Shown piece after piece: positions 1 to 64,000 of a DNA stretch of 64,000 bases. Under the pieces are notes generated by a model. The model had not been told where the DNA came from. It did not search any database and was given only the letters and a program-made list of their open reading frames with translations. The position numbers were made by a program, and so were the translations under genes. The stretch comes from an uncultured Bacteroidia bacterium. Lineage in GTDB: Bacteria > CAIWAD01 > BS150m-G50. Within the stretch, counting starts at the first letter, position 1, and each line of letters opens with the position of its first letter. The DNA is taken from NCBI GenBank assembly GCA_964517435.1, contig CAZFEC010000010.1, positions 4,371-68,370 of the forward strand, read 5' to 3'.

Positions 1-2
1 TC

Positions 3-644
3 AGGATTCCGCCCTTTATCGCGACCCTGGCAATGATGCAGGTGGCGGCCGGACTGGCGTATATCTTCTCGCAGGGGAAGCCGATCTACCAGCTGCCCGA
101 CACCTTTGTCTGGTTGGGGCGGGGCGTCGATCCGCTCCTGCAAGTTCCCAACGCCGTCATTCTGATGCTCTTCCTGTATATCGTCGCTCACCTGGTGATG
201 ACGCGTACAACCTTCGGTCGCTATGTCTACGCCGTCGGCGGCAACCTGGAAGCGGCGCGCCTGGCCGGAATCAGAGTGAAGACGGTCCTCTTCTCGGTGT
301 ACACAATCTGCGGGATGCTGGCGGGTCTGGGCGGTGTGGTAATGGCATCGCAGTTGAAGAGCGGCGCCGCCACCTACGGACTGACCTACGAGTTGTATGT
401 GATCGCCGCCGTGGTGGTGGGCGGAACCAGCCTGATGGGTGGCGAGGGGCGCATCCTGGGCACCCTGATCGGGGCCTTCATTATTGCCGTCATTCAGAAT
501 GGGATGAATCTGGTCAATGTCGAGAGCTACACTCAGAAGGTCGTACTCGGCCTGGTTATTCTCGGCGCCGTACTGGTGGACCGGTTGAAGCACACCAGGC
601 TGAAGGTCAGGAAATCCAGGCGGGAAACCAGCACCCCCGCTTGA
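3..644 (+). CDS. Sugar ABC transporter permease (RbsC/AraH type), 5' end outside window
   Basis: The frame is open from the window edge. The C-terminal part reads FGRYVYAVGGNLEAARLAGIRV...VVVGGTSLMGGEGRILGTLIGAFII, the pattern I recognise from ribose-family ABC permeases. Confidence 0.8.
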   Translation, partial: RIPPFIATLAMMQVAAGLAYIFSQGKPIYQLPDTFVWLGRGVDPLLQVPNAVILMLFLYIVAHLVMTRTTFGRYVYAVGGNLEAARLAGIRVKTVLFSVYTICGMLAGLGGVVMASQLKSGAATYGLTYELYVIAAVVVGGTSLMGGEGRILGTLIGAFIIAVIQNGMNLVNVESYTQKVVLGLVILGAVLVDRLKHTRLKVRKSRRETSTPA

Positions 645-683
645 CGAACGCAATTGATCCCTGAAGAGTAAAGGAGGACGACA

Positions 684-3600
684 GTGCGAACCAGCTGCCT
701 GTATCTGATGATTATCGTGCTGATGACGGGGGAGTCGCTTGTGGCCGGGACGGCTGCCGACGCGCAGACGTCCTCCAGGCCGAAGTTGTATGTGGTCGGC
801 ACGGCGCACCTGGACACCCAGTGGCGGTGGACGATCCAGACCACCATCGAGGATTACATTCCGGATACATTTCGCAGGAACATCGCGCTGATGGAGCGGC
901 ATCCCGATTACGTTTTCAGCTTCGAAGGTTCCTTCCGGTATATGCTGATGGATGAATACTATCCCGACGAATTCGAACGGGTGCGGCCTTTTATCGATTC
1001 AGGCCAATGGCGCGTTACCGGCAGCTGGGTCGACGCGGTCGATGTAAACCTGCCCTCCTTTGAATCGCTGGTGCGTCAGACGCTGTACGGCAACGGCTAC
1101 TTCCAGCGGGAGTTCGGCAAGGTAAGTCGCGACATCTTTCTGCCCGACTGTTTTGGCTTCGGATACGCCCTGCCCTCCATCGCGGCGCATGCCGGCCTCG
1201 GCGGTATCTCGACGCAGAAGCTGACCTGGGGCTCCTGCGTTGGTATTCCTTTTGACATTGGGATCTGGGCGGGAGTCGACGGTTCCAGGCTCGCCGCCGG
1301 TTTCAATCCCGGCTCCTATGTGGCGCAGATCAAGGGAGATCTCAGCCGCGATACCACCTGGCTGGCGATAGCCGAGCGGCAGGGCGAGGCCACCGGCCTC
1401 TACGCCGCCTACCGTTATTTCGGAACCGGCGATACCGGCGGATCTCCCACACCGGCGTCGGTGGAGTGGCTGCAAAAGTCTATAGACAGCGACGGACCAC
1501 TGCAGGTGGAAAGCGTCGGTGCTGACGACCTGATAGGCCTGGTGGCGTCGACCGACAGGGAGCGCCTGCCGCTTTATGACGGTGAGCTGGTGATGACCAG
1601 CCACGGTGTGGGCTGCTACACATCCCAGGCGGCGATGAAGCGCTGGAACCGCCAGAACGAGCTGCTGGCGGATGCGGCCGAGCGCGCCTCGGTTATGGCG
1701 CACCGTCTCGGCAGTCTCAGCTATCCGCGCGAGATGTTGCGGGACAGCTGGGTGCGCTTCCTGTGGCATCAGTTCCATGACGATCTCACCGGAACCAGCA
1801 TCCCGGCAGCCTATGAATATTCCTGGAATGATGAATTACTCTGCCAGAACCGTTTTGCCGCCATGCTGGAACACGCCGTGGAGTCGGTGGCGCCCGCGCT
1901 GGACACCAGTGTTGACGGCATCCCGGTGATCGTGTACAATCCGCTGTCGCTGGAGCGCGAAGATATCGTCGAGGCAAAGGTGCATTTCGACGCCGCGGCT
2001 CCCGCAGATGTTCGCGTATTCGATCCCGACGGGCGCCAGGTGCCGGTGGACGTGGTCGAGACCTCCGGTAACGATCTCCTGGTTCGCTTTCCGGCGCGGG
2101 CGCCCGCGGTCGGTTTCGCCGTTTATGACCTGCGACCGGCCGGGGAGAAGTGTGATCTTCAGACCGGTTTGCGCATCACTCCCCGCACGTTGGAAAACGA
2201 GCGCTACCTGGTGCGGGTCAATGATGCCGGTGAGGTGGCCTCGATCTTCGACAAGCGCGTGAAGCGGGAGCTGCTGTCGGAGCCGATCCGGTTCGAGTTC
2301 ATCGCCAACACCCCGCGCAACTGGCCGGCCTGGGAGATCGACTATAATGACGTCATGGCGACTCCCCGCGATCTGTGGGCCGGTCCGGCCCGGATCAGGA
2401 TGGTCGAAGAGGGGCTCACCCGGGTTGCATTGGAAATCGAACGCAAGACCGCGGCGTCGGTAGTGCGAACCACGATCCGCCTGGCGACGGGCGAAGCGTC
2501 CGGACGTGTGGAGTTCGACACCGCCATCGACTGGTACGAACGTGAGACACTCCTGAAAGCCTGCTTCCCGGTAACCTCGGCCAACGATTCGGTCTGGTAC
2601 GATCTCGGCTTGGGAGCCATCCGGCGCGGTCTGAACCGGGAAAAGCTATACGAGGTGCCCGGGCATCAGTGGGCGGACATCACATCGGCCGAGGCGGACT
2701 ACGGCGTGGCGATACTGAACGACTGCCGTTACGGCTGGGATCATCCCACGCCTGAGCAGCTGCGACTCACGCTGATCCACACACCGGGTGTTGCCGATGG
2801 TTGGGATTGGCTTAAAGATGAACGCTCCCAGGACCACGGGCATCACCGTCTGCTTTTTGCCGTTCAGGGGCACGAGGGTGACTGGCGCGAGAGCGATGTC
2901 GTCCAGCAGGCAGCCAGACTGAACCAGCCGCTGCTGGCGTTCCAGACGACCTCTAACGCCGGCGAACTTGGCAAGCGTTACTCCTTCCTGAAGGTTGCGG
3001 ATCCCGGCGTGATGGTAAACGCGATCAAGCTCGCTGAAGCGAACGACGAGATCGTCGTTCGAGTGAGAGAGCTGCAGGGGCGGTCGCACGAGCAGGTTTT
3101 GCTGGAATTCGATCGACCGGTCAGAAGTGCGCGCGAAATCAACGGCATGGAAGAGACGATTGGCGAAGCCAGGATTGTGGATGGACAGCTTATCTGTTCG
3201 CTCACCCCCTTCCAGCCGAAAGCGTTTGCCGTCACCCTGACAGCGCCGACTGCAGCACTGGAGCGCTCTGTTGCCGTCTGCGTGGATCTGCCGTTCAACC
3301 TGGACGGCATCAGCCTCGACGCCGACCGGCACGACGGTGATTTCGACGGACAGAGCTATACGCTGGCGGGGGAACTGATCCCGGACACGCTGCTGTACCG
3401 GGATGTGCCGTTTGTCTTCGGAAAGACAGGCGCGGGAGCGCTCAATGTGGTTGAATGTGAGGAGCAGACCATTCGGTTGCCGGATACTGCTGCAGATCGC
3501 CTGTGCCTGCTGGCCGCAGCGGTCGGTGGCCCGGCAACGGCGCGTTTTCGACTTGACACGCGCACGCACGAGGTCCCCCTGCAGGACTATGCCGATCACA

Positions 3601-4595
3601 TCGGACAGTGGGACAATCGCCTGTCCGGCGGAGAACTCCGCGAACAACCGACAGAGATAACACCGGCCTACATCAACCGTCTGCCTGTAGCCTGGTACGG
3701 ATCGCATCGTCATACTCCCGCGGGAGAAAATGACGCTTACCGGTTCACCTACCTCTTTCTGGTGGAGCTGGAGCTTATCGGCAAAACGAGCGTACTCACA
3801 CTCCCGGCTGATGACCGGATTCGCATCCTGGCGGCGACACTGGTCGACGATCCCTACGGCGAGGTAACACCAGCCCAACCGCTCTATGACGAAACTCACA
3901 ACACTTTCGCCAGAATCGCGGCCGACAGCGCCGCCTTTGCCGGCCGGTCCAGGATTACGATGAGCAGCCCGGTTCCGAACACGACCATCTACTACACCCT
4001 GGACGGGACAGAGCCTGGCGCCGGTTCACTTCGCTATACTCAACCGATCAATGTCACCCGCACAACTACCATCAAAGCCAGGGGGGTGAAAGCCGGTTTC
4101 AACGACAGCCATGTGTCAGAGATGACGGTCACCAAACTGACTCTGCGTGATGCGGTAGAGATTGGCGAAGTGGCGGCTGGTTTGCATTGCCGCTATTACG
4201 AAGGGTCCTGGTCCCGCCTGCCTGATTTCGATACGCTCCGGGTCGATAACACCTTTACGGTTGAAGCCGTAGCTGTTCCGGAGCGCGCTCGCGATGAGGA
4301 TTACGGCCTGACCATGCACGGCTTTGTGAAGGTGCCTGCGGATGGTGTCTATAGTTTCTCGATCAATTCCGACGATGGCAGCCGTCTGCTGATAGGAGAT
4401 ACGTTGCTGGTCGATAATGACGGGCTGCACGGCGATTTCGAACGCTCGGGATTGATCGGCCTCAAGATGGGTTTCCATCCGCTTACGGTTCACATGTTTC
4501 AATGCAAGGGGGGAGAAGCGCTCGGATTGTCCCTGGCCGGTCCGGCCCTGCCGAAGCAGTCGATACCGGCCGCCATGTTGTATCACCGCAAATAG
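684..4595 (+). CDS. Secreted GH38 alpha-mannosidase with C-terminal chitobiase/hexosaminidase-C-like and PA14 modules
   Basis: Hydrophobic signal-like N-terminus. GH38 motifs VVGTAHLDTQWRW and HQFHDDLTGTS. C-terminal TIYYTLDGTEPG module, then a PA14-like segment GLHCRYYEG...YSFSINSDDGSRLLIGD. Confidence 0.85.
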   Translation: MRTSCLYLMIIVLMTGESLVAGTAADAQTSSRPKLYVVGTAHLDTQWRWTIQTTIEDYIPDTFRRNIALMERHPDYVFSFEGSFRYMLMDEYYPDEFERVRPFIDSGQWRVTGSWVDAVDVNLPSFESLVRQTLYGNGYFQREFGKVSRDIFLPDCFGFGYALPSIAAHAGLGGISTQKLTWGSCVGIPFDIGIWAGVDGSRLAAGFNPGSYVAQIKGDLSRDTTWLAIAERQGEATGLYAAYRYFGTGDTGGSPTPASVEWLQKSIDSDGPLQVESVGADDLIGLVASTDRERLPLYDGELVMTSHGVGCYTSQAAMKRWNRQNELLADAAERASVMAHRLGSLSYPREMLRDSWVRFLWHQFHDDLTGTSIPAAYEYSWNDELLCQNRFAAMLEHAVESVAPALDTSVDGIPVIVYNPLSLEREDIVEAKVHFDAAAPADVRVFDPDGRQVPVDVVETSGNDLLVRFPARAPAVGFAVYDLRPAGEKCDLQTGLRITPRTLENERYLVRVNDAGEVASIFDKRVKRELLSEPIRFEFIANTPRNWPAWEIDYNDVMATPRDLWAGPARIRMVEEGLTRVALEIERKTAASVVRTTIRLATGEASGRVEFDTAIDWYERETLLKACFPVTSANDSVWYDLGLGAIRRGLNREKLYEVPGHQWADITSAEADYGVAILNDCRYGWDHPTPEQLRLTLIHTPGVADGWDWLKDERSQDHGHHRLLFAVQGHEGDWRESDVVQQAARLNQPLLAFQTTSNAGELGKRYSFLKVADPGVMVNAIKLAEANDEIVVRVRELQGRSHEQVLLEFDRPVRSAREINGMEETIGEARIVDGQLICSLTPFQPKAFAVTLTAPTAALERSVAVCVDLPFNLDGISLDADRHDGDFDGQSYTLAGELIPDTLLYRDVPFVFGKTGAGALNVVECEEQTIRLPDTAADRLCLLAAAVGGPATARFRLDTRTHEVPLQDYADHIGQWDNRLSGGELREQPTEITPAYINRLPVAWYGSHRHTPAGENDAYRFTYLFLVELELIGKTSVLTLPADDRIRILAATLVDDPYGEVTPAQPLYDETHNTFARIAADSAAFAGRSRITMSSPVPNTTIYYTLDGTEPGAGSLRYTQPINVTRTTTIKARGVKAGFNDSHVSEMTVTKLTLRDAVEIGEVAAGLHCRYYEGSWSRLPDFDTLRVDNTFTVEAVAVPERARDEDYGLTMHGFVKVPADGVYSFSINSDDGSRLLIGDTLLVDNDGLHGDFERSGLIGLKMGFHPLTVHMFQCKGGEALGLSLAGPALPKQSIPAAMLYHRK

Positions 4596-4844
4596 AAACG
4601 ATATCCTGAGCAAAGACATCATGGCGCAGGAAAAGCGGATTGGCGGTGACGGGGACATTTTCGTTCCGGTAAATAACGATCGATTGAACCGGAATAATGT
4701 GATATATTACGACAGACTGCGGACCGACTCTGGACTAAGGCCGCGCCCCTCACCCTTATTGTGCGAATAATCGGTTCCCCCGGTTACGAATAGAGGCTAA
4801 TTACAAATTCAGATAAGCAAAACCGTCATCGACGGGAGGGTCTC

Positions 4845-5672
4845 ATGTTCCTGGAAATCTCGATTCACAGGTTGGCGAAGTATTGCAGCTGCATCCCCGG
4901 CTCCCAGGTGAGAATGGTTGCCGCCTCGCTGGTGGAAGAGAACACGGAAGGGCAGCTCTGGACGGCGCCGCAGTCGCTGCAGGAATGCCTGTTACTGCTC
5001 TGGGACAAGGGGAACAATGTCTTCTACATCGCCGGTGAACCCAATACGCCGGAACTGGCGACGGAGATGTCCCGGCTGATCATGGGCGAGGTCAGAACCC
5101 TGGCGCTGGCAACAGGGCTGGAGAACTTCGCGGCCTGTCCGATTCTGCCCTGGGAAGAGGGGATGCTGCCGACACTGTTTCCGGGCGTGGAATTGACGCA
5201 GGTGGATAAGCTGTTCTTTGGATTTAAGGCGGAGCAGCCCAGTCCGGTGGCGGCGCCCGACATCCCCGGCCTCGAATTCGCCGTCATCGACAAGGCCTGG
5301 CTGGCGCGCACAGATCTGGTCAACCTGGAACGGGTCAACGCCGAGATCGACTGGATGTGGTCGGCCCACAGCAAGAACCGCATGCAGGAATTCGGCATCG
5401 CCGCGCTGGTGGGTCAGGAGGTGATCTGCTGGTGCACGGTCGAATACCAGAGCGAGGAAAAGTGCGGCATCGGTATCGAAACGATGGCGGAGTACCAGAA
5501 CCGGGGCGTGGCCAGCGCGACCACGGCGCGGTTCGTCAAACGCTGCCTGGAGCGGGGCATCAAGCCGCACTGGGAATGCGGCCGGGATAACGGTGCTTCA
5601 GTACGGGTGGTCGAGAAAGTCGGCTTCCAACAGCTGGAGGAGCGCACCTTCTGGCGGGGGCGGTTTCGCTGA
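4845..5672 (+). CDS. GNAT-family N-acetyltransferase (start uncertain: ATG 4845 or ATG 4914)
   Basis: The C-terminal half carries a GNAT-style acetyl-CoA pocket, IETMAEYQNRGVASATTARFVKRCLERG...VRVVEKVGF. Confidence 0.6.
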   Translation: MFLEISIHRLAKYCSCIPGSQVRMVAASLVEENTEGQLWTAPQSLQECLLLLWDKGNNVFYIAGEPNTPELATEMSRLIMGEVRTLALATGLENFAACPILPWEEGMLPTLFPGVELTQVDKLFFGFKAEQPSPVAAPDIPGLEFAVIDKAWLARTDLVNLERVNAEIDWMWSAHSKNRMQEFGIAALVGQEVICWCTVEYQSEEKCGIGIETMAEYQNRGVASATTARFVKRCLERGIKPHWECGRDNGASVRVVEKVGFQQLEERTFWRGRFR

Positions 5673-5834
5673 AGCGGTGTTGGTTTGACCCAACTGAAGA
5701 TGTCCCCCTAGGCAAACCCGCGTTTTTCACCCCAAAAACGGCCGTCTAAGGTCCGAAAACAGTCGAAAATCGGGGTTTAGTAGCTGTGTATGCGCATGTT
5801 ACCAAGGTCCGACCCCGGGGCAACACGGAACTAT

Positions 5835-5874
5835 AAAAAAGGTCCCCACCCGTATGGGCAGGGACCTTTTGTTT
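5835..5874. terminator. Bidirectional rho-independent terminator between convergent genes
   Basis: GGTCCC (5841-5846) pairs with GGGACC (5861-5866). An A-run (5835-5840) lies on one side and TTTTGTTT (5867-5874) on the other. It sits between the + strand GNAT gene and the - strand cytochrome c gene. Confidence 0.6.
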
Positions 5875-5914
5875 CTGGTTGATTTGCAGTCTGTGCTACA
5901 AGTAGCTAGCGCTT

Positions 5915-6433
5915 CTAGAAGCCCTGGATCGAGTGGAGACCCTCCAGGATGACGCGCGCATCTTCCGTTGTGATGTTGGCGCCGGGCATCTCCATCATGT
6001 TCCGGAGCGTTACCCGCTGCTGCGCGGGGTTCATCCCACTGAACTTCATCAGGTTGCCTTCATCGTGGCACTGCACGCATTTCAGCATGACGAGCGAAGC
6101 GTGGATCTTATCCAGTTCGGCGGGCGTGATAACGGCATCGGGATGATCGCTCATGCGCTTGATCACCGCCAGCGCTTCCAGGGAGCCGGTATGCGGTTCC
6201 AGGAAACGGCGGTCGGTATGGCACGCCACACAGTTATCATCCAGAATGCCGAAGGGATCAACCGCGGTTCTGAACTGCGACTCTTCCTGCGCTGTGGCCA
6301 GGGAGGCTTCGATGGCGGTCAGCCGGGCGTTGTTGCCTATCACCACATTGGCCACCAACACTACCACCACAGCCGTCAGCAGGGAGATCAGGAGGATGAA
6401 AATCCGCAGTGAGTCTTGATGTTTGTTGTTCAT
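5915..6433 (-). CDS. Membrane-anchored dihaem c-type cytochrome, last gene of the formate dehydrogenase operon
   Basis: Two CxxCH motifs (CVACH, CVQCH) and one N-terminal TM helix (IFILLISLLTAVVVVLVANVV). ATG at 6433 overlaps the upstream stop as ATGA. The track ORF start at 6481 is probably too long. Confidence 0.7.
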   Translation of the reverse strand: MNNKHQDSLRIFILLISLLTAVVVVLVANVVIGNNARLTAIEASLATAQEESQFRTAVDPFGILDDNCVACHTDRRFLEPHTGSLEALAVIKRMSDHPDAVITPAELDKIHASLVMLKCVQCHDEGNLMKFSGMNPAQQRVTLRNMMEMPGANITTEDARVILEGLHSIQGF

Positions 6434-7698
6434 GCTACCTCCCTGTGCTCTTGTGCTATGGGTAGATTCAACATCGCCCAACGGAACACCAGGAGTCCGA
6501 TCGCGAAGACACCGAGAGTGATGAAGATCTCCATCCAGTGGGGATAATAGGTCTCCCAGCCCGGTTTGTCGATGCCGACTACCGCCACGTTAAGCCGGTT
6601 CCAGATGAGTCCCGCCACCACCAGGAGGGAACCCCAGAAGAGTCCCGCCCGTGATTGCAGGACGGATGGACTCAGGAACAGAGCCATCGGCAGCAGTACG
6701 CCGACCGCGATCTCGAGCCACCAGGAGAATGCCTGCGTGGTCGGTTCAAAGGCGGCCAGCGCCGTCCCGCGACTGATCAGCTCCACCACCTTGACCACCA
6801 GGTAGATGCCCAGCACATAGGGCATGAAGCGGCCGATGCTGGAGAGCAGGTTGAAGTGGGAGGGCAGGCGGAATGCCTTTTCGCTGAGAATGCCTTCGAA
6901 AATCACCATCGCCGGGGCCACCATTACCGCGGACAGGAAGAAGAAGAGCGGCAGCCAGGGGCTGTACCAGAGCGGGTGCAGGCAGTGCGGCGCGAGGGTG
7001 AACAGGGTGCCCAGTGAGGATTGATGCATGGTGGAGTACATTACCCCCGCCATGATCAGCAGGATAGGCATCTGTTTATCTCGTGGCATGAGGCCGGTGC
7101 GCATCGCCACCTCCCAGACCAGCAGGACGACCGCGATAGTCACGGTCCAGCCGACCGAGTCGGTCATGGCGAAAGTGAACAGCCCCATGATGATGATGAT
7201 GACCCAGGGGACCAGCGCATCCCAGAGCTTCTTGAAGCCGGCCCAGGTGTACTTCTCAAACATGATCGGCAGGAACTCCAGCAGGAGCACGAAGGTGTAG
7301 AGCATGACGCACCAGGCCACCTCGAACATCGGCGAATCGTGGTTCCAGTTGAAGATCGCCCGCCACAGGTTCCAGGGCCGTCCCAGGTCTATCAGCAGTG
7401 CGAAGATGAACAGCAGATAGCCCAGGAATGCGGTGGTAATCGAGGCGCGCGCCAGCGCGTGGAACTTCTTGCCTCCGAACAAATGACAGATTCCGGCGAG
7501 GAAGAACCCGCCGGCGGCCAGCGCAATGCCGGCCAGCACATCCACTCCGATCCAGAGACCCCAGGGGTAACCGTCGTTCAGGTTGGTGACCGCACCGAGG
7601 CCGGCACCGAAACGGTAGACGATCAGAACCAGGCCGAACAGAGCCAGCAGCCAGAGAATGACTACGCCCGGTCCGCTTTTAACTTGTTGATTGTTCAT
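6430..7698 (-). CDS. NrfD/PsrC-family integral membrane (quinone-interacting) subunit
   Basis: 422 aa, almost entirely hydrophobic with many TM segments. It sits directly after the FeS subunit with an ATGA overlap at 7695-7698. Confidence 0.75.
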   Translation of the reverse strand: MNNQQVKSGPGVVILWLLALFGLVLIVYRFGAGLGAVTNLNDGYPWGLWIGVDVLAGIALAAGGFFLAGICHLFGGKKFHALARASITTAFLGYLLFIFALLIDLGRPWNLWRAIFNWNHDSPMFEVAWCVMLYTFVLLLEFLPIMFEKYTWAGFKKLWDALVPWVIIIIMGLFTFAMTDSVGWTVTIAVVLLVWEVAMRTGLMPRDKQMPILLIMAGVMYSTMHQSSLGTLFTLAPHCLHPLWYSPWLPLFFFLSAVMVAPAMVIFEGILSEKAFRLPSHFNLLSSIGRFMPYVLGIYLVVKVVELISRGTALAAFEPTTQAFSWWLEIAVGVLLPMALFLSPSVLQSRAGLFWGSLLVVAGLIWNRLNVAVVGIDKPGWETYYPHWMEIFITLGVFAIGLLVFRWAMLNLPIAQEHREVA

Positions 7699-8504
7699 AA
7701 TTCGCCTCCTTCACGACTTTCAGTCGGGCGCTCGACCGCCGCGACCTTATCCCGCCGATTGACAATCCAGGATACGGCTCCCAGACCAATACCCAGGCCG
7801 GTGAGCACATATGGGATGACATTCATGGCGGGGCCGCTGAAGCTGGCATAGGACTGTTTGGTCACATCCTCCGGGAAGCCGAGGTCGGAAAAGGCTACAT
7901 CGGAGAGATGCATCACGCAGGTGCCGCCCGCTTCATCCTTGCCGTAGATCTCGTTGCGATAGTGACGGGGAGCCTTGCGGATCCGCGTTTCCGCTTCCTC
8001 GATCAGGGCTTCCCGCTCGCCGAAGATGATGGCGTCGGTAGGACAGACGGCGGCGCAGGCCGGTTTCAGACCCGCGTCCACCCGCTCGGCGCAGAGGGTG
8101 CACTTCTTGATTTCCGGCAGTGCTTTCTTCCACTCGAAACGGGGGATGTCGAAGGGACAGGCGATTTGACAATAACGACAACCCAGACAGATGTCGGGGT
8201 CGTAGACCACCGGTCCGTCCGCCGTCTTTTCCAGAGCGCGGACCGGACAGGCGGTGACGCAGGCGGGTTCGATGCAGTGGAAACACTGCTGCTTACCGAA
8301 CACCCATTCAAAGCGGTCACGCACCTTGACTTCGTTATAAGTGATCAGGGTCCAGGTTTGCGGTGAAAGTCTAGCAGGATTCTGGTAACCCTTACCGGCA
8401 AAGAAAGTAGTGTTCTCCGCCGGGAGGTTGTTCCACTGCTTGCAGGCCACCTGGCAACCCCGGCACCCGACGCAAAGGGTACTGTCAATGAGCAGGGCTT
8501 TCAT
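7695..8504 (-). CDS. Formate dehydrogenase iron-sulfur (beta) subunit with four 4Fe-4S motifs and a C-terminal TM anchor
   Basis: Cys clusters CVGCRGCQVAC, CFHCIEPACVTACP, CLGCRYCQIACP and CTLCAERV...CAAVCP. C-terminal helix VIPYVLTGLGIGLGAVSWIV. ATGA overlap with the alpha subunit at 8501-8504. Confidence 0.85.
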   Translation of the reverse strand: MKALLIDSTLCVGCRGCQVACKQWNNLPAENTTFFAGKGYQNPARLSPQTWTLITYNEVKVRDRFEWVFGKQQCFHCIEPACVTACPVRALEKTADGPVVYDPDICLGCRYCQIACPFDIPRFEWKKALPEIKKCTLCAERVDAGLKPACAAVCPTDAIIFGEREALIEEAETRIRKAPRHYRNEIYGKDEAGGTCVMHLSDVAFSDLGFPEDVTKQSYASFSGPAMNVIPYVLTGLGIGLGAVSWIVNRRDKVAAVERPTESREGGEL

Positions 8505-11500
8505 GCGGCACCTCCTTTCACCTTCTCGATATCACAGAGGAAGGCTTTAAACTCCGGAATCATGGTGTTGGCGTCCCCCACATGCGGTGTCAGCACATTG
8601 GCGCTGTCGCCCTTGGCGATACCCTCCCAACCGAAATGCCAGACTACACCGATCTGGTGCACGGTGCGTCCGCTGATCTGGAAGGGACGGAAGCGGCGGG
8701 TAACCAGCGCATAAGCTTTGATGGAGCCGCGGGCGGTGGAAACCTTGACGCGGTCGCCGTTCTCCAGGCCCCGCTCGTGAGCCAGCTCCTTGCTGACCTC
8801 TACGAAGACATCCGGCATCAGCTCCGCCAGCCAGGGCAGGTTACGCGTCATGGCGCCCGCCTGCCAGTGCTCACTGACGCGGTAAGTAGTACCCACCAGT
8901 GGGTAGCGATCGTGCGTTCCGACCGGGTTGCCTTCCGGCACATCCCGGTGCCACAGCTTGATGGCGGGATTGACCTGCTGACTGGAGATGGGATGGCGCA
9001 GGGGGCTTTCGATCGGCTCGTAGTGCTCCGGCAGCGGTCCGTCGGCCAGGTTGGACGCCCACAGCCAGGCGTGGCCGTCCGGCTTCATGATGAAGGCATG
9101 CTTGGTGCCAGGTGCCCAGCCGCCGTCCGGTACGTCGCCTTCCCAGCCGCCCTTGCCGTTCTTCAGAGCGGGATTCCAGCGGATGACCCAGCGCTTGCGG
9201 TCCCAGGGCCTTCCCTGCAGATCCACGGAAGCGCGGTTGTAGATGATGCGGCGGTTCACCGGCCAGCACCAGGACCAATTGGGATAGAGCCCGATGTTGT
9301 TGATGGCGTCGGTGTCGTCGCGGCGGGCCATCTTGTTATCCTTCTTGTCCGGTCCGGTGTAGCTGTTGCAGTAGAGCCAGTTTCCGGAACAGGTGGAGCC
9401 GTCGTCCAGGAGATACGCGAAGGAAGGAACCTGGTCGCCCTTCTTGAAGCTCTTACCCTTGACGGTGGTGTTCTTCATGAAGTAACCGTTCACCTCCTTG
9501 GCCACCAGGTGGACATCCGGCTCGTGATGCAGGTCGATACCGGGGCCGTTGCCGTAATCCCACATCAGCTGGGTGATGGCTTCCGGCAGGGCGCCACCCT
9601 GTTCGTACTCTTTCTTGACGCTCTTGCAGAGCGCATCGATGATCCAGAGATCGGAACGGGATTCACCCTGTGGTTCGACCGCCATGTAGCGCCATTGCGC
9701 CCAGCGACCACTGTTGGTGATGCTGCCTTCCTTTTCCACCGAGGAGCAGGCCGGCAGCAGGAAGACCTCGGTCTGGATGGACTTCGGATCTACGCCAGGG
9801 CGCTTCCAGAAGGTGGAAGTCTCGGTCTGCCACAGGTCGACCGCTACCATCCAGTCCAGGTTGGCCAGGGCGTCACGCTCTTTCGTAGCGTTGGGTCCGC
9901 CCACTGCGGGGTTCTGTCCGAAGAGGAAGAGACCCTTGATACCGCCCGCGTGCATCTTCTCAAACAGGGAGATGTGCGAGCAGTTGGCGCTGCGTTTCGG
10001 GACGTAATTGTAAGCGAAGTCGTTCCGCTTGGTGGCGTGGTCACCGTACCAGGCTTTCAGCAGGGAGACGATGTACTTGGAGTAGTTGCCCCACCAGTTG
10101 GCCGATTTCGGATCGTTGGTCTTGGGTGTGTAGGCCTTGAGATAGGCGTCCAGGCTCTGATCCTTCTTGGCCGGCGATTTCAGGTAGCCGGGCAGGATGT
10201 GGAACAGCAGGCACATGTCGGTGGAACCCTGCACGTTGGATTCTCCGCGCAGCGCGTTCACGCCGCCGCCCGCCAGGCCGACATTGCCCAGCAGCAGCTG
10301 CAGCATGGCGTAGGTGCGGATGTTCTGCGTGCCGTGGGTGTGCTGGGTGGTGCCCATGGCGTAGAGCCAGGTACCGACGCGTCCCGGCGCCCAGGTGGAT
10401 GTGTAATTACGACAGATCCGTTCGTAAACCGATTTCGGTGCACCGGTGATGGAGCAGACCGTATCGACGTCGTAACGGCTGAAGTGCTTCTTCATCAGCT
10501 GGTAGACACAACGGGGATGCCTCAGGCTCTTGTCCTGCCGCGGATTGCCGTTGCCGTCCAGCTCGTAGGCCCACTTGGACTTGTCGTACTTGCGGTTCTT
10601 GGGATCGTAACCGGCGAAGAGACCGTCCGAGAAGCCGAACTTGGTGTTGATGACGAAGCTGGCGTTGGTGTAGTTAATTACATAATCACGCTGAATGAAG
10701 TCGTTCTGGAGGGCGTAGTTGATGATGCCGCCCACGAAGGCGATGTCGGTGCCGCTGCGGAACTGGCAGTAGACATCGGCGAACGAAGAAGTGCGTGTAT
10801 AACGAGGATCCGCGCTGAGGATCAGGGCACCCTTTTCCTTGGCTTTCATCAGCCACTTGGTGGCGATGGGGTGGTTCTCAGCGACGTTGGATCCGCACAC
10901 CATGACCACGTCGGCATTGATCATGTCGATCCAGTGGTTGGTCATGGCGCCGCGACCGAAGGTAGCCGCCAAACTGGCGACTGTCGAGCTGTGTCATATA
11001 CGCGCTTGGTGTTCGAGGTAGGTTATCCCCATGGCGCGGGTCAGCTTGGACAGGAGGTAGCATTCCTCGTTGTCCAGCGCGGCGCCGCCCAGACAGGCCA
11101 GTCCGTCGGCCCGGTTGACAACCTTACCATCTTTCTCCTTGGTGATGAAGGTTTCGTCGCGGGTTTTCTTGACGCGCTTGCCGATTTCGGCCAGCGCCCA
11201 CTCCCACGATTTCTCCTCCCAGTCAGCGCTGCCGGGAGCCCGGTATCTCACCTTCTGCAGGCGCCGCTCGTTGACGGCCACCTGGTAGAGGGACATACCC
11301 TTGGAGCAGAGGGATCCCTGGTTGATCGGATGATCGGGGTCCCCCTCGATGTTGATAATCTTCTTATCCTTCACCGAGACGATCAACCCGCACCCTACTG
11401 CGCAGTAGGGACAGATCGTAGTCGTCTCCTTAGCCTCCGCCGTTTTGAGGCGGTGACTAATCTTTGCCTGAACCTGGGTGGTGGGTGTCCCCAGGACAGC

Positions 11501-11563
11501 CAAGGCTGTTCCCAGGGCACTGGCACCGGTCCCGGTCAGGAAGCTTCGTCGTGATATTTTCAT
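8501..11563 (-). CDS. fdhA: Periplasmic formate dehydrogenase alpha subunit, selenocysteine-containing (in-frame UGA at 10994-10996)
   Basis: Track ORFs 10994..11563 and 8501..10972 are in one frame. Read through the TGA they give ...YLEHQARI-U-HSSTVASLAATFGRGAMTNHW, the Sec active-site context of FdnG/FdhA. Tat signal MKISRRSFLTGTGASALG. N-terminal FeS motif CPYCAVGCG. Confidence 0.9.
10950..10996 (-). promoter_or_regulatory. UGA(Sec) codon plus candidate bacterial SECIS hairpin
   Basis: The minus strand reads TGA CAC AGC TCG ACA GTCGCCA-GTT-TGGCGGC. This is a 7-bp stem (one G-U pair) with a GUU loop at 10965-10981, starting 12 nt after the UGA. Confidence 0.55.
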
Positions 11564-11615
11564 AAAGACCTCCGCTAGTAGATGCCAGAAATTCTATATG
11601 GTGATGTCGATTGGT

Positions 11616-12551
11616 TCATGCCTGTCCGCTCGCGGTTGTGACGGGAGTCCGCATGGTCAGCAGCGGTTCCTGGATGAAATTCTCCTCCCGGCCCAGCAGG
11701 TCCAGCACCGCTGTACCCATGTAGACCGTGTCGAACGGAAAATCCGCGGCCGGTTCCGCGTTGCGCACCTGCTTGAGGTAACGCCGGCAGACGCTGCAGG
11801 CCTGGATCTGATGATCGGGATTGCCCTCCGGGAAGAAGATGCGCAGCTGCTCCTGCTCCTCGTTGCCGCAGTAGACACACTGGATACGTTTGTAGTTCCA
11901 GCGGGTGTCGCAGTGGAGACACCAGAGCGTGCGCTTACCCTCTTCCGATTCCAGATGCGCCAGGCTGGGCCAGTGCCCGCAGACGGGACAGTAACCGCGG
12001 TTCCAGCTGGAGAGATCCTGTTGGCCGGTCAGCTCCGCGGCCAGTTTGGCGCGATAGGGCCGGGCCAGGTAGAGCGCGTAGTAGGTGAGGATGTTGGCGG
12101 AGAAACCCTGCCGGTCGCACAGCTGGTGGAGCTGACTGCCCTGGTTCTGCAGAACCTGATCCAGGCAGACAGCCAGGTTGTCATCCTCCCGAAGATAGTC
12201 GGTGATGGCCGCTACCTCCGTCTGTTCCTCCGGCAGATGCTCCGACAGCAGGGTATGCAGGTCCGCGAGTATCGTCTGCGAGGACTCAGCGGCGACGGGC
12301 GGAATGCCGGTCAGCAGGATGTGACCCTCGGTGAGGGCGGTGCCGGCGTCGGCAGGCGACTTGTGTACGGGGGGATCGGTGAACAGTTCCGCTTCCTGCC
12401 AGGTGGCGAACTGTTGGGCCAGGGCACTTCCGAATCCTTCCAGCTCGGTGATATCAGCTCGCACACTGGCAGCTGACGTGTCGGTCCTCTCTACCAATTG
12501 TATCTCCAATAAACATTCTGTGAGCAACCCACCGCCGGCAGCTAGAAGCAA
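11616..12551 (-). CDS. fdhE: Formate dehydrogenase accessory protein FdhE
   Basis: Paired CxxC motifs CPVCGHWP, CLHCDTRW, CVYCGN and CSVCRRYLK, with the spacing typical of FdhE. It lies immediately upstream of the fdh alpha gene on the same strand. Confidence 0.8.
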   Translation of the reverse strand: MLLAAGGGLLTECLLEIQLVERTDTSAASVRADITELEGFGSALAQQFATWQEAELFTDPPVHKSPADAGTALTEGHILLTGIPPVAAESSQTILADLHTLLSEHLPEEQTEVAAITDYLREDDNLAVCLDQVLQNQGSQLHQLCDRQGFSANILTYYALYLARPYRAKLAAELTGQQDLSSWNRGYCPVCGHWPSLAHLESEEGKRTLWCLHCDTRWNYKRIQCVYCGNEEQEQLRIFFPEGNPDHQIQACSVCRRYLKQVRNAEPAADFPFDTVYMGTAVLDLLGREENFIQEPLLTMRTPVTTASGQA

Positions 12552-12976
12552 GCATCCGACGGATTACGGCTTATTAAAAATCGTCCGATGATCGTCTTTG
12601 GAAAAGGCTATGGTAGGGGACGTGGCACACGCGTCCGGTGTGTAAGCGTAGAGTACTGTGGATGTAAATCTTCCGTACTTGCTGTTATGATTCACGTTCT
12701 GGCCAATAGCCTGCATTGTGTGTGTGACCATCATGATAGTTCCCAGCGCTGTTCCCCGCAACAAAATTCAAAAAAAGACAGGTTCATAAAATGAAGGGTT
12801 CAGTGTGTTTGCCGGCTCTATCCAATAACACCCCGAAGGGGTGTCACCTGGTAGCCTGGTCAGCGCAGCTGGCCAGGTCTCGTGGGGTTTAGCGCCGGAT
12901 TCAACTCCGACGATTGGAGAAAACCGATCTAATCACAATATTCAATTACACCACAACGTTTACCTGAGGCGGATCC

Positions 12977-13471
12977 ATGTTGAAACAACTTCTGATCGTC
13001 AACGGCGCCCCCGGCATCGGCAAGACGGCGGTTTGCCGCGAGCTGCTGCCGCGACTGGACCGCTGCGTCTGGCTGGACGGCGACTGGTGCTGGACCGCCC
13101 ACCCCTGGATCGTGACCGAGGAAACCAGGGCAATGGCGGAGCGTAACATGATCCACCTGCTGGACGGTTTTCTCGCCTGCTCCGAATACCGGCTGGTGCT
13201 TTTCTCCTGGATCTTCCGCAGCGATGCGCTGCTGGTGCGGCTCCTGGGCGGTCTGCGGGAAACCGGCTATCGCTTGCGGAAATTCACCCTGACCTGCGGG
13301 GAAGAGGCCTACCGGGAGCGGCTGCTGACAGCCGGCCGGTCGGAAAGTGAGATTGAAACTCACCTCGCCACGCAACGGGCTTGCGCGACGTTCGAAGCGG
13401 AACCGGTGGATACGACCGGCAGAACATTGGAAGAGGTGGCTAAAGCTTTGAGGTTCCAGATCGTCGGTTGA
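12977..13471 (+). CDS. Small P-loop NTPase / kinase-like protein
   Basis: Walker A motif NGAPGIGKT at residues 9-17. The 164-aa size fits small nucleotide or antibiotic kinase-like proteins. Substrate unknown. Confidence 0.55.
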   Translation: MLKQLLIVNGAPGIGKTAVCRELLPRLDRCVWLDGDWCWTAHPWIVTEETRAMAERNMIHLLDGFLACSEYRLVLFSWIFRSDALLVRLLGGLRETGYRLRKFTLTCGEEAYRERLLTAGRSESEIETHLATQRACATFEAEPVDTTGRTLEEVAKALRFQIVG

Positions 13472-13757
13472 CAGCTGAGCACGAGTATCTGCAGTACGAA
13501 GTATTGAGTGAGACGCCGGAGCGGCCCGGCAGCATGTGACATGGATCACAGTAAATACACTCAGACTTGTTATCTTCTCTCTAGCAAAGGGAAGCTTCGC
13601 CTGGAATCAACACAGGAGAGACTTAAACCAGTTTGAGCTCTCTCATTCCTGCATAAATCGATCATCTTCAACATAAATATGGCAGGAAATCCCTTCTCGC
13701 GGATTCCAAATGAATTGATAATGGCCTGTTCCAGACCGCCAGTATAGGAGTGTAATC

Positions 13758-15140
13758 ATGAGTGTTCGTTCAAGTCAGATGCAGTTGGCAATGACGCTGG
13801 CTGCCCTGTTGTTCTGCTCAAGCTGTTTCACCGGTTGTGCCGAAGACGATAGTGAAGTAAACGATCTCGACAGCGTTTTCTTTCATGGCAGCGTTGCGGA
13901 GATGGTGATTGCAGTCTTGAATGATGATAACAGCGAGATAAGCCGCGTCACAGTCAGTGAAAACCCGGGATCTTTTGATATCGCCTTGCCGATCGGCGAC
14001 AATTATCGACTCTACTTCATCGCCAATGACGGTATGACCAATATCGCCATCTGTCCACTCTACGATGGGGCGACAAATGTTTTCGTCATGGAAGAGGGCA
14101 TGATAATTGATCTCGGTCTGGTGGATACGTCGACCGGAATCGCGCTGGCCGCCAATAGTCCCCTCGATCAGGGGGCCGGAGATGGAGGCGAAAATACTGT
14201 TGTCCCGCTGGCATTTCAGCTGGCTGGTGGGTGGGAAGGGAACTCCATCGCTTCGATAGAGGAGGGTATTCCCTGGTGGATGCGTGGCTTTATCTCCTTT
14301 TATACGGATGGTGATTGTTTCGGCATCCTCGATGAGTACGACAGTGATCCGGATACGATCCGGTGTTCTGATATTAATGATTTTGCCCTGGAGGAGATCG
14401 CGGTAGATCTGGATCAAACCGTGACGACCCACTGTTCAACCTGGGGCGAGGGTTGGCCCGGATCCACGGAGCTGTCAGTCTCTCTCAGAATGGCGGAATC
14501 CTACCAGCAGGCGGATATGGAGGGAAATTGGACTTGCCACAGCCTGGCGGTGGGTGAGGGGGCGCCTTGGTGGGAGAGATTCAGCGGCACCATCGACGCG
14601 GAAGGTATTCTGGACGGCGAAGCGGTTGAGAGCAACGGCAATGTCAATCAGATTTCCGGCGCTTTTACCATGTCCGAAACCGGGATTATAACCAGCCCGG
14701 ACAGCCCGAGTTACCGGGCAGTCCTTGACTCGGGTCATACTGTATTCGTCGGTACAGGTAGCTGGAACAGCGGGCCACAGCCGACTACGGAAATGAAAAT
14801 CGGATTAAAGATGGGGAGTCTTTACTCTCTGGCGGATCTGACCGGCACCTGGAAGGGTAATGCTCTGGCATCAGGCGCGGTCTGGTGGGAACGCAGCCTC
14901 CTGATTGTCAACCCGGACGGTAGCTTTTCGGCGGAGATTGAGGACAACGACGGCGACACCGATGTTGTCAGCGGCACACTGCAGATCTCTGTAGAGGGGA
15001 TCATCACTATCGATGGCATCCCCGATTTTGAAGGGAGTCTGGATGCGGCCAAAACAGTGATGGTCTGGACCGACACCTGGACAACCGGCGATCCAGGCGT
15101 AGCTGAGCTGAAGGTGTTCGTGAAAGTGGCAGCCAATTAA
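13758..15140 (+). CDS. Lipoprotein of unknown function with three ~100-aa internal repeats
   Basis: Signal peptide with lipobox-like LLFCSSCFTGC. Repeated motif GGWEGNSIASIEEGIPWWMRG / GNWTCHSLAVGEGAPWWERF / GTWKGNALASGAVWWERS. Confidence 0.6.
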   Translation: MSVRSSQMQLAMTLAALLFCSSCFTGCAEDDSEVNDLDSVFFHGSVAEMVIAVLNDDNSEISRVTVSENPGSFDIALPIGDNYRLYFIANDGMTNIAICPLYDGATNVFVMEEGMIIDLGLVDTSTGIALAANSPLDQGAGDGGENTVVPLAFQLAGGWEGNSIASIEEGIPWWMRGFISFYTDGDCFGILDEYDSDPDTIRCSDINDFALEEIAVDLDQTVTTHCSTWGEGWPGSTELSVSLRMAESYQQADMEGNWTCHSLAVGEGAPWWERFSGTIDAEGILDGEAVESNGNVNQISGAFTMSETGIITSPDSPSYRAVLDSGHTVFVGTGSWNSGPQPTTEMKIGLKMGSLYSLADLTGTWKGNALASGAVWWERSLLIVNPDGSFSAEIEDNDGDTDVVSGTLQISVEGIITIDGIPDFEGSLDAAKTVMVWTDTWTTGDPGVAELKVFVKVAAN

Positions 15141-15160
15141 GACCCGGTTTTCAGTAGAGG

Positions 15161-15817
15161 ATGCCCATGCAGAGGCTATTCCTGCAGATCGTAATCTGTT
15201 TGTCAGCTGTTGGCGTGCTGGAACCGGCCTTGGCGCAATCCAGTTCCGCCTGGGAGATTGGAGTTTACGGCGGTCCGATCGCGGGAAAAGGTGGTTCCCA
15301 CACCAGCGAGGATGAGGTTGAAATCACCACTTCAATCGGCGACGGCTCCGGTGGTGGCTTAAATATCGGGTACAGTTTCGCGCCTGCGCTCACCTTGGTC
15401 ATGGACGCGGGATTATCTACCAATGACCATCTGGTTGATATGTTGGTTCTCTATTATGATGAGGGAAACAGCATTGAGGAAACAACTGAACTGTTCTTCC
15501 TGAACTGCAATGTTCTGGTAAGCCTCTGGCAGGATTCTCTCGCCCCCTTTATAACGGCAGGTGCCGGTTGGATCGCCTTCGTTGATGTCGCTTCACCAGC
15601 GCTGAACTTCGGTTGCGGGTTAACGTGGAGGATTTCAGAAAAGGTATCGCTGAGATTGCAGGCGCGCCAATATAGAACGGAACTGGACGGTTCGATCGCT
15701 CGGGTCTATACGGAGTATCAGTTCGGCGAAATCTACATCTGGGAGGAACAGATTCCCTTCAAGGACGATCTCCGCTTTCAGGAGCTGCGCGCTGAGCTGG
15801 TTATGCGGTTCCCCTGA
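15161..15817 (+). CDS. Putative outer-membrane beta-barrel protein
   Basis: Signal peptide ending ALAQ. Alternating hydrophobic strands and Gly-rich turns. Aromatic near the C-terminus (LVMRFP). Only 20 nt downstream of the lipoprotein gene. Confidence 0.5.
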   Translation: MPMQRLFLQIVICLSAVGVLEPALAQSSSAWEIGVYGGPIAGKGGSHTSEDEVEITTSIGDGSGGGLNIGYSFAPALTLVMDAGLSTNDHLVDMLVLYYDEGNSIEETTELFFLNCNVLVSLWQDSLAPFITAGAGWIAFVDVASPALNFGCGLTWRISEKVSLRLQARQYRTELDGSIARVYTEYQFGEIYIWEEQIPFKDDLRFQELRAELVMRFP

Positions 15818-15947
15818 TGCCGGCGGGAGCGGCGCGTGAACTGACATCCCGCAGGAATCGGTCCATATCCGGTGAGGGTGGCTAAGATGATCGCTGTCAT
15901 TGAAGAACAGGTAAACAACACAGCAGGTGATAAGATGTTGAGAATTT

Positions 15948-16646
15948 ATGCAGAGTAAGTCCACTTGCGGATCGGTCGTCATTCTCCTTTTCCTCTTCGC
16001 GCTTTACGGAACTGCTGAAGGAGTTGAGTATAAGTATGACGGCTCCGGTAAATGGCGACCAGGGTTTGGACTGGGTTATGCGTTCTTCGCGATGGTGGAT
16101 ACGGATTTGAACAAGGATTGGCCTAAAGAAGCAATTTACAGCTTCGTTTCCCCTGCCGGTATGGCTTTTCACCTCGAACTGACCCACTCCCTCATGTCGA
16201 ATCAACGTTTGTCGGCAGGCTATGGACTGGGGTATGCGCTGCTCAACACCCGTGAAACGGATACGAGCAACAGCTTAAGCATCTGGACGCCTGAAGGGCA
16301 GCGGAGCAGGTCCTCGGTTTCCGGCAGTATCATTACGCCGGCACTGCTGTTCAGGGCTAGGAAAAGGGTGCATGAACTGGAGATAAACCTGGGTGTCACC
16401 CTCGCTTTTCTGGAATCGGAGATAGCAAATCAACTAGACCAACCGCCAACGGTAACGCGGAACCGGAGTACTTCATTCGGGCTGACTATGGGGGGAGGTT
16501 ACAACCTGAATCTAGGCTCGCACTTCATCTGGCGAGTAATCCTCCTGGAGAGCAGGCTCTATTTTAACAATAATCTGGGATTGCCGGATTTCGGCTCGAT
16601 CTTCCTCATCCAGCGAATTGGCTCCGAACTCGTCATAGCTTTGTGA
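15948..16646 (+). CDS. Putative outer-membrane beta-barrel protein (second copy type)
   Basis: Signal-like N-terminus (VVILLFLFALYGTAEG) and beta-strand-like alternating pattern (GYGLGYALL, FGLTMGGGYNL). No recognisable catalytic motif. Confidence 0.4.
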   Translation: MQSKSTCGSVVILLFLFALYGTAEGVEYKYDGSGKWRPGFGLGYAFFAMVDTDLNKDWPKEAIYSFVSPAGMAFHLELTHSLMSNQRLSAGYGLGYALLNTRETDTSNSLSIWTPEGQRSRSSVSGSIITPALLFRARKRVHELEINLGVTLAFLESEIANQLDQPPTVTRNRSTSFGLTMGGGYNLNLGSHFIWRVILLESRLYFNNNLGLPDFGSIFLIQRIGSELVIAL

Positions 16647-16754
16647 TTCACAACTGGAAGAATAAGCCTCGAAAGATCTCATCAACCTCAGGATAGCCGA
16701 TTGCATCTCACTCCGCTTCTCCCTATTTTCCTTTAAGACTAAGTCGAGTGTGCG

Positions 16755-17489
16755 ATGAAGATCTATCACAGCATCATTCCATTAATGCTCCTTCTACTGA
16801 ACGCCGCTTGTACCGGCGCGCAACGTGACGCCGGCACCTGGTGGCAGAATGCGGCCGCGGACATGGTGGCTAAGCAGATCGAGGCGCGGGGTGTCGCCGA
16901 TACTCTGGTGTTGAAGACGATGCGGGAGACGCCGCGGCATCTCTTCGTGCCTCGCCACCTGCAGCGCAGCGCCTACAGCGACCGGCCGCTGCCCATCGGC
17001 GAGGGGCAGACCATCTCGCAACCCTATATCGTCGCGCTGATGACGGAGCTGCTGCAGCTGACCGGTGCGGAGCGGGTGCTCGAAATCGGGACCGGCTCCG
17101 GCTACCAGGCGGCGATACTGGCGCCGCTGGCGCGGGAGGTCTACACGATCGAGATCGTGGAGGTGCTGGCCGACAGTGCGACCGCCCGGCTGGCCCGCCT
17201 GGGTTACGACAATGTGACCGTGAAATGGGGGGACGGCTATCGCGGCTGGCCCCGCTACGCGCCGTTTGACCGGATCATCGTGACCGCCGCACCGGATGAG
17301 GTGCCGCCTGCCCTGGTCGAGCAACTGGCACCCGGCGGCATCCTGGTGCTGCCGGTGGGAGTTTATCATCAGCAGCTGCGGACCCTCACCAAGAACGCCG
17401 CCGGCGTGGTGACGGAGCGACCGGTCATCCCGGTCCGCTTCGTGCCGATGGTGCATCCGACCGAGGTGATTCCGGAAGAGAGGGAATGA
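16755..17489 (+). CDS. pcm: Protein-L-isoaspartate O-methyltransferase with signal-like N-terminus
   Basis: QTISQPYIVALMTELL and the SAM motif VLEIGTGSGYQAAILA, plus DRIIVTAA...GGILVLPVG. Confidence 0.9.
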   Translation: MKIYHSIIPLMLLLLNAACTGAQRDAGTWWQNAAADMVAKQIEARGVADTLVLKTMRETPRHLFVPRHLQRSAYSDRPLPIGEGQTISQPYIVALMTELLQLTGAERVLEIGTGSGYQAAILAPLAREVYTIEIVEVLADSATARLARLGYDNVTVKWGDGYRGWPRYAPFDRIIVTAAPDEVPPALVEQLAPGGILVLPVGVYHQQLRTLTKNAAGVVTERPVIPVRFVPMVHPTEVIPEERE

Positions 17490-17554
17490 TGACCAGATTG
17501 AAACGCATGTAGTTCTGGGGGAGCAGTCCGGATGATGACAACCTGGTTCAGGAA

Positions 17555-17875
17555 GTGCTGGAGGGCGCGAAGACGGCAACCGTCTGTAAGGCGGATGAGT
17601 ACGACCTGCCGGAAGGGGACTACGATGACGGCGGCTGGCAGGTGGGCGAGCTGGTTGAGGTTTATGACCTGCGCGGCAATCTGCGCTGTCTGGTCCGGAT
17701 AACGGATGTCTACCTGGTCCGGTTCGGCGATATTCCGGAACGGTTATGGAAGGCTGAGGTCTGCAAAAGCGCCGCGTACTTCCGCGAGGTCCATCGTGTC
17801 TGCTGGCCGGAGTACAACCTGACGGATAATTTTGAGATGATGGCCACCCATTTTGAGCTGGTGGAGGTCTGTTAG
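17555..17875 (+). CDS. ASCH-domain protein (annotated from GTG 17555; see the finding on in-frame TAG 17510-17512)
   Basis: LEGAKTATVCKA...GELVEVYD...FGDIPERLWKAE resembles ASCH (PUA-like) proteins. The same frame continues upstream as FWGSSPDDDNLVQEV to a TAG, and before that to ATG 17489. Confidence 0.6.
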   Translation: MLEGAKTATVCKADEYDLPEGDYDDGGWQVGELVEVYDLRGNLRCLVRITDVYLVRFGDIPERLWKAEVCKSAAYFREVHRVCWPEYNLTDNFEMMATHFELVEVC

Positions 17876-17927
17876 GCGGTCTCCAGAAGAGCGAGCGGTG
17901 CGCCTTCGTTTAGCACGTCATTCCCGC

Positions 17928-20873
17928 TCACTCCTCCACGATCAACTGGATTGTCTGGTCGCCCTCAGTTGAGCGGGCGCGCCAACTCCCTTTATCCACG
18001 GTGATTTCCACCCCGTCGGCGCTGAACCGCTTCTCCAGCATTTGCGTGCCCTCCTGCTTGAAGGTGACCGCGATGGTTTCGCCGTTCTGCACCCAGAGGT
18101 GGGTCACCTTGCCGAAGCTGTGCTTCTCCTTACTGGTCGGTTCCCCAAGCTGAGTCGCCACCTGGTCGTAGTTCATCTCCAGGGTGATCACGTTGAAAAG
18201 TGCGGCGGTGGCGTCGGTGGCGGTGCAGGAGGTGCCGCTGCAGCCGGCCAGCTCCGCCAGCATCGCCCGGAGATCACTGCCCATCTCGACGGAGGCGGTT
18301 ACCGTCGGGATATCCGGAAGGACCGGCAGTGAAGTATCGTCCTTACCGCTTAACGCTTCGTAGATGTGTTCCTCGACCGGCTGGCCGAGACCGCCCGCGG
18401 AGTGGGTCGTCATGACCAGCTTGTCGCCCTTGAAAACCGCGACTACCGTCTCCCGCGGCCAGAGCAGGAACTTGCGCTGCCAGACCAGCGCCCGGTCGGC
18501 CAGCTCTTCCAGCTCCAGGATCTGATCCGGCTGACCGAAGATGCCGATCAGTTCCGCCTCGCTCATGTCGGTGGTGATCCGCTCGAGGTCGGCGCCCATC
18601 TTGCCACCTGGAGGCGGACTCACCGCCTCCAGCACGGCGGGGGGCGCGGGAGCGGCAGTTCCGACACCAACCGCGGCGGGTGCTGCGACGTGGCTCGCTG
18701 AGGCGGAGGCTTCCACCTCAACACCAGCCGCCACTTGCTTCACGATCACCTCTATCTGGCGGCACAGCGTTGAATCGGAACCGGCTTCCACCGTCAGAGC
18801 CAGGGCGGGATCTATCGCCAGCAGCTGCAGGTCGAGACCTTCCGCCAGCAACAGGGAGTCATCGGTCACGGTCACAAACAGACAGGTCGAATCGCCTGCT
18901 TCGCCCGTGCCGGTGGTCAACACCTTCTTGATCAGCAGATTTTCATTCTCATCCATCAGCAGTGAATCGATATCATGCAGCGCCAGCAGGGACAGCTCGA
19001 GGGGATCGCAGTCATCGGTAATCCACACCTCGCGCAGCAGCCCTTCCTTACCCTCGGCTCCCGGCAGGGAATTGCATTCAGTCGCCAGCAACGTTGACCA
19101 CTCAAGTGTGTCACAATCGTCAGTAATCCACATTTCTTTGATGATTCCTTCACCGGAATCGATCATCACCAGAGAGTCCACACCGGAAAGGATCAGCGTC
19201 TGCAGGCCGGTGTCGTAGACCGCACTGGTCCCACGCGCTTTCTTGATCGCCCATTCGCCGGAGTCGGCCGTCAGGAGGGAGTCGATGTCGGTGCAGATCA
19301 TAGCGTGCGGCGCGTCCGCTTCAAAAGCGGTAGAGATCTGTATCCGTTTCACTACCTGGGTTTTAGCGTCGAAACCGGGGAGTGAATCCTCGCTGACGCA
19401 GATGAACGAAGCCAGACCGGTGGTGTCGACCGCACCGGAGATCGCCAGCTTTCTGAGCATCCGCTCGTCACCGGCGTCCGTCAGCAGCGAATCGACACAG
19501 GTCAGGATCAGCGTGCGCATGTCCCCCTGCTCGGCACCGCTGATCACCAGCGAGTTCAACAACTGGTCGGTCAACTCCTTCCGCAGCAGCGAATCACAAC
19601 CGGCGAGCCGGGAGGCGTCGATCAGCAGGTTGTCGTTCTCCAGCAGCGTGACGGTGACGGCGTGTGTTTCCGGCCCTGCCGTCTCCTCCTCGGTGACCAT
19701 GACCTTTACTCTGACCGGCTCCGCTCTGTCTTCCCCCGCGATGGCGACGGTGCGCTCCTGCCACTCCGGCAGCAGGCGGCTGCCGATCGGTGTGGTCGCG
19801 GCGACCAGGAAGCTGAACGACAAAAGCGCCAGGGTCAGCGTCAGGCGCAGGCGGCCCCAGCCGCGCTGGTCGTGCCGCCGGGTGAGAATCGCTTCGATCC
19901 TGCGTTTAAACAACTTGCGGGTTAAAAGGAAACCAGCCGAGAGTTCCATTTTTAATCTCCTGCGGGGCAGGGTTTCCGCGATCGCGGTCAGCAGGTTGGC
20001 GTAGCGGACCGGATCGGTGGTCGTGTTGACCACGATGTTGTCACATGCCTCCTCCGCCAATCGAGCCAGACGCTGGGTGGCGAGCCAGAGTAACGGGTTG
20101 AAGAACAGCAACGCACGCAGGACGGCGACGGTTGTAAGCAGCAGCGGATCGCGGCGCTTTAGATGCGCCAGCTCGTGCAGGGCAATGCTCTCCAGCTCGC
20201 CCGGTGCGAGACTGCGGGTCAGATCGACCGGCAGCAGCACCACCGGCCGGCGAATGCCGAAGGTCAGCGGCGTCAACACCTGGCCGCTGGTAAGCAGCTC
20301 GAAGTCGTGCCGGTACTCCAGTCTCCGGGCGGCGGCGGCGAACGTCGCCCGCAGGCGGGGATCGGTAACGGAACGTGCTGTCCGGCGCCAGTCCCGCAGG
20401 CGCAACCGGCCCAGTAGCAGGTTGCCGAGAAAGACACAGCTGCCCAGCAACAGCAAGGTGCCACCCAGCGCCCAGGGATGCTGCCAGAGGTCAATGGCGG
20501 GACGGGCGGGAGGTGCCGGCGGCGGCGCGACCAGGGGAGTGACTGCGTTCGTACGTTGTGGTGTGACGATTCGATAGGAATTCGCGCTGACGGTTTGCAC
20601 GGTCCGGGATTGGTAGTCCGGCAGCAGGCGGATCTCCATCTGCGGTGCGCCCAGGCGGTCGCTCACCAGGCTGCTGAGCGGTAGCAGCGGCAGCAGGCCG
20701 ATCACCGCGATCAGCAGCCAGCCGCGAGCGTCGGCTCCAGAACGTTTAAACCACCAGGTAAGCAGCAACGCGCTGCCCAGCACCAGGGCGGACTGCCAGG
20801 TCAGCGACAGCGCCTGTTTGATCAGCAGGTAGCCGGCCCCGTCGGCCCAGTCGAGGAAGGTTGCGATGCTCAT
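17928..20873 (-). CDS. BlaR1/MecR1-family M56 peptidase signal transducer with a long repeat-containing extracytoplasmic C-terminal region
   Basis: N-terminal TM helices. Zinc motif HELAHLKRRD. 4-nt overlap with the upstream blaI-like gene. The C-terminus has repeated DSLL modules and two BamE/SmpA-like segments. Confidence 0.8.
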   Translation of the reverse strand: MSIATFLDWADGAGYLLIKQALSLTWQSALVLGSALLLTWWFKRSGADARGWLLIAVIGLLPLLPLSSLVSDRLGAPQMEIRLLPDYQSRTVQTVSANSYRIVTPQRTNAVTPLVAPPPAPPARPAIDLWQHPWALGGTLLLLGSCVFLGNLLLGRLRLRDWRRTARSVTDPRLRATFAAAARRLEYRHDFELLTSGQVLTPLTFGIRRPVVLLPVDLTRSLAPGELESIALHELAHLKRRDPLLLTTVAVLRALLFFNPLLWLATQRLARLAEEACDNIVVNTTTDPVRYANLLTAIAETLPRRRLKMELSAGFLLTRKLFKRRIEAILTRRHDQRGWGRLRLTLTLALLSFSFLVAATTPIGSRLLPEWQERTVAIAGEDRAEPVRVKVMVTEEETAGPETHAVTVTLLENDNLLIDASRLAGCDSLLRKELTDQLLNSLVISGAEQGDMRTLILTCVDSLLTDAGDERMLRKLAISGAVDTTGLASFICVSEDSLPGFDAKTQVVKRIQISTAFEADAPHAMICTDIDSLLTADSGEWAIKKARGTSAVYDTGLQTLILSGVDSLVMIDSGEGIIKEMWITDDCDTLEWSTLLATECNSLPGAEGKEGLLREVWITDDCDPLELSLLALHDIDSLLMDENENLLIKKVLTTGTGEAGDSTCLFVTVTDDSLLLAEGLDLQLLAIDPALALTVEAGSDSTLCRQIEVIVKQVAAGVEVEASASASHVAAPAAVGVGTAAPAPPAVLEAVSPPPGGKMGADLERITTDMSEAELIGIFGQPDQILELEELADRALVWQRKFLLWPRETVVAVFKGDKLVMTTHSAGGLGQPVEEHIYEALSGKDDTSLPVLPDIPTVTASVEMGSDLRAMLAELAGCSGTSCTATDATAALFNVITLEMNYDQVATQLGEPTSKEKHSFGKVTHLWVQNGETIAVTFKQEGTQMLEKRFSADGVEITVDKGSWRARSTEGDQTIQLIVEE

Positions 20874-21265
20874 TGTTGATCCCGCTTTTCATAGGCGGCG
20901 ATCAGCCGCTTGATTTCCGTCAGCTCCTCTTCCGGCAGTTCCCGCTCGTCGAGCAGGGTGGCGACCAGCCCGGTCACCGAGCCGTCGAAGGCGCGCTTCA
21001 GCAGATCCTGCACGATGCGGCGGTTGGCTTGTGCCCGCACCACCCGCGCCCGGTAGCGGAAACCGCGTCCCTGGCGGACCCGCTCCAGGTGGCCCTTTTC
21101 CAGCAGGATGGAGAGAATCTTGCGTATGCTGCCGTCGGCCAGGTCGCGGCCCTGCAACCGCAGCGCGTTCTGCATCTCTTCGGTGGACATATCCTCGTGT
21201 TCCCAGAGGATACGCATGAACTCCAGTTCGACTTCGGTGAAGGTGGGGGATTTGCGACCCGGCAT
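20870..21265 (-). CDS. BlaI/MecI/CopY-family transcriptional repressor
   Basis: The wHTH N-terminus FTEVELEFMRILWE...MSTEEMQNAL...IRKILSILLEKGHLERV is typical of BlaI. AGGAGG lies 4 nt upstream of ATG 21265. The track start at 21280 is less likely. Confidence 0.85.
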   Translation of the reverse strand: MPGRKSPTFTEVELEFMRILWEHEDMSTEEMQNALRLQGRDLADGSIRKILSILLEKGHLERVRQGRGFRYRARVVRAQANRRIVQDLLKRAFDGSVTGLVATLLDERELPEEELTEIKRLIAAYEKRDQQ

Positions 21266-21295
21266 GACGCCTCCTAGCATGTTTGTCTCAATATG

Positions 21296-21311
21296 CGAGA
21301 ATCAATTCTCG
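21296..21311. promoter_or_regulatory. Perfect 16-bp palindrome upstream of blaI-like gene (candidate operator)
   Basis: CGAGAAT-CA-ATTCTCG at 21296-21311. An extra GATTCTCG half-site lies at 21359-21366. Confidence 0.45.
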
Positions 21312-21498
21312 TGAGAGTTTATCAAACAGGAGGAGGGTTGTCAAGGAAAAAGAGAAAAGATTCTCGGAAAAGTGGGAGGGAGAATAGCTGGAGGATTTGG
21401 GTTACAAGATAAAATGGCTGAAACGCCTGAGGTTCAAATGGATGCTCAAAGCCTGGCTTGACGGAGTATACATATATGTTGGGTCAATTTCCCTTAAC

Positions 21499-21667
21499 GT
21501 CATTCCCGCGAAAGCGGGAATCCAGGGCCGTTTAAGAAAAGAGGCGCTATTGTAACCGCATTAACGAGCATTGGTATAAATCCCCGCCCCTGAAGCGAAA
21601 CCTGTCGGTTTCGAATGCGGTTTCGTACGCTGCTTCGTATCCGGTTTCGTGACGCGCGGGAATGACG
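21499..21667. repeat. REP/MITE-like palindromic repeat, cluster A
   Basis: GTCATTCCCGCGAAAGCGGGAATCCAG at 21499-21525 and the inverted half CGCGGGAATGACG at 21655-21667. The internal segment CCCCGCCCCTGAAGCGAAACC... resembles 29692-29780. Confidence 0.7.
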
Positions 21668-21677
21668 TACCTTTGCC

Positions 21678-24029
21678 TCAGCTCCTCTCCCCTCCCTTAT
21701 CCAAAATCGCCAGGGCGACCTTCTCCGCCGTGATCGGCATCGACTTGATCCTGATCCCGGTGGCGCGCGCCACCGCGTTGGCCACCAGCGAGGCGGCCGG
21801 AATCATGGTGTGTTCGCCGACCCCCCGCGCTCCGAACGGTCCGTCCGGCTGGGGTACTTCGACGATGATCGGCACCGTCTGGTCGGGGATGTCCATGGCG
21901 GTGGGGATCTTGTAGTCGGTGAAGTTGGGATTGAGCAGCCGGCCCCGCTCGTCGAAGCGCATCTCTTCGTAGAGTGCGGTGGCGAAACCCTGCAGCAGGC
22001 CGCCGGTCACCTGACCCTCCACCAGGTCGGGATTGATCGCCCGCCCCGCGTCCACGGCCAGCGTGGCCTTCAGAATCTTCATCTTACCGGTCGCGGTGTC
22101 GATCTCCAGCACCACGCCCCCGGCGCCGACGGTGTAGTGGACATTGGGATGCCCGCCCTGACTGGTCTCCGGGTCGCTGAGCGCGCTGGTGAATTCCGGC
22201 ATGAACATGCCGCTGCCGACGATCGGACCGCCCCGGAAGGTGCCGTCCTCCAGCTGGATGCCCTGTATCACCACATCCTTCAGGGGTATCGCAAACTCCG
22301 CGTCCCGACGGCAGCGAACCGCCTCCTCCTCCAGATAGAGCTCCTCCACCGGGAACCCATGCACCCGCTGCACCAGCTCGAAGATCCTGTCGCGGGCTTC
22401 CTCAGCGGCCCGTATCACGGCATTACCACAACCCCAGGTGACATGGGAAGCCACCGTCTGCCATTCGTAGGGATTGCGGTCGGTGTCGGGCGTCTCCACG
22501 CGGATCTTCTCCGGCGGCACGGTGAGGATCTCGGCGGCGAGTTGCGCCATCACGGTCAGGTAGCCCTGGCCGATTTCCATACCTGATACGAGGAGGTTGA
22601 GGCTGCCGTCCTCATTGAACTTCAGAAATGCGGTAGAGGAGGCGTTGGGGGGCATCGCCGGCGCTTTCCAGAACAGGGTGACCGCTTTGCCCACCACCTT
22701 GCCCGGGGCGGAGGGCTGTTCCTCCTGCTCCCATTCAATTTCAGCGGCCACCCGGTCGATCGCCTCCCGGAGGCCGTTGGCGTTCATCCTGGCGCCATAG
22801 GCCAGGGTGTCGTTTTCGCTGATGGCGTTCAGCCGGCGCAGCTCCACCGGGTCCAGCTTCAACTCCTGCGCCAGGCGGTCGATGTGCGACTCCAGCCCGA
22901 AGTTGAACTCCGAATAGCCGAAACCGCGATAGGGGCCGCCCGGCGGCAGGTTGGTGTAGATGCAGAGCGAGTCGATCGCCACATGGGGGATGCGATAGGG
23001 CCCGGTGGCGGATAGACCGACGGCGTTTACCACGTTGGCGCCGTATTCCACGTAGGCACCCGCGTCCCACTCCAGGACATGCTCGATGGCGGTCAGGGTG
23101 CCGTCCCGCCTGGCGCCCAGCTTGACTCGCGCCGTTACCCCCTGGCGCTGGTAGGTGTTGTAGAACTCCTGCTCCCGGCTCCAGCGCACCTTCACCGGAT
23201 GGCCCTTGACGGCGGTGGCGAGCGCGGCGCCGAGGATCTCCATCGAAACGCCCGCCTTGCCGCCGAAGCCGCCGCCCACGTAGGGAGTGACGACACGGAT
23301 ATCCTGGTGCCGGAGCCCCAGCGGCGCCAGGGCCTCGGCGAAGAGATGGCGCTGGGTGTGCGGCGATTGCGAGGCGGACCAGAGGGTGAGCCTTCCGGAA
23401 TTATCCAGTTTACCGACGATGACATGCGGCTCGATGGCGCAGTGGGCGTAGCGCGGTACCTGGTAGGTGTCCTCGAGTACCACATCCGCTTCCGCGAAAC
23501 CCTGGGCGACGTCCCCTTTGCGGGTCTTGCGGAAGTGGGCGATGTTGGTGCCGCTCCGGGGGAAGAACCAGGGCACATGGGGATAGTCGCCCAGGTCGGG
23601 GTGGATCAGCGCCGCATCTCCAGCGAGCGCGTCCGCCGCGTTGAGGATCGGGGGCAGCTCCTCATAGTCGACCTCCACCAGCGACGCCGCGCGTTTGGCC
23701 GCGTGCGGGTCACGGGCGATGACCGCCGCCACCTGCTCCCCCACGAACCGTACCCGGTCCTGGGCGAAGATGTGCCGGTCCTTCATGTAGAGACCGAACC
23801 GGTAGGGGAAGTCCGCGCCGGTCACCACCTTTACCACGCCGGGTGCCTTGGCGGCCGCCGTGGTGTCGATGCCCTTGATCAGGGCGTTGGCGTGGGGACT
23901 CTCGACGATCTCCGCGTAGAGCAGATCGGGACCGAATTCCAGGTCGTCCACGAACTGCGCGGCGCCGGTGACCTTCTCCAGGCCGTCGATGCGGCTGACC
24001 GGTTTGCCTACGAATCGCTGTTCCTGCAT
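21678..24029 (-). CDS. Xanthine dehydrogenase / aldehyde oxidase family molybdopterin-binding large subunit
   Basis: 783 aa. N-terminus VGKPVSRIDGLEKVTGAAQFVDD. GGGFGGK motif. C-terminal ARGVGEHTMIPAA. It follows the 2Fe-2S and FAD subunit genes. Confidence 0.9.
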   Translation of the reverse strand: MQEQRFVGKPVSRIDGLEKVTGAAQFVDDLEFGPDLLYAEIVESPHANALIKGIDTTAAAKAPGVVKVVTGADFPYRFGLYMKDRHIFAQDRVRFVGEQVAAVIARDPHAAKRAASLVEVDYEELPPILNAADALAGDAALIHPDLGDYPHVPWFFPRSGTNIAHFRKTRKGDVAQGFAEADVVLEDTYQVPRYAHCAIEPHVIVGKLDNSGRLTLWSASQSPHTQRHLFAEALAPLGLRHQDIRVVTPYVGGGFGGKAGVSMEILGAALATAVKGHPVKVRWSREQEFYNTYQRQGVTARVKLGARRDGTLTAIEHVLEWDAGAYVEYGANVVNAVGLSATGPYRIPHVAIDSLCIYTNLPPGGPYRGFGYSEFNFGLESHIDRLAQELKLDPVELRRLNAISENDTLAYGARMNANGLREAIDRVAAEIEWEQEEQPSAPGKVVGKAVTLFWKAPAMPPNASSTAFLKFNEDGSLNLLVSGMEIGQGYLTVMAQLAAEILTVPPEKIRVETPDTDRNPYEWQTVASHVTWGCGNAVIRAAEEARDRIFELVQRVHGFPVEELYLEEEAVRCRRDAEFAIPLKDVVIQGIQLEDGTFRGGPIVGSGMFMPEFTSALSDPETSQGGHPNVHYTVGAGGVVLEIDTATGKMKILKATLAVDAGRAINPDLVEGQVTGGLLQGFATALYEEMRFDERGRLLNPNFTDYKIPTAMDIPDQTVPIIVEVPQPDGPFGARGVGEHTMIPAASLVANAVARATGIRIKSMPITAEKVALAILDKGGERS

Positions 24030-24040
24030 TGCTCGCTCAA

Positions 24041-24156
24041 TTGTTTACGATGCCCAAACAGTGCCTAGGGCTGCTATCATGTTGCACCCCTTCAGGGTGC
24101 TCACTCTATTGTCTACGATACCCAAGGCTGCACCCTGGGCTGGCATGTTGCACCCC
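24041..24156. repeat. Imperfect tandem duplication (~50 nt units) inside the 191-nt spacer between the small and large subunit genes
   Basis: Unit 1 at 24041-24090 (TTGTTTACGATGCCCAAA...CATGTTGCACCCC). Unit 2 at 24109-24156 (TTGTCTACGATACCCAAG...CATGTTGCACCCC). GCACCC/GGGTGC hairpin at 24084-24100. Confidence 0.5.
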
Positions 24157-24220
24157 GTTCCAAAGCGAAGCCCCGTACTTCGTACGCAGCCTCGCAGCGG
24201 GGCGCCCCCTCGATTATCCG

Positions 24221-24709
24221 TCACTTCCCCGCCGCCAGCACGGCGTCGATGATCTGCCGATAGCCGGTGCAGCGGCAGAGGTTCCCGGCGATCGCCTCCC
24301 GGACCTCCTCCTCCGTGGGGTGCGGATTACGCTCGAGCAATTCCGTGGTGGCCAGGACGATGCCGGGAGTGCAGAAGCCGCACTGGAAGGCGTTGCGGGC
24401 GACGAAGGACTCCTGCAGCGGCGTCGGCTCCTCGCGGGAGAGGTACTCGACTGTCTTGATTTCCGCGCCATCCGCTTCCACCGCCAGGATCAGACAACTC
24501 CGGACGCTGCGGCCGTTGAACAGAACCGTACAGGCGCCGCAATCGCCCCGTTCGCAACCGATCTTGGGACTCTTGATCCCCAGCCTGTCGCGCAGTACAT
24601 CGAGCAGGATCTCATGCGGCCACACATCGACCGTGCGGGATTCACCGTTCAGCGTCAGGGTGATGCTGTGGCGTCCCTGCGGTGGCGTTTCCAGTTTCTT
24701 TTGCGTCAT
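24221..24709 (-). CDS. (2Fe-2S)-binding small subunit of the XDH-family enzyme
   Basis: GCERGDCGACTV and CGFCTPG motifs and NLCRCTGY, the standard CoxS/XdhC-type pattern. Confidence 0.9.
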   Translation of the reverse strand: MTQKKLETPPQGRHSITLTLNGESRTVDVWPHEILLDVLRDRLGIKSPKIGCERGDCGACTVLFNGRSVRSCLILAVEADGAEIKTVEYLSREEPTPLQESFVARNAFQCGFCTPGIVLATTELLERNPHPTEEEVREAIAGNLCRCTGYRQIIDAVLAAGK

Positions 24710-24721
24710 GATGCCACTCTC

Positions 24722-25618
24722 CTATATCAACGGCGTTCCCAGGGCCGGTCCCGCGCCCGCCAGCCTGTCGGCGGCCGCCAGCAGGCCCCGCTCCAGCATC
24801 AGCTTTACCATGTGCAGGCGGTATTCCCGGGTGGCGCGGATGTCGGTGATGGGCGAAATCTCCTCCGGGACCAACTCCCGGGTGGCCACCAGCTGCTCCG
24901 CGCTGAGGGTTTTACCCGCCAGCAGGCTTTCGATACGGCGTCCCCGCACCGGTGTGGGCGCCACCGCTCCGAAAGCGATCCGGTACTCGTCACCGGTCAG
25001 CGCCAGGACGGCTACACTGGCCTGGGCCAGATCCTCTCCCTGGTAGCGGCCCAGCCGCGCCCAGGCGCCGCCGTGCTTTTCCCCCGGCCGCGGCACCAGG
25101 ATACCGGTCACCAGTTCGCCGCACGCCAGGGCGGTCTGCTTGGGACCGGTGAACCAGTCGGTGATGGGAATGACGCGCTCACCCCGCGGTCCCTGCACCA
25201 GCACCTCCGCCTCGTAAACCAGCAGCACGGGGCCGCCATCGCAGGAGGGCACGGCGGAACAGATGTTGCCCGCCAGGGTGGCGCGGTTACGCAGACCATT
25301 GGAAGCCACGGTGCGGGACATCTCCCCCAGCAGCGGAAACTTTTCCATCACCAGGTCCGATTCGATCAGCTGGTTAAAAGTGACCAGCGCCCCGATCCGG
25401 AGCCCGTCCTCCCTCTCTTCAAGCTGGTCCAGCCCTGCCAGCGCCTTGATGTCCACCAGGACCCGCGGATCATCCAGGCCGTCCCGCAGCCAGGCGACCA
25501 GGTCGGTGCCGCCGGCCAGCACCCGGGCCGCGTCGCCGTGCTCGGCCAGCAGCTCCACCGCCGCCGGCAGGCTCTGCGGTTTGTAGTATGCGAATTCACC
25601 CGCGATAGCCATCTCCAC
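24722..25618 (-). CDS. FAD-binding medium subunit of the XDH-family enzyme
   Basis: LAGGTDLV motif, ATLAGNI motif, about 298 aa, CoxM-like arrangement. Confidence 0.85.
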   Translation of the reverse strand: MEMAIAGEFAYYKPQSLPAAVELLAEHGDAARVLAGGTDLVAWLRDGLDDPRVLVDIKALAGLDQLEEREDGLRIGALVTFNQLIESDLVMEKFPLLGEMSRTVASNGLRNRATLAGNICSAVPSCDGGPVLLVYEAEVLVQGPRGERVIPITDWFTGPKQTALACGELVTGILVPRPGEKHGGAWARLGRYQGEDLAQASVAVLALTGDEYRIAFGAVAPTPVRGRRIESLLAGKTLSAEQLVATRELVPEEISPITDIRATREYRLHMVKLMLERGLLAAADRLAGAGPALGTPLI

Positions 25619-25659
25619 TCCCGCTCGTTATCGATCCATACTGCGCAGTGCGTCCTCGT

Positions 25660-26481
25660 CTAACGGCCGGGCGGCAGCATCGCCACGATCCGACACATCG
25701 ACGATTCCAGCTCGATCCCTTTCAAGGGGAAGCAGCCGATCCAAACCCGCTTGTTGTTGAGCTTGTCGATATCGCCGCCCAGGTTCTCCGCGTGCACCAG
25801 CTTCCTCGGGAACAGCTTCAGATGCATGACCTGATAGTAGGTCTCCTGCGGGAACAGCTCGTCCCACTTCCTGCCGTACTTCGCAAACAGTTTGGCTTCC
25901 GCTTTTTCGAACAGCTCCGGGTGCCAGTTGCGGATGATCGTGTTCATCGGATGGTCAGCGCTGCCGCAATCGACGCCGATCCAGTTCAACTTCATCTTCA
26001 GCGCCCACTTGTGGAACTCCGGATCGGGTCCCGGATGCTTGACGAAGTAACGGATCTCATCCGATCTGGGCTGATCCCAGCCGTACTTGTGGTAGCCGGT
26101 GTTGATGATCAGGATGTCCCCCTTCTTCACCTCCACCTTGCTGGTGATCATCTCCGGCGAATAGAGATCGTAATCGCCCACTTCCTGCGAGATGTCGACC
26201 ACCACGCCGGGACCGACCCACTCCTTCAGCGGCACCTGGCCGATGGTGCGGCCGCTGGCGTGGAAATGGATCTCGCCGTCCATGTGCGTGCCGACATGAT
26301 TGCTGGTAGTGATGATCTGGCCGTTGGCACCCTGTCCCATGTGGGCGCCGGCGATACGCTTGAAATACTGGATCCCCAGCGGCATGTAACTCGGCCAGGG
26401 CGGGGTGTGCACGCTGAGGTCCTGGGTCAGGTCGTAGAGTTTGACCCGGTCCATGAACTTGAGGAATTCTACGGTCTTCAT
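25660..26481 (-). CDS. Putative cyclase / arylformamidase-family metal hydrolase
   Basis: HVGTHMDGEIHF matches the HxGTHxDxPxH-type motif of the cyclase family. GGAG lies 6 nt upstream of ATG 26481. The track start 26526 is an alternative. Confidence 0.7.
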   Translation of the reverse strand: MKTVEFLKFMDRVKLYDLTQDLSVHTPPWPSYMPLGIQYFKRIAGAHMGQGANGQIITTSNHVGTHMDGEIHFHASGRTIGQVPLKEWVGPGVVVDISQEVGDYDLYSPEMITSKVEVKKGDILIINTGYHKYGWDQPRSDEIRYFVKHPGPDPEFHKWALKMKLNWIGVDCGSADHPMNTIIRNWHPELFEKAEAKLFAKYGRKWDELFPQETYYQVMHLKLFPRKLVHAENLGGDIDKLNNKRVWIGCFPLKGIELESSMCRIVAMLPPGR

Positions 26482-26526
26482 TTTGATCTCCAGGGCTTGA
26501 GTGACGCGGGGTGCCGCGGCACGCAT

Positions 26527-27945
26527 TTATCTCTTTGTCGTTTGATCCAGGCTGGCGGCAAACCCCTCAAAGGCCTGCCGAAAGGGCTCCAGCGGCGCAC
26601 TGAGTACACCCGCTCCCACCTGTCCGACCCCCGGCTCGCGGTGCGCGACACCGGTGTCGATGAAGGGCAGGATGTTCTTCTCAATCACCTTGCGCACGTC
26701 GATGGCGGTGGGGGTGCCGCGGAAGTCCAGGTAGGGGATCTGGTAGACGGTGTTCTCGGCGGCGGTGATCTCGTACATCTGCTGCGTGTAGTTCAAGGCG
26801 TCGCCGGTGCTGCCGCCGACGAACTGCACGATCGCCGGGGCGGCGGCGATGGCGAAACCGCCCAGGCCGCCCGTCTCCGTGATGGAGCTGTCACCGATGT
26901 CGGGATTGGCGTCCGCTTTACTGTAGCCGGGAAAGAAGAGGGCGTCCGGGACCGCCGCGGGGCCGGTGAACCAGGTGCCGCCGGTGCCGGCCAGCTGGAT
27001 GCCGAAATCGGTACCGTTGCGGGACATGGCCACCAGCAGGCTGCTGCCGGGGATGTTGCGGGCGGCGTCCAGAGTGACCTTGCAGGCGGGCATCGAGAGG
27101 TTCAGGAAGAAGTGATCGTTGTTGTTGATGAACTCCAGCACCTCCCCGGAGGTGCCCCGGTAGTCGCCGGCCTTTACGATGGCGGGTGCAATCGTCCGAT
27201 AGAAGAGCGAGGTGGCCGCACGGTTGCGGTTGTGGACCTCGTCCCCCATGTGCAGCGCCTGGGCGATGATGCTCTTCAGGTCGATCTCCCCCAGCGCGGC
27301 GATCGCGTCCTTCAGCGCGGGATAGAGCACCCCCTCCATCCACTTGAGCTTCGCCAGCACCTCTGACGAATAGGCGCCGTAGCGGAGCACCTTGCCCAGC
27401 CCTTCGTTCATGGTACAGTAGGCCTGGTTGCCGTACTCCAGGTTTTTGAGGATGAAGACCGGCATGGAGGGGGAGACGACCCCCGCCATCGGTCCCACAG
27501 TGTCATGTTCGTGACAGGGAGCGAACTCCAGCTCGCCGGAGGCCGCCAGCGCTTCCGCCGCGGCAGCGTCCGTGGCCCGCTCCTCGTAGAGCAGGGCGCC
27601 GATCACCGCGCCGCGCATCGGTCCGCACATCCGCTCCCAGGTGACCGGCGGACCGGCGTGCAACAGCAGGTTGTCGTGCAGGCCGGGGATGACCGTGCGC
27701 GCCGGCGCCATGCCGACCAGGTGCGGCCGGCCCCGCTGGATGATCTCCACCACTTTGGCGTTGGCCGCTTCGATTTCGGCGCGGTGTTCAGCGATGATGT
27801 GCGTCGCGGCGGGATCCACCTCGACCGGCGGTTGCCACTCCACCTGTACCGATGCGGTGCCGCTGCTGTCGAGGCTCTCCCTGAAGGAGGGGAGTCCCAG
27901 GTTGATCACTTTCAGATCGCGGTTGAAGAGATCTTTTATCGACAT
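26527..27945 (-). CDS. DUF1116 (YlbE-like) protein, partner of FdrA
   Basis: About 472 aa, immediately downstream of the FdrA-like gene with a 10-nt overlap. The assignment rests mainly on the conserved fdrA-ylbE-ylbF neighbourhood. Start taken at ATG 27945 (MSIKDLF...). Confidence 0.55.
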   Translation of the reverse strand: MSIKDLFNRDLKVINLGLPSFRESLDSSGTASVQVEWQPPVEVDPAATHIIAEHRAEIEAANAKVVEIIQRGRPHLVGMAPARTVIPGLHDNLLLHAGPPVTWERMCGPMRGAVIGALLYEERATDAAAAEALAASGELEFAPCHEHDTVGPMAGVVSPSMPVFILKNLEYGNQAYCTMNEGLGKVLRYGAYSSEVLAKLKWMEGVLYPALKDAIAALGEIDLKSIIAQALHMGDEVHNRNRAATSLFYRTIAPAIVKAGDYRGTSGEVLEFINNNDHFFLNLSMPACKVTLDAARNIPGSSLLVAMSRNGTDFGIQLAGTGGTWFTGPAAVPDALFFPGYSKADANPDIGDSSITETGGLGGFAIAAAPAIVQFVGGSTGDALNYTQQMYEITAAENTVYQIPYLDFRGTPTAIDVRKVIEKNILPFIDTGVAHREPGVGQVGAGVLSAPLEPFRQAFEGFAASLDQTTKR

Positions 27946-29477
27946 GATGTGTCTTCCTGCAGTTGGATGATCTCGCCCGCCAGACGGCAGGCAGCGGCGT
28001 TGGTGGGCATGACTTCGACGCCCAGTTCGCGCAGGGCGGCGACCACCCACCCCCGTTGCTGCGGATCCCGGTCGGTGCCGGTGACCGAGCAGACAACGGC
28101 GACCTGGCCCTGGATCAATACCTCCCGCAGTTCCGCCACCGGGTCGGGATTGGCGCCGTAGCCGAGCACGACATCCAGCAGAATCACCGCCGTGGTCGGG
28201 TTCGCCGCCTCCGCCAGGATCCGCTGGTTGCGCAAAGTGTAGTCGATCATCGGGTGCGGCCGGCCGACGGTGAAATCGTCGTCGCCCAGGTCCACCACCG
28301 TGTGGCCGACGCTCGCCAGAGCGTCGTCGAGCTGGAGCGCCCCGCCGGTGGGAACGTTGGAATGGAGGGGTGAGATTTTCTCGCTCAGCACAACCTGCGC
28401 CTCGGTGCAGAAGGTGCCGCCGCAGAACAGGCCGCGCAGGTGGAGGCGGGCGGGCTCCAGCTCGCTTTGCAGGCGCGCGGCGGTTTGTTTCAACTCATGG
28501 TCGCTTTGTTCAATTTCCCCGGCTACTGAATCCGGGTCGTGATTGCGTGTGATAGCAACGGCGGCCCGAGCGGCATCTTCCAGAGTGAACAGCGGGAAGC
28601 CTTTCACGATTCGCGGGCTGCCGAGGAACAGCGTCACCACCGGTTTGGGGATCTCGGCGCAGACCCGCTCGATTTCCGCCGCGACCTCAGGGTGGGGCGG
28701 CTTGGAGATCAGGACGATGGTATGCGTGGCGGGATCCTCACCCAGGGCTTTGAGCGCGGCGAGCGAGGTGGCGCCGCCAACCTCCCGGGAGAGATCGCGG
28801 CCACCGGTGCCGATCGCCTGCGAGATCCCCAGCCCCGCGTTGTGAATGAAGCAGCTGACCTCCTGCAGACCGGTACCGGAAGCGGCGACAATGCCGATAT
28901 CACCCCGGTCGACGGCGTTGGCGAAACCGAGGGGAACGCCGTTGATGATGGCACTGCCGCAGTCGGGCCCCATCACCAGCAGCTCCTGCTGTTGCCCCAG
29001 CTGTTTGAGCTCGATTTCCTCTTCGAGGGGGACATTATCGGAGAAGAGCATGACATGCAACCCCAGCTCCAGCGCCCGGCGGGCCTGGGCGGCGGCAAAG
29101 CGTCCCGCCACCGAAATCAGCGCCAGGTTAGCGTCCGGCACCGTCTCCAGGGCACCCTCCACGCTCCGTGGTTGAAAATCGGTGGTTCCCTCGTCCCGCT
29201 CCCGCGTCCTGGCGAGTTCCTCAACTACCTGTTCCACGACCCGCGCGGCGATCTCCCCGCTCTCGACCTTGAGGCTGATCAACAGATCGGCGGAGCCGGC
29301 TTCGGCGAACTCCGCCACCAGCAGACCGGCCGTCTCCAGGATGGCCAGGTTCTCCGGCGTTCCCATGACCACGGCGGCCTCCTGAACGCCATCCAGCTCC
29401 GTGATCTTGCCGGCGATATTCATCAGAGTAACGGAGTCGTAGTAGCGTCCCTGGATGATATGGCCGGTGGTTAGCAT
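27936..29477 (-). CDS. fdrA: FdrA-like acyl-CoA synthetase / succinyl-CoA-synthetase-alpha-fold protein
   Basis: GRYYDSVTLM N-terminus like FdrA. CoA-ligase-type segments GIVAASGTGLQEV and SQAIGTGGRD. The track start 29543 lies inside the repeat element (GGGAATGAC), so ATG 29477 is preferred. Confidence 0.75.
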   Translation of the reverse strand: MLTTGHIIQGRYYDSVTLMNIAGKITELDGVQEAAVVMGTPENLAILETAGLLVAEFAEAGSADLLISLKVESGEIAARVVEQVVEELARTRERDEGTTDFQPRSVEGALETVPDANLALISVAGRFAAAQARRALELGLHVMLFSDNVPLEEEIELKQLGQQQELLVMGPDCGSAIINGVPLGFANAVDRGDIGIVAASGTGLQEVSCFIHNAGLGISQAIGTGGRDLSREVGGATSLAALKALGEDPATHTIVLISKPPHPEVAAEIERVCAEIPKPVVTLFLGSPRIVKGFPLFTLEDAARAAVAITRNHDPDSVAGEIEQSDHELKQTAARLQSELEPARLHLRGLFCGGTFCTEAQVVLSEKISPLHSNVPTGGALQLDDALASVGHTVVDLGDDDFTVGRPHPMIDYTLRNQRILAEAANPTTAVILLDVVLGYGANPDPVAELREVLIQGQVAVVCSVTGTDRDPQQRGWVVAALRELGVEVMPTNAAACRLAGEIIQLQEDTSCR

Positions 29478-29538
29478 GGGGGTGGTGTCCTCTCGATTCT
29501 CATTCTTAATGGCATCCCGGGATTCAACCTTTTTCCAA

Positions 29539-29810
29539 GTCATTCCCGCGAAGGCGGGAATCCAGAGTTGTCATTTCTGAGTAACGCCCGCCTCAGCAGA
29601 TTGCTGAGTGTGGGCAAACTTCTCCATTTGGGCAGTTATTGGTGTTGGCTGTCTAGATTCCCGCCTTCGCGGGAATGACTTGTTCTTTGTTACCCCGCCC
29701 CTAAAGCGAATCCTGCCTGAAGCGAAGCCTTCGGCTTCGAGGTGGGCTTCGAGATGGGATTCGTGCGCACGGGTATGACGTCCGTTTTTCTCTTCTTTGC
29801 GGGAATGACT
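29539..29810. repeat. REP/MITE-like palindromic repeat, cluster B
   Basis: GTCATTCCCGCGAAGGCGGGAATCCAG at 29539-29565. Inverted copy AGATTCCCGCCTTCGCGGGAATGAC at 29655-29679. Degenerate halves CACGGGTATGACG at 29768-29780 and TGCGGGAATGACT at 29798-29810. Confidence 0.75.
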
Positions 29811-30623
29811 TTCCCTCCTGACCGTCATCAACAACCCGGTGCAGAAATCGGCGCCGGAGGTCTCGCCGCGGGTCAGGAGTTGTCGGGCACAGCGGGTGAT
29901 CTCAGTCTGATCAGGGTGGAGCAGAGCGGTCAGCAGTGCCTTCACCGCAACGTGGATGCGGCCCTCCTTGGCCAGGCGCAGGAAGGTGTCGGAGATGAGG
30001 TTGCCGCTTCGGGCCGCCGCGTAGATGCTCTCTACAGGCGGATAAGGGATCTGCCCGGTTGTACGACGGACAAAATTGAGGGCGATCAACATCCCGCAGA
30101 TGTAATCGTCACCGCCCGGGGTCAGTCCGAAACCGCAACCCTTGACCGCCCGAACGCCGGCGATGGTATCGCCCGTCTCGATCTTCCGTACGCCGGCGGA
30201 GACTCTGTCCACCAGTGCCTGCTCGAAGCTGGTAGTGAAATTCGTAATACGTCCATCGTCCAACAGGAAGACCAAACTCCTGGGGTGAGCCTCGTCTACT
30301 ATCAGCTTTTCCAGGAAGTTCAGATTGGTCAGGAGGAATTCCTCCTGCATTTCGCCACAGTTGAGATCGGAATTGAATCGGTGGCTAGGCAGGATATCCC
30401 AGTTGGCATCACCCAGGGTTATCGCATTCTCGGTTATTGTCAGAACGGAGGGTTGAGGTGGGCGGATCTCCCGCACGACGATGTTCAGCGGCCCGGCGCC
30501 CACCTCCGGCTCCACCAGGGAGACGAGACCCCCCGTTCCGCTGTAATTGATCACCCGCCGGAAGCGGGAGTGCTCCCGGTAGAGACCCGGTTGAACCCTG
30601 TCACCTACACTGATGAGCATCAC
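29571..30623 (-). CDS. DUF2877 (YlbF-like) protein; the last ~80 codons read through the repeat cluster
   Basis: Positioned directly upstream of fdrA, as in the fdrA/ylbE/ylbF set. From about codon 268 the ORF is encoded by repeat cluster B (..RRESHSRKEE..SFPRRRESR..). Confidence 0.45.
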   Translation of the reverse strand: MMLISVGDRVQPGLYREHSRFRRVINYSGTGGLVSLVEPEVGAGPLNIVVREIRPPQPSVLTITENAITLGDANWDILPSHRFNSDLNCGEMQEEFLLTNLNFLEKLIVDEAHPRSLVFLLDDGRITNFTTSFEQALVDRVSAGVRKIETGDTIAGVRAVKGCGFGLTPGGDDYICGMLIALNFVRRTTGQIPYPPVESIYAAARSGNLISDTFLRLAKEGRIHVAVKALLTALLHPDQTEITRCARQLLTRGETSGADFCTGLLMTVRRESHSRKEEKNGRHTRAHESHLEAHLEAEGFASGRIRFRGGVTKNKSFPRRRESRQPTPITAQMEKFAHTQQSAEAGVTQK

Positions 30624-30967
30624 GCTTCCCTGAAAACCATCCCGTAAAACTGATCGTAGGCGTCGCGCCTGACCACTTCCACCTCCCCCTTCACCGCCAT
30701 CCCTATACGTGGATCGGCGCTCTCCAGCTGCCCCAGGATCTTCAAGCCGTTCTCCAGCTCTACGATGGCCAGTCCCAGCTTGGCAACCATGAAATCGGGC
30801 GGCAGGGTGTGCACCTGGGTGAAGGTGACCACCTTGCCGGTGCGGGGCAGCGGCACCGGGTCGAATTCGTTATGCTCGTTCTCGCCGCACTTTTTGCACA
30901 CCATGCGGTAGGGGTAATGCAGGTGGCCACACTTCCGGCACTTGTAGGCGTATATCTCCCTGATCAT
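30620..30967 (-). CDS. DUF35 zinc-ribbon/OB-fold protein (thiolase partner)
   Basis: CRKCGHLHYPYRMVCKKCG zinc ribbon followed by an OB-like segment. 4-nt overlap with the thiolase-like gene. Confidence 0.8.
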   Translation of the reverse strand: MIREIYAYKCRKCGHLHYPYRMVCKKCGENEHNEFDPVPLPRTGKVVTFTQVHTLPPDFMVAKLGLAIVELENGLKILGQLESADPRIGMAVKGEVEVVRRDAYDQFYGMVFREA

Positions 30968-32145
30968 GACTGGTCCTCCCGGCTGAAGGTGAGACAGACG
31001 ACATTGTTGCCGAAGCCGCCGAAATTGCAGGTGAAACCGGTGCGGGCATCTTTGACCTGACGCTCGCCGGCCCGGCCGCGCAGCTGCAGCACGATCTCGT
31101 GCGCCTGCCCGATGCCGGTGGCGCCGACCGGGTGTCCCTTGCCCTTCAGACCGCCGGAGGGGTTGATCGGCAGCTTGCCGCCCAGGGCGGTCTCACCCCG
31201 CTCCAGGGCCAGGTGACCCTCCCCCCTGGGGAAGAACCCCGCCTCCTCGCTCTGCGCGATCTCCAGGATGGTGAAGGCATCATGCAGCTCCGCCACATCG
31301 ACGTCGCCGGGCTTGATCCCGGCCATGGCAAACGACTGCGCCGCCGCCTTGCGCACCGCCTTCAGTTCCGTGGGATCCTCCCGTTCGTGGACCGCGTGGG
31401 TATCTGTGGCCTGACCGACACCGGCCAGCCGGATCAGCGGCTGCTCCACCTCGCGCGCCACCTCTTCCGAGGCCAGAATCACGCAGGCACCACCGTCGGA
31501 AACGGGACAGCAATCGAAGAAGCGCAGCGGTTCCGCCACGAAAGGATTGTTGGTCATCGCTTCAGGTGAATCCAGGATGCCTTCCACCGTGATCTTCTGC
31601 TGCAGGTGGGCGAACTCATTCAAGAGGGCGTTGTTCTGGTTTTTCACAGCGACCATGGCCAGGTGCCGGTCGGTGACGCCGTACTTTTCCATGTAGAGCC
31701 GGGTGAACATGCCGGCCAGCGCCGGCAGGGTGGTGCCGTAGATGTGCTCGGCCAGGGGGTGAGTCAGCGTCGCCACGAAATCGGTGGCCTCGAGGTTGTT
31801 CACCTCCCGCATCCGCTCCGCGCCGGTCACCATGACCACATCGTGGAAACCGGAAGCCACCGCCAGGAAGCCCTGTTTGATGGCCGAGGCGCCGGAGGCG
31901 GGTCCGTTCTCGATGGTCTCCGCCCCCGCGGGAGAGAGACTGAGCGTGTCCACGACCGCGCTGGCCAGGGCGGTCTGGTGGTTGACCCGGCCGCCCCCCA
32001 TGTTGGCCACGTAGAGGTGGTCGACCTGCACTCCGGGGCAGTCTTTGCGCGCCATCATGGCGGGATAGGCGGCGATTTCGGAAAGGGGATACTCGAGCCG
32101 GGTGAAGCTGGTGATGCCGATACCGATCACGTAGACCTTTCTCAT
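30964..32145 (-). CDS. Thiolase-like (SCP-x type) protein
   Basis: 393 aa. C-terminal GHPVGATGIGQAHEIVLQLRG and NFGGFGNNVV are typical of the thiolase fold. Confidence 0.85.
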   Translation of the reverse strand: MRKVYVIGIGITSFTRLEYPLSEIAAYPAMMARKDCPGVQVDHLYVANMGGGRVNHQTALASAVVDTLSLSPAGAETIENGPASGASAIKQGFLAVASGFHDVVMVTGAERMREVNNLEATDFVATLTHPLAEHIYGTTLPALAGMFTRLYMEKYGVTDRHLAMVAVKNQNNALLNEFAHLQQKITVEGILDSPEAMTNNPFVAEPLRFFDCCPVSDGGACVILASEEVAREVEQPLIRLAGVGQATDTHAVHEREDPTELKAVRKAAAQSFAMAGIKPGDVDVAELHDAFTILEIAQSEEAGFFPRGEGHLALERGETALGGKLPINPSGGLKGKGHPVGATGIGQAHEIVLQLRGRAGERQVKDARTGFTCNFGGFGNNVVCLTFSREDQS

Positions 32146-32897
32146 GATGACGCCTCCCCCGTCTGCCGCCAGCGCTGCAGCATGAGGGCGCTGCCGGTGC
32201 CGTCATATTTGGCGCGGGAGGCCGCCAGCAGGTCTTCGGGCGGTGTCGGCGGGTCACTTGGGGGGAGGATGGCCGCCTGAGCCTTTTCCAGCAGTTCCGG
32301 CGGCACCGGGCGGCGGCCGATCACCAGGCTGTCCCGGGCCCGGTCGAACAGCTCCCGGGTCAGCACCCAGGAGGGAACCCCGCCCAGCTCGTGCGGCGTC
32401 TCGAACCGCTTCTCCAGCTTGTATTCGATCATCCAGCGCCGGAAGCCGATGGGGGACTCCGCCACCACCAGTACGTCCTGCTGGTTAAGGATATCGATGT
32501 GGTATTCCATCTTGGCGGCGAAGGCGTGCGCGCCGATCCTTAAGCCCCGCCGCATGGCCAGCGTGTGGTAGGACACCCCCACCTCCGGGCTGAGCATGCG
32601 GCCGTTGACCACCGCCGCCAGTTCGCCGTCGATCTGGGCGACCAGCACATACTCGTCCTGAACCCGGTGGTGGTAGTAGGCCAGCAGTTCCGCGTAGACG
32701 CGTGCCGCCACGACATCGTAGTAGTCCCGCTCCACCTGTATCAGGGGTCCCACATGGCGGAGGATGTCGGGCATCTCATCGCGCGTGGCCTGGCGCACGA
32801 CCAGGTCTTCGCCGCTGGCGATCTTCATGTATTTGGCGGGGAAGGGGGGCATCGGGTTGTCGACGGGACGCAGGATTTTTTCCAGGTCTACGGACAT
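32142..32897 (-). CDS. Hypothetical protein, first gene of the long catabolic operon
   Basis: AAGGAGGT lies 6 nt upstream of ATG 32897. 4-nt overlap with the thiolase gene. No motif I recognise. Confidence 0.5.
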   Translation of the reverse strand: MSVDLEKILRPVDNPMPPFPAKYMKIASGEDLVVRQATRDEMPDILRHVGPLIQVERDYYDVVAARVYAELLAYYHHRVQDEYVLVAQIDGELAAVVNGRMLSPEVGVSYHTLAMRRGLRIGAHAFAAKMEYHIDILNQQDVLVVAESPIGFRRWMIEYKLEKRFETPHELGGVPSWVLTRELFDRARDSLVIGRRPVPPELLEKAQAAILPPSDPPTPPEDLLAASRAKYDGTGSALMLQRWRQTGEASS

Positions 32898-33095
32898 GAT
32901 CTTACCTCCTTGGCTCTCAAAAGGCTCTGCGTGTGTGCTCACCGAAGGTGAGGAATGGCTGAATCGTCTGGTGCGGATCTTGTCGAAAGAACAATTTCCA
33001 GAATTGCCGGGACTATTTCAATGATGATGGGGGTGGTAGCATTAAGCTGATTGGATAACCGGATGAATTTCCAGTGGAATTTGCCACAATGCTGC

Positions 33096-33144
33096 TTGAC
33101 AATAACGACTACATTATGTAGTTATATGACTACAATGTGTAGTC
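33096..33144 (+). promoter_or_regulatory. Putative promoter with two related palindromic operators upstream of the MNT/HEPN pair
   Basis: TTGACA at 33096-33101. Inverted repeats ACTACA-TTA-TGTAGT (33108-33122) and GACTACA-ATG-TGTAGTC (33128-33144), within 30-70 nt of the ATG at 33174. Confidence 0.5.
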
Positions 33145-33173
33145 GTATATATGTTGAGCAATTTGAGTGAAAA

Positions 33174-33776
33174 ATGAGTGCTACTACTTCACTGGCAAGG
33201 CTTTTCCCCAATCCCGCCGTGTTGGATGTGTTGGCTCTGCTCCTGCTGCAACCGGAGCGACGGTTTTATCAGCGGGAGATTGCTGAACTCACCAGCAACA
33301 CAGTACTGCAGACACAGCGCGCATTGAAGAGGATTGAAGACGCCGGTCTGGTGGAGAAAAGCCGTACCGGCAACCGTGCGTATTACATCGCGCAAAGGAA
33401 CCATCCCGCTATTGAAGATTTGAAGCGTGTGCTCCTCAAAACGGTAGCGCTGGGGGATCAACTGCGCGACACACTTCGCCCTCTGGAAACCGGGGTGAGG
33501 TTGTCATTCCTGTTCGGTTCGATCGCGAACGGAACAGAGAGCGCGACCAGCGACATCGATCTGTTGCTGGTGGGAAAGCTTTCGTCGCGCCGGGTTGCTA
33601 TTGCGCTCGCTCCGTTGGGACGCAAACTTGGGCGGGAATTCAATACCGTTATCTACTCCGCCCAGGAATTCCGTAAAAAGGTCCACAACGAGAATCATTT
33701 TGTTAAACAGATCCTGGCGGCACCTAAGATCTGGCTGATTGGCAGTGAAGATGAGCTTGCAAAACTGGTTGAATGA
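33174..33776 (+). CDS. wHTH + minimal nucleotidyltransferase (MNT) protein, antitoxin-type component
   Basis: N-terminal ArsR-like wHTH (YQREIAELTSNTVLQTQRALKRIEDAGLV). Nucleotidyltransferase motif FGSIANGTESATSDIDLLLVG. Confidence 0.75.
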   Translation: MSATTSLARLFPNPAVLDVLALLLLQPERRFYQREIAELTSNTVLQTQRALKRIEDAGLVEKSRTGNRAYYIAQRNHPAIEDLKRVLLKTVALGDQLRDTLRPLETGVRLSFLFGSIANGTESATSDIDLLLVGKLSSRRVAIALAPLGRKLGREFNTVIYSAQEFRKKVHNENHFVKQILAAPKIWLIGSEDELAKLVE

Positions 33777-34161
33777 ACGGCGCCTGCGTCCGCATCAGTC
33801 ATCGCCGCAGGAGATTGGTGATCTCCTGCGTGTTGTGGATCGAGATCTCACTGATGCAGAAATCAAAGCGCTATCCATCGACCGCCGTTTTACAAATGCT
33901 AACAACGCCGTGCTTCAACTTGCCACCATGGTTTTGCGCGCATCTGGATATCGCACCGCAGGTACCGGCCATCACTGGATAACCTTTCTCGCAATTCCTC
34001 ATTTGATGGGTCCGGATCAACAGAATCGAGCCGACTATTTCGATTCCTGCCGACAGAAGCGCAACCTGGCCGATTATGATGTGGCCGATGCGATTGCCGA
34101 AACGGAAGTTGTAGAACTTTATGGCGAAGCGTGGGAATTTCGCCAGGAGGTTCTGGAATAG
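33751..34161 (+). CDS. HEPN-domain protein, toxin-type partner of the MNT
   Basis: Overlaps the 3' end of the MNT gene. The helical ~135-aa protein carries the HEPN-like motif CRQKRNLADYD. Start could be TTG 33739, GTG 33745 or ATG 33751. Confidence 0.6.
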   Translation: MSLQNWLNERRLRPHQSSPQEIGDLLRVVDRDLTDAEIKALSIDRRFTNANNAVLQLATMVLRASGYRTAGTGHHWITFLAIPHLMGPDQQNRADYFDSCRQKRNLADYDVADAIAETEVVELYGEAWEFRQEVLE

Positions 34162-34270
34162 CTGCGGAAGAACCACCCTGAGTATCTCCCGGCAGAATAG
34201 CTAAGACGGGTATCGTTCGTCAACTGAGTATCCACCCGACTCACCGTCATTTCACCAGACGATCAGCAAC

Positions 34271-35587
34271 ATGACCAAAGCACAGAACGCCAAAACCGAT
34301 GACCACCCCCGCATCCTCGGCCTGCCGACGGCGACCGCGATCGTCGTGGCCAGCATGATCGGTACCGGCATCTTCACCACCAGCGGTTTTCTGGCCGCCG
34401 ATCTGGGCTCCCCCTTCGTCCTGCTGCTGATCTGGCTCGTCGGCGGGCTGCTGGCGCTCTGCGGGGCGCTTTCCTACGCCGAACTGGCGGTGGCGATGCC
34501 GCGCAGCGGGGGGGAATACCATTACCTCACGCAGATCTATCATCCCGCGGTCGGGTTCCTCTCCGGCTGGGTCTCGTTGACGGTCGGCTTCTCGGCGCCG
34601 ATCGCGGCGGCGGCGATGGCCTGCGGCAGCTACCTGAACAGCGCGCTGCCGGGAGTGCCGCCCACCAGTATCGCGCTGGTGCTGGTAGCGCTATTCTCCC
34701 TCCTGCACCTGACTGACATCCGGCTGGGCGGCTACACGCAGAACGTCTTCACGCTGTTCAAGCTGCTCTTGATCCTGGGATTGATGATCGGCGGGTTTAT
34801 CGCCGGGGGCGGGGGAAGTCTCGCGCAGCCGCCCACCCTCGCCGACCTGCGGATTACCATCAGCCCCGCCTTCGCGGTCGGTCTGATTTTCGTCAGCTAC
34901 GCCTATTCCGGCTGGAACGCCGCCACCTACATCGGCGGCGAGGTGAAAGCGCCGGGGCGCAACCTGCCGCGGGCGCTGCTGCTGGGCACCGGGCTGGTCA
35001 CGCTGCTCTATCTGGGGCTGAACCTGCTCTACCTCTACGCGGTGCCACTGGAGCAGCTGGCGGGACGGCTGGAGGTGGGGCACATCGTTGCCGTCGCCAT
35101 GTTCGGGCCCGGCTTCGGCCAGGTGCTGGCCCTCCTGATTGCGCTGGCGCTGGTCTCGACCGTCAGCGCCATGATCATGGCGGGGCCGCGGGTTTACCAG
35201 GCGCTGGGGGAGGACCTGCCGTTCTTCCGGTTGCTGGGGGTCAAAACGCGGCGCGGGACGCCGGCGGCCGCCATCCTGCTGCAGATGCTGATCGCGATGC
35301 TGCTGATCGTCACCGCCACCTTCGAGGTCCTGCTCTACTACATCGGATTCACCCTGAGTCTCTTCGCCGGGCTGACGGTGCTGGGAGTGTATCTGTACCG
35401 TCGTCAGCATCCGGAGGCGCAGTTGCCCTACCGCACCTGGGGTTACCCGGTGACGCCGGCGCTGTTCCTGCTGCTCTCCAGCTGGATGATCGCGCACACG
35501 CTCATCGAACGCCCGCTGGAATCGCTGGCGGGGGTGGGGACGCTTGTGGTGGGGTTCGTCGTGTGGCTGGTGACGCGGGGCAAATAA
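34271..35587 (+). CDS. APC-family amino acid permease
   Basis: 438 aa, about 12 hydrophobic segments. N-terminal VVASMIGTGIFTTSGF and PRSGGEYHYL motifs are typical of APC transporters. Confidence 0.85.
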   Translation: MTKAQNAKTDDHPRILGLPTATAIVVASMIGTGIFTTSGFLAADLGSPFVLLLIWLVGGLLALCGALSYAELAVAMPRSGGEYHYLTQIYHPAVGFLSGWVSLTVGFSAPIAAAAMACGSYLNSALPGVPPTSIALVLVALFSLLHLTDIRLGGYTQNVFTLFKLLLILGLMIGGFIAGGGGSLAQPPTLADLRITISPAFAVGLIFVSYAYSGWNAATYIGGEVKAPGRNLPRALLLGTGLVTLLYLGLNLLYLYAVPLEQLAGRLEVGHIVAVAMFGPGFGQVLALLIALALVSTVSAMIMAGPRVYQALGEDLPFFRLLGVKTRRGTPAAAILLQMLIAMLLIVTATFEVLLYYIGFTLSLFAGLTVLGVYLYRRQHPEAQLPYRTWGYPVTPALFLLLSSWMIAHTLIERPLESLAGVGTLVVGFVVWLVTRGK

Positions 35588-35590
35588 GGA

Positions 35591-35784
35591 CGTCATTCCC
35601 GCAAATGCGGGAATCTAGCGCCACCATTTCTGAATAACACCAGCCCGGCGGGTTGTTTACCAAGAGTAGATGCAGTCAAGCGGGTTGGTCTGTCGCCGAA
35701 GTTGACTCTCTGGATTACCGCCTACGCGGTAATGACTTCAGAGAGAAGGCGGGAATGACGTAAATAAGGGAATCGGGAATGACT
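35591..35784. repeat. REP/MITE-like palindromic repeat, cluster C
   Basis: CGTCATTCCCGCAAATGCGGGAATCTAG at 35591-35618. Inverted degenerate copy GGATTACCGCCTACGCGGTAATGAC at 35712-35736. Halves GGCGGGAATGACG at 35748-35760 and ATCGGGAATGACT at 35772-35784. The spacer begins CATTTCTGAATAAC, as in cluster B. Confidence 0.75.
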
Positions 35785-35943
35785 TGAAGGGTCCCCGCAT
35801 TGATTATCAGCAGTCAGTTTAATACCTTTCAAAACCGATATACTACTTAGCGATCGTTGCGATCCTGAGGAGGGGAGTTTGGATCCAACGACAATTGTGA
35901 ACTGATCGCTGCTCCGTATCAACCAATCGAATTGGGGAATATC

Positions 35944-37083
35944 ATGAGGCTCAAAGCCAAGTCTCTCATCACTATCATCCTGTCTTACCTGCTGGCATTA
36001 CCGGCCCTCGCCCTCGATGCGCCGGAGGTCAACATCACCGCTGCGGCGGACAGCGGCACCGTCTCCGTCACCCTGACCTGGGAGCCGGTGCCGGACGCCG
36101 AGTACTACTCCATCTATAGCCGCGGGGAGGATCCCTACGGTCCCGGCGATCTCCTGGCCCGGGTGGACGGCAATCAGTTCTATTACGTCGTCGCCGGTCA
36201 GGCGCCGGAGGGGTTCGTCCTCATTCCGGCCGGCACTTTCCTTATGGGGCAGGCGGGGGTTTACTACGCCGAGCCGGTGCACCCGGTCACGCTGACCCAC
36301 AGCTTCTATCTCGGCATGTATGAGGTGACGAATCAACAGTATCTGCTGGCGGTGCAGTGGGCGCTGGACCAGGGCTATGTCACCGCGGACGCAACCACGG
36401 TGCAGGCCTACGGTCATGAACTACTGGATCTGGATTGCTGGGGAGGAGGCAGCGAGATCGCCTTCAATGGTGAATCCTTCTACCTGCTGCCGGTCATTGA
36501 CGGTGTTTACATCGGGCAGAGCAGCGCCAACCACCCGGTGAAGGGGGTGACCTGGTACGGTGCCGCCTGCTACTGCGACTGGCTGAGCCTGCAGGAGGGG
36601 AAGACGCCCTTCTACGACGGCACCTGGGATCAGCACACCGGGCACGATCCCTACACCGCGGCGGGATACCGCCTGCCTACCGGTGCGGAGTGGGAATACG
36701 CGGCGCAGTTCAACGACGACCGCTCCTGGCCCTGGGGGGAGACCTATCCCGATTGCAACTACGTGAATGCGTACGACCCGCCCATCATGGAGCCCTGTAT
36801 CGGCTGGTCAGCACCGGTCGGTTCCTATCCGCTGGGAGTAAGCCTGCTTGGGTTATGGGACATGGCGGGGAACGTGCATGAGTGGGTCGGTGACTACTGG
36901 TATGACTACACCGTCGATCCGCAGACCGATCCCTACGGGGGTTTAAGCGGGCCGGACCGCACCTATCGCAGCGGATGTTTCATGAGCTACTTCACAGCGA
37001 CCCTCTGCGCGAACCAATTCTGGGGTGATCCCGCCGTGACGGATGTGCAGAAGGGATTCCGGGTCTGTCTGGCGGGGCCATGA
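35944..37083 (+). CDS. Secreted SUMF1/FGE-domain (formylglycine-generating enzyme family) protein
   Basis: Signal peptide LSYLLALPALA. SUMF1 motifs GYRLPTGAEWEYAA, GNVHEWVGDYW and RSGCF. Confidence 0.8.
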   Translation: MRLKAKSLITIILSYLLALPALALDAPEVNITAAADSGTVSVTLTWEPVPDAEYYSIYSRGEDPYGPGDLLARVDGNQFYYVVAGQAPEGFVLIPAGTFLMGQAGVYYAEPVHPVTLTHSFYLGMYEVTNQQYLLAVQWALDQGYVTADATTVQAYGHELLDLDCWGGGSEIAFNGESFYLLPVIDGVYIGQSSANHPVKGVTWYGAACYCDWLSLQEGKTPFYDGTWDQHTGHDPYTAAGYRLPTGAEWEYAAQFNDDRSWPWGETYPDCNYVNAYDPPIMEPCIGWSAPVGSYPLGVSLLGLWDMAGNVHEWVGDYWYDYTVDPQTDPYGGLSGPDRTYRSGCFMSYFTATLCANQFWGDPAVTDVQKGFRVCLAGP

Positions 37084-37138
37084 TTGCATTGAGATAAGAC
37101 AGAGGTAGTGTTCACCGACCTGAAGACACAGTACTAAC

Positions 37139-38419
37139 ATGGCTCACCACACCCTCAAGTCAGGCTACTCCAGCCTGGTGGAGCGCCTCAACCGCCATCC
37201 GCAGGGCGCCCCTCCCTCCGAGCTGCTGTTCCGTATTCTGGCCATGCTGTTCAGCGAACGGGAAGCGGGGCTGGTCGCGCAGCTGCCGATCAAGCCGTTT
37301 ACCGCGCGGAAAGCCAGCCGCATCTGGAAGCTGAGCCTGGCTGATACGCAGCGGGTGCTGGAGGAGCTGGCCGGTCGCGCCATCCTGGTGGACATCCGCA
37401 AACAGGACAGGACGATCTACACCCTGCCGCCCCCGATGGCCGGTTTCTTCGAGTTCGCCATGATGCGGGTGCGGGAGGATATCGATCAGCGGCTGCTCAG
37501 CGAACTGTTTCATGAATACCTGAATGTGGAAGAGGATTTCGTAAGGGCGCTGTTCACCGAGGGTCAGACGCAGCTGGGGCGTACCCTGGTGCATGAACCG
37601 GCCCTCTCGGAGGAAAACTCACTGCACGTGCTGGATTACGAACGGGCGAGTGAAGTCATCCGCAGCGCGACTCACCGCGCGGTCGGGCTCTGTTACTGCC
37701 GGCACAAGATGCAGCACCTGGGGAAGGCCTGCGAAGCACCCTTGGACATCTGCATGACGTTCAACAACTCCGCCGCTTCGCTGATCAGGCATGGTCACGC
37801 CCGGGAGGTGGACGTGGCGGAGTGTCTCGACCTGCTGCGGCAGGCCTGGGAACTCAAGCTGGTACAGTTCGGGGAGAACGTGCGGCGCCGGGTGAGTTTC
37901 ATCTGCAACTGCTGTGGCTGCTGTTGCGAAGCGATGATTGCCGCGCGCCGCTTCGCCATCATGAACCCGGTGCATACCACCAACTTCCTGCCGGTGGTGG
38001 AGGGGGATCGGTGTAGCGGATGCGGCGAGTGCGTGAGCGCGTGCCCCGTGGAGGCGATGACGCTGGTGTCGGCCCACGATCCGGAGAAGCCGCGACGGCA
38101 ACGGGCGAAGCTGGACGCCCAGGTCTGCCTGGGGTGCGGTGTCTGCGTACGGGCCTGCAGCCGGGACAACATTCAGCTTCAATCGCGGCCGAGCCGGGTG
38201 ATTACCCCGGTGAACGGAACCCACAAGGTGGTAATGATGGCGATTGAGCGGGGCAAACTTCAGAACCTGATCTTCGACAACCGGGTGCTCTGGAGTCACC
38301 GGGCGCTGGCGGCGGTGCTGGGGGCGATTCTGAAGCTGCCGCCACTGAAGCAGGCGCTGGCCAGCGAGCAGGTGAAGTCGCGGTATCTGGAACGGGTGAT
38401 TGAGGGGAGGAGGGGGTAG
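37139..38419 (+). CDS. Cys-rich 4Fe-4S dicluster-domain protein
   Basis: CSGCGECVSACP and CLGCGVCVRACS ferredoxin motifs, plus an unusual CNCCGCCC run. Confidence 0.65.
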   Translation: MAHHTLKSGYSSLVERLNRHPQGAPPSELLFRILAMLFSEREAGLVAQLPIKPFTARKASRIWKLSLADTQRVLEELAGRAILVDIRKQDRTIYTLPPPMAGFFEFAMMRVREDIDQRLLSELFHEYLNVEEDFVRALFTEGQTQLGRTLVHEPALSEENSLHVLDYERASEVIRSATHRAVGLCYCRHKMQHLGKACEAPLDICMTFNNSAASLIRHGHAREVDVAECLDLLRQAWELKLVQFGENVRRRVSFICNCCGCCCEAMIAARRFAIMNPVHTTNFLPVVEGDRCSGCGECVSACPVEAMTLVSAHDPEKPRRQRAKLDAQVCLGCGVCVRACSRDNIQLQSRPSRVITPVNGTHKVVMMAIERGKLQNLIFDNRVLWSHRALAAVLGAILKLPPLKQALASEQVKSRYLERVIEGRRG

Positions 38420-39065
38420 GGCGCTGTTGTTTAAGATCGACGAATTTCATACCATTGAAAACTTACAACGCCTCATGAAGTGTGCAGGGATCTCCTTTGG
38501 GCACGTGTAGATACATCAGATAGAGATGATCCGATGATGTGTACAGATGATTCAGGAACCTGCAATAACGATCCAGATCTAGTCGAACCAGGGACCATCC
38601 TAGTCGTCAGAACTGAATCAACCTGGACAATGTGGGGGGATCTATCTGTACACATCCGTAAGCTCAAAGATGATTCTTTCAGGGTATATAGCCAGAAGAA
38701 GATAGGACAGTTCGAGTCGTATTTAGGTAGTCGGCACCATTTTCAGGACGAAATGCAGCATTGCTGAAGCGCATGTAAATAGAATCATAAGCCATCTGAG
38801 CAGCCTAAGGATCCCAGCAGTTCCAAGGCTTGAAATGGGTTGTGATGGTGGTTTCACAGAGCTTCAGGTCGGAGGATATTCGGGAAAGGCGCACTACAGG
38901 TGGTGGGGCGAACCACCTGTAGGCTGGGAGGAGCTGGGAATAATTGCTGAGGAAGTTCTACAGCTATCAGGAATTCTGTCTCGAATTGAAGAAGCTAGAC
39001 AGAAAGACGGAAGTTAAACATACTAGCACTGAAATGGTTACTACAGATGAGAGCAGGAGAAGACC

Positions 39066-40055
39066 ATGACAACCTGGATGGTGCGCTCAGAAAGCGGCAC
39101 GCTTTCTGAACTGTTTCTTGAGAACAATATTGCGGCTATTGGATGGCATGAGGTCGGTGATCTTAGTGCATCGACGACGAGAAAGTCTATTGCCCAGAGA
39201 GTAAAGGCTGAATGGCCTGAGATTTCACCAGTCAGAATCGGCCTGATCACCGGAATGCTGTATCGCTTACGTAGCGAGATTGAAAGAGGCGATACGGTCA
39301 TTACCTACGATTCTCCTGCCAGGAGATACCATGTCGGGTCTGTTGAATCAGACTACCGTTACAGCGTCGAATTTCACCAGGAATACCCGAACATCAGATC
39401 CGTGAAATGGCACGGGACGATAGATAGAGATGACCTCTCAGTTCAAACCAAGAATGAACTGGGTGCAACCATGACTCTCTTCAAACTCTCACAGCAAGCA
39501 TCAGCAGAAATCGACGCAGTGGCAAAAGGAATGCCGGTGGGAGAATCTCCTGATACCGATATGGAGCAAGAGCTTGACGAGGAAGAACTTTTACGAGACA
39601 TACAGTCACGTTCTCGCGAGTTCATCAAGGATAGAATCAGCAAGATTAGCTGGGACCATATGCAGGAGCTTGTAGCGGGTCTTCTACGCTCGATGGGATA
39701 CAAAACCAGAGTATCGCCACCAGGTTCAGATCTGGGTCGCGACATACTTGCCTCACCTGACGGCTTCGGACTCGAACACCCCAGGATCATTGTCGAGGTA
39801 AAACATCGAGATAGCAGAATAGGCTCTGAACAGATACGTAGCTTCCTGGGCGGTCGACATAAAGATGATAAGGGGCTGTATGTCAGCACGGGCGGTTTCA
39901 CCAAAGACGCGCGATACGAAGCTGACCGTGCCTCCATACCTCTAACCCTTATGGACCTCGATGAACTGGTGACGGCAATAATCGACCATTATGACAATAT
40001 GGATTTAGATACCAGAGTTCTCGTTCCATTGGTCAATGTTTATTGGCCCGCGTAG
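39066..40055 (+). CDS. Mrr-cat (PD-(D/E)xK) restriction endonuclease with an uncharacterised N-terminal domain
   Basis: C-terminal WDHMQELVAGLLRSMGY...GSDLGRDILA...IIVEVKHR...GLYVSTGGFTKDA matches the Mrr catalytic-domain pattern. The N-terminal ~150 aa are not Mrr_N-like. Confidence 0.8.
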   Translation: MTTWMVRSESGTLSELFLENNIAAIGWHEVGDLSASTTRKSIAQRVKAEWPEISPVRIGLITGMLYRLRSEIERGDTVITYDSPARRYHVGSVESDYRYSVEFHQEYPNIRSVKWHGTIDRDDLSVQTKNELGATMTLFKLSQQASAEIDAVAKGMPVGESPDTDMEQELDEEELLRDIQSRSREFIKDRISKISWDHMQELVAGLLRSMGYKTRVSPPGSDLGRDILASPDGFGLEHPRIIVEVKHRDSRIGSEQIRSFLGGRHKDDKGLYVSTGGFTKDARYEADRASIPLTLMDLDELVTAIIDHYDNMDLDTRVLVPLVNVYWPA

Positions 40056-40321
40056 GCTCACCTTAGAAAAGATTTCTAGTTAATTTGAATTATGAGGGCA
40101 GCTTCTAACATCCCTCAAATGATCACTGCCGTTGAAGATGAGATTGCTGCTATTCGTAGTAGTAAACGCAGAATAACGCTTTTTTGAAAGAGTGTGCATT
40201 ATTACCCCATACATTAGCAAGCTCATCTAGTTAATTCCTAGCAGACGGTCCTACTGATGATGTCGTCAGGTCAAGGTCCGTTCAATAGATGATGATGCGG
40301 ATTTGAACAAGGTGTGCGTCA

Positions 40322-42331
40322 ATGAATGTACTGAGCTCGATTTTCCTTTCCAGTCTTACGAACCCTATTACGCTAAGTTTCCTTGCTGTGATTGGAGTCC
40401 TGCTTTTCTATGAGATCATAAGACACTTATTTTTCAATTTGTTGCGAATAGGATGGTGTTTCGCAGGCGCTCGGAAAAAACTTACAGAAGCTTCGATCGG
40501 AAAATCCGAAAATACCCAAGCAAATAGCGCCAAAATCGTCCAGGCCGCAGAACTTTTCGGAAGATCCAAGACGAATTCGAAATTCCGAAGACTATGGTCA
40601 GGTTTTATCGATTCCTGGTTGCAATCTATCCCACAAGGACGATCGAATCCAGTTGGAGCAGTCTCTGTCTACTCTGTATTTGAAGTCGAAGAAATTCTGG
40701 GTGGTGCAACTGTTGTTCGAAAACTTGAATCGATTCCAGGGAGATTGATGTCTCTGGGTATTCTTGGCACTTTTGTCGGATTGACCTATGGCTTCTACTC
40801 CATCGACATAAACCCAGACAACATGGACCAGGTTTATAGATCGATTACTAACCTGATTTCCGGCCTCAGCGTAGCTTTCGTCACCTCCATAGTGGGAATC
40901 ATTGCAGCTTTGGTCTTCATGTTCAGTGAGAAGTGGTCTTATAGCTTTGCTGCAAAATGCGTGGAGGTTTTTCTTCATGAGGCCAGTATATGCTACCCAT
41001 TCCAGGCGCCAGAAACCTCATTGCTTCATCTTTCTCATGCGGCAGATCGCCAACTGGATTCGCTGATGAGTCTTGAAAATGATTTGGCTGCGACTTTGAG
41101 TGAATCCTTCGGAGAAGCTGTGCAAGAGCACTTAGCGCCACTCATCGATGATATACACCAAACTGTTACAGAGGCAACCAACATTACTTCCGAAGTACAG
41201 ATTGAAGGAATACAAAGAATAGTAGATGGCTTCATTGAGACCATGAATCAACAGTTGGGCGCCAATTTTCAGGAGTTCGGAGACAACATAAATAAGGCAA
41301 CTTCGAATGTAGCTGAACTAATGGAAGGTTTAGAGACTTCTGTAGCCAGACAAGCATCTGTGATGGAGCGGACGGCAAGTACTGCAGATGTTCTTGAGAG
41401 ACAGTTGCCACATCTTATCGCGTTTGGTGAGCAGCTTGATAAATCAAGCAATTCACTTCAAGAAGTTATCGCAGGAATTGACAAAATGAGAGCCAGTTTG
41501 CTGGCCAGTTTTAAAGAAGCTCAAGAGACGCAAAAACAGATCACTGAAAAGCATAGCTATCTGGTTGAAAGTGTACACAAAACAGTACAAGAGCTATCAG
41601 CGACAAATACATCGTTAATTGCCTCACAAGAGCTGATGCAGAAGCTCTTTCAGGAATCTCTCCGGTCCTTTGAAGCTCAGGTGCGGGAGGGATTGAAACA
41701 GTCTCTTTCGTCTTTCGACATTGTGTTGAGCGATATCTTGGAAAGGTTTAGTGGAACCTTGGCAGAGATGCGAGATCAGTATGAAGCACTGGAGCAGCAT
41801 ACTATCTCGCTACGTGAGGGTACGGAGGCATATTCTTCAACTATGACAGTCAGTCTGGAACAAATCGAATCGATTTTTACGAAGTCCCAGCAGGATCTTG
41901 TCAATTTAACCAACGAGTTCATACCTGTCCTCTCTCAGAACCTTGAGCAGGGACGCAAACAGGCGGCAAATATCGCTAAACATCAAGAAGAGCTGAACAA
42001 AGCATCGTTCAAATTGGAAACCAACATGCAAGCTCTAATCGAGGAGTTGAACCAGATCCCAGCGAAGATGACAAACGAGATCGAAAAGAGGACGGGCGAC
42101 TTTCTGGTGGCATTCACTAAAGAAATACGTCATGAGATAGAAAGGCATAACCAGTTACTTACCGAGGTGCACGATCTGGGGAGTCAACTTGAGAAAACCA
42201 CCTCGAGTTTAGGATCCAACTTCGGTCAGATGAGCAAATCAGTTATAGACTTGACGAACAGAATTGCTGAATCGGCAAAGCCTGAGGAGCAACAAAAACC
42301 GCGGCGTAGATTGTCATTGTTTGGGAGATAA
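40322..42331 (+). CDS. zorA: ZorA-like MotA/ExbB-type channel protein with long helical tail
   Basis: TM helix near the N-terminus, then a TM pair (GRLMSLGILGTFVGLTYGF and LISGLSVAFVTSIVGIIAALVFMF) like MotA/ExbB. After that come about 430 aa rich in E/Q/L/K. Followed by MotB-like, EH-signature and SNF2 genes. Confidence 0.8.
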   Translation: MNVLSSIFLSSLTNPITLSFLAVIGVLLFYEIIRHLFFNLLRIGWCFAGARKKLTEASIGKSENTQANSAKIVQAAELFGRSKTNSKFRRLWSGFIDSWLQSIPQGRSNPVGAVSVYSVFEVEEILGGATVVRKLESIPGRLMSLGILGTFVGLTYGFYSIDINPDNMDQVYRSITNLISGLSVAFVTSIVGIIAALVFMFSEKWSYSFAAKCVEVFLHEASICYPFQAPETSLLHLSHAADRQLDSLMSLENDLAATLSESFGEAVQEHLAPLIDDIHQTVTEATNITSEVQIEGIQRIVDGFIETMNQQLGANFQEFGDNINKATSNVAELMEGLETSVARQASVMERTASTADVLERQLPHLIAFGEQLDKSSNSLQEVIAGIDKMRASLLASFKEAQETQKQITEKHSYLVESVHKTVQELSATNTSLIASQELMQKLFQESLRSFEAQVREGLKQSLSSFDIVLSDILERFSGTLAEMRDQYEALEQHTISLREGTEAYSSTMTVSLEQIESIFTKSQQDLVNLTNEFIPVLSQNLEQGRKQAANIAKHQEELNKASFKLETNMQALIEELNQIPAKMTNEIEKRTGDFLVAFTKEIRHEIERHNQLLTEVHDLGSQLEKTTSSLGSNFGQMSKSVIDLTNRIAESAKPEEQQKPRRRLSLFGR

Positions 42332-42336
42332 CGCAC

Positions 42337-43056
42337 TTGTTTATCAATAGGTCAAAATCCAAGCAGGCTGGTTCAGACTTCTCTGGTTTCTGGATTCCGT
42401 ATAGCGATCTTATGGCCGGCATGCTTGGGATCTTTGCCCTTCTTCTAGTCACGACTGTATACAAACTGGGCGATCCCATCCAGAGCGTAAAAGATGTATT
42501 GGAAGAACGCCAGGAAGTTGTCAGAGAACTCAAAGCTAAGTTTGTTGCGGATGAGGATGTGGAGATAACAGATGCTGGTGCATTGCGTATGAAAGGGGAG
42601 GTTCTATTCGAAATCGACGAAGATACACTCAGTCCAGGAGGGCGCGAACTGCTTCTAAGGGTAATGCCGAAGTATCTTGATGTGGTATTGTCTTTCACTG
42701 GCTTTCGCAAGCATCTAAGTCGAATTCTCGTCGAGGGTCACGCTGATCCTACATATCGTACTGATGATACATTGGCAGCCTATATCTATAACCTAGATTT
42801 ATCCCAGCGAAGAGCGGCTAATGTGGTGAGTTTCCTTGTAGAAACTCCCGAAATGACGCCTTATCGTCCAATTCTGAGGCAGTATGTGATGGCATCTGGG
42901 CGGTCCAGTACCGACTTAGTGTTTGACAAATCAGGTGCCCCAGATTATGATCGATCGCGAAGAATACAGATAGATTTCGTCATGAGGGATCAGGGGCTAC
43001 TCGAGGAAGTGCTAAAACGGATGTTTCCGATGCTTGGAGAAGAGCGACGTGACTGA
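42337..43056 (+). CDS. zorB: ZorB-like MotB/OmpA-domain protein
   Basis: N-terminal FWIPYSDLMAGMLGIFALLLV (conserved Asp before the TM, as in MotB). C-terminal OmpA-like VEGHADPTY...LSQRRAANVVSFL. Confidence 0.85.
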   Translation: MFINRSKSKQAGSDFSGFWIPYSDLMAGMLGIFALLLVTTVYKLGDPIQSVKDVLEERQEVVRELKAKFVADEDVEITDAGALRMKGEVLFEIDEDTLSPGGRELLLRVMPKYLDVVLSFTGFRKHLSRILVEGHADPTYRTDDTLAAYIYNLDLSQRRAANVVSFLVETPEMTPYRPILRQYVMASGRSSTDLVFDKSGAPDYDRSRRIQIDFVMRDQGLLEEVLKRMFPMLGEERRD

Positions 43057-44209
43057 GGCATTATATTCGTTTCAGAATCTGAAGAATACAGCCTTATTCG
43101 TCCAGGATCAACACAGTGTTCTAGGGCAACTCCAGGGGGAGGTTTTAGAGAGTATTCTTGCGCAACTGGTGGAGAAGATTGAGAAATGCGACACATCTAG
43201 TATAACAGCGTTTGCACGCGCACTAACGCGCAAGGAAACAGGACTTCTGCTTCATGTTTTAGTGCAGGATTACTCTTCCGGGCTGATCAGTAAGACATTA
43301 CAAATCATCGACATACGGGCTAAACCACGGCAACTTGCCATAGGTTGGTTTCTATTCAAGAATTATCCTAGCAGTCAACAGCTACGAGAAGGACTAGTCG
43401 CTGTAGCATCCTCGCTGGATCCAAAGCAAATCCGATCATCGAGTGTGTCCGAGAGAGCGTTTCGAATTTTCGGAGCGAGCGATATTGACGAAGCTCTAGT
43501 AGAAGACCTGACACAATCCAATGCTCTGCTTGTAGACTGGCTGTCACAAGATTCACCTTATAAGGATAAATCGCAGGCGGCAAGCATTCCGCTTTACAGG
43601 TGGTTACAGGACATGATACTTGTCAAGGGGAACCGTTATCTTCTTCTTCGCCACGGGATAAACCAAATAGACACATGGTTCTCTGGCTTGCAGGCAAAAC
43701 ATTATCAAAGCGCTTCAGCGAATTACATCAACTCGCTTCAGGAACAGGAATGGCTTGTAAGTAGGATCGAAGAGATTGTATCGCGCTTCGGGTTGCCAGC
43801 TTCCCAAAGCGACTTCTGGCTAAAGGTTGACGTTTCTAAAAAGCAAGCAATCCAGAGGCTTATCGGCCACAGGTTGATTGCGGAGTTTTTTGAAGATGTT
43901 GATGATCCGAATGGAAGGTTCTTCTTCTGGCAAGAGTATGTAGACTATCTTACCGGTGTAGTGTATCCCAGTAGCAGGTCCAGGATACTGCTTAAGTTCA
44001 CCAATTTCCTACTCGTAGAATTCCGTGATATAGGAAATGCGGGTTACATTTATCCTCTAGACGAGCATAGATGGCTTGAAACTGTAGTTGCTGATGATTC
44101 ACGATCGCACCAGGACTGTAAGGATCAATACAGAGCTTCTTACCGGATTATTCACAGTAAGAACTGGCAAAGCAACGTTGAAGATTTCCTTGAATGGCAG
44201 CTCTTATGA
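43034..44209 (+). CDS. zorC: ZorC-like EH-signature-domain protein
   Basis: The C-terminus RFFFWQEY...LLVEFRDIGNAGYIYPLDEHRW...HSKNWQ resembles the EH_Signature domain. The start (TTG 43034 or GTG 43049) overlaps the zorB stop. Confidence 0.7.
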   Translation: MEKSDVTEALYSFQNLKNTALFVQDQHSVLGQLQGEVLESILAQLVEKIEKCDTSSITAFARALTRKETGLLLHVLVQDYSSGLISKTLQIIDIRAKPRQLAIGWFLFKNYPSSQQLREGLVAVASSLDPKQIRSSSVSERAFRIFGASDIDEALVEDLTQSNALLVDWLSQDSPYKDKSQAASIPLYRWLQDMILVKGNRYLLLRHGINQIDTWFSGLQAKHYQSASANYINSLQEQEWLVSRIEEIVSRFGLPASQSDFWLKVDVSKKQAIQRLIGHRLIAEFFEDVDDPNGRFFFWQEYVDYLTGVVYPSSRSRILLKFTNFLLVEFRDIGNAGYIYPLDEHRWLETVVADDSRSHQDCKDQYRASYRIIHSKNWQSNVEDFLEWQLL

Positions 44210-46980
44210 CAAACCAATACGCTGATTGCAAAACAAGTTGGGATCTGAATAGTGCCGGTCTTCAGTTTGAAGTGATCGGCGAAACGCCTCCTGTTAATCA
44301 ACTAATGCTTCTATCACCGCGCGTCCGACAACAATGCCAGATTCTGAGAGAGTTAGAACTGGATGGAACTGCATTAAAAGCTAACGGTTTCAGGTGGATT
44401 ATTCCACCTGACGAAGTATATGCGATTGAGAGTGAAGAACGAGAGATATTGGGGTTACCCACTCCGTCGAAAATAAAAGCCAGCGTTATCACACAAAGAG
44501 AAAGGGTTGAACGTATTCGGAGACTTGGACTCGACTTACGACACCCTGAACACGGAGTGCTTACCGGTGCAAAAAGATATGGAGGTTTCATTGCTGTTGG
44601 TGGTGGTGAGTTCGTCTTGATGAGTTCCGAGCTAAGAGAGTTGGATAAACACCTTCAGAACGGGCCTGAAGTGGAGTCCTATGAGTCTACAGCAGCAGCG
44701 CAACAAGCCTATCATGCGACCGCTCAGAGATTAGCCAGGGTAGCTGGAGTTGAAGTTGAATCATGGCTGAAAAGAGAGGAATACCTCTTTCCAGCAACAA
44801 TCGGTGTGACGTTAGATGGCAACGTTGATCAGGGCTTAATCATCCACCCAAATGCTGAAGGCGTGAAGGAAGAGGTACTGCAAAGTCGTTTGGAGAAGAG
44901 TGCGGGTAAGAAAGGTGTGATATGGGTAAGTGATGGCAGGAAGAGAATCCGAATGGTCCTCAGCCCTGAGCAGCGCAGAATCGTTCAAGACTTGGAGAAG
45001 AAAGGTAAACGCATTTCTCCAGAAGAACTTGGGTCTTTCATCGATAATCCCGATGAGTTCTTACCGGAGGGTATTGACCTCTCTGAGTTTTCAAAACGAG
45101 TCAAGGGGTTAAAGCTGCGTGTGTATGATTCGAGGCCGTATGTCCATATTAGAAAGGACAAACTTAAGTGGTTCCCAACAGTGAGTGTTAAGCTGAACCA
45201 GGAAACAGCGGATCATAGCAGAAAGGGGACTGCTGATGAAGATACTCCCCCGTTAGATAGTGGTGACTTTCTGGAAAAAGCTAAAACTGCTATGGCTGAG
45301 GGGAGATCGCACTTTGTTCATAATGGAGCGATAATCAGATTTGATCCAAACACTGTTGAATCTCTTTCGAAGGTCGAAGAAATCGCTGGCCCCAGATTCA
45401 ATGGGGGTATCACGGGAACCCCAAATTATATCCTGGATATATTTGAAAATCTGAATGCTTTGGAATACTCAATTGAAGCTGAGCAAATCGAAGAAGAAGA
45501 TCAACAAAACCTCGTCCGTGAAATACTATCGTTCCAACAGCCTCAGATTCTGAATGCTAACTTGAAACCATTTCAAGATGTAGGCTACCGCTGGTTAAGA
45601 ACACTCGACCAACGAAAACGAGGTGGTCTGCTTGCAGATGATATGGGGCTAGGGAAGACCCTACAAGTAATCGGATTACTTGCTGCCCGTAAAGAAGAAA
45701 CCAGATCTGCACCATCACTAGTTGTCGTACCAAAAACACTGATAGACAATTGGTATGAAGAGATCCAGAGATTCTGCCCGACATTGCGAATTGGCAATTA
45801 CAGGGGTGGTGATGTTTCTGGCCAAGAAGACTTCATCCACTACGACGTTGTTTTAGTAACTTATGAAACCCTTCGTCGCAATCAACTTCACCTTGCTCGA
45901 ACAGACTGGAGAGTTGTTATCTGCGACGAAGCACAGGCTATCAAGAATCCCACCACAGGCAGGACGACTGCTGTAAAAGGGCTTAAGTCAGAAATGCGCG
46001 TGGCTATGACCGGTACTCCTGTGGAGAATGGATTATCCGAGTTGTGGTCGATTATGGATTGGGTTCAGCCAGGATTACTCAATTCGCGACAGGAGTTTCG
46101 TGACTTTTTTGAGAAACCTATTGTTGGAGCGACAGACGATGAAGAACGTACGAATAGTGTCAGGAAACTACAGGCAAAGATTAATGACCACTATCTACGA
46201 CGTCTAAAAACCGAAGTGCTCGAAGGAATGCCCAAAAAGGAGGTGATAATCGAACGGGCGCAATTGAGTGACTTGCAGTTGAATCATTACATTTCACTGG
46301 TAGAACAGGCTCGCGAGGGTGGTAGAGGGGTGATGTTGGCATGCTTGCAGAAATTACTCCTGTTATGTGCTTGCCCTTGGGATGATGAACAATTAAGCAA
46401 AGCTGTTGGTAGCGATAGTGAGCTTGAGGAATGCCCGAAGCTAAGACTACTTTTTGAAGTACTAGATGCTGTGAAAACAAGTGATGAGAAAGCTCTGATC
46501 TTTCTGGATAGAAAGCCCGTGCAGCGCATGCTGCAGAACGTTCTCTTCCACCGGTACGGTTTTGCGCCTGATTTGATTAATGGTGATATTACAGAGGGGC
46601 GGCAAGGGTTGGTGAATCGATTTAACAGTTCGAGTGGTTTCAATCTTATGATTCTTTCAACCCGTGTTGGTGGTACAGGACTGAATATCACTTCAGCAAA
46701 CCATGTAATCCACTATATGAGGCCCTGGAATCCCGCCATAGAGAACCAGGCAACTGATCGCGTATATAGAATTGGGCAGGATAAACCAGTCAGTGTTTAC
46801 GTCCCGATAGCTACATGGCCGAACGGTCAAGATAAATCTGTAGAGGAGGTTTTGGCGGACTTAATAGAAGCGAAAACACAACTTGCTGAAAATGTTATTA
46901 TACCAACAGCAAGAGTATCGTTAGAGGACGATGTAATGAAAAGGGTGTTTCGTAGCAAAGAGTCAAAGACAGCCGATTAG
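44194..46980 (+). CDS. zorD: ZorD-like SNF2-family helicase/nuclease-associated ATPase
   Basis: LADDMGLGKTLQ (motif I), DEAQAIKNP (II), TGTPVEN (III), and C-terminal STRVGGTGLNITSANHVIHYMRPWNPAIENQATDRVYRIGQ. ATG 44206 would give an ATGA overlap with the zorC stop. Confidence 0.8.
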   Translation: MAALMTNQYADCKTSWDLNSAGLQFEVIGETPPVNQLMLLSPRVRQQCQILRELELDGTALKANGFRWIIPPDEVYAIESEEREILGLPTPSKIKASVITQRERVERIRRLGLDLRHPEHGVLTGAKRYGGFIAVGGGEFVLMSSELRELDKHLQNGPEVESYESTAAAQQAYHATAQRLARVAGVEVESWLKREEYLFPATIGVTLDGNVDQGLIIHPNAEGVKEEVLQSRLEKSAGKKGVIWVSDGRKRIRMVLSPEQRRIVQDLEKKGKRISPEELGSFIDNPDEFLPEGIDLSEFSKRVKGLKLRVYDSRPYVHIRKDKLKWFPTVSVKLNQETADHSRKGTADEDTPPLDSGDFLEKAKTAMAEGRSHFVHNGAIIRFDPNTVESLSKVEEIAGPRFNGGITGTPNYILDIFENLNALEYSIEAEQIEEEDQQNLVREILSFQQPQILNANLKPFQDVGYRWLRTLDQRKRGGLLADDMGLGKTLQVIGLLAARKEETRSAPSLVVVPKTLIDNWYEEIQRFCPTLRIGNYRGGDVSGQEDFIHYDVVLVTYETLRRNQLHLARTDWRVVICDEAQAIKNPTTGRTTAVKGLKSEMRVAMTGTPVENGLSELWSIMDWVQPGLLNSRQEFRDFFEKPIVGATDDEERTNSVRKLQAKINDHYLRRLKTEVLEGMPKKEVIIERAQLSDLQLNHYISLVEQAREGGRGVMLACLQKLLLLCACPWDDEQLSKAVGSDSELEECPKLRLLFEVLDAVKTSDEKALIFLDRKPVQRMLQNVLFHRYGFAPDLINGDITEGRQGLVNRFNSSSGFNLMILSTRVGGTGLNITSANHVIHYMRPWNPAIENQATDRVYRIGQDKPVSVYVPIATWPNGQDKSVEEVLADLIEAKTQLAENVIIPTARVSLEDDVMKRVFRSKESKTAD

Positions 46981-47052
46981 TTAGGTCCTTTACTTAACCT
47001 AAGTGATGTTATCAACCACCTTTACTCGAATAGTCCTTTGTGTGACGAAAAC

Positions 47053-47796
47053 CTATTCTACCCCCCCCAGCAGACTAATTTCTAATTCCCCCTTCAACTT
47101 CTTCCACTGCGGCACTTCAGAGGCCAGCAGATCGTAAAACGCGCGACCGTGCTTCCTATGCTTCACATGACACAACTCATGGATAATGACATAGTCAATA
47201 TGCCGTGTCGCGGCCTTGATAAGCTCTTGATTCAGAATCACCCGATAGGTCTTCTGTGAATAGCTCCCCCAGCGCCGGGTCATCTGCTTGACCATCAATC
47301 CAGGCGTCTCCCTGTAGTTGAACTTCGCAACACAAGCCTGCAGCCGTTCGACGAAAACACTGTGCGCTCTTTCCCGGTACCACGCCTCAATAAGTTCTCG
47401 ATTATGTGCAGGTTTCTTCGGCTGGGAGGTGAATACGGTTAGCGTCCCATACTGAAGCGAGACCCGTTCCCTGCTTCTATCATTGCGAATCAGCAACTTG
47501 TAGTTCCGGCCGCGGTATCTGAAGGTTTCGCCACTGACAAATCGCTTCTCAGGACTCTGCTTGAACTGCGCGAAGTAACGCTGCTGTTTCAGCACCCATC
47601 GGAACTTCCGGCGCAGAAAGCAGTCGATGCGTTCGTCTGCCGCTTTCAGTGGCGCCTTCAAGACTACTGTTTGTGAGGGGAGCACAGACACAGCGATGGT
47701 TTTTCTCCCCTCCAACACCAGGTGGTAATCGAAAGAAACTTCCTGGTGAGAGAAATGCCGCTTGACCGAATCTGTGATCCTGAGTTCGTCATTCAT
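47053..47796 (-). CDS. YgjP-like (DUF45/M48-type) metal-dependent hydrolase
   Basis: HELCHVKHRKHG motif. ATG 47796 overlaps the hsdR stop as ATGA. The longer track ORF (to 47955) overlaps hsdR and is rejected. Confidence 0.8.
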   Translation of the reverse strand: MNDELRITDSVKRHFSHQEVSFDYHLVLEGRKTIAVSVLPSQTVVLKAPLKAADERIDCFLRRKFRWVLKQQRYFAQFKQSPEKRFVSGETFRYRGRNYKLLIRNDRSRERVSLQYGTLTVFTSQPKKPAHNRELIEAWYRERAHSVFVERLQACVAKFNYRETPGLMVKQMTRRWGSYSQKTYRVILNQELIKAATRHIDYVIIHELCHVKHRKHGRAFYDLLASEVPQWKKLKGELEISLLGGVE

Positions 47797-50700
47797 TGAG
47801 TCCGGTTCTCCACCCCCAGATTCCAGACCAGCGTAATCATGTTGTCGATTTCGTCTGTGGATAAAGGAATGCTGTACTCGTCCCTGGCGACATCGAAAAG
47901 GTAATCCTCCAACGCCATTCGAACTCGACGCTGCACCTCGATATTCCGGTGCCAATCAACAATCTTGTCTCTCTCTACCAACTTATACATGGCCTGAGCC
48001 ATCTCGCTAAGCTGATCCGGGGTGACGGAATGAGCTTCTAGCTCAGTCTTGAGGTTCCGGTAGAATGGATGGAATTCCTTCCTTTCCTTGATTACTTCAG
48101 GGATATCATCGGCCTCATACCCGCTTACCTGCTGCTGGTACTCCTGTACGAGCATCAGCAGCGCCTTCAGGTCCTCCTGCCGAGCGTCCTTCAGCTCCTC
48201 AATCAGTTTCTTGATCTTGTCACTGAACCGCCTGTAGAATTCCGGATCCCGGTGATAGTTCTCCTTGATTGTCCGTTTTGTCTGAGCAGCAATCGCTTCG
48301 GCCTTCGACCGGTCTGATAGACCACGTTCGGTGCTGGTAATGTATGCATTGAATTCCGTCGGCTCGCTGATCTGCAGCGGCTCGGTCAGCTCTATCACAT
48401 AGTCGGAAGAAACGTGCTTGTCCAGAATGCGGCGGATCTGGTCCTCATACTTCGAGAAATCGATCTCCTCCGCATGCTTGATCTTCTGGATCTTTTTCAG
48501 TTCCACGAATCGCTTGAGGTCACGCTGGTACCTGCGCAGCTTGTCGGCGTCGAACTTCTGCGTGAAGTCGTAGAGCATCTGACAGGTCGCGTACTGTTTC
48601 ATGTATTCATTCACCAGCTCATAGAAATGCTCGCGCGTTTCGACATCCTCCTCCAGAACGCGGACATAGGCTTCGGTGTCCTGCTGGTTCTTCACCGCGG
48701 TGAATATCGCATGCAGCTCCTGGTACACCCGCTCCAGTTCAGCGACCTTCTCGTCTGAATTGAGCAGGGCACGTTCGATGTCCTCGGGATCATAGTTCGA
48801 GAACAGCTGTATTGCGTTATACAGGTTCTGCGCATTCTTCGAATAGTCGATGACAAAACCGTTGACCTTGGCCTCACGGCCTTCGTCGCCATCAAAGAGG
48901 CGGTTCACACGTGCAATAGCCTGCAGCAGGTTATGATCCCTGAGCTGCTTGGCGAGATATAGAAAAGTGTTGCGGGGCGCGTCAAAACCGGTCAGCAGCT
49001 TGTCTACCACGATCAGGATGCGAACACCTTCCGGATTCTCCTTGAAGTCCCTGATCAGGTTCTTCTCCCGCGTTTCCAGTGAGGTTCCATGCCTGTGTTT
49101 CTCCTCGCCGAGCCAGGCGGCTACGATCTTCTTGTGCTCCGGAAGCTTGTCATCCTCCTCTTTGTCCGCCGTATCGGATATGATCACCTCGACTGAAACC
49201 TGCTCCTGCAGATCAAAGGCTTTCTGGAACATCACAGCGGCGTACTTTGAGGGGGCGACGACCTGCGCCTTCAGGCCTGTGCCGAGGAACTGCCGGTAGT
49301 GGTTCAGGATATCCAGCGCTATCGTTTCTATGCGCTGAGAAGTCTCCTCGATTATCTGTGATGAATTGAACTTCTGCTGAAGATCCTGTTTCTGCTGTTC
49401 CGTCAGATCCCGGGTGATCTGATCGTAGAACTGGTCAAGGAGTGCACGTTGAACGCGCTGTTCCACAAACCGGGGCTGATAGATCAACGGCAGAACGACA
49501 CCATCCTGTTCGGCTTCCGATATTGTGTAGGCGTCGATCATCCCGCCGAACTTCTGTTCGCTGGTTTTCTCGCGCTTCATCAGCGGGGTGCCGGTGAAAC
49601 CGATCTGGCACGCCCGCGGCAGGAACAGGTTCAGCTCGATGTTGGCCTTGCCCGCCTGAGAGCGATGCGCCTCGTCGATCAGGATGAAGACGTTCGGATC
49701 GTCGTCCACGAAATCCCGCATTGCACTGGACGCTTCGAACTTGTGAATCAGCGAGGTTATGACCCGCTGGTCTTTCTCCCTGATCAGGCGCAGCAGTTCT
49801 CTGGCACTGCGGGTGCGTTTGACCTCCTTCTTGATATTGCAGGCGGCAAAAGTGTCGCTGATCTGCTTGTCCAGATCGCGCCGGTCGGTGACCACGACAA
49901 CACGCGGCAGCTCAATGTCTGGATCATCGATCAGGCATTTGACCAGCATCACCATCGTCAGGCTCTTCCCGGTACCCTGAGTATGCCAGATTAAACCGCC
50001 CTGGCGCCTGCCCTGTTCGTCGCATGTCTTCAGCCGCCTCAGCGCCTTTTTGATCGCGAAGTACTGCGGGTAGCGCGCGATCTTTTTGATGTTGCTGTCA
50101 TAGAGGATGAAGTTGCGGATCAGGTCCAGTAGGCGCTCCGGGCGGAGCAGGCTGTAGATGCCGCGATCCTGCTCTGTGACTGTTCGCTCCGCAGTCTGTG
50201 TGAAATTCTGACGGATCAGATCGTTCGCGACCTGGGAGACAACAGCCGGATCAACCGGCTGGTTGATGACTGCCGCAACTTCAGCGTCAGATGTCTCGGC
50301 ATCAGCATCCTTCTCCTTCCAGTGGGCATAGAAGCGCGCGGGTGTGAGCATGGTGCCGTATTTCAACTCACGCACATTGGTGGCGATCAGTATCTGCGGG
50401 AAGAGGAAGAACTTCGGCGTTTCGTGCCGGCCCTGGTTGCGCACCATCTGCGCAACCGCGTCATCCACCTTGACAGATTCCTTCTTGTTTTCGATCACCG
50501 CAAAGGGGAATCCGTTAACGAACAGGACGATATCGGGGCGGCGCTCATGTCCTTCCGCAAGCTCGAATTCGGCACAGACGTGGAAGGTGTTGTTTTCCGG
50601 CGATGCGAAGTCGATGAACCTCAGTTGGGGAGATACGCGGCGTCCGTTCACCAGTTCCGAAACAGAGCGGCCGGCGATCAGCAGGGAGTAGATCTCTTCT

Positions 50701-50972
50701 GACGCTCGGTAAGCGCCGTCACCCATCTGGATGCTGTTCTCCGCTTCGAAGATCGCGTCGCGGATGCTCTTGTCGGAAATGCTGTCGCTGTTGATTCTGC
50801 GCAGAGCCTCGAAGGCGATGTCGCGGAGGATGTACTGCGAGGTGTTCTCCCGCATTGCGGTAATTTCGGCACGCGGGATGTATTTATAACCTAGATTCGC
50901 CAGCTCCAGCAGGGCCGGGATCTGGGAGGCGGAGGCCTCGTCGAAATCGGGGAGGTCGAATTCGTGACTCAT
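47793..50972 (-). CDS. hsdR: Type I restriction enzyme R subunit
   Basis: 1059 aa. HTQGTGKSLTM (motif I) and ILIDEAHRSQ (DEAH box). C-terminal helicase region. ATGA overlaps with hsdS and the ygjP-like gene. Confidence 0.9.
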   Translation of the reverse strand: MSHEFDLPDFDEASASQIPALLELANLGYKYIPRAEITAMRENTSQYILRDIAFEALRRINSDSISDKSIRDAIFEAENSIQMGDGAYRASEEIYSLLIAGRSVSELVNGRRVSPQLRFIDFASPENNTFHVCAEFELAEGHERRPDIVLFVNGFPFAVIENKKESVKVDDAVAQMVRNQGRHETPKFFLFPQILIATNVRELKYGTMLTPARFYAHWKEKDADAETSDAEVAAVINQPVDPAVVSQVANDLIRQNFTQTAERTVTEQDRGIYSLLRPERLLDLIRNFILYDSNIKKIARYPQYFAIKKALRRLKTCDEQGRRQGGLIWHTQGTGKSLTMVMLVKCLIDDPDIELPRVVVVTDRRDLDKQISDTFAACNIKKEVKRTRSARELLRLIREKDQRVITSLIHKFEASSAMRDFVDDDPNVFILIDEAHRSQAGKANIELNLFLPRACQIGFTGTPLMKREKTSEQKFGGMIDAYTISEAEQDGVVLPLIYQPRFVEQRVQRALLDQFYDQITRDLTEQQKQDLQQKFNSSQIIEETSQRIETIALDILNHYRQFLGTGLKAQVVAPSKYAAVMFQKAFDLQEQVSVEVIISDTADKEEDDKLPEHKKIVAAWLGEEKHRHGTSLETREKNLIRDFKENPEGVRILIVVDKLLTGFDAPRNTFLYLAKQLRDHNLLQAIARVNRLFDGDEGREAKVNGFVIDYSKNAQNLYNAIQLFSNYDPEDIERALLNSDEKVAELERVYQELHAIFTAVKNQQDTEAYVRVLEEDVETREHFYELVNEYMKQYATCQMLYDFTQKFDADKLRRYQRDLKRFVELKKIQKIKHAEEIDFSKYEDQIRRILDKHVSSDYVIELTEPLQISEPTEFNAYITSTERGLSDRSKAEAIAAQTKRTIKENYHRDPEFYRRFSDKIKKLIEELKDARQEDLKALLMLVQEYQQQVSGYEADDIPEVIKERKEFHPFYRNLKTELEAHSVTPDQLSEMAQAMYKLVERDKIVDWHRNIEVQRRVRMALEDYLFDVARDEYSIPLSTDEIDNMITLVWNLGVENRTQ

Positions 50973-52294
50973 GTTGCATCTCCGCTGTCAGCGGTAGATG
51001 AGGTCTTGTTGACGAATTGAGGCAGGCGGATGGTGCCGGTGACCAGGTTATTGAGGAGGAAGCGTTTTTGGGATTTGAGGGCGGCTAGTTTGGACACAAG
51101 GATTGCTATCTCTTTTTCAAGACAAATGAAAACAGAAGCAATTGCCGACTGTTCCTGCTCTTGTGTTGGAAGCGCCAGCCGATTGGACAGAAATGTCGAA
51201 TTTGTAATGTTGATCGTATTCTTTGCGCCTTTCTGAATGATTGGTCTCAGATAATTGCCCGTATTTATTTTGGATTCGAAGTAGCAGTCGAGTAGTAGTC
51301 CAAGTGATGTGGTGACTGGTGTGAAGACCCCGTAAAGAGGGGATACAATGACACTCTCTGAAAGCCTGCTTTGCTTGATGATACCATATGGGAAATCGCC
51401 CGTAGGGCTCTTTGTATATACTATATCGCCCGGCTTCACGAGATTATACCTTGAAGTGTCTACTGCAGCAAATGATCGCCCCATATGCTCGACCTGGTTT
51501 ACTAATCCTTTGTGCACTGAAACAGAGTACACCGTTTCTCTACCGGAGCTTGTCTCTTTGTGTTCATGGAGAACTTCGCCCAAGCGCACTTCTTTCCATT
51601 CCCTATCAAATCCAGGTAGCCGTTGCTTCCCAGAGAGCAACCTCTGCATCAACCCTTTCTTGATGATTCGCTTCTTTTCGAGCTTTCGCTCATGTTCTCG
51701 AATCGCCTTGTCCCAGCATTCCAGGATTTCGGCTATGGCTTTTTGCTCGGGGAGGGGGGGGAGGGGGATGGGGAGAGCTATGAATTGCTCTCTTGTAAGA
51801 TGTGCGAAGCTGGTCTCTCCGATGAAACCACGTATACGTGGTGTCCGAACTGCTTTATACAAGAAGCTCATGGCAAAGAAAGGGGACACATTTTTCTTTC
51901 TGGGGCGGAGACGATGCAGCGCCTTCTGAAAATAGCATGGACTTATCTCCTCATGCCATATGGCGCATCGACCGATTTCGCCTCCCTCGCAAACAAGAAG
52001 ATCGCCATCTCTCAGCTCAAATTTCTCCTTCTCGCTCTGAGAAAAAGCCATCGTGCGTACGTCTGAAAGGTCAAAGCCTCCCCAACGAACATTGAAATTT
52101 GCTAAGTAGGAACTTTGACCTCTCGCTTCTCTCGCCTTCTTGCTTAGCATCTTTCCAAGCTGAATCTCAAATATATCGCCGAAAGAAGGGCATTCCCATT
52201 CCATGGGAATCCACCCGACTTTCGTCTTCTTGTAGCCTGGCCGATTGTGGTTGTTGAGATTCATTATTCTTCTACTGTGACGAATTTGAATCAT
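50969..52294 (-). CDS. hsdS: Type I R-M specificity subunit (two target-recognition domains)
   Basis: Two TRD-like halves separated by the conserved helix LPPLPEQKAIAEILECWDKAI, ending LPTQEQEQSAIASVF...LKSQKRFLLNNL. Confidence 0.85.
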   Translation of the reverse strand: MIQIRHSRRIMNLNNHNRPGYKKTKVGWIPMEWECPSFGDIFEIQLGKMLSKKAREARGQSSYLANFNVRWGGFDLSDVRTMAFSQSEKEKFELRDGDLLVCEGGEIGRCAIWHEEISPCYFQKALHRLRPRKKNVSPFFAMSFLYKAVRTPRIRGFIGETSFAHLTREQFIALPIPLPPLPEQKAIAEILECWDKAIREHERKLEKKRIIKKGLMQRLLSGKQRLPGFDREWKEVRLGEVLHEHKETSSGRETVYSVSVHKGLVNQVEHMGRSFAAVDTSRYNLVKPGDIVYTKSPTGDFPYGIIKQSRLSESVIVSPLYGVFTPVTTSLGLLLDCYFESKINTGNYLRPIIQKGAKNTINITNSTFLSNRLALPTQEQEQSAIASVFICLEKEIAILVSKLAALKSQKRFLLNNLVTGTIRLPQFVNKTSSTADSGDAT

Positions 52295-53982
52295 CGCCGA
52301 CTTTCATGCTGTTCGCGAATACTTGCGACAACATCATTCAATCTTTTCAATGCGTTAGATGCTTCTTTCTTATCAATCTCGTATTGCACGCGAATTCTAC
52401 CTAGTTCTGCTTGTGGGTTCTTTACCAGAACATGTTTCCGATCACCCCAGACTCTTTCTCCAATTGCTACGATATTGCCACCCTGCCAACCACCTCTTTG
52501 CAGCCATCGAGACGGCCCATTCCTGCGGAATAACTGTAGAAAAACATAGCTTGGGCGTTTCGGCCATGGAATCCCTTTGTCCATAATCCCTGAGCGAGAT
52601 TTAACAAATCGGCGACGGCCTATCTTGGTCAGGTCTGTTAATATGTTCTCGATGAGAACTCGATCCTCACCATCACTTGGATGTGTGAGATGTGCACGAA
52701 CCTCTACCCGTGCAATTCCGCTGACTGACAAGTTTTGAATTCCCAGGATCACATAGCGCCCTTTTGCAGGAAGCAAACCATGACTTTGCCATTCCGTGAG
52801 TAACAACCTCTTCAGCTTCTTCAGGCTAGACTTGAAAACCTTATACCATGCGCGGATTGATGAAATATAACGAGGCTCATTGCACCATAGAAGTTGTGTG
52901 TCCGCAAGAATTTCAGGGAATCGAGTCATCGGTGAATTCTCTTCCAAGAGTTCCTCAAGGATCTTTGGAAGAATGATAACAAGTGAGGGGACTCCTTGGT
53001 CCGAATCAATCTCGAACAGGAATCGGTCGAATCCTGTGGCGCCCTGATTCAGCAACTCCCGCGCTACTCTGCTTGATTCAAGAATGATCTGATTCCTTGA
53101 TTTCGTGTCAACAGCTAGCGCCACATGTAATTGTCGACCCGCGAAGCGGGTGAAGGATTCGATGCCACCGAGAAATCGAAGACCATCACGCGTCACCATT
53201 CCGGCTGTAGCTTTAACAGCAAGTGATAGAGGAGGTTTTTGAGATCGAGGAATAGAATGCTTGTTCCTGAGCCAGAAGAGTTGCAAGGCTAAACATAGGC
53301 AAACGCACGTTCTCGCTAGATCATCAAACAAGTAGAGGAAATCTAACGAGCTTAATTTGTGCGGGTTCGCGGAACCAAATTCGATCTCTAAGCCTGTAAA
53401 TCTGACCTTCCCATGCGCAATAGCATTTCGCGCAAGATCATCATACCCCTCCGTTAATACACTGAGGCCCTGCGATTTGAACATCGAGACAGCATTCTTG
53501 AGAATGAACTTGCCATTTACGTCACCCTTTTTTCGCACGGACCAAATGACAGATGATAAATTCCCAAGCACATGTTCTGTCAAGTATAAGTATTCAGGGA
53601 GAAAGTAGTTTGCTATAGTAAGCAGCTCACGAGCCTGACCATGGCTATATGCATCCTGGAGATCCTTTGTTGGGCTCTCCCGATGTAGATTCTCAATGCC
53701 GAGTTGCAGACTATCAGATCGCCTATCAATGGCTGCAAAGGTTCGGGATAGATCATTCTCCAATAGATCGATGATTCCAGCTACTGTTGATTCATCCCAG
53801 TATGTCAGTGGCGGTGATTCAGTAAAAGGTCGAAGAACGAGAACTTCGCGGCCACATATGTCTTCTGGAATTAAACCAGAAAATCTACTTATGATGCGAT
53901 CGATAGATAGTTCGTGTTCGATTTGAGCAAGAGGATCTGCTCCAATCAAGTCAGAAATCGTCTTGTTGCTCATATCCATCAA
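52291..53982 (-). CDS. Unknown 563-aa protein embedded in the type I R-M operon; contains a HEPN-like RNAIAH motif
   Basis: Long clean ORF whose stop overlaps the hsdS start (ATGA at 52291-52294). The Rx4H motif ARNAIAHG is encoded at 53413-53430. No other motif recognised. Confidence 0.6.
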   Translation of the reverse strand: MMDMSNKTISDLIGADPLAQIEHELSIDRIISRFSGLIPEDICGREVLVLRPFTESPPLTYWDESTVAGIIDLLENDLSRTFAAIDRRSDSLQLGIENLHRESPTKDLQDAYSHGQARELLTIANYFLPEYLYLTEHVLGNLSSVIWSVRKKGDVNGKFILKNAVSMFKSQGLSVLTEGYDDLARNAIAHGKVRFTGLEIEFGSANPHKLSSLDFLYLFDDLARTCVCLCLALQLFWLRNKHSIPRSQKPPLSLAVKATAGMVTRDGLRFLGGIESFTRFAGRQLHVALAVDTKSRNQIILESSRVARELLNQGATGFDRFLFEIDSDQGVPSLVIILPKILEELLEENSPMTRFPEILADTQLLWCNEPRYISSIRAWYKVFKSSLKKLKRLLLTEWQSHGLLPAKGRYVILGIQNLSVSGIARVEVRAHLTHPSDGEDRVLIENILTDLTKIGRRRFVKSRSGIMDKGIPWPKRPSYVFLQLFRRNGPSRWLQRGGWQGGNIVAIGERVWGDRKHVLVKNPQAELGRIRVQYEIDKKEASNALKRLNDVVASIREQHESRR

Positions 53983-54034
53983 TTGCTAGAGTATTGAAAG
54001 ACTTACTCATTGAGTGCTTTCCGTATTATCGGGG

Positions 54035-55087
54035 TCAGTCATTTTGATGTGTGTCCTCACCCCCACCCCTCTTCGCCATATCCTCCAACCGCTTTATCGA
54101 CTCCACCTCACCCAACTGCTCTTTCTGCTTCCTGCGACTGTCGGCAAATTGATCATACTCAGCGCGCGCGTGTGTCTCAGCATCTTCCTTACTGACACTT
54201 CCCGCATGACCCAAAACACGCCTTTCATTGAACGCGAGAAACTCGTCGAGCTTCGTCTCCCAATCCTGCATGAAGACCTGTTTGCGCCGCAGCGCCTGGT
54301 CCTCGGCGAAGTCGAGCCACATTACGACGATGCGGTTCAGCTCGTTGATTTCATTCTCCTGCAGGTAGTTCTTAGCCACGGTGACATCGGTCTTGCGCAC
54401 CTCCTCCTTCTGCCAGGAGGTCAATCCCATGTTAGGCAACTGAGCATTTGCACGTGACTGAATGATCTCGGCTGCAGTCATGCCGGTCGCGGCGAAGTGC
54501 AGCTTGTTCTGCATGACGCTGAAGAACTTGGTGGTCTCCGGCTGAGTGGGTTCATAGTCAGCCGCCATGGCGAAAATCTCGCGAACACGCAGATACATGC
54601 GCCGTTCACTGGCTCTGATGTCCCGGATGCGGGCGAGCATCTCGTCGAAGTAGTCGGGAACCGGCGATCCGGCCACCGGCGGATTCTTGAGCCGCTCATC
54701 GTCAAGCGTGAAACCTTTGACGATGTACTCCTTGAGACGCGCCGTGGCCCAGATCCGGAAACGTGTGGCGATGATGCTCTTAATGCGGTAGCCGACCGAG
54801 ATCACCATGTCCAGGCTATAGTAGTCAAGCCTTCTCTGGACCTGCCTGGTACCCTCCTGGCGAACTGTTAAGAAATCCTTAACAGTTGACTCGGGCGAAA
54901 GCTCCCCCTCCTCGTAGATATTGCGAATGTGTATGTTGATATTTGGAACTGAGGTCTGGAACAGCTCCGCCATCATCTGCTGGGTCAACCAGATCGTTTC
55001 GTTCTCCAGGCGCACGTCTATTTTTACCTGACCGTCATCAGTCTGATAAACCAGCAACTCGCCCTTCTGCGGCAGTTCCTCTCTCAT
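54035..55087 (-). CDS. rhuM: RhuM-family protein
   Basis: The N-terminus LLVYQTDDGQVKIDVRLENETIWLTQQMMAELFQTS...NIHIRNIYEEGEL and VISVGYRIKS...RFRIWAT are as I recall for RhuM-family proteins. ATGA overlap with the hsdM stop. Confidence 0.75.
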   Translation of the reverse strand: MREELPQKGELLVYQTDDGQVKIDVRLENETIWLTQQMMAELFQTSVPNINIHIRNIYEEGELSPESTVKDFLTVRQEGTRQVQRRLDYYSLDMVISVGYRIKSIIATRFRIWATARLKEYIVKGFTLDDERLKNPPVAGSPVPDYFDEMLARIRDIRASERRMYLRVREIFAMAADYEPTQPETTKFFSVMQNKLHFAATGMTAAEIIQSRANAQLPNMGLTSWQKEEVRKTDVTVAKNYLQENEINELNRIVVMWLDFAEDQALRRKQVFMQDWETKLDEFLAFNERRVLGHAGSVSKEDAETHARAEYDQFADSRRKQKEQLGEVESIKRLEDMAKRGGGEDTHQND

Positions 55088-56601
55088 TTGATAATCCCCA
55101 GGTTCTTGAGGTGCTTCGTCATCTCTTTATCCAGTTTCGCAAGCTCCTTGTCGATCTCGGCCATTTCCCTGAGATTAGCTTCGATGTCCACCTCTTCCTC
55201 CTCCTCGAAGGTGTCGACATAGCGGGTGATGTTGAGGTTGAAGTCGTTCTCCTCGATCTCGTCCGGCTGTACAACACGACAGAATTTCTCGATGTCCTTA
55301 CGATCATCAACTGCCTTCAGGATCTGGTTGATATGCTCATCATCCAGGACGTTCTGCGCTTTAACCGGGCGATACAGTTTTGACGCCTCTACGAAGAACA
55401 CATCTTTACGACTCTCGTTCCTACCCCCAGCCTCGCGAGAACGATCGAGCAGAAGAATGGCAACCGGAATGCCAGTTGTCTGAAAAAGCCCCGCCGGCAG
55501 CCCGACGATCGTATCAACCAGATTCTCCCTGAGCAGACTTTGACGGATCCTCCCCTCTGCTGCGCCCCGAAACAGGACGCCATGAGGTACGATAACTACA
55601 ACCCGACCCTCTTTGGCCTTCGCGGTTTCGATCATATGGCTGATGAAGGCGTAATCCCCCTTTGTCTTGGGAGGAATACCGCGGTGGAATCGATTGTAGG
55701 AATCGTTCTCGATGTTGTCACCCGCCCACTTTTTGAGGGAGAAGGGCGGATTAGCGATTACGAGATCGAACTTCATCAGGGCATCCCCCTCCTTCAGAAG
55801 GGGGTTGTTCAACGTGTCGCCCCATTCTAACCGGGCTGAATCCTTGCCGTGGAGGAACATGTTCATACGGGCCAGGTTGTAGGTTGATCCGATACTTTCC
55901 TGGCCGTACAGAGCGTAATCCTTCGAGCCCTGAGCTTCAACTTCAGCGCCCGCCAGCAACAACAAGCCGCCCGCCCCGCAGGCGGGATCACAGATGCGCC
56001 AGCCGGGCTGAGGCTTTGCCAGCTTGGCCAGGAGCCTGGCGATGGAGTGGACAGTAAAGAACTCACCGGCTTTCTTGCCGGCGTCTGAGCCGAAGCGTTC
56101 GATCATATACATGTAGGCGTTGCCGATGACGTCGTCTCCGACAACCGTAAGGTCGATCCTGGCGAAATCATCCATCAGGTGGCGCAGCATCTTATTGCGC
56201 TGATCCGTTTTCCCCAACACGGCATCAGAATTGAAGTCGATGGCAAACAACCCCTCGAGACGGTCTCCGTTTGCATCCTCGATAGCATGCAGCGCGATGT
56301 TAATCAGTTCGCCTATGTTGTCCGCGTTCTTCTTCTTATAGATATCATAGAAACTCGTGCCCTCAGGGATGACAAAGCGCTCATTCTTCAGGCGAAGTGC
56401 GATTCGTTCCCTGTCGTCACCATAGCGCTTGGTAAGCTTCTCGATCTCGTGTTGATGAAGGTCGCTCATGTACTTGTAGAACAGGAACAGCAGGACGTAA
56501 TCCTTATAGATGCTGCCGTCAACATTCATGCGTGACGAGTCAGCTGCTTCCCACAGGGTTCGGTTCAAGGCATCCTGTGTGTATTGTCTTTGCCCGCTCA
56601 T
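55084..56601 (-). CDS. hsdM: Type I R-M DNA methyltransferase subunit
   Basis: N-terminal HsdM_N-like LWEAAD..R. SAM motif DPACGAGGLL. Catalytic VIANPPFS. Confidence 0.9.
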   Translation of the reverse strand: MSGQRQYTQDALNRTLWEAADSSRMNVDGSIYKDYVLLFLFYKYMSDLHQHEIEKLTKRYGDDRERIALRLKNERFVIPEGTSFYDIYKKKNADNIGELINIALHAIEDANGDRLEGLFAIDFNSDAVLGKTDQRNKMLRHLMDDFARIDLTVVGDDVIGNAYMYMIERFGSDAGKKAGEFFTVHSIARLLAKLAKPQPGWRICDPACGAGGLLLLAGAEVEAQGSKDYALYGQESIGSTYNLARMNMFLHGKDSARLEWGDTLNNPLLKEGDALMKFDLVIANPPFSLKKWAGDNIENDSYNRFHRGIPPKTKGDYAFISHMIETAKAKEGRVVVIVPHGVLFRGAAEGRIRQSLLRENLVDTIVGLPAGLFQTTGIPVAILLLDRSREAGGRNESRKDVFFVEASKLYRPVKAQNVLDDEHINQILKAVDDRKDIEKFCRVVQPDEIEENDFNLNITRYVDTFEEEEEVDIEANLREMAEIDKELAKLDKEMTKHLKNLGIIK

Positions 56602-57173
56602 CCTCTTCTCCTTCCGGACGATCTTACACTCAGTTCTTTATCCAGAATCTGACGGTAAAGCTCTTGTTTTCGGTTTGAAAGTGTGGTGTATCTCGTCGCT
56701 GCCTCGTCCAAAGCGATCAGCGTTTTCTGTCGAGCCGTTGAGGGAACCGGTATATCCATGTTCTCGAAATTTGTTAGACTAACAAATGGTATAGTGGTAT
56801 GTTCATAGTAGCGCTGGAAAAGCCGCTGTCCAATTGCGGAGTTGATGTAACCGGCCACGTACTCCGGCAGGACCGATTGATCTTTGATTGTCAATACAAT
56901 GATGGATGACGGCACTATCCATGTTTCTGTGGAAGGGAGGTTGAAGACTGCAGCAGCGAACCGGCCGCGGTTAACGATTAATACTTCCTGAGGCTGCAGC
57001 GGCAGTGCTTTGGATTTGTCTGTACGCAGGGGGGGCTCTTTTCCGAAAGTTATCAAGCCTTCGGGTGTGATGTTCTTAGGCTGTATCAACAGTGCATCGC
57101 CGTCTCGTAAATGCGCTACGCTTTTTCTGAAAGCATATCCCGTTCTTACGTTACCGAAGTCCTTAAATTTCAA
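56598..57173 (-). CDS. Half-size (single-TRD) HsdS-like specificity protein
   Basis: One TRD plus the conserved helix (IPVPSTARQKTLIALDEAATRYTTL). AAGGAG lies 5 nt upstream of TTG 57173. ATGA overlap with the hsdM start at 56598-56601. Confidence 0.7.
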   Translation of the reverse strand: MKFKDFGNVRTGYAFRKSVAHLRDGDALLIQPKNITPEGLITFGKEPPLRTDKSKALPLQPQEVLIVNRGRFAAAVFNLPSTETWIVPSSIIVLTIKDQSVLPEYVAGYINSAIGQRLFQRYYEHTTIPFVSLTNFENMDIPVPSTARQKTLIALDEAATRYTTLSNRKQELYRQILDKELSVRSSGRRRG

Positions 57174-57276
57174 AGCCACTCCTTGTTTATAACAGTAGTA
57201 ACATATTGCCGATTGAAAGTCAAGAGAAAAATGAAATGCAGTAGCTGAATACTGCTTTAGGTAAACATGCTGCCCC

Positions 57277-58497
57277 TTGGCGAGTAAGCTTTCTGCCGAC
57301 ATCCTTCAGCCTCGTCACGCAGTAGCATCACCTTTTACCAACAGAAGGATTCCCAAGCTCAGCATCAGAAAAAAAGGAGTCCCCATTTACCACAACCTAA
57401 TCCTTGGATCGTTATTAGCTGGCGCTATCGGCGACGCCCTTGGCGCTGCGGTCGAATTCATGTCCCTATCTGAAATTCGTAAGAAATTCGGTCCTGCAGG
57501 GATCCAGAACTACAGCCCCGCCTATGGTGGTCTCGGGACCATCACCGACGACACCCAGATGACGCTTTTCACCTTCGAAGGGATGATCCGGGCCCAGTTG
57601 CGCTGGCTGGATCGTGGGATGTGCTCTCCGGAAACCGTCCTGCATTACGCCTACCTGCGCTGGATGGCCACTCAGGGCGTAATCCGCATGGAAAGCCATC
57701 CGATGTCCGAATACCCAGGCTGGCTGGTACAACAGGAAGCTCTCCACCACAAACGAGCACCTGGAAATACCTGTCTGACAGCATTGCTGATGCCAGATCA
57801 GTGCGGAACCATCGAGCAACCGTTGAATCAAAGCAAGGGCTGCGGCGGTGTTATGCGAGTCGCGCCGGTGGGATTTTTCGATGTCGAGGATCCCTTTCAA
57901 CTTGGTTGTGAATGCGCCGCCATCACCCACGGTCATCCCAGTGGTTATCTGAGTGCCGGCTTCCTCGCTGAGCTGATTCAACACCTGCTTCAGGGAAAGC
58001 AGCTCCTGGAATCGATTGAGAGAACCACTCATCGTCTGGCACAAGAGTCGGACCATGATGAGCTGCTTGCGGCAATAAAGCATGCCCTGGAGCTGGTCAA
58101 AACTGCAGAGGGGACACCGGAAGAAGTAGAGAGCTTGGGCGCTGGCTGGGTGGCCGAGGAGGCGCTGGCGATCTCGCTGTTCTGTGCCATCATGGCTGAC
58201 GACATCCGGGAAGGGCTGCTGCTGGCAGTCAACCACAGCGGCGACAGCGACAGTACTGGCGCGATAACCGGAAACATTCTTGGGGCCATTCATGGGGTTG
58301 AAGCGGTTCCCGCCGACCTCCTGGAAGATCTGGAGGTGAAAGAAATCATCTTCGAGATGGTTGATGACTTCTTAACGATCAATAAGGACGTCGCTGGAGA
58401 ACAGAGGACATCAGAAATGGAGAATGAGGAGCTCCATTACTTCGAAGGGGGCTACGGAGTACCGAAGCATTTGATAGAAAAGTATCCACCGAATTAG
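57277..58497 (+). CDS. ADP-ribosylglycohydrolase (ARH/DraG-family) protein; true start probably near 57385
   Basis: LGSLLAGAIGDALGAAVEF, ITDDTQMTLF and NHSGDSDSTGAITGNILGA are the ARH family motifs. AAGGAG at 57374-57379 sits 5 nt before in-frame ATT 57385. Confidence 0.85.
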   Translation: MASKLSADILQPRHAVASPFTNRRIPKLSIRKKGVPIYHNLILGSLLAGAIGDALGAAVEFMSLSEIRKKFGPAGIQNYSPAYGGLGTITDDTQMTLFTFEGMIRAQLRWLDRGMCSPETVLHYAYLRWMATQGVIRMESHPMSEYPGWLVQQEALHHKRAPGNTCLTALLMPDQCGTIEQPLNQSKGCGGVMRVAPVGFFDVEDPFQLGCECAAITHGHPSGYLSAGFLAELIQHLLQGKQLLESIERTTHRLAQESDHDELLAAIKHALELVKTAEGTPEEVESLGAGWVAEEALAISLFCAIMADDIREGLLLAVNHSGDSDSTGAITGNILGAIHGVEAVPADLLEDLEVKEIIFEMVDDFLTINKDVAGEQRTSEMENEELHYFEGGYGVPKHLIEKYPPN

Positions 58498-58512
58498 CTG
58501 ATGAGGGTTGTG

Positions 58513-59325
58513 ATGAAAGGCAGGGCAAAAAGCTGGCGAGATGTCTTTGAGCGTCTGGATCGATGGAGAAATCTACCCAAGTATCAGCTCGAACGGAGAG
58601 CTGATATATTCTTCTCATTGTATCTGATCGAGATCATGCAGGCCGTGATCGGAAAGAGAAATCAGCGATTCCTAAACCTGATGATTCCGGAGTTTCCACT
58701 TCTTAAACAGGGTGGTCCAAAGAGTAAATCAGGAAAGAAACGCCATCTGTCTAATAATGTCGATTATCTGATGTTTTCGAAACCGCTGGGCAAGAACCGA
58801 GAACCCAGAAAAATATGGCTGGCAGAGCTTAAGACAGATCTGGAATCAATTAAAGCTCAGCAAATTGAGTATCTTCACAACGCTGTTGAGCGGGGTTTCA
58901 GCGAATGCATTAGAGGTCTCTTGGAAATTGCGCGGAGGACAAAAAGCCGTCAGAAATACTATCATCTTCTACATACGCTTATAACCACGGGTATTGTCAA
59001 TGTTGCATCCGATTACCAGTCGAGCATTACCCGGAATCCTGCTCGTAGTGCCAGCATCGAAACCGACTCGAGCTATGATGAGCTCGTAGACAGAATCATA
59101 CTCGCTCCGGAGTGGTCAAAAGCTGAAGCAGAAATCGTTTTTATAACTCCAAACGAGGTTGAGATTCAGAGCAAGAAACGCGGAGTAGCGATTCACAATA
59201 TAACGTTCAGTCAGATCACAAACTTCTTAATGAAGCAGAAAGGCGAACTTCCACGTGTGTTCGCAAAGTCTCTCAACCGTTGGGCCGAACACAAAGCCGG
59301 CTTCGATGTATCAAAACTGGATTGA
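58513..59325 (+). CDS. Hypothetical protein with PD-(D/E)xK-like nuclease motif set
   Basis: The E..D..ExK pattern QLERRADIFF / NVDYLMFS / IWLAELKTD. Starts 4-16 nt after the ARH stop (ATG 58501 or 58513). Confidence 0.5.
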   Translation: MKGRAKSWRDVFERLDRWRNLPKYQLERRADIFFSLYLIEIMQAVIGKRNQRFLNLMIPEFPLLKQGGPKSKSGKKRHLSNNVDYLMFSKPLGKNREPRKIWLAELKTDLESIKAQQIEYLHNAVERGFSECIRGLLEIARRTKSRQKYYHLLHTLITTGIVNVASDYQSSITRNPARSASIETDSSYDELVDRIILAPEWSKAEAEIVFITPNEVEIQSKKRGVAIHNITFSQITNFLMKQKGELPRVFAKSLNRWAEHKAGFDVSKLD

Positions 59326-59351
59326 GCATTATTCCTGGGATGTAACCGACC

Positions 59352-60887
59352 ATGTCTAACCCTCGCCTTTCCAAATCCCGCCTTCTCTATCTACGACAAT
59401 GCCCGCTGCGCCTGTGGCACGAGATCCATAATCGCGAGTCCGCTAATCCACTTGACGAAGCAACTCAGCACCGTTTTTCAGAAGGTACCCGGATCGGCGA
59501 GCTGGCGCAGCAGCGTTATCCCGGTGGTGTGCTAGTTGACGCACCATACTGGGACAGCGCCAATGCCCAGCAGCACACATCCGCCCTCCTTCAATCCGAT
59601 GTCCCTACAATCTACGAGGCCGCCTTCGAGGCTTCACGCACCCGGATCAGGGTGGACATCATGCTGCGCAAGGGTTCCGGCAGTTGGGAGGTCTGGGAAG
59701 TCAAAGCGGTCGGCACACCGAAGGAGATCCACTTCATCGATCTGGCCCTGCAGATCAGGATTATCAGAGAGTGGTCAGACGAAAGCAACTTGCCCCTGCG
59801 AATCTCCCGCTGTGGTATCCTCCATCTAAATACCGCATACACGTATAATGGTGAAGATTACGACCTGGCTGCGCTTTTCCAGGAGCATGATTGCACGGAT
59901 ATGATCAGCGAGTATGGCGATGAAGTGGAGGAGCTCATCCAGGCCGGACGGTCATTACTGGACAGCAACGATCCTCCAGAGACGGAACCGGGGACACATT
60001 GCTCGGATCCTTACCTGTGCCCCTTTTCCGGCAGTCTTTGTGAACTGCCGCCCATCGATGAACTCTGCCTGCTTCCCGGTGTCGGTCAGAAGACAGCCCA
60101 GAGACTCCGTGCAAAGGGTGTCGACACCATCGCAGAAGCTATTCAGCAACCGCAGATCTTCAACGGACTCCAACAACGGGCGCTCCGCTCTCTGCAATTG
60201 GGAAAGCCGGTTATAGAGACGGGGTTGGATACAGTCTTGAAAGAGATCGGCTTCCCCCGGCACTACCTTGATTTTGAGTCAACCGGAAGTATGTTGGTAT
60301 TACCACGCTATGCACAGACGCATCCGTTTCAGGCGCTTCCATTTCAGTTTTCGCTGCACACCGAACACGAACCCGGCGGTAAACTGACTCATCAGGGCTA
60401 CCTTCATTCGTCAGACGATGATCCGCGAGAACCTCTTACCGAGAAACTGCTGAACGCTTTGGAATCCACGCCTGGAAGGATTGTCGTCTACTCAAGTTAT
60501 GAGAAGACAGTGCTGAACGCGCTGAAGCGATATCTGCCACAATATGCAGACCGCCTGGAGGCGGTTATTGAACGGCTGGTGGATCTGTTGCCGGTAGTAA
60601 AGTCTTATGTCTACCACCCCGACTTCAAAGGCAGTTTCTCGATCAAGGATGTTCTCCCAGCGCTGGTCCCGGGCGAAGGTTACGGCGAGCTGGCGATTCA
60701 GGATGGAGATACGGCGTCGTTGCGTTACCTGCAGATGCTCGGAGTAATAACTGCGGGCGAACAGGATAAAGACATACACAGCTCGGAAGCCAACGCTGAG
60801 TCAATCCACACCTCCCTCTGGGAATACTGCCGTCAGGATACACTGGCAATGGTCGATCTGGTGCATATGTTAGAAACAGGGCGCTGA
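59352..60887 (+). CDS. DUF2779-like protein: Cas4/RecB-type FeS nuclease domain plus DEDDy-type exonuclease-like domain
   Basis: N-terminal SKSRLLYLRQCPLRLW. RVDIML...WEVWEVKA (D..ExK). Cys trio CSDPYLCPFSGSLC. Then YLDFEST and C-terminal YCRQD. Confidence 0.7.
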   Translation: MSNPRLSKSRLLYLRQCPLRLWHEIHNRESANPLDEATQHRFSEGTRIGELAQQRYPGGVLVDAPYWDSANAQQHTSALLQSDVPTIYEAAFEASRTRIRVDIMLRKGSGSWEVWEVKAVGTPKEIHFIDLALQIRIIREWSDESNLPLRISRCGILHLNTAYTYNGEDYDLAALFQEHDCTDMISEYGDEVEELIQAGRSLLDSNDPPETEPGTHCSDPYLCPFSGSLCELPPIDELCLLPGVGQKTAQRLRAKGVDTIAEAIQQPQIFNGLQQRALRSLQLGKPVIETGLDTVLKEIGFPRHYLDFESTGSMLVLPRYAQTHPFQALPFQFSLHTEHEPGGKLTHQGYLHSSDDDPREPLTEKLLNALESTPGRIVVYSSYEKTVLNALKRYLPQYADRLEAVIERLVDLLPVVKSYVYHPDFKGSFSIKDVLPALVPGEGYGELAIQDGDTASLRYLQMLGVITAGEQDKDIHSSEANAESIHTSLWEYCRQDTLAMVDLVHMLETGR

Positions 60888-60954
60888 TTCGTCTCATCTG
60901 GTTCCCCTGCTTTCAAATACCTATATTCTTGCTAGCTGAACCCCGGAGCCCCCC

Positions 60955-62067
60955 ATGCCCCCACCACCCCCAGAACCTGAATCCCCCTCCCCCGAATCCA
61001 CCATCGACCAACTCCGCCAGGAAGCCGTCACCTGCCGCAAAAAGGCCGACTACGAGCAGGCCTCCGCGCTGCTCGAACAAGCCCTCGAAATCAGCGAGCG
61101 CGACCTGGGCGAGGTGCATCTCGCGACGGGACAGCTGCTCAACCACCTCGGCATGGTGCGCAAACTCCAGGGCGAGTACGCCCAGGCGGAGCAGCACTAC
61201 AGGCGTTCCATCGAGATCCGCGAACTAAACCTCGGCACCGCCCACAAGGACACTGTGCAGACTCTGTCGAACCTAGCGACGCTCTACACCGCGCAGGGCC
61301 GCTACGCCGAGGCGGAGCCTCTGCACCGGCGGGTGCTGCGGATCATGGAATCCGGCTTCGGCTCGGAGCACAGATCTACAGCGGTTGCGATCAACTCCCT
61401 GGCCATGTTGAGCAAACAGCTGGGCAACTTCGCCGAAGCGGAATCGCTCTTCCAGAGATCACTGGCGGTACGCAAGCGGACCGCCGGTCTCGAGCATCCC
61501 AGTACCGCCCTGGCCCTGACCAACCTGGCGGTTCTTTACGACGAACTGGGACGGCAGGAGGAGGCGGAACCGCTGGCTGTCCAGGCCGTGGCCATAGAGG
61601 AGCAGCACCCGGAAGCGGACCGGCGCGGCCTGGTGGAGGCACTGAAAGCCCTGGGGAGCGTACACCGGAACCTGAATCGACTGGAATCCGCCGAGACATT
61701 GCTGCAGCGCGCACTGGAGATTCAGGAACAGATTCTGGGTGCGGAGCACCCGGGAACCGCCAAAGTGCTGCTGAAGCTGGGCCTCCTGCGCCGACAGCAG
61801 GGGGATCTCGATCAGGCCGAAACACTGATCGAGCAGGCGCTGGCGATCTGGCTCAAGACACAGAACGAAAACCATCCTGAAACGGCCAGCATGCTCGCCA
61901 GCCAGGCTGAGGTACAAAGCGCCCGCGGTAATCACGCGGAGGCGGAGCAGCTTTATAAGCGCATCCTGGCGATCCGTACCACCTTCCTGGGCGACGCCCA
62001 CCCCGATACAAAGGCGGCCGCGCAGACCCTTGCCGAGCTGCGCCGGCAAAACGATGCAGACAAATAA
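60955..62067 (+). CDS. Tetratricopeptide-repeat protein (TPR_12 / kinesin-light-chain-like repeats)
   Basis: About seven tandem 42-aa units of the form A..L.NLA.LY..QGRY.EAEPL..R.L.I.E...G..HP.T. Confidence 0.85.
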   Translation: MPPPPPEPESPSPESTIDQLRQEAVTCRKKADYEQASALLEQALEISERDLGEVHLATGQLLNHLGMVRKLQGEYAQAEQHYRRSIEIRELNLGTAHKDTVQTLSNLATLYTAQGRYAEAEPLHRRVLRIMESGFGSEHRSTAVAINSLAMLSKQLGNFAEAESLFQRSLAVRKRTAGLEHPSTALALTNLAVLYDELGRQEEAEPLAVQAVAIEEQHPEADRRGLVEALKALGSVHRNLNRLESAETLLQRALEIQEQILGAEHPGTAKVLLKLGLLRRQQGDLDQAETLIEQALAIWLKTQNENHPETASMLASQAEVQSARGNHAEAEQLYKRILAIRTTFLGDAHPDTKAAAQTLAELRRQNDADK

Positions 62068-62272
62068 TGACTGGCTGCCGGCATATTGATACCTGTCACA
62101 CACGCGTTTAGCGTCCTTCATTCATCTTCACCCTAGAAATCCACCAGCCATGTCTTATATTGTCAAAAGCCCGCTCGCGGGACGAGAGACCGGCAATCTC
62201 CAAATGGATGATGAGCTGTAAATGCGGGCAGGAAGTCTGGATGAAGATGATGGGCAACGACCGTAATCCAAC

Positions 62273-63778
62273 ATGAAAACAAACCGCATCTTTATCAGCA
62301 GCGTACAGGAAGAGTTTGCCACTGAACGGGCGGCCCTGCGGGATTATATCCGCAACGATCCCCTGTTGCGCAGATTCTTTGATGCGTTTCTTTTCGAGGA
62401 TGTACCGGCTGCGGATCGCAGACTCGATGATTTGTACCTGAATGAAGTTGAACGCAGTCAGATCTACCTTGGGCTCTTCGGCAAAGAATATGGCTATGAA
62501 GACCAGGAGGGGATATCACCGACACAGCGCGAGTTTGAGAAAGCAACAGAACTCAACAAGCATCGTTTGATTTTCATCAAGGCATTGGAGAATATACCGC
62601 GACACCCTAAAATGCAGGCGCTCATCCAGCAGATTGAGACGCAGTTGATTCGTCGCCGTTTCAACACAACGGCTGAATTAATCTCAGCCCTATATGCCTC
62701 TCTGGTCAAGTACCTGGACGATCGTGAACTGATTCGTTCCACCCCTTTTGACGCGACAGCCTGCAGCGACGCGACATTGGAAGATCTTTCCGCAGAAACT
62801 ATCGCCGGTTTCGTTCGGGACGCGCGTGAAGCTCGTGGATTTCCACTCCGCGAACAAGCAACACCCGCCGAGGTCTTGACGCATTTAAATCTTCTTGATA
62901 AGGATCGCCCCACTCACGCTGCTATACTGCTCTTCGCCAGAGAACCTCAACGATTTCTAATTTCGTCAGAGATCAAATGTGCTCACTTTCATGGCTGTGA
63001 AGCGACAAAACCTATCCCATCTTATCAGGTCTACAAGGGCAATGCCTTCGAACTGGTTGATCAGGCTGTGGATTTCGTAATGTCCAAGATCAACCTTGCG
63101 ATCGGTACGCGCGAGACCAGCGTCCAAGTCCCGGTTGAGTATGAGATTCCACGCGAAGTTGTCGCCGAAGCTATCGTCAACGCAGTAGCACATCGCGATT
63201 ACACCAGTAACGGCAGTGTTCAAGTTATGCTGTTCGCCGATCGGTTGGAAATTTGGAATCCCGGCACTCTGCCTCCCACCTTGACACTGGAGATGCTTCG
63301 CGGCCCGCATGGCTCCATTCCAGCCAATCCTTTGTTAGCTGAACCCTTGTATCTCACGAAATACATTGAGAGAATGGGCACTGGAACCAGAGATATGATT
63401 TCACGGTGCAGCGCAGCTGGTTTGCCAGAACCGGAATTTGCACTTGCAGACGGATTCACAGTCATCCTCTCGCGCAGAGTTGCGACAGATCAACCGAGCA
63501 CTGTCCCCGACCGGCAGACTGAGACTAAGTCGGGACTAAGTCGGGACCAAGTAATGGTGATGGATAAGTGCAGGAAAGCCAGTGCGTTGCTTGAACTTAT
63601 GGCCCTGTCAGGTCGTAGTAATAGAACCAAGTTCAGGGACCAAGTACTCAGACCGTTGATTGAGGCGGGTTTGGTTGAAATGACCGTTCCTGGCAAGCCT
63701 CGCAGCAGTAATCAGAAGTATCGCATTACTGAGGCGGGACTCAAGGCGCTGAAAAACGACCAGGACGGAAAGGGATAG
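62273..63778 (+). CDS. DUF4062-like N-terminal domain fused to HATPase_c_4-type (RecG-like/Schlafen-associated) DNA-binding regulator domain and C-terminal wHTH
   Basis: N-terminus IFISSVQEEFATERAALRDYI...GISPTQREFEKA...RLIFIK (DUF4062 pattern). EAIVNAVAHRDY...DRLEIWNPG...IERMGTGTRDM (HATPase_c_4 pattern). Confidence 0.7.
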   Translation: MKTNRIFISSVQEEFATERAALRDYIRNDPLLRRFFDAFLFEDVPAADRRLDDLYLNEVERSQIYLGLFGKEYGYEDQEGISPTQREFEKATELNKHRLIFIKALENIPRHPKMQALIQQIETQLIRRRFNTTAELISALYASLVKYLDDRELIRSTPFDATACSDATLEDLSAETIAGFVRDAREARGFPLREQATPAEVLTHLNLLDKDRPTHAAILLFAREPQRFLISSEIKCAHFHGCEATKPIPSYQVYKGNAFELVDQAVDFVMSKINLAIGTRETSVQVPVEYEIPREVVAEAIVNAVAHRDYTSNGSVQVMLFADRLEIWNPGTLPPTLTLEMLRGPHGSIPANPLLAEPLYLTKYIERMGTGTRDMISRCSAAGLPEPEFALADGFTVILSRRVATDQPSTVPDRQTETKSGLSRDQVMVMDKCRKASALLELMALSGRSNRTKFRDQVLRPLIEAGLVEMTVPGKPRSSNQKYRITEAGLKALKNDQDGKG

Positions 63779-63783
63779 TCCCC

Positions 63784-64000
63784 ATGCCCCCACCCGTCGG
63801 CACCCACACCCCCCTCATCGCCCGCAACCGGGAACTCTCCGCACTCCACGATGCATTCGAGAAGGCTCTTCAGACCGCCACCCCCACCGTCATCTACATC
63901 TACGGCGACGCCGGCGTCGGCAAGAGCACCCTCGTCAACGCGGCTGAAGGCCGCTTCGCCGCGGCGCGGTGCCGCCGGATCACCATCCCCTGCAACCCGC
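63784..64000 (+). CDS. AAA_16-type (STAND-like) P-loop NTPase, 3' end outside window
   Basis: ATG 63784, 6 nt after the previous stop. LIARNRELSALHDAFEKA...VIYIYGDAGVGKSTL is the N-terminal Walker A context of AAA_16 ATPases. Open to the window end. Confidence 0.55.
   Translation, partial: MPPPVGTHTPLIARNRELSALHDAFEKALQTATPTVIYIYGDAGVGKSTLVNAAEGRFAAARCRRITIPCNP

Follow-up and report, generated by a model that had tools for sequence, protein, structure and literature searches.

The operon examined here raises the question of which compound is broken down by genes that place homologs of FdrA, DUF1116 and DUF2877 beside a cyclase-family hydrolase, a molybdenum hydroxylase and a thiolase/DUF35 pair. 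It occupies positions 21678-32897 of the window, the whole 64,000-nt stretch of DNA that was analysed. The original prediction described ten co-directional genes with these domains, and the ORF listing together with the Pfam and NCBIfam searches bore this out: all ten ORFs were confirmed on the minus strand. From the 5' end of the operon, the features are as follows.

32142..32897, minus strand: predicted GNAT-fold protein, 251 aa (no Pfam or NCBIfam match; AlphaFold2 and Foldseek)
30964..32145, minus strand: thiolase-fold protein without nucleophilic Cys, 393 aa (Thiolase_C_1, Thiolase_N)
30620..30967, minus strand: DUF35 protein, zinc ribbon plus OB fold, 115 aa (zf-ChsH2, OB_ChsH2_C)
29571..30623, minus strand: AllH (DUF2877) homolog (PF11392)
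29543..29675, no strand: two REP-type hairpins between AllH and AllF (exact-match search)
27936..29477, minus strand: AllF (FdrA) homolog, first ATG of the ORF at 29543 (NF004760)
26527..27945, minus strand: AllG (DUF1116) homolog, 472 aa (PF06545)
25660..26526, minus strand: cyclase-family metal amidohydrolase of the KynB/isatin-hydrolase type (PF04199)
24722..25618, minus strand: FAD subunit of the molybdenum hydroxylase, 298 aa (FAD_binding_5, CO_deh_flav_C)
24221..24709, minus strand: 2x[2Fe-2S] subunit, 162 aa (Fer2, Fer2_2)
21678..24029, minus strand: molybdopterin (Moco) subunit, 783 aa (Ald_Xan_dh_C, MoCoBD_1, MoCoBD_2)
21503..21520, no strand: REP-type hairpin 158 nt past the Moco stop codon (exact-match search)

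Neighbouring genes overlap by 4 nt at three junctions (GNAT/thiolase-like, thiolase-like/DUF35 and DUF35/AllH) and by 10 nt at AllF/AllG; the remaining gaps are at most 45 nt, save for an interval of about 330 nt full of repeats between AllH and AllF and a 191-nt spacer before the Moco gene. A AAGGAGGT ribosome-binding site lies 6 nt upstream of ATG 32897, a start backed by 20 orthologs, and the hairpin at 21503..21520 is likely the 3' end of the operon. The ten-gene operon of this window contains neither a permease nor a regulator of its own. The hairpin sequence (TTCCCGC-N4-GCGGGAA) has four exact matches in the window versus 0.02 expected by chance, and two of them, at 29543-29560 and 29658-29675, bear on the gene boundaries. 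ATG 29543, the first of the FdrA ORF, falls within the first hairpin, tblastn alignments of AllF to its orthologs begin at residues 23-29 of the long ORF, and the conserved ATG 29477 is most likely the AllF start. AllH orthologs are about 272-280 aa long, with homology stopping near residue 270 of 350; judged by this alignment, the AllH ORF is about 80 codons too long, its native part ending near 29810 and its tail being read-through into a REP-type insertion. For the cyclase, Met16 (26481) is the probable start.

Uncultured bacteria belonging to more than ten phyla carry nearly the same operon. Related loci, 80 in number, come from Verrucomicrobiota, Elusimicrobiota, Eisenbacteria, Ignavibacteriota, Acidobacteriota, Zixibacteria, Chlorobiota, Spirochaetota, Bacteroidota and others, and most of them preserve the synteny of the core AllH-AllF-AllG-cyclase-FAD-FeS-Moco; none of the flanking genes is conserved, each occurring in no more than 5 of the 80. 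Among the 41 related loci with full sequence coverage, the commonest form has all ten genes in the same order (25 loci), and a complete hydroxylase directly follows the cyclase gene in 36. The hydroxylase is absent from 4 of the 41 (5 if one locus with a partial hydroxylase is counted) and the GNAT/thiolase-like/DUF35 module from 14. As to independently conserved sub-operons, which the original prediction had named as evidence against it, these counts cut both ways: either section may be missing, yet the full order prevails. The core consists of AllH-AllF-AllG-cyclase and the three-subunit molybdenum hydroxylase, and the GNAT/thiolase-like/DUF35 module is optional. The same order in dozens of loci, in other phyla, is far beyond chance. 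Searchable papers yielded no description of this cluster or route.

The trio at the centre of the core resembles a characterised system. AllH matches PF11392 (71.6 bits) and is 28% identical to E. coli YlbF/AllH over residues 108-266. AllF, with CoA_binding and Ligase_CoA domains in Pfam, scores 475 bits against the NCBIfam model NF004760, 'acyl-CoA synthetase FdrA' (cut-off 433), and is 39% identical to E. coli FdrA/AllF over 514 residues from residue 29 of the long ORF, while AllG, a single copy in the genome, matches PF06545 with 330 bits and is 46% identical to E. coli YlbE/AllG over 412 residues. FdrA, DUF1116 and DUF2877 now constitute the oxamate carbamoyltransferase AllFGH, and the purified E. 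coli proteins interconvert oxalurate plus phosphate and carbamoyl phosphate plus oxamate (PMC11326118). The link of fdrA-ylbE-ylbF to oxamate, made in the original prediction, was thus correct; its CoA-level activation fared worse, since the E. coli FdrA trio is a phosphorolytic carbamoyltransferase and not a CoA ligase. The cyclase (PF04199, 119 bits) carries the metal motif HVGTHMDGEIH, which aligns with kynurenine formamidase 4cob; its identity is 74-85% across the 80 loci of more than ten phyla and 73-76% between cluster versions with and without the hydroxylase.

The Moco subunit stays below every NCBIfam equivalog cut-off (4-hydroxybenzoyl-CoA reductase, 4-HBCR, alpha 517 versus 995; XdhA 516 versus 780), and its closest solved relative is the 4-HBCR structure 1rm6 (348 bits). 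In the phylogeny, which had been proposed as a check, the cluster's Moco subunits form a clade of their own (support 100/100), apart from E. coli XdhA and XdhD and outside the clades of known function. The residue following GGFGGK is Ala; we take this position to be that of the substrate-binding Glu802 of bovine XDH. The FAD subunit has just three Cys in its sequence, leaving no room for the 4Fe-4S insertion by which the FAD subunit of 4-HBCR differs from it.

The thiolase-fold protein of the front module has an SCP-x-type fold (Pfam: Thiolase_C_1 152 bits, Thiolase_N 76 bits), and its closest solved relatives are the archaeal-type acetoacetyl-CoA thiolases 7yvy and 6esq; in the alignment, Pro82 stands at the position of their active-site Cys. 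All 34 orthologs share the motif ENGPASG and His338, and 32 of them retain Cys373. As Pro replaces the nucleophilic Cys in every ortholog, ordinary thiolysis is excluded; the assignment as an ordinary thiolase was rejected, and with it the thiolytic cleavage first proposed. In the DUF35 protein, C10, C13, C24 and C27 are invariant among 16 orthologs. The 251-aa protein, originally called unknown, has no Pfam or NCBIfam match, but a GNAT fold is recognisable: the AlphaFold2 model has a mean pLDDT of 81, Foldseek returned 155 matches at E<=0.001, and among the PDB matches listed 50 of 50 are GNAT-fold proteins, nearly all N-acyltransferases. By this modelling, it represents an unannotated family with a GNAT fold. 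Its 21-ortholog alignment has a mean column identity of 75%, and 2649 homologous clusters were found; among those listed, none of 120 has a Pfam domain and all source names read 'hypothetical protein'. The GNAT gene is present without the thiolase-like and DUF35 genes in some loci. In complex prediction, GNAT against thiolase-like plus DUF35 scored 0.57 and the best of three controls 0.00; of the solved complexes 58 of 80 pass the mark used, as do 2 of 110 mismatched pairs, and scores of 0.60 or less at the mark belong to only 7 of the 80 solved complexes and to both passing mismatches. The runs share at least 66% of contacts, with a pLDDT of at least 74 for the GNAT partner, which weakly suggests that GNAT may join the other two in a complex. 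The GNAT fold and the invariant Pro82 are compatible with CoA-level processing without thiolysis.

The reading we prefer, tentatively and with a likelihood somewhat short of even, is that the operon serves O2-independent breakdown of a nucleobase, probably uracil and/or thymine, by way of barbiturate and ureidomalonate to carbamoyl phosphate and malonamate. We infer the substrate and every reaction, above all the front-module step, from the observed gene content and order, GNAT fold, AllFGH homology, Moco clade and context genes. The three-subunit molybdenum hydroxylase would oxidise C6 of uracil with water to give barbiturate, whose ring the cyclase-family metal amidohydrolase would open to ureidomalonate. 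The latter is an N-acylurea one CH2 longer than oxalurate, the substrate of E. coli AllFGH, and AllH-AllF-AllG would split it with phosphate into carbamoyl phosphate and malonamate, as AllFGH does with oxalurate. An unlinked carbamate kinase on contig C29 (NF009007, 332.6 bits versus cut-off 266) would then yield ATP, NH3 and CO2; the enzyme is also encoded in a same-genus genome without the cluster, and its presence therefore does not discriminate. The optional front module (GNAT-fold, Cys-less thiolase-fold and DUF35 proteins) would handle the leftover three-carbon amide. It might, for instance, transfer the acyl group to CoA and then decarboxylate the product to acetyl-CoA, within a complex scaffolded by DUF35 like that of archaeal thiolase and HMG-CoA synthase. 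Amide-to-thioester transfer is uphill unless coupled, and the role of the module in amide processing is speculative. In five Verrucomicrobiota loci, the gene after that of the Moco subunit encodes an amidase-signature amidase, which fits an amide product.

The pyrimidine context was examined in two unrelated lineages, G034 and G025. In G034 (families f25, f66 and f67), 13 of 20 loci have an NCS2/NAT permease gene adjoining the cluster or close to it; in 8 of the 13 it comes directly after the Moco gene and is transcribed in the same direction, and in the other 5 it lies 1.3-2.3 kb upstream of AllH. The signature motif of NAT permeases (PMC5972032) opens with Glu in these proteins (ENIG....T[G/R]) and in E. 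coli RutG, whereas E. coli XanQ and UacT have Gln. The operon of G025 (9 genomes, 5 families) comprises AllH-AllF-AllG, a cytosine-deaminase-like gene (NF005748, 386 bits, cut-off 438; absent in one of the nine), the cyclase and a uridine phosphorylase (TIGR01718, 277.8 bits, cut-off 280.3; twice its DeoD score), without the hydroxylase. Such neighbours point to nucleobases and away from the aromatic and steroid pathways originally invoked. In the genome to which the window belongs, no Rut genes were found, and PreA gave one weak match only (29% identity).

That G025, the lineage whose genes most clearly produce uracil, lacks the hydroxylase in its operon counts against the preferred reading. 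Each G025 genome has three XDH-family Moco genes, none in the cluster's clade in the tree; uracil is there oxidised by some other enzyme, or else the cyclase takes the base unoxidised. The second option, extended to the whole family, is rather unlikely. The cyclase would open uracil to 3-ureidoacrylate, which AllHFG and phosphate would convert to carbamoyl phosphate and 3-aminoacrylate. The aminoacrylate would decay to malonic semialdehyde and NH3, making the route an oxygen-free counterpart of the Rut pathway; the Mo enzyme would be accessory, for example oxidising malonic semialdehyde to malonate, or feeding in another base. The G025 operon, with its nucleoside and cytosine genes beside cyclase and AllHFG, speaks for this, although the three other XDH-family enzymes could oxidise uracil. 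The high cyclase identity between versions suggests a single substrate, xanthinase is documented to hydrolyse the uracil-like ring of xanthine directly (PMC12507026) and the XDH family includes aldehyde oxidoreductases, yet the complete hydroxylase usually follows the cyclase gene directly. The downstream amidase of some loci and the common GNAT gene also fit an amide product, not aminoacrylate. To our knowledge, hydrolysis of the aromatic uracil ring is without precedent unless the ring has first been oxidised or reduced.

Purines, an unlikely substrate, would make the hydroxylase a hypoxanthine/xanthine dehydrogenase and the cyclase a xanthine amidohydrolase forming 4-ureido-5-imidazolecarboxylate, from which AllHFG would free the ureido group as carbamoyl phosphate, with chemistry supplied by the clostridial xanthinase pathway (PMC12507026). 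On the Moco subunit, XdhA-type models rank level with the best, but no xanthine dehydrogenase cut-off is reached, the clade is separate and Ala follows GGFGGK. The hydroxylase-less Acidobacteriota version adjoins NAT permeases whose motif has the Gln typical of xanthine/urate carriers, and permeases beside cluster variants match the xanthine-permease subfamily best (232-281 bits versus 122-130 for uracil permease, all below cut-offs); such permeases as lie beside hydroxylase-containing clusters, however, are of the Glu (RutG) type, and the G025 deaminase and phosphorylase score as cytosine deaminase and uridine phosphorylase. The decarboxylase and the aminoimidazole and imidazolone hydrolases of the later steps are absent from the cluster. 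Moreover, the genome holds a cluster like the E. coli reductive urate genes on contig C28 (hyuA-, ssnA-, xdh-, ygeY- and ygeW-like) and ygfK on C41, and purines therefore already have a route.

It is improbable that AllHFG is a true oxamate carbamoyltransferase, with hydroxylase and cyclase making oxalurate from a five-membered ureide, such as hydantoin via 5-hydroxyhydantoin and parabanate, and the front module or amidase then handling oxamate. The sole characterised homolog does use oxalurate/oxamate (PMC11326118), AllG is close to the E. coli protein and some loci have the downstream amidase, but tblastn with E. coli AllA, AllC, AllD, AllE and AllW found none of these allantoin/ureidoglycolate genes in the genome, no source of hydantoin-type substrates is encoded and the relatives' context genes concern uracil, cytosine and uridine. 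The original route, in which an aromatic or N-heterocyclic carboxylic acid would be hydroxylated, hydrolysed at an amide, activated with CoA by FdrA and cleaved thiolytically by the thiolase/DUF35 pair, is highly improbable: the 4-HBCR relationship, the CoA domains of FdrA and the work of DUF35/thiolase pairs in anaerobic aromatic pathways favour it, but the BbsA and BbsB models match only weakly (42 bits versus cut-off 250; 154 versus 750), the thiolase nucleophile and the 4Fe-4S insertion are missing, the E. coli proteins FdrA, DUF1116 and DUF2877 together form a carbamoyltransferase (PMC11326118) and no related locus examined has an aromatic-pathway gene.

The broader proposal, that an N-heterocycle is degraded by an undescribed route in which molybdenum-dependent hydroxylation precedes ring-amide hydrolysis, is nevertheless supported. 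If the preferred reading of uracil and/or thymine breakdown is true, the carbamoyl phosphate that the operon releases would be an energy-rich product.

The operon on the minus strand at 21678-32897 is widely spread among phyla and probably represents a form of ureide and pyrimidine catabolism that is as yet uncharacterised. Its ten co-directional ORFs, all ten with open frames, confirm the single-strand ten-gene layout of the original prediction, and Pfam and NCBIfam recovered every family named there (thiolase fold, DUF35, DUF2877, FdrA, DUF1116, cyclase, and the FAD, 2Fe-2S and Moco subunits of an XDH-family enzyme). The strong RBS read before the first gene, AAGGAGGT, was found again, as was the start of this gene at 32897. 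The first three genes, encoding a 251-aa protein, a thiolase-like protein and a DUF35 protein, form a front module; the core comprises AllH (DUF2877), AllF (FdrA), AllG (DUF1116), a cyclase-family hydrolase and a three-subunit molybdenum hydroxylase. Both flanks are unrelated to the operon, with a BlaI/BlaR1-like pair downstream, and a divergent MNT/HEPN-type pair and an amino-acid permease upstream. A REP-type hairpin of a REP/MITE-like family, TTCCCGC-N4-GCGGGAA, occurs in the window in four exact copies versus 0.02 expected:

21503-21520, REP-type hairpin, exact match
29543-29560, REP-type hairpin, exact match, inside the operon between AllH and AllF
29658-29675, REP-type hairpin, exact match, inside the operon between AllH and AllF
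35596-35613, REP-type hairpin, exact match

Gene models of three ORFs, AllH, FdrA and cyclase, need correction. The two internal hairpins make the AllH ORF about 80 codons longer; they also supply a false first ATG to the FdrA ORF, the conserved start of which is most likely the ATG at 29477. The cyclase gene probably starts at 26481, and an unusually long spacer of 191 nt (24030-24220) separates the 2Fe-2S and Moco genes.

Relatives were sought with the cyclase protein in one genome per species, and at least 465 were found. Among the best 80 of these the cyclase is 74-85% identical, and they belong to Verrucomicrobiota, Elusimicrobiota, Eisenbacteria, Zixibacteria, Ignavibacteriota, Chlorobiota, Acidobacteriota, Spirochaetota, Bacteroidota, Gemmatimonadota, Bdellovibrionota and other phyla. 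Mapping of the ten proteins by tblastn showed one and the same gene order throughout the related loci. Gene content was counted at the 41 loci whose flanking DNA was long enough on either side. All ten genes are present at 25 of them, the core without the front module at nine, and the first gene without the thiolase-like/DUF35 pair at two; the hydroxylase is missing in four (one of them with the cyclase alone) and partial in one more. Median identity to the proteins of the window is highest for the cyclase (80%) and the thiolase-like protein (79%), followed by the 251-aa protein and the Moco subunit (73% each), AllG (69%), AllF (52%) and AllH (35%). No conserved transporter, regulator or carbamate kinase adjoins the 80 closest loci; since no flanking family recurs in more than five of them, the cassette is self-contained. 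Searches of a 97%-complete congeneric genome and of nine genomes from the same class did not find the cluster, and in the Moco tree the phyla are intermixed, the nearest relative of the window's protein coming from a Fibrobacteraceae MAG; both observations fit horizontal spread. The hosts are presumably anaerobes; most of them were recovered from metagenomes of sediment and groundwater. A full-text search, with most subscription journals outside its scope, found no published description of this gene combination.

All three subunit families of oxamate carbamoyltransferase are encoded together in the window. AllF scored 475 bits with the NCBIfam model NF004760 (cut-off 433), and AllG and AllH matched the Pfam families PF06545 (330 bits) and PF11392 (71.6 bits); identity to the E. 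coli proteins is 39% for AllF, 46% for AllG and 28% for AllH. In E. coli, FdrA/YlbE/YlbF were shown in 2024 to be the oxamic transcarbamylase AllFGH (Kim & Kim; PMC11326118), which catalyses the reversible conversion of oxalurate and Pi to carbamoyl phosphate and oxamate (PMC11326118). As the E. coli homologs are a transcarbamylase, the CoA-level activation that had been predicted, taken as a reaction of FdrA, does not hold. The window shares with E. coli allFGHK the three subunit families, a carbamate kinase in the genome, a presumably anaerobic setting and the logic of recovering the ureido group as carbamoyl phosphate. In contrast to E. coli, the order is H-F-G instead of F-G-H, no carbamate kinase gene is adjacent (the one of the source genome lies on contig C29), no allantoin genes were found in the genome, and the trio is always coupled to the cyclase-family hydrolase and usually also to the molybdenum hydroxylase. 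Carbamate kinase is present in all four cluster-bearing relatives, but the congeneric genome without the cluster has it too. The substrate of this trio is probably a ureide other than that of E. coli AllFGH.

The cyclase belongs to PF04199 (119 bits), and its NHVGTHMDGEIH segment aligns with the HxGTHxDxxxH metal motif of the kynurenine formamidase 4cob. It shares its fold family and a His/Asp motif for metal binding with KynB and isatin hydrolase, but alignments to the solved members cover only about 100 residues, with E-values of 1e-10 or weaker. The window's cyclase further differs from them in its length (288 aa, with a long C-terminal extension), its 74-85% conservation across phyla and its ureide context. 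No PF09663 match, indicative of an AtzD/TrzD-fold barbiturase, was found in the source genome, a weak negative because control genomes gave none either. Seven small-genome relatives (G048, G044, G142, G118, G093, G096 and G173) show a single in-frame TAA or TGA within the cyclase match, except that G093 has two TAA; errors of assembly, pseudogenes or overlapping starts and stops may account for them.

The Moco subunit contains an a/b hammerhead and two MoCoBD domains (Pfam) and is encoded alongside FAD and 2x[2Fe-2S] subunits, the architecture of the 4-hydroxybenzoyl-CoA reductase (4-HBCR) 1rm6 and of XdhABC-type xanthine dehydrogenases. It reached none of the NCBIfam equivalog cut-offs. The best scores were 517 versus 995 for the 4-HBCR alpha model TIGR03194 and 516 versus 780 for XdhA NF043082, and the other xanthine dehydrogenase models likewise stayed below their cut-offs (NF007426, 496 vs 916; TIGR03196, 429 vs 784; TIGR02965, 298 vs 850). 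With the second 4-HBCR model, TIGR03195, the enzyme scored 125 versus 405. The closest solved relative is 1rm6 (348 bits). In a maximum-likelihood tree that comprised cluster members, paralogs and the E. coli proteins XdhA and XdhD, the 20 cluster-linked Moco subunits grouped in a single clade (100/100 support; stem length 1.24 changes per site), separate from the three paralogs of the source genome, from both E. coli proteins and from the three paralogs of G025, a relative whose operon lacks the hydroxylase. The comparison with characterised Moco enzymes (nicotinate, quinoline, CO, caffeine and 4-HBCR), which lie outside this tree, rests on NCBIfam equivalog scores and PDB phmmer ranks. Two known identities were not supported: a bona fide xanthine dehydrogenase (XdhA/PucD/XdhB), given the missed cut-offs and a clade apart from E. 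coli XdhA and XdhD, and 4-HBCR, given the missed cut-offs and an FAD subunit (298 aa, only 3 Cys) from which the 4Fe-4S insertion is absent. The window's enzyme differs from both types in scores of about half the cut-offs, in lacking that insertion and in its separate, long-stemmed clade. A conserved Gln and the catalytic Glu align with positions of E. coli XdhA. The latter proved of little use as a guide to the residues that bind the substrate in bovine XDH, such as Glu802 and Arg880. The source genome carries four XDH-family loci (contigs C10, C17, C24 and C28).

The 251-aa protein gave no Pfam or NCBIfam match at E<=0.01. An AlphaFold2 model built from a 21-ortholog alignment (mean pLDDT 81) was compared with the PDB by Foldseek; all 50 listed matches are GNAT-fold proteins, nearly all of them N-acyltransferases (probability 1.00, TM-score by target up to 0.66), and by this model the protein is a GNAT-fold protein. 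A nearly invariant RRGLRIG of the R-x-x-G-x-G type constitutes a putative CoA-binding motif. The family numbers 2649 clusters at 90% identity, and none of the 120 clusters listed carries a Pfam domain or a name other than 'hypothetical protein'. The second protein, predicted as an SCP-x-type thiolase, does have the thiolase fold, with both Thiolase N- and C-terminal Pfam domains and a GHP(V/I)GATG histidine loop, but is not a canonical thiolase. Its Pro82 aligns with the nucleophilic Cys of the closest solved relatives, the archaeal-type acetoacetyl-CoA thiolases 7yvy (257 bits) and 6esq (214 bits). This acyl-enzyme Cys was found neither in the protein nor in its orthologs, 34 of 34 of which have Pro in the motif ENGPASG; His338 is invariant and Cys373 is kept in 32 of 34. 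The predicted thiolytic cleavage is consequently not upheld. The DUF35 protein (PF12172 and PF01796) combines a zinc ribbon with invariant C10, C13, C24 and C27 and a following OB fold.

A thiolase-fold gene adjoining a DUF35 zinc-ribbon/OB gene and a third enzyme is likewise found in the archaeal acetoacetyl-CoA thiolase/HMG-CoA synthase/DUF35 complex (6esq, 6et9) and the steroid aldolase Ltp2-ChsH2 (6ok1). Unlike the archaeal complex, the window has Pro for the nucleophilic Cys and a GNAT-fold protein as third partner instead of HMG-CoA synthase. The steroid aldolase Ltp2 is not known to have catalytic cysteines either. Complex prediction with the GNAT protein as partner of the other two scored 0.57 (best of 3 controls 0.00). 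Of 80 solved complexes 58 attained this mark, as did 2 of the 110 pairs that were mismatched; with a score no higher than 0.60 it was attained by just 7 of the 80 and by both of those mismatches. Runs agreed in at least 66% of contacts, partner pLDDT was at least 74, and the modelling lends weak support to such a complex. A second Cys-less thiolase-fold gene was noticed in G025 (locus L012, 4695-6259) and at the same place in L114, L115, L117 and L118, divergent from an AllHFG/CodA-like/cyclase/Udp operon. Its product is 40% identical to the window's thiolase-like protein and has Ser at the nucleophile position; a NUDIX gene precedes it in L012, and tblastn detected no DUF35 gene.

The reactions that we infer, all of them, would form the following route. 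The molybdenum hydroxylase would oxidise uracil or thymine to (5-methyl)barbiturate, and the cyclase-family amidohydrolase would open the ring to ureidomalonate, which is oxalurate extended by one CH2. AllHFG would then use phosphate to convert ureidomalonate to carbamoyl phosphate and malonamate, with carbamate kinase making ATP from the former. Where present, the GNAT/Cys-less thiolase-fold/DUF35 trio might handle the amide at the CoA level without thiolysis, e.g., as a scaffolded complex that first transfers the acyl group and then decarboxylates it. The predicted pathway finds partial support, in its hydroxylation of an N-heterocycle and its ring hydrolysis. That the operon serves nucleobase or ureide catabolism yielding carbamoyl phosphate is likely; the barbiturate route itself, the one we favour among the alternatives, falls slightly short of an even chance.

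The classical oxidative pyrimidine pathway of Rhodococcus and Mycobacterium relies on uracil/thymine dehydrogenase (EC 1.17.99.4), barbiturase (EC 3.5.2.1) and ureidomalonase (EC 3.5.1.95; PMC4051656). Barbiturate and ureidomalonate, the first two proposed intermediates, would be shared with this pathway. The differences lie in a ring opener of the cyclase fold, not the AtzD/barbiturase fold, in the departure of the ureido group as carbamoyl phosphate by phosphorolysis and not as urea by hydrolysis, and in hosts that are presumably anaerobes.

The genomic context of the variants bears on the substrate. In the lineage of G034, with small genomes, an NCS2/NAT permease gene lies beside or near the cluster at 13 of the 20 sampled loci, directly 3' of the Moco gene in the same orientation at eight and 1.3-2.3 kb upstream of AllH at five. 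The NAT signature motif bears on specificity (PMC5972032); in these permeases it starts with Glu, as in E. coli RutG, whereas E. coli XanQ and UacT have Gln there. The lineage of G025 (nine genomes in five families) has AllH-AllF-AllG, a cytosine-deaminase-like gene (lacking in one genome), the cyclase and uridine phosphorylase, and the predicted deaminase and phosphorylase both yield uracil. Against the barbiturate route, these clearest uracil-forming genes occur in an operon without a hydroxylase, and none of the Moco genes of G025 belongs to the clade of the cluster. A less likely alternative is therefore that uracil is hydrolysed directly to ureidoacrylate and the hydroxylase plays an accessory part. 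The genomes of this lineage do carry three other XDH-family genes each, the number found in all five genomes tested from hydroxylase-less lineages. The hydroxylase-less Acidobacteriota version, AllF-AllG-cyclase-AllH (L046 5311-13211, L062 4487-13316, L075 2-5345), has as its neighbour a NAT permease of the Gln type in L062, an MFS transporter in L075 and both of them in L046. These Gln-type permeases keep a xanthine- or urate-type substrate among the candidates, one that the operon may use. The source genome has a second nucleobase cluster on C28 (~20366-28893) with hyuA-, ssnA-, xdhABC-, ygeY- and ygeW-like genes, resembling the E. coli reductive urate cluster (PMC12507026), and a ygfK homolog (44% identity) on C41 (16954-20073). 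An oxalurate-type substrate may also be considered; no allantoin-to-oxalurate genes were found in the source genome. The allantoin route was rejected, since tblastn with E. coli AllA, AllC, AllD, AllE and AllW gave no match in this 94%-complete genome, and a biosynthetic reading, with ring closure by the 'cyclase', was set aside in view of context genes that serve catabolism or uptake.

Searches of the source genome revealed no Rut genes, uridine phosphorylase, cytosine deaminase or NAT permease, and one weak match (29% identity) to PreA. Further genes accompany the cluster in some relatives: an amidase-signature amidase follows the Moco gene at five Verrucomicrobiota loci, and an AMP-forming ligase precedes the GNAT gene at four Ignavibacteriota loci. 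In family f67 (L133-L135, L137 and L138 of G150, G122, G118, G126 and G134) the first cyclase gene is followed by another AllG-like gene and by an ORF of about 550 aa in which two cyclase domains are fused; both precede the hydroxylase genes, and a Glu-type NAT permease gene lies 1.3-2.3 kb upstream of AllH.

In its fullest form, which we regard as rather unlikely to hold in every part, the proposal is a widespread, undescribed, oxygen-independent pyrimidine fermentation with four new functions: an XDH-family uracil/thymine dehydrogenase, a cyclase-fold barbiturase, an AllFGH-type ureidomalonate:phosphate carbamoyltransferase supplying ATP via carbamate kinase, and GNAT/Cys-less thiolase-fold/DUF35 conversion of malonamate to acetyl-CoA without thiolysis. 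The cluster is compact, self-contained and made of soluble-enzyme families, and is therefore amenable to heterologous expression. If true, the proposal would give functions to several large families now unannotated or wrongly annotated, namely a GNAT-like family with over 2600 sequence clusters, a highly conserved cyclase subfamily, a distinct molybdenum hydroxylase clade and a Cys-less thiolase, and the newly found AllFGH transcarbamylase type would reach beyond oxalurate. It would also fill a gap in nucleobase metabolism, accounting for pyrimidine breakdown, and for ATP gain from the ureido group, in many anaerobes without the reductive (Pyd) or oxygen-dependent (Rut) routes.

Follow-up and report, generated by a model that had tools for sequence, protein, structure and literature searches.

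Based on profile searches, predicted structures and comparison with related loci, the four genes at positions 40322 to 46980 of the window (the whole 64,000-nucleotide stretch of contig CAZFEC010000010.1 that was analysed) very probably, with a probability of about 0.85, constitute a type I Zorya anti-phage operon (zorABCD) that is intact, belongs to a compact sub-clade and lies on a chromosomal defence island of low GC in an uncultured marine bacterium of high GC. What is established here comprises gene content and order, open frames, conserved key residues, and the identity of ZorC and ZorD at fold level. An earlier note on this DNA had described a complete type I zorA-zorB-zorC-zorD module, and the type I PADLOC models, the solved relatives and the folds of ZorC and ZorD agree with that description.

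Operon layout and genomic setting

The four open reading frames are intact, lie on the forward strand, and occupy the coordinates given by the earlier note, with the starts of the last two genes adjusted as described next. The gene zorA (40322-42331, 669 aa) encodes a stator-like membrane subunit with a long helical cytoplasmic tail; zorB (42337-43056, 239 aa) encodes a MotB-like protein with a single transmembrane helix and a peptidoglycan-binding domain of the OmpA type, and starts with a TTG codon preceded, 8 nt upstream, by a GGGAG motif; zorC (43049-44209, 386 aa) encodes a short EH-signature protein; and zorD (44206-46980, 924 aa) encodes an SNF2-family ATPase with a ZorD-type N-terminal domain. 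The start of zorC, previously set at 43034 (391 aa), is most likely the GTG at 43049, which leaves an 8-nt overlap with zorB, since it is the start in all homologues and in the public gene calls. The most likely start of zorD is the ATG at 44206, which creates an ATGA overlap, rather than position 44194 (928 aa). The 5-nt gap between zorA and zorB and the overlaps at the zorB/zorC and zorC/zorD junctions were read correctly in the earlier note, and this co-directional order with tight or overlapping junctions, a feature of type I Zorya, is kept in the relatives of the locus.

Public gene calls differ for zorA (527 versus 669 aa) and zorB (214 versus 239 aa). Population variants were ruled out as the source of these differences: the DNA of the locus is 100% identical across six independent assemblies, with every frame open, so only the gene callers differ. 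The 266-bp intergenic region 5' of zorA (40056-40321, forward strand), the sole sizeable non-coding gap ahead of the tightly coupled operon, is presumed to hold the promoter and leader. A consensus promoter scan detected no site within it and, over 38.3-47.3 kb, the promoter and terminator scan returned counts at chance level, so the region can be given this role only presumptively.

At the level of sequence, the E-values obtained against the Zorya profiles, from 1e-36 to 1e-230, are far beyond chance. The best PADLOC matches of ZorA, ZorB and ZorD are type I Zorya models, and the type II and type III models of ZorA score below those of type I. With PADLOC, neither the operon nor the neighbouring genes gave a match to ZorE (HNH), ZorF or ZorG, the proteins that take the place of ZorC and ZorD in type II and type III systems. 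The proteins also fall below the NCBIfam equivalog cut-offs for ZorA1, ZorB1 and ZorD, and the operon is therefore regarded as a type I Zorya whose products are not equivalogs of the E. coli-type proteins.

The GC content of the operon is 0.44-0.47, compared with 0.62-0.64 in the left flank, the only flank with high GC. A segment of ~45% GC inside a flank of ~63% GC indicates that the operon was acquired horizontally, and it contradicts the suggestion of the earlier note that the system came from a distant high-GC host. The surrounding defence island contains a gene for an Mrr-like nuclease (39066-40055, forward strand, 266 bp ahead of zorA; Mrr_cat 5e-25), a type I restriction-modification operon and a RhuM gene. 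The Mrr-like protein matches over its full length PDC-S02 of PADLOC, a stand-alone single-gene defence candidate (2.7e-88). A search for tRNA genes found none in the window, and the island boundary cannot for this reason be tied to a tRNA site.

The four proteins and their solved relatives

ZorA matches the PADLOC model ZorA1 (PDLC00601, 3.5e-36) and passes the curated cut-offs of Pfam MotA_ExbB (29.4 bits versus 22.9), a check that had been proposed for 40322-42331, and of NCBIfam antiphage_ZorA_2 (120.8 bits versus 100); it fails the ZorA1 equivalog (36.6 bits versus 750). Its closest solved relative by sequence is the type I ZorA of Shewanella (8vvn; 2.4e-15, residues 39-425), and it is also related to that of E. 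coli (8qyd). Residues P139, T150 and S189 align with P136, T147 and S184 of E. coli, and hydrophobic segments are located at about residues 6-41 and 175-204. The tail, ~440 residues long, contains few Pro and Gly; over 414 residues its composition is 11.8% E, 10.6% L, 9.7% S and 8.7% Q, which makes it rich in E, L, S and Q. This combination of a MotA/ExbB-like core and a long C-terminal helical tail is that of type I ZorA. At the Ca2+ site of E. coli ZorA, E86 aligns with a Gly and E89 with an Asp of the window protein.

ZorB matches the PADLOC model ZorB1 over its full length (PDLC00609, positions 4-227 of 232; 1.2e-51, 173 bits) and passes the Pfam OmpA cut-off (30.4 bits versus 27.2); its score for the ZorB1 equivalog is far below the cut-off (45.7 bits versus 400), and MotB models scored only 19-28 bits, far under their cut-offs. 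The best solved relatives by sequence are the ZorB chains of the type II structure 8vvi and of the type I structures 8qyd and 8vvn. The conserved Asp that the earlier note had placed in a YSDLM motif is present as Asp24 and aligns with Asp26 of E. coli (8qyd_F), and Y151, N152, L155 and R159 are identical to the peptidoglycan-binding residues of the E. coli protein. A MotB-like protein with a transmembrane Asp and an OmpA-type domain, as type I systems have, is therefore encoded here. Two disulfides are functionally required in E. coli ZorB (PMC11946911); the window ZorB has no cysteines and consequently no disulfides.

ZorC is the weakest-supported gene of the four, though the combined sequence and model evidence supports its identification as an EH-signature ZorC. 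As a single sequence it scores 21.7 bits with Pfam EH_Signature, narrowly missing the curated cut-off of 27.5 in a check that the earlier note had set as a refuting one; its PADLOC ZorC1 match is weak (9e-7), an NCBIfam scan gave no match, and a sequence search of solved structures found none even at E-values up to 10. The assignment is nevertheless rescued by family-level and structural evidence. A word-index search, with the single sequence or a 3-sequence profile, retrieved only the window ZorC and two relatives, and an exhaustive profile search recovered ~260 representative clusters, nearly all of 380-410 aa. EH_Signature is matched by 75 of 118 members of this family and the PADLOC ZorC model by 108 of the 118; hhalign against a 481-aa ZorC gave a probability of 94.9%. 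The AlphaFold2 model (pLDDT 94.3) has E. coli ZorC (8r68) as its top fold match, which is globally loose (410 columns, TM 0.39, E 2.3e-3). The residues R290, W294, E324 and H369 of the R..W / E / H signature are invariant or nearly so in the 118-member family, and D286 is invariant among the 13 closest members; the nearest relatives are just 52-53% identical. Of the EH pattern described earlier, the VEF...GNAGYIY part is present, but the His of the signature is not that of "DEH": it is H369, within RIIHSKNW, or H374 when the 391-aa protein is numbered, and of the two only H369 is invariant or nearly so in the family.

ZorC is acidic overall (pI 5.7) and stops ~17 residues past the signature His; its alignment to ZorC profiles of 560-575 positions ends at 447-466. 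The ~100 C-terminal residues of E. coli ZorC, essential globular domain included, are therefore absent, and the window protein differs in this from the E. coli-type architecture. In E. coli this globular domain (residues 487-560) is needed for DNA binding and defence, and the EH-containing core itself touches DNA (PMC11946911). With the C-terminal domain absent, DNA binding in the compact clade must depend either on ZorD or on the core by itself.

ZorD matches the PADLOC model ZorD1 over its full length (PDLC00633, 1.6e-230, 766 bits) and passes the curated cut-offs of Pfam SNF2-rel_dom (206 bits) and Helicase_C (63.5 bits), so that these Pfam checks, like that of OmpA, all came out above threshold; its equivalog score is far under the NCBIfam cut-off (363.8 bits versus 1500). 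The closest solved ZorD by sequence is that of E. coli (8qy7, 3.5e-81). The AlphaFold2 model (pLDDT 84.5) matches 8qy7 along its whole length (E 2.8e-54, TM 0.68/0.70, 987 aligned columns); its remaining fold matches cover the ATPase core only. The motif GLGKT is at residues 481-485, and the DEAQ and motif VI (QATDRVYRIGQ) named in the earlier note are at 574-577 and 848-858, respectively. K484, D574 and E575 are conserved, and E519 is the equivalent of E651 of E. coli. The protein thus has the SNF2 ATPase with DEAQ and the ZorD-specific N-terminal domain of type I systems. The idea of a minimised variant is partly right: ZorC lacks ~100 C-terminal residues, and ZorD keeps the entire ZorD fold and is shorter mainly because its N-terminal domain is smaller and its loops are reduced.

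Among the closest known systems is the type I Zorya of E. coli NCTC9026, EcZorI (8qyd for ZorAB, 8r68 for ZorC and 8qy7 for ZorD; PMC11946911). Both systems have the order zorABCD. Their ZorA proteins consist of a MotA-like core with the P/T/S residues (P136, T147 and S184 in EcZorI) and an extended helical tail behind it; their ZorB proteins agree in the essential Asp and in the residues that bind peptidoglycan; their ZorC proteins both have the electrostatic-network residues R..W / E / H; and ZorD of either system combines a toroid-forming N-terminal domain with an SNF2 core that contains DEAQ and E651 or its equivalent (whole-length fold match, TM ~0.7). They differ in the size of ZorA (729 aa in EcZorI and 669 aa here, with a tail ~65 residues shorter), in the disulfides of EcZorI ZorB, in ZorC (560 versus 386 aa, with the last ~100 residues, linker and globular domain, absent here and ~70 residues fewer ahead of the signature Glu), in ZorD (1080 versus 924 aa, the N-terminal domain being smaller and the loops shorter here) and in the third transmembrane helix of ZorA, where the window has Thr-Ser and EcZorI Gly-Ser. 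In the structural alignments, identity to EcZorI is 14% for ZorC and 26% for ZorD.

Only the ZorAB part can be compared with the system of Shewanella sp. ANA-3 (8vvn; PMC11890865), which has the closest solved ZorA. Its ZorA is of similar size (696 versus 669 aa) and has, like that of the window, a Thr...Thr-Ser polar ring, which in Shewanella coordinates Na+ (PMC11890865). The window ZorB is nearer by sequence to the type II ZorB of Sulfuricurvum (8vvi) than to the Shewanella ZorB.

Proposed mechanism and alternative readings

By homology with the E. coli system (PMC11946911), we infer how the motor may assemble and be triggered and how the recruitment step and DNA degradation may follow. Five ZorA and two ZorB subunits would assemble in the inner membrane into a rotary motor driven by ions, with the coupling ion on Asp24 of ZorB and a selectivity ring composed of T150 and T188/S189 of ZorA. 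When a phage perturbs the envelope, the OmpA-like domain of ZorB would anchor to peptidoglycan via Y151, N152, L155 and R159, and the ion flow would turn ZorA together with its ~440-residue helical tail, which may be ~60 nm long if scaled by proportion from the E. coli tail. The tail would then recruit or activate ZorC (E324, H369) and ZorD (DEAQ 574-577), and both would act on the incoming phage DNA near the membrane.

The matches of the ZorA core to MotA_ExbB and of ZorB to OmpA are generic, and ZorD also matches the PADLOC models of DpdE (284 bits) and DrmD, all of which speak for an ordinary flagellar stator or Tol/Exb pair that lies beside an SNF2 helicase system unrelated to it, of the Dpd or DISARM type. 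This reading is effectively refuted by the Zorya profile scores, which are far higher (766 bits for ZorD1 versus 284 for DpdE, and 173 for ZorB1), by the whole-length fold of ZorD and by the conserved locus, whose four genes show translational coupling and are inherited together in the relatives. In addition, MotA, ExbB and TolQ have nothing that corresponds to the ~440-residue tail, no Dpd or DISARM partner genes and no TolR/TolA genes are found nearby, and flagellar, TonB and Tol partner genes are absent within 30-64 kb, so the genes do not belong to a MotAB, ExbBD or TolQR set. Very unlikely as well, if less so, is a five-gene composite in which the Mrr-like gene at 39066-40055 provides in trans a nuclease that is fused to ZorD in some of its relatives. 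Its strong Mrr_cat match (5e-25), its position on the same strand 266 bp before zorA and the fused Mrr_cat of more distant ZorD relatives (1040-1260 aa; L017) favour it, but a search of nine related loci, with a complete zorABCD in six, detected no homologue of the Mrr-like protein, and the gene calls of L019 and L020 show no Mrr_cat neighbour. The protein is moreover a full-length match to the stand-alone PDC-S02, the 266-bp gap parts its gene from the tightly coupled operon, and E. coli ZorD, which has no Mrr domain, degrades DNA (PMC11946911). The Mrr-like gene was rejected as a fifth component given its absence from all related loci.

An operon derived from Zorya that is no longer E. coli-like, either inactive or with a ZorC that has lost its DNA-binding domain and serves as adaptor or regulator only, is improbable to a lesser degree. 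It would account for an acidic ZorC that stops ~100 model positions short of the C-terminus of the long ZorC profiles and lacks a domain required for DNA binding and defence in E. coli (PMC11946911). Against it, the short ZorC represents a large conserved family (260 clusters) with invariant signature residues, the EH-containing core of the E. coli protein itself touches DNA (PMC11946911), and the short ZorC is always beside intact zorA, zorB and zorD in close relatives, which argues for purifying selection on a working system. The intact type I Zorya operon is the reading that we retain.

The compact clade and its significance

The compact zorABCD layout is not unique to the window: it recurs in at least eight other loci, among them that of a cultured Bacillota genome, Paenisporosarcina antarctica (CP038015.1), and the remaining ones come from metagenomes. 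The compact form defines a clade found in many metagenomes and in this cultured genome. These loci (L001, L011, L014-L016, L018-L020) share the four-gene order, with similar sizes at L011, L014, L015, L016, L018, L019 and L020, and are located in defence islands or beside integrases. Their ZorC proteins (372-419 aa) end directly after the EH signature and their ZorD proteins (854-936 aa) have no fused nuclease domain, as in the window; ZorD identity to the window protein ranges from 34% (P0215) to 69% (P0154). Differences are also observed, since ZorA spans 519-781 aa, the ZorD of L018 carries an additional MIT_C domain, and the Mrr-like gene upstream of the window operon is absent from these loci. 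Farther full-length relatives of ZorD, of 1040-1260 aa, have a fused Mrr_cat domain (e.g. L017).

Zorya itself is common, but detailed study has, to our knowledge, been confined to the long forms of ZorC and ZorD found in E. coli. The compact branch is widespread but little-studied: we found no experimentally tested member of the clade, in the annotations inspected here its proteins are largely labelled "hypothetical protein" or "DEAD/DEAH box helicase", and curated NCBIfam models miss its ZorC altogether. The window locus is a clean, intact example of this branch, which is abundant in metagenomes, and amounts to a natural deletion experiment, in which the C-terminal domain that is indispensable in E. 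coli ZorC is absent and the signature residues are kept. If this minimal form is active, it would define the irreducible core of ZorC, and the DNA-binding ability of a short ZorC would clarify the role of the EH core. The gain is incremental: neither the type of system nor its gene order nor its probable mechanism is new.

We tentatively consider, as a rather doubtful extension, that the compact clade is a mechanistically distinct minimal form of type I Zorya, with an EH-core ZorC, a ZorB without disulfides and a Na+-type selectivity ring in ZorA. If so, target-DNA engagement or effector recruitment would be organised otherwise than in E. coli, and the motor might be sodium-driven in the marine host. 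The Thr-Ser pair of ZorA is common to the whole compact clade, non-marine members included, and a sodium-driven motor is accordingly kept as a low-confidence idea only.

A search of species-representative genomes with a 5-sequence ZorC alignment recovered two loci only, one of which (L012) is broken by frameshifts. At a further locus (L013), a distant short ZorC lies beside a frameshifted ZorD and zorAB are absent; it looks like a decaying remnant.

Operon architecture and the ZorA, ZorB and ZorD proteins

The operon of the window is a divergent member of the type I Zorya systems, a previously known kind, and belongs to a compact branch of it; we examined its gene content, gene order, folds and key residues directly. 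The earlier note had proposed a complete type I module here, and this finding is real and its interpretation essentially right. The four plus-strand ORFs, zorA (40322-42331, 669 aa, ATG), zorB (42337-43056, 239 aa, TTG) and, in their longest readings, zorC (43034-44209, 391 aa, TTG) and zorD (44194-46980, 928 aa, ATG), have exactly the coordinates proposed there, as well as the 5 nt between zorA and zorB and the overlapping zorB/zorC and zorC/zorD junctions. A GGGAG motif lies 8 nt 5' of the zorB TTG start. The most likely start of zorC is the GTG at 43049 (386 aa, the form numbered below; 8-nt overlap with zorB), which is also the start in the public gene calls and in the two homologues closest to it, and that of zorD is the ATG at 44206 (924 aa, ATGA overlap with zorC). 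Six independent metagenome assemblies carry the whole locus with 100% identical DNA, so the discrepancies among public gene calls are an effect of the gene callers and not variants.

ZorA matches the PADLOC type I model PDLC00601 (3.5e-36), the NCBIfam antiphage_ZorA_2 (120.8 bits, cut-off 100) and, as the note anticipated, Pfam MotA_ExbB (29.4 bits, cut-off 22.9); its nearest solved structures by sequence are the type I ZorA of Shewanella sp. ANA-3 (8vvn) and then that of E. coli NCTC9026 (8qyd). In the alignment, P136, T147 and S184 of E. coli ZorA correspond to P139, T150 and S189, whereas the Ca2+-site residues E86 and E89 are replaced by Gly and Asp. Thr188-Ser189 stands in place of the Gly-Ser of E. 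coli; Shewanella ZorA, in whose structure Na+ is bound (PMC11890865), has Thr-Ser too. The Thr/Ser-Ser pair is common to all seven ZorA sequences compared from related loci, and a sodium-driven motor, suggested by these residues, therefore stays a low-confidence idea. The tail has about 440 residues compared to 507 in E. coli and, scaled simply from the published 70 nm (PMC11946911), would measure ~60 nm.

ZorB matches the type I model PDLC00609 (1.2e-51, residues 4-227 on positions 4-227 of 232) and Pfam OmpA (30.4 bits, cut-off 27.2), and its nearest solved relatives by sequence are the Zorya ZorB chains 8vvi, 8qyd and 8vvn. Asp26 of E. coli ZorB aligns with Asp24, and the peptidoglycan-binding residues Y151, N152, L155 and R159 are identical; in contrast, the protein has no cysteines and thus cannot form the two disulfides on which E. 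coli ZorB depends (PMC11946911).

ZorD matches the type I model PDLC00633 (1.6e-230, residues 45-922 on positions 53-905 of 908) and Pfam SNF2-rel_dom (206 bits) and Helicase_C (63.5 bits), and E. coli ZorD (8qy7) is the nearest solved structure by sequence (3.5e-81). An AlphaFold2 model built from 52 homologues (pLDDT 84.5) aligns with 8qy7 over 987 columns (E 2.8e-54, TM 0.68/0.70), whereas all other SNF2 proteins match it in the ATPase core only, about 500 residues, which indicates that ZorD of the window has the ZorD-specific N-terminal domain, in a smaller version than that of E. coli. Where the ATPase core starts, the two proteins are already offset by about 123 residues, and ~29 more are added between motifs I and II. 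GLGKT, DEAQ (574-577) and motif VI are retained, and E651 of E. coli ZorD is E519 here. The note had also called the module compact, which holds for ZorC, lacking its C-terminal part, and for the length of ZorD; the shortening of ZorD, however, is mainly N-terminal and leaves its fold complete.

Identity and short form of ZorC

The identification of ZorC is the weak point of the whole finding. The significant EH_Signature match expected by the note is not reached by this protein alone (21.7 bits, Pfam curated cut-off 27.5), the best PADLOC ZorC model gives 25.9 bits over the last 70 residues only, and neither the NCBIfam scan nor the sequence search of solved structures returned a match. A word-index homologue search found two relatives (52-53% identity). 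With a profile of these three sequences, an exhaustive HMMER search (E up to 1e-3) retrieved a short-ZorC family of 260 representative clusters, nearly all of 380-410 aa, whose named members are all labelled "hypothetical protein". EH_Signature is matched weakly by 75 of its 118 full-length members (best 2e-16) and the PADLOC ZorC models, also weakly, by 108 (best 4e-18), so present models cover this family poorly.

The fold provides a further line of evidence. The AlphaFold2 model from the 118-member alignment is confident (pLDDT 94.3, pTM 0.87) and has two parts, a helical solenoid (9-295) and a small alpha/beta domain (301-386). Of the solved structures, E. coli ZorC (8r68) matches this model best (probability 1.00, 410 columns), in a loose superposition (TM 0.39, 14% identity), and designed armadillo repeats rank second. 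By hhalign, the family matches the 481-aa ZorC of the related locus L017, which has a strong EH_Signature match of its own, with a probability of 94.9%, pairing RFxFW ... VEF ... G.A.Y.Y. Invariant or nearly so in the 118 members are R290, W294, E324, G329, N330, A331, Y333, Y335, K358, H369 and W373; D286 does not vary in the 13 closest. E324 and H369 map to about position 400 and about position 443 of the 560-position PADLOC model, and the signature residues of E. coli ZorC are Glu400 and His443 (PMC11946911). The signature His therefore lies in RIIHSKNW, and not in the "DEH" that the note had picked.

Only 17 residues follow H369, and the protein stops at positions 447-466 of long ZorC profiles (560-575 positions), from which we conclude that, compared to E. 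coli ZorC, it lacks the C-terminal globular domain (E. coli 487-560), together with the end of the core and the linker. In E. coli, according to Hu et al., both DNA binding and defence depend on this domain (PMC11946911). The stretch before the signature Glu is also about 70 residues shorter; the modelled helices 9-21 and 25-46, of lower confidence, may be the counterparts of the two helices at the N-terminus of E. coli ZorC.

Predicted mechanism and related loci

Judged from the homologous E. coli system (PMC11946911), from which every dynamic step is taken, the operon most likely encodes a ZorA5B2 ion-driven motor that would sense envelope perturbation as the phage enters: ZorB would tie the motor to peptidoglycan, ZorA would rotate with its tail, and ZorC and ZorD would be recruited or activated, so that incoming DNA would be destroyed near the membrane. 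Type I Zorya behaviour is expected, the short ZorC aside; since ZorC lacks the C-terminal domain, the DNA-binding step cannot be the same as in E. coli, and this is the point of the compact branch that deserves biochemical attention.

The zorABCD order with compact ZorC and ZorD is widely recurrent, which makes it an established type I branch and not a peculiarity of the window. [quoted passage not shown] In L001, zorA is not on the contig, ZorB is partial, ZorC and ZorD have 386 and 921 aa, and a type I restriction-modification operon follows.

At a greater distance, full-length ZorD relatives of 1040-1260 aa have an Mrr_cat domain fused to them and are partnered by a longer ZorC. The extra C-terminal domain of ZorD is Mrr_cat in L017 (7001-10252; ZorC of 481 aa) and MIT_C in L018 (7001-10270; ZorC of 372 aa), so type I Zorya systems appear to exchange effector modules. 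At 4169-8088 of L013, a distant short ZorC of 409 aa has as its neighbour a ZorD broken into three ORFs, of which the third bears MIT_C; no zorAB was found upstream on that contig, and the pair looks like a decaying or orphan one.

The surrounding defence island

The operon lies in a defence island that extends from about 38.5 kb to the window end, its right edge being outside the window. The GC content of zorABCD is 0.44-0.47, compared to 0.62-0.64 in the housekeeping genes to the left, where an amino-acid permease, an FGE-sulfatase-like protein and a ferredoxin-like protein are encoded. Just past the ferredoxin-like gene, at about 38420-39065, the GC content drops steeply, from about 0.63 to about 0.5 or lower; this is the left edge of the island. 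The window has no tRNA gene, and no integrase turned up among those of its genes that were examined.

An Mrr-like gene (39066-40055, plus strand) lies 266 bp 5' of zorA on the same strand. Its 329-aa product combines a DUF8426-type domain at the N-terminus with an Mrr_cat nuclease domain at the C-terminus and, over its entire length, matches PDC-S02, a single-gene defence candidate of PADLOC (2.7e-88). We rejected this gene as a Zorya component, because no homologue was detected in the nine related loci searched.

Convergent with zorD, a type I restriction-modification operon (47053-56601, minus strand) has the left-to-right order ygjP-hsdR-hsdS-orf563-rhuM-hsdM, in which ygjP encodes a YgjP-like metallopeptidase and rhuM corresponds to PDC-S05; two non-restriction genes are thus embedded between hsdM and hsdS. 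For the 563-aa ORF (52291-53982, minus strand), Pfam, NCBIfam and PADLOC gave no match; it may be a defence-associated gene not characterised so far. Directly upstream of hsdM, a half-size HsdS-like ORF (56598-57302, minus strand, 234 aa, weak Methylase_S match) could be a spare or remnant specificity module. The island continues on the plus strand (57277-63778) with genes for an ADP-ribosylglycohydrolase, an unassigned ORF of 274 aa, a DUF2779/HhH protein, a TPR protein and a DUF4062 + HATPase_c_4 + Fic-like_C protein, which may be more defence or regulatory genes.

Follow-up and report, generated by a model that had tools for sequence, protein, structure and literature searches.

A three-gene cassette encoding an ADP-ribosylglycohydrolase and two nuclease-like proteins in a defence island of an uncultured Bacteroidia bacterium

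Three neighbouring genes in a 64,000-nucleotide stretch of DNA from an uncultured Bacteroidia bacterium (hereafter the window) constitute a compact, horizontally transferable cassette. They encode an ADP-ribosylglycohydrolase (ARH, also ARG), a 270-amino-acid PD-(D/E)xK-like protein of an unnamed family (MID) and a DUF2779 protein. The conserved core of the cassette family is the pair ARH and DUF2779, with MID or a metallo-beta-lactamase-fold (MBL) nuclease serving as the alternative third enzyme. We tentatively relate the family to a class of conflict systems predicted from genome comparisons, and weigh below four other explanations of the same observations.

Gene layout and domain content

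All three ORFs lie on the plus strand. ARH probably occupies 57385..58497 (370 amino acids from an ATT start), MID runs from an ATG at 58513 to 59325, and the DUF2779 gene follows from 59352. The intergenic gaps are 15 nt between ARH and MID and 26 nt between MID and DUF2779. A preliminary description of this DNA had recognized the tight packing on one strand, which stands, but had put the gaps at 4-16 and 27 nt and had begun the ARH ORF at 57277. The longest ARH ORF does start at TTG 57277 and would encode 406 amino acids. The start is most likely ATT 57385, however, because the Shine-Dalgarno-like AAAGGAG read from the sequence at 57373..57379 (plus strand) lies 5 nt ahead of it, homology to a related locus (L082, see below) begins at 57376, and the ATG of that homologue aligns with the ATT. 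The L082 gene has a like layout, GGAG-N4/5-start, with ATG as its start codon. The ATG at 57460 chosen by gene callers was rejected as too short, since it would cut off the conserved GDALG segment. The short divergent intergenic region between a half-hsdS gene on the minus strand and ARH (57303..57384) is presumed, from the gene arrangement, to be the promoter region of both genes. A scan for consensus promoters and terminators gave counts at chance level and nothing above it, so that we infer a single operon only from spacing and strand. Catalytic motifs are intact in all three proteins.

The ARH product matches Pfam ADP_ribosyl_GH (PF03747) with E 6.1e-75 over amino acids 44-346 of the long ORF, with a score of 253 bits (cut-off 26.2), and covers profile positions 1-286 of 287, the whole model. 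The motifs GDALG, DDTQMT and DSDSTGAITG are present in the translation and identical in the L082 homologue, which bears out the original assignment to the ARH/DraG family. From DraG and ARH3 structures, we take GDALG...E, DDT and DSDST to be the binuclear-metal and catalytic motifs. The protein falls below the NCBIfam equivalog cut-offs for DraG (TIGR02662, 91.5 versus 337) and Tri1 (NF041672, 51.3 versus 490), and its closest solved relatives are DraG 2woc (E 6e-19) and MJ1187. Homologues at 53-57% identity are fused to PTP/DSP-type phosphatases (P0236, P0241, P0253, P0271 and P0285), and two further loci (L141 and L147) encode PTP-ARG fusions whose ARG part is 42-44% identical to the window ARH. 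Judged by sequence, the window ARH belongs to the same clade as the phosphatase-coupled ARGs.

MID has no match in Pfam, NCBIfam, PADLOC or PDB sequences. An alignment of 37 homologues shows invariant E27, D84, E105, K107 and Q117, which in an AlphaFold (AF2) model with a pLDDT of 88 and an alpha-beta-beta-beta-alpha core fall on the first helix, the second and third strands and the helix that follows (H26-45, E80-91, E100-106 and H115-127). As modelled, MID has the canonical PD-(D/E)xK layout, with E / D / ExK on the core, in agreement with its first description as a nuclease-like protein. Its PDB fold matches are mostly PD-(D/E)xK nucleases (McrC, Card1, Dna2, PfoI, AddB, MspJI), none of them significant; the best is McrC with E 0.098, and TM-scores are about 0.25. 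An identity with REase-ARP (PF22558) was considered and rejected, as there is no Pfam match at E 0.01 and hhalign of the MID profile against the REase-ARP of locus L094 gave a probability of 0.2%.

The DUF2779 protein joins an Fe-S nuclease of the Cas4/EXO5 type to a helix-hairpin-helix and a DEDDy exonuclease, and the dual-nuclease assignment made from the letters alone therefore holds. The N-terminal PD-(D/E)xK domain (amino acids 1 to ~232; 59352..60047, plus strand) is identified by its conserved residues (C17, C217-x5-C223-x6-C230, D102, E116 and K118), by a PADLOC Cas4 match at E 2e-5, and by Foldseek matches to Cas4 4r5q (E 3.6e-4), Cas4-Cas1 7mi4, 4ic1, AdnAB and EXO5. In fold, four-Cys cluster and D...ExK site it agrees with solo Cas4, EXO5 and AddB/AdnAB-type Fe-S nucleases. 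The helix-hairpin-helix DNA-binding motif (amino acids 235-262; 60054..60137, plus strand) is matched at amino acids 235-253 by Pfam RecR_HhH, HHH and HHH_5, and its fold matches DNA polymerase mu. The C-terminal RNase H-like domain (amino acids ~300-511; 60249..60887, plus strand) matches PF11074 with E 4e-35 and 121 bits (cut-off 23.3) at amino acids 304-430. Its DEDDy residues D307, E309, D411, Y492 and D496 are invariant among 60 sequences, and its fold matches to RNase HI are weak. Within the RNase H-like superfamily, PF11074 has been assigned to the 3'-5' exonuclease clade, and both PF11074 and COG2251 are noted for an RNase H-like exonuclease fused to a DUF83/Cas4-like domain (PMC3985635). 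This arrangement is shared with the TM0106/COG2251 RecB-like fusions, but the window protein scores only 31.2 against the curated TM0106 cut-off of 97.45 (TIGR03491). A CRISPR-associated Cas4 was likewise rejected: the window contains no CRISPR array, and no cas gene is found among the eight neighbouring genes scanned.

Recurrence of the cassette and its core

The trio recurs in the same order in one unrelated metagenomic genome (L082), after McrBC. A single blastn alignment of 3,538 columns joins window positions 57376-60875 to L082 positions 8860-12365 with 68.4% identity, and the encoded proteins are 77% (ARH), 59% (MID) and 66% (DUF2779) identical. The homologous block of about 3.5 kb ends abruptly on both sides at the limits of the three genes, and its flanks are unrelated.

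ARH and DUF2779 occur together in 7 loci (the window, L082, L089, L091, L192, L141 and L147), with varying gene order. The arrangement is MBL-93aa-DUF2779-267aa-ARH in L089, McrBC-ARH-312-220-123-MBL-DUF2779 in L091 and ARH-231-336-MBL-DUF2779-WYL in L192, while in L141 and L147 DUF2779 abuts the phosphatase-ARH fusion. The proteins between the two core genes are non-homologous and turn over rapidly. Five of the nearest relatives of ARH were examined, at 50-77% identity; DUF2779 accompanies four of them, and an MBL nuclease also accompanies four, together with orphan small proteins in the place of MID. The preliminary description had proposed a survey of DUF2779 neighbourhoods for ARH and small-nuclease partners and for defence genes. 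With ORFs called crudely, as the longest non-overlapping ones, this ARH was found in 3/11 near-clade DUF2779 loci (the window excluded), compared with 1 weak match among the 80 MID loci that served as control (Fisher p = 0.005). The surroundings of the near-clade loci are defence-rich. Co-occurrence of the three genes elsewhere is thus borne out by L082, but the trio is not a standard, widely distributed unit: no ARH neighbours MID at any of 80 genome loci, and among 80 metagenomic DUF2779 loci MID is present in 2 and ARH in 2. The majority of DUF2779 genes stand without ARH or MID partners.

The MID profile retrieves 1,893 representative clusters, and representative genomes from 185,579 species contain MID at 119 places. 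Its sole recurrent neighbour is a DUF2779 or Cas4-like gene, adjacent in 12/80 loci, in both orders and across phyla, with tandem duplications in L009 and L069. About 85% of MID genes stand without ARH or DUF2779/Cas4-like partners, and their neighbourhoods show only modest enrichment in R-M or mobile genes and include many housekeeping genes. MID is absent, and DUF2779 rare, among 2.9 M viral contigs and among 72,556 plasmids, which marks both as host-side genes.

It could be argued that the three genes are functionally independent hitch-hikers in a defence island, and that the L082 block reflects one transfer event and not joint function. The exact trio is seen in two lineages only, each of the three families occurs mostly without the others, and the operon is deduced from gene layout. 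However, the linkage of ARH to DUF2779 persists in the 7 loci at about 50% ARH identity, in permuted order and with tight or overlapping spacing; the association of MID with DUF2779 extends across phyla; and the edges of the L082 block coincide with the three genes. We therefore consider independent hitch-hiking quite unlikely.

Defence-island setting

The cassette lies inside a defence island, divergent from a type I R-M operon, as initially described. The island comprises an Mrr-like/PDC-S02 gene (39066-40055), Zorya I ZorABCD (40322-46980) and the type I R-M operon (47793-57302), which encloses a RhuM/PDC-S05 gene and from which ARH is separated by 82 nt. G+C content drops to 45-53% in the island from about 60%. 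Defence genes around the cassette and in the near-clade loci include Zorya, type I R-M, Mrr, McrBC, GmrSD, SIR2-HerA, type ISP and WYL.

These neighbours raise the question of whether the cassette is an accessory to McrBC or type I R-M systems. It might break down the fragments left by restriction, or clear phage-made ADP-ribose from restriction enzymes or target DNA. In two independent loci the gene immediately after McrC is ARH, which overlaps it by 4 nt in L091 and lies 18 nt away in L082; the window ARH stands divergently next to its R-M operon, and co-directional DUF2779-MID-hsdM-hsdS-hsdR and MID-hsdM-hsdS-hsdR arrays are found in L057 and L077, respectively. However, L089, L192, L141 and L147 retain the ARH-DUF2779 link with neither McrBC nor a type I system beside it in the sequence examined, the R-M partners differ in type, and defence genes would lie side by side in an island anyway. 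A restriction accessory thus appears unlikely.

A role in DNA repair or DNA-end processing, rather than immunity, deserves more weight, although we regard it as somewhat doubtful. DUF2779 with MID or MBL would resect or excise damaged DNA, ARH would clear ADP-ribose adducts from DNA or repair proteins, and location in variable regions would follow from the module being accessory and mobile. In about 16/80 metagenomic loci DUF2779 shows conserved synteny with housekeeping genes (MatE, valS, tadA, cobB), a side of the neighbourhood survey that did not favour defence. One DUF2779 gene is quasi-essential in JCVI-syn3.0, a minimal Mycoplasma genome, which argues for a general DNA-processing role, perhaps merely borrowed by defence islands. 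The fold relatives of DUF2779 include the repair nucleases AdnAB and EXO5, housekeeping genes are frequent among the neighbours of MID, and DarG3 of DarHTG, an antitoxin with an ARH-like fold, is reported with DarT, a DNA-modifying ADP-ribosyltransferase (PMC13069673). Against this, the neighbourhoods of near-clade DUF2779 and of the ARH clade are consistently rearranged and rich in defence genes, the fast turnover of the non-homologous proteins between them is typical of conflict systems, and the cassette is patchy and rare, MID itself being confined to its 119 places.

A toxin-antitoxin or abortive-infection module, in which one or both nucleases are toxic and are checked by ARH or released on infection, seems very unlikely. 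Nuclease effectors are common in abortive-infection systems, and the catalytic motifs of the cassette are all intact. However, no ADP-ribosyltransferase toxin, known antitoxin fold or PADLOC match to DarT, DarG or another toxin-antitoxin system was found in the cassette or its neighbours, and DUF2779 and MID often stand alone, which makes them unlikely as free-standing toxins. DarTG and DarHTG likewise encode an ADP-ribose-removing hydrolase in a defence context, but the partners of the window ARH are nucleases, with neither a DarT or other ADP-ribosyltransferase nor a helicase. DraG/DraT and Tre1/Tri1, which reverse arginine ADP-ribosylation, belong to the same enzyme superfamily; the cassette differs from them in having no nitrogenase context, type VI secretion context or transferase partner.

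Relation to predicted ARG-centric conflict systems

The preliminary description knew of no named system of this composition. PADLOC-DB 2.0.0 indeed contains none (ARH and MID have no match there, and DUF2779 only the weak Cas4 match), but a precedent had been missed. In 2022 Iyer, Burroughs, Anantharaman and Aravind predicted host conflict systems that are centred on ARG, lack an ADP-ribosyltransferase (ART-less) and use nucleases as effectors (Viruses 14:1977, section 3.8; PMC9503650). The class is a computational prediction, and we found no experimental validation of it in the literature searched. A coupled phosphatase is present in about 55% of these systems and a Nudix or WYL regulator in about 42%, and ARG fusions to PTP-type phosphatases are described (PMC9503650).

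The window cassette resembles these systems in several respects. Its ARH has no coupled ADP-ribosyltransferase: neither such a domain nor a sirtuin domain was detected by Pfam, NCBIfam or PADLOC in the eight genes around the cassette, and to that extent the earlier remark that no such partner is visible in the window stands. Effectors of the REase-fold kind, here the PD-(D/E)xK-like MID and the Cas4-like domain of DUF2779, are tightly coupled to ARG, and the relatives of the cassette combine a conserved core with variable, quickly replaced accessory genes. A WYL regulator is present in L192. The fusions whose ARG part is 42-44% identical to the window ARH stand next to ARPP-1. In other lineages DUF2779 is also tied to marker genes of the class, since it lies directly beside ARPP-1 in two loci (L147 and L153) and beside REase-ARP in one (L094); the names of these two Pfam families record their association with ARG and rhodanese-phosphatase. 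The differences are that the window cassette has no rhodanese/PTP phosphatase, Nudix/WYL regulator, chaperone or ARPP (nor is a phosphatase, Nudix or WYL gene adjacent), and that its nucleases, DUF2779 and MID, or MBL in relatives, are not named in the main text of PMC9503650.

The cassette family may accordingly be a nuclease-rich variant of the predicted ART-less ARG-centric conflict systems, built on an ARH and DUF2779 core with a third nuclease, a reading that we hold as plausible but tentative. Counting against it are the restriction of the exact trio to two lineages, the occurrence of MID and DUF2779 mostly without partners, the housekeeping synteny of DUF2779, and the lack in the cassette of the phosphatase, Nudix/WYL regulator, chaperones and ARPP typical of the predicted systems.

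The working that we infer for such a variant, from its substrate and the sequence of steps to any protection from phages, would begin with an ADP-ribosyltransferase, encoded by an invader or acting as a toxin, that marks host macromolecules, either protein or DNA/RNA. ARH would then take off the ADP-ribose, and the nucleic acid would be acted on by MID, as an endonuclease, together with DUF2779, whose putative activities are 5'-3' (Cas4/EXO5-like) and 3'-5' (DEDDy) exonucleases combined with a helix-hairpin-helix DNA clamp. In this way the nucleases may excise or resect DNA that is irreversibly ADP-ribosylated, or may degrade invader DNA as a second line of defence.

The cassette genes and their products

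Three adjacent genes on the + strand make up the cassette. The ORF at 57277-58497 encodes an ADP-ribosylglycohydrolase (ARH) that covers the full length of Pfam model PF03747 (E 6e-75). Among solved structures, DraG (2woc) and MJ1187 lie nearest to it; orthology to DraG or Tri1 was rejected, with scores far under the NCBIfam cut-offs. Public gene calls begin at TTG 57277 (406 aa) or at ATG 57460 (345 aa). The latter loses the GDALG motif and leaves the conserved NLILGSLLAGAIGDALG segment upstream. The true start is most likely the rare start codon ATT 57385, with AAAGGAG 5 nt upstream. We place it there because nucleotide homology to L082, a metagenomic contig carrying a second copy of the cassette, begins at 57376, and the ATG of the L082 ARH aligns with this ATT.

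The second ORF (58501/58513-59325, +) encodes the middle protein, MID, which begins at 58513 and is 270 aa long. MID has no matches in Pfam, NCBIfam, PADLOC or PDB sequences. An alignment of 37 sequences identified W18, P22, Y24, L26, E27, R28, R29, D31, P59, E60, P62, D84, E105, K107, T108, S112, Q117, K148 and Y149 as invariant. In an AlphaFold model (pLDDT 88), E27, D84, E105-x-K107 and Q117 sit on an alpha-beta-beta-beta-alpha core, the hallmark of PD-(D/E)xK nucleases. A Foldseek search of the PDB gave nothing significant (best match McrC, E 0.098), and the top matches were mostly PD-(D/E)xK nucleases. Assignment of MID to REase-ARP or PDDEXK_13 was rejected, since Pfam matched neither and the hhalign probability was 0.2%. 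Representative genomes of 185,579 species contain MID at 119 places, and a profile search found 1,893 representative clusters among 1.84 billion. There were no matches in 2.9 M viral contigs or in 72,556 plasmids; the distribution of MID is thus on the host side.

The product of the third gene (59352-60887, +) belongs to the DUF2779 family (PF11074, E 4e-35) and has a helix-hairpin-helix motif at aa 235-253. Published work assigns PF11074 to the 3'-5' exonuclease clade within the RNase H-like superfamily, fused to a DUF83/Cas4-like domain (PMC3985635). The family is functionally uncharacterised, with one member quasi-essential in JCVI-syn3.0 (PMC13621843). Conserved residues include both an Fe-S/nuclease set (C17, C217-x5-C223-x6-C230, D102, E116, K118) and a DEDDy set (D307, E309, D411, Y492, D496). 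The model (pLDDT 95.8) is matched by Cas4 (4r5q, E 3.6e-4), Cas4-Cas1, AdnAB, human EXO5 and the Argonaute-associated Cas4-like ACE1. A sequence search for solved structures of MID and DUF2779 returned none. More than 3,400 DUF2779 homologues were found; in the same viral and plasmid sets, DUF2779 was present in 14 viral loci and 33 plasmids, all at no more than 34% identity. A phage or plasmid origin of the cassette nucleases was rejected on these grounds, together with the absence of MID. The preliminary description, made from the sequence alone, had recognized an ARH, a nuclease-like 270-aa protein and a DUF2779 dual nuclease, and the Pfam, alignment and model evidence bears this out.

The gaps between the genes, 15 nt and 26 nt, suggest co-transcription; the suggestion is drawn from the gaps because a scan for consensus promoters and terminators gave counts at chance level and was uninformative.

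Setting in the window

The stretch bearing the cassette has a G+C content of ~45-53%, compared with ~60% elsewhere. The lowest values in the window (~44-46%) fall at 39066-46980, where an Mrr-like/PDC-S02 gene (39066-40055) precedes the full gene set of a Zorya type I system: ZorA (40322-42331), ZorB (42337-43056), ZorC (43034-44209) and ZorD (44194-46980). A type I R-M operon with a YgjP-like gene follows on the - strand (47053-57302). Its layout is unusual, comprising a half-size hsdS (234 aa), hsdM, RhuM/PDC-S05, a 563-aa protein without matches in any library, a full hsdS, hsdR, and the YgjP-like metallopeptidase, the longest ORF of which extends over the end of hsdR. The hsdS allele differs in other assemblies of this locus (431 aa vs 442 aa).

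Downstream of the cassette are a TPR protein and a 501-aa DUF4062 + HATPase_c_4 + Fic-like_C protein (62273-63778) that matches PADLOC models of pAgo-associated SIR2-PNTD (E 8e-14). On a longer contig, L085, an AAA_16-TPR STAND-like protein comes after the DUF4062/HATPase_c_4 protein, and the two may be another pair of defence genes. Neither a CRISPR array nor a tRNA was detected in the whole window, so a tRNA was rejected as the island boundary. A CRISPR link of the Cas4-like domain was likewise rejected, as the window has no array and the scanned neighbour genes include no cas.

Recurrence and linkage across loci

The closest relatives of MID (59% identity) and of the DUF2779 protein (66%) share contig L082 in the order ARH-MID-DUF2779, and the L082 ARH is 77% identical to that of the window. 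Window 57376-60875 and L082 8860-12365 are covered by a single blastn alignment (68.4% identity, 3,538 columns); beyond the three cassette genes, blastn found nothing in common. Ahead of the block in L082, on the same strand, are N6_N4-MTase, DUF5131, UvrD, McrB and McrC genes. The confinement of homology to three genes amid differing surroundings argues that the block moved as a cassette between two defence neighbourhoods. ARH directly follows McrC in two independent loci, with a 4-nt overlap in L091 (2063-4539) and an 18-nt gap in L082 (7632-9983). The McrB N-terminal domains of these loci differ (EVE vs DUF8425/8426). Given this adjacency and the type I operon beside the window copy, the cassette might be an accessory to adjacent restriction systems, a reading that we consider distinctly unlikely.

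Among 80 loci fetched for MID, the only recurrent neighbour was DUF2779 or a gene for its Cas4-like N-terminal part, adjacent in 12 and in both orders. In L004, L008, L009 and L058 the partner matches only that N-terminal part (no more than ~230 aa). Tandem duplications were seen as MID-Cas4-like-MID-DUF2779 in L009 (6297-10306) and MID-DUF2779-MID in L069 (6797-9842). The other genes around MID are of mixed kinds: R-M, integrase and WYL genes along with many housekeeping genes. ARH was adjacent in none of the 80 and was rejected as a general partner of MID.

The linkage of ARH is instead to DUF2779. Near-clade DUF2779 genes (at least 44% identity) lie in defence-rich, rearranged surroundings, for example beside type ISP and PLD-helicase genes in L090. 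A WYL regulator...DUF2779-GmrSD arrangement recurs (also in L094 and L173): WYL...DUF2779-GmrSD-Nmad2 with SIR2-HerA upstream in L092, WYL...DUF2779, a TPR protein and GmrSD-Nmad2 with hsdR upstream in L174, and WYL...DUF2779-GmrSD_N protein with a WHD-AAA ATPase upstream in L175. A WHD-AAA ATPase also lies near the WYL-DUF2779 pair of L173.

After L082, the nearest ARH relatives with usable contigs are in L191 (56%), L089 (54%), L192 (53%) and L091 (50%). These loci read ARH-310aa-MBL (L191), MBL-93aa-DUF2779-267aa-ARH (L089), ARH-231-336-MBL-DUF2779-WYL-AAA (L192) and McrB-McrC-ARH-312-220-123-MBL-DUF2779-MoxR (L091), where numbers are protein lengths and MBL is a metallo-beta-lactamase-fold nuclease. 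ARH, MBL and DUF2779 are orthologous across the loci; the MBL protein (Lactamase_B_2 + RMMBL, ~431-438 aa) is found in all four, always with this ARH clade. The in-between orphan proteins (93-336 aa) have no Pfam model and no detectable homology among themselves or with MID. Hmmsearch and phmmer comparisons of MID with the small proteins of L089 (267 aa), L091 (312, 220 and 123), L192 (231 and 336), L191 (310) and L090 (312) were negative, and none of these has a Pfam or PADLOC match. Comparison of the loci thus points to a conserved core of ARH and DUF2779, with MID, or orphan proteins plus MBL, as alternative third parts.

The preliminary description had called for a survey of DUF2779 neighbourhoods for recurrent ARH and small-nuclease partners. 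Near the window clade such a partner was found: this ARH is present in 3 of 11 near-clade loci (window excluded) vs one weak match in 80 control loci (Fisher p = 0.005). Of 80 wider metagenomic loci, two have MID (L113, L154) and two ARH (L141, L147). That the three genes are independent hitch-hikers accords with the MID loci that lack ARH; the block shared with L082 and the near-clade enrichment speak for linkage, and we consider this alternative quite improbable.

About 16 of the 80 wider DUF2779 loci (32-46% identity) are in housekeeping synteny with MatE, valS, tadA, cobB and phosphopantetheinyl transferase. In the L117-L157 group the order is MatE divergent upstream, then ketopantoate reductase, HAD hydrolase, CobB sirtuin, valS, phosphopantetheinyl transferase and tadA. 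This conserved synteny points to vertical inheritance and a non-defence role for DUF2779 in that lineage. The cassette itself could be a repair module, a reading that we consider rather unlikely.

Relation to known systems and possible function

Iyer et al. (2022, section 3.8) predicted "ARG-centric" host systems that lack an ADP-ribosyltransferase and would counter phage ADP-ribosylation (PMC9503650). Around an ARG (that is, ARH) core, these usually have a rhodanese/PTP phosphatase, a Nudix/WYL regulator, chaperones, ARPP and variable REase effectors (PMC9503650). Like them, close homologues of the window ARH are fused to PTP-type phosphatases. DUF2779 is followed by a PTP-ARG fusion in L141, accompanied by ARPP-1 and a PTP-ARG fusion in L147 and by ARPP-1 in L153, and in L094 a near-clade DUF2779 directly precedes REase-ARP (PF22558). 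Unlike them, the window cassette has no phosphatase, regulator, chaperone or ARPP, and MID is not REase-ARP. The cassette fits best as a nuclease-rich variant of this computationally predicted class. Our literature search found no paper tying DUF2779 to ARH, none joining ADP-ribosylglycohydrolase, Cas4 and phage, and no experimental test of the ARG-centric class.

In DarHTG, the ARH-fold antitoxin DarG3 is reported as a partner of DarT (PMC13069673), whereas PADLOC finds no DarT in the window cassette. A toxin-antitoxin or abortive-infection module seems very improbable to us.

ADP-ribosylating the host's proteins, DNA and RNA is widespread among phages and bacterial toxins. The ARH may strip ADP-ribose put on by a transferase of an invader or competitor, while MID, as a putative endonuclease, and DUF2779, with two predicted exonuclease polarities and a helix-hairpin-helix, would process nucleic acid, either excising ADP-ribosylated DNA or degrading invader DNA. 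We favor this reading tentatively and place it short of probable. The preliminary description had proposed a candidate undescribed three-gene defence module, which is supported in part: the intact catalytic motifs of the three enzymes, the recurrence of the block, the recurrent pairwise linkage and the defence-island setting stand on its side, and the 80 MID loci without an ARH neighbour do not. A more specific proposal, which we consider unlikely, is that ARH-DUF2779 cassettes with MID or MBL are an undescribed anti-phage or anti-toxin immunity family acting on ADP-ribosylated nucleic acid. ARH would recognize or strip DNA ADP-ribose, and the nucleases (endonuclease, 5'-3' and 3'-5' exonucleases) would excise the host lesion or destroy marked invader DNA.

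To our knowledge, host systems that counter invader-made ADP-ribose marks exist as a computational prediction (PMC9503650), and none has been shown experimentally. If the immunity reading is true, it would give the first demonstration that a host system counters ADP-ribosylation driven by an invader. At 3.5 kb and with three enzymes, the cassette is compact, and it is self-contained enough to have passed as a block from one genome to another; it can thus be cloned and tested directly. It offers the first functional handle on DUF2779, with thousands of members, and on MID, with ~1,900 representative clusters; even if its function is ordinary repair, a role would still be assigned to both families.
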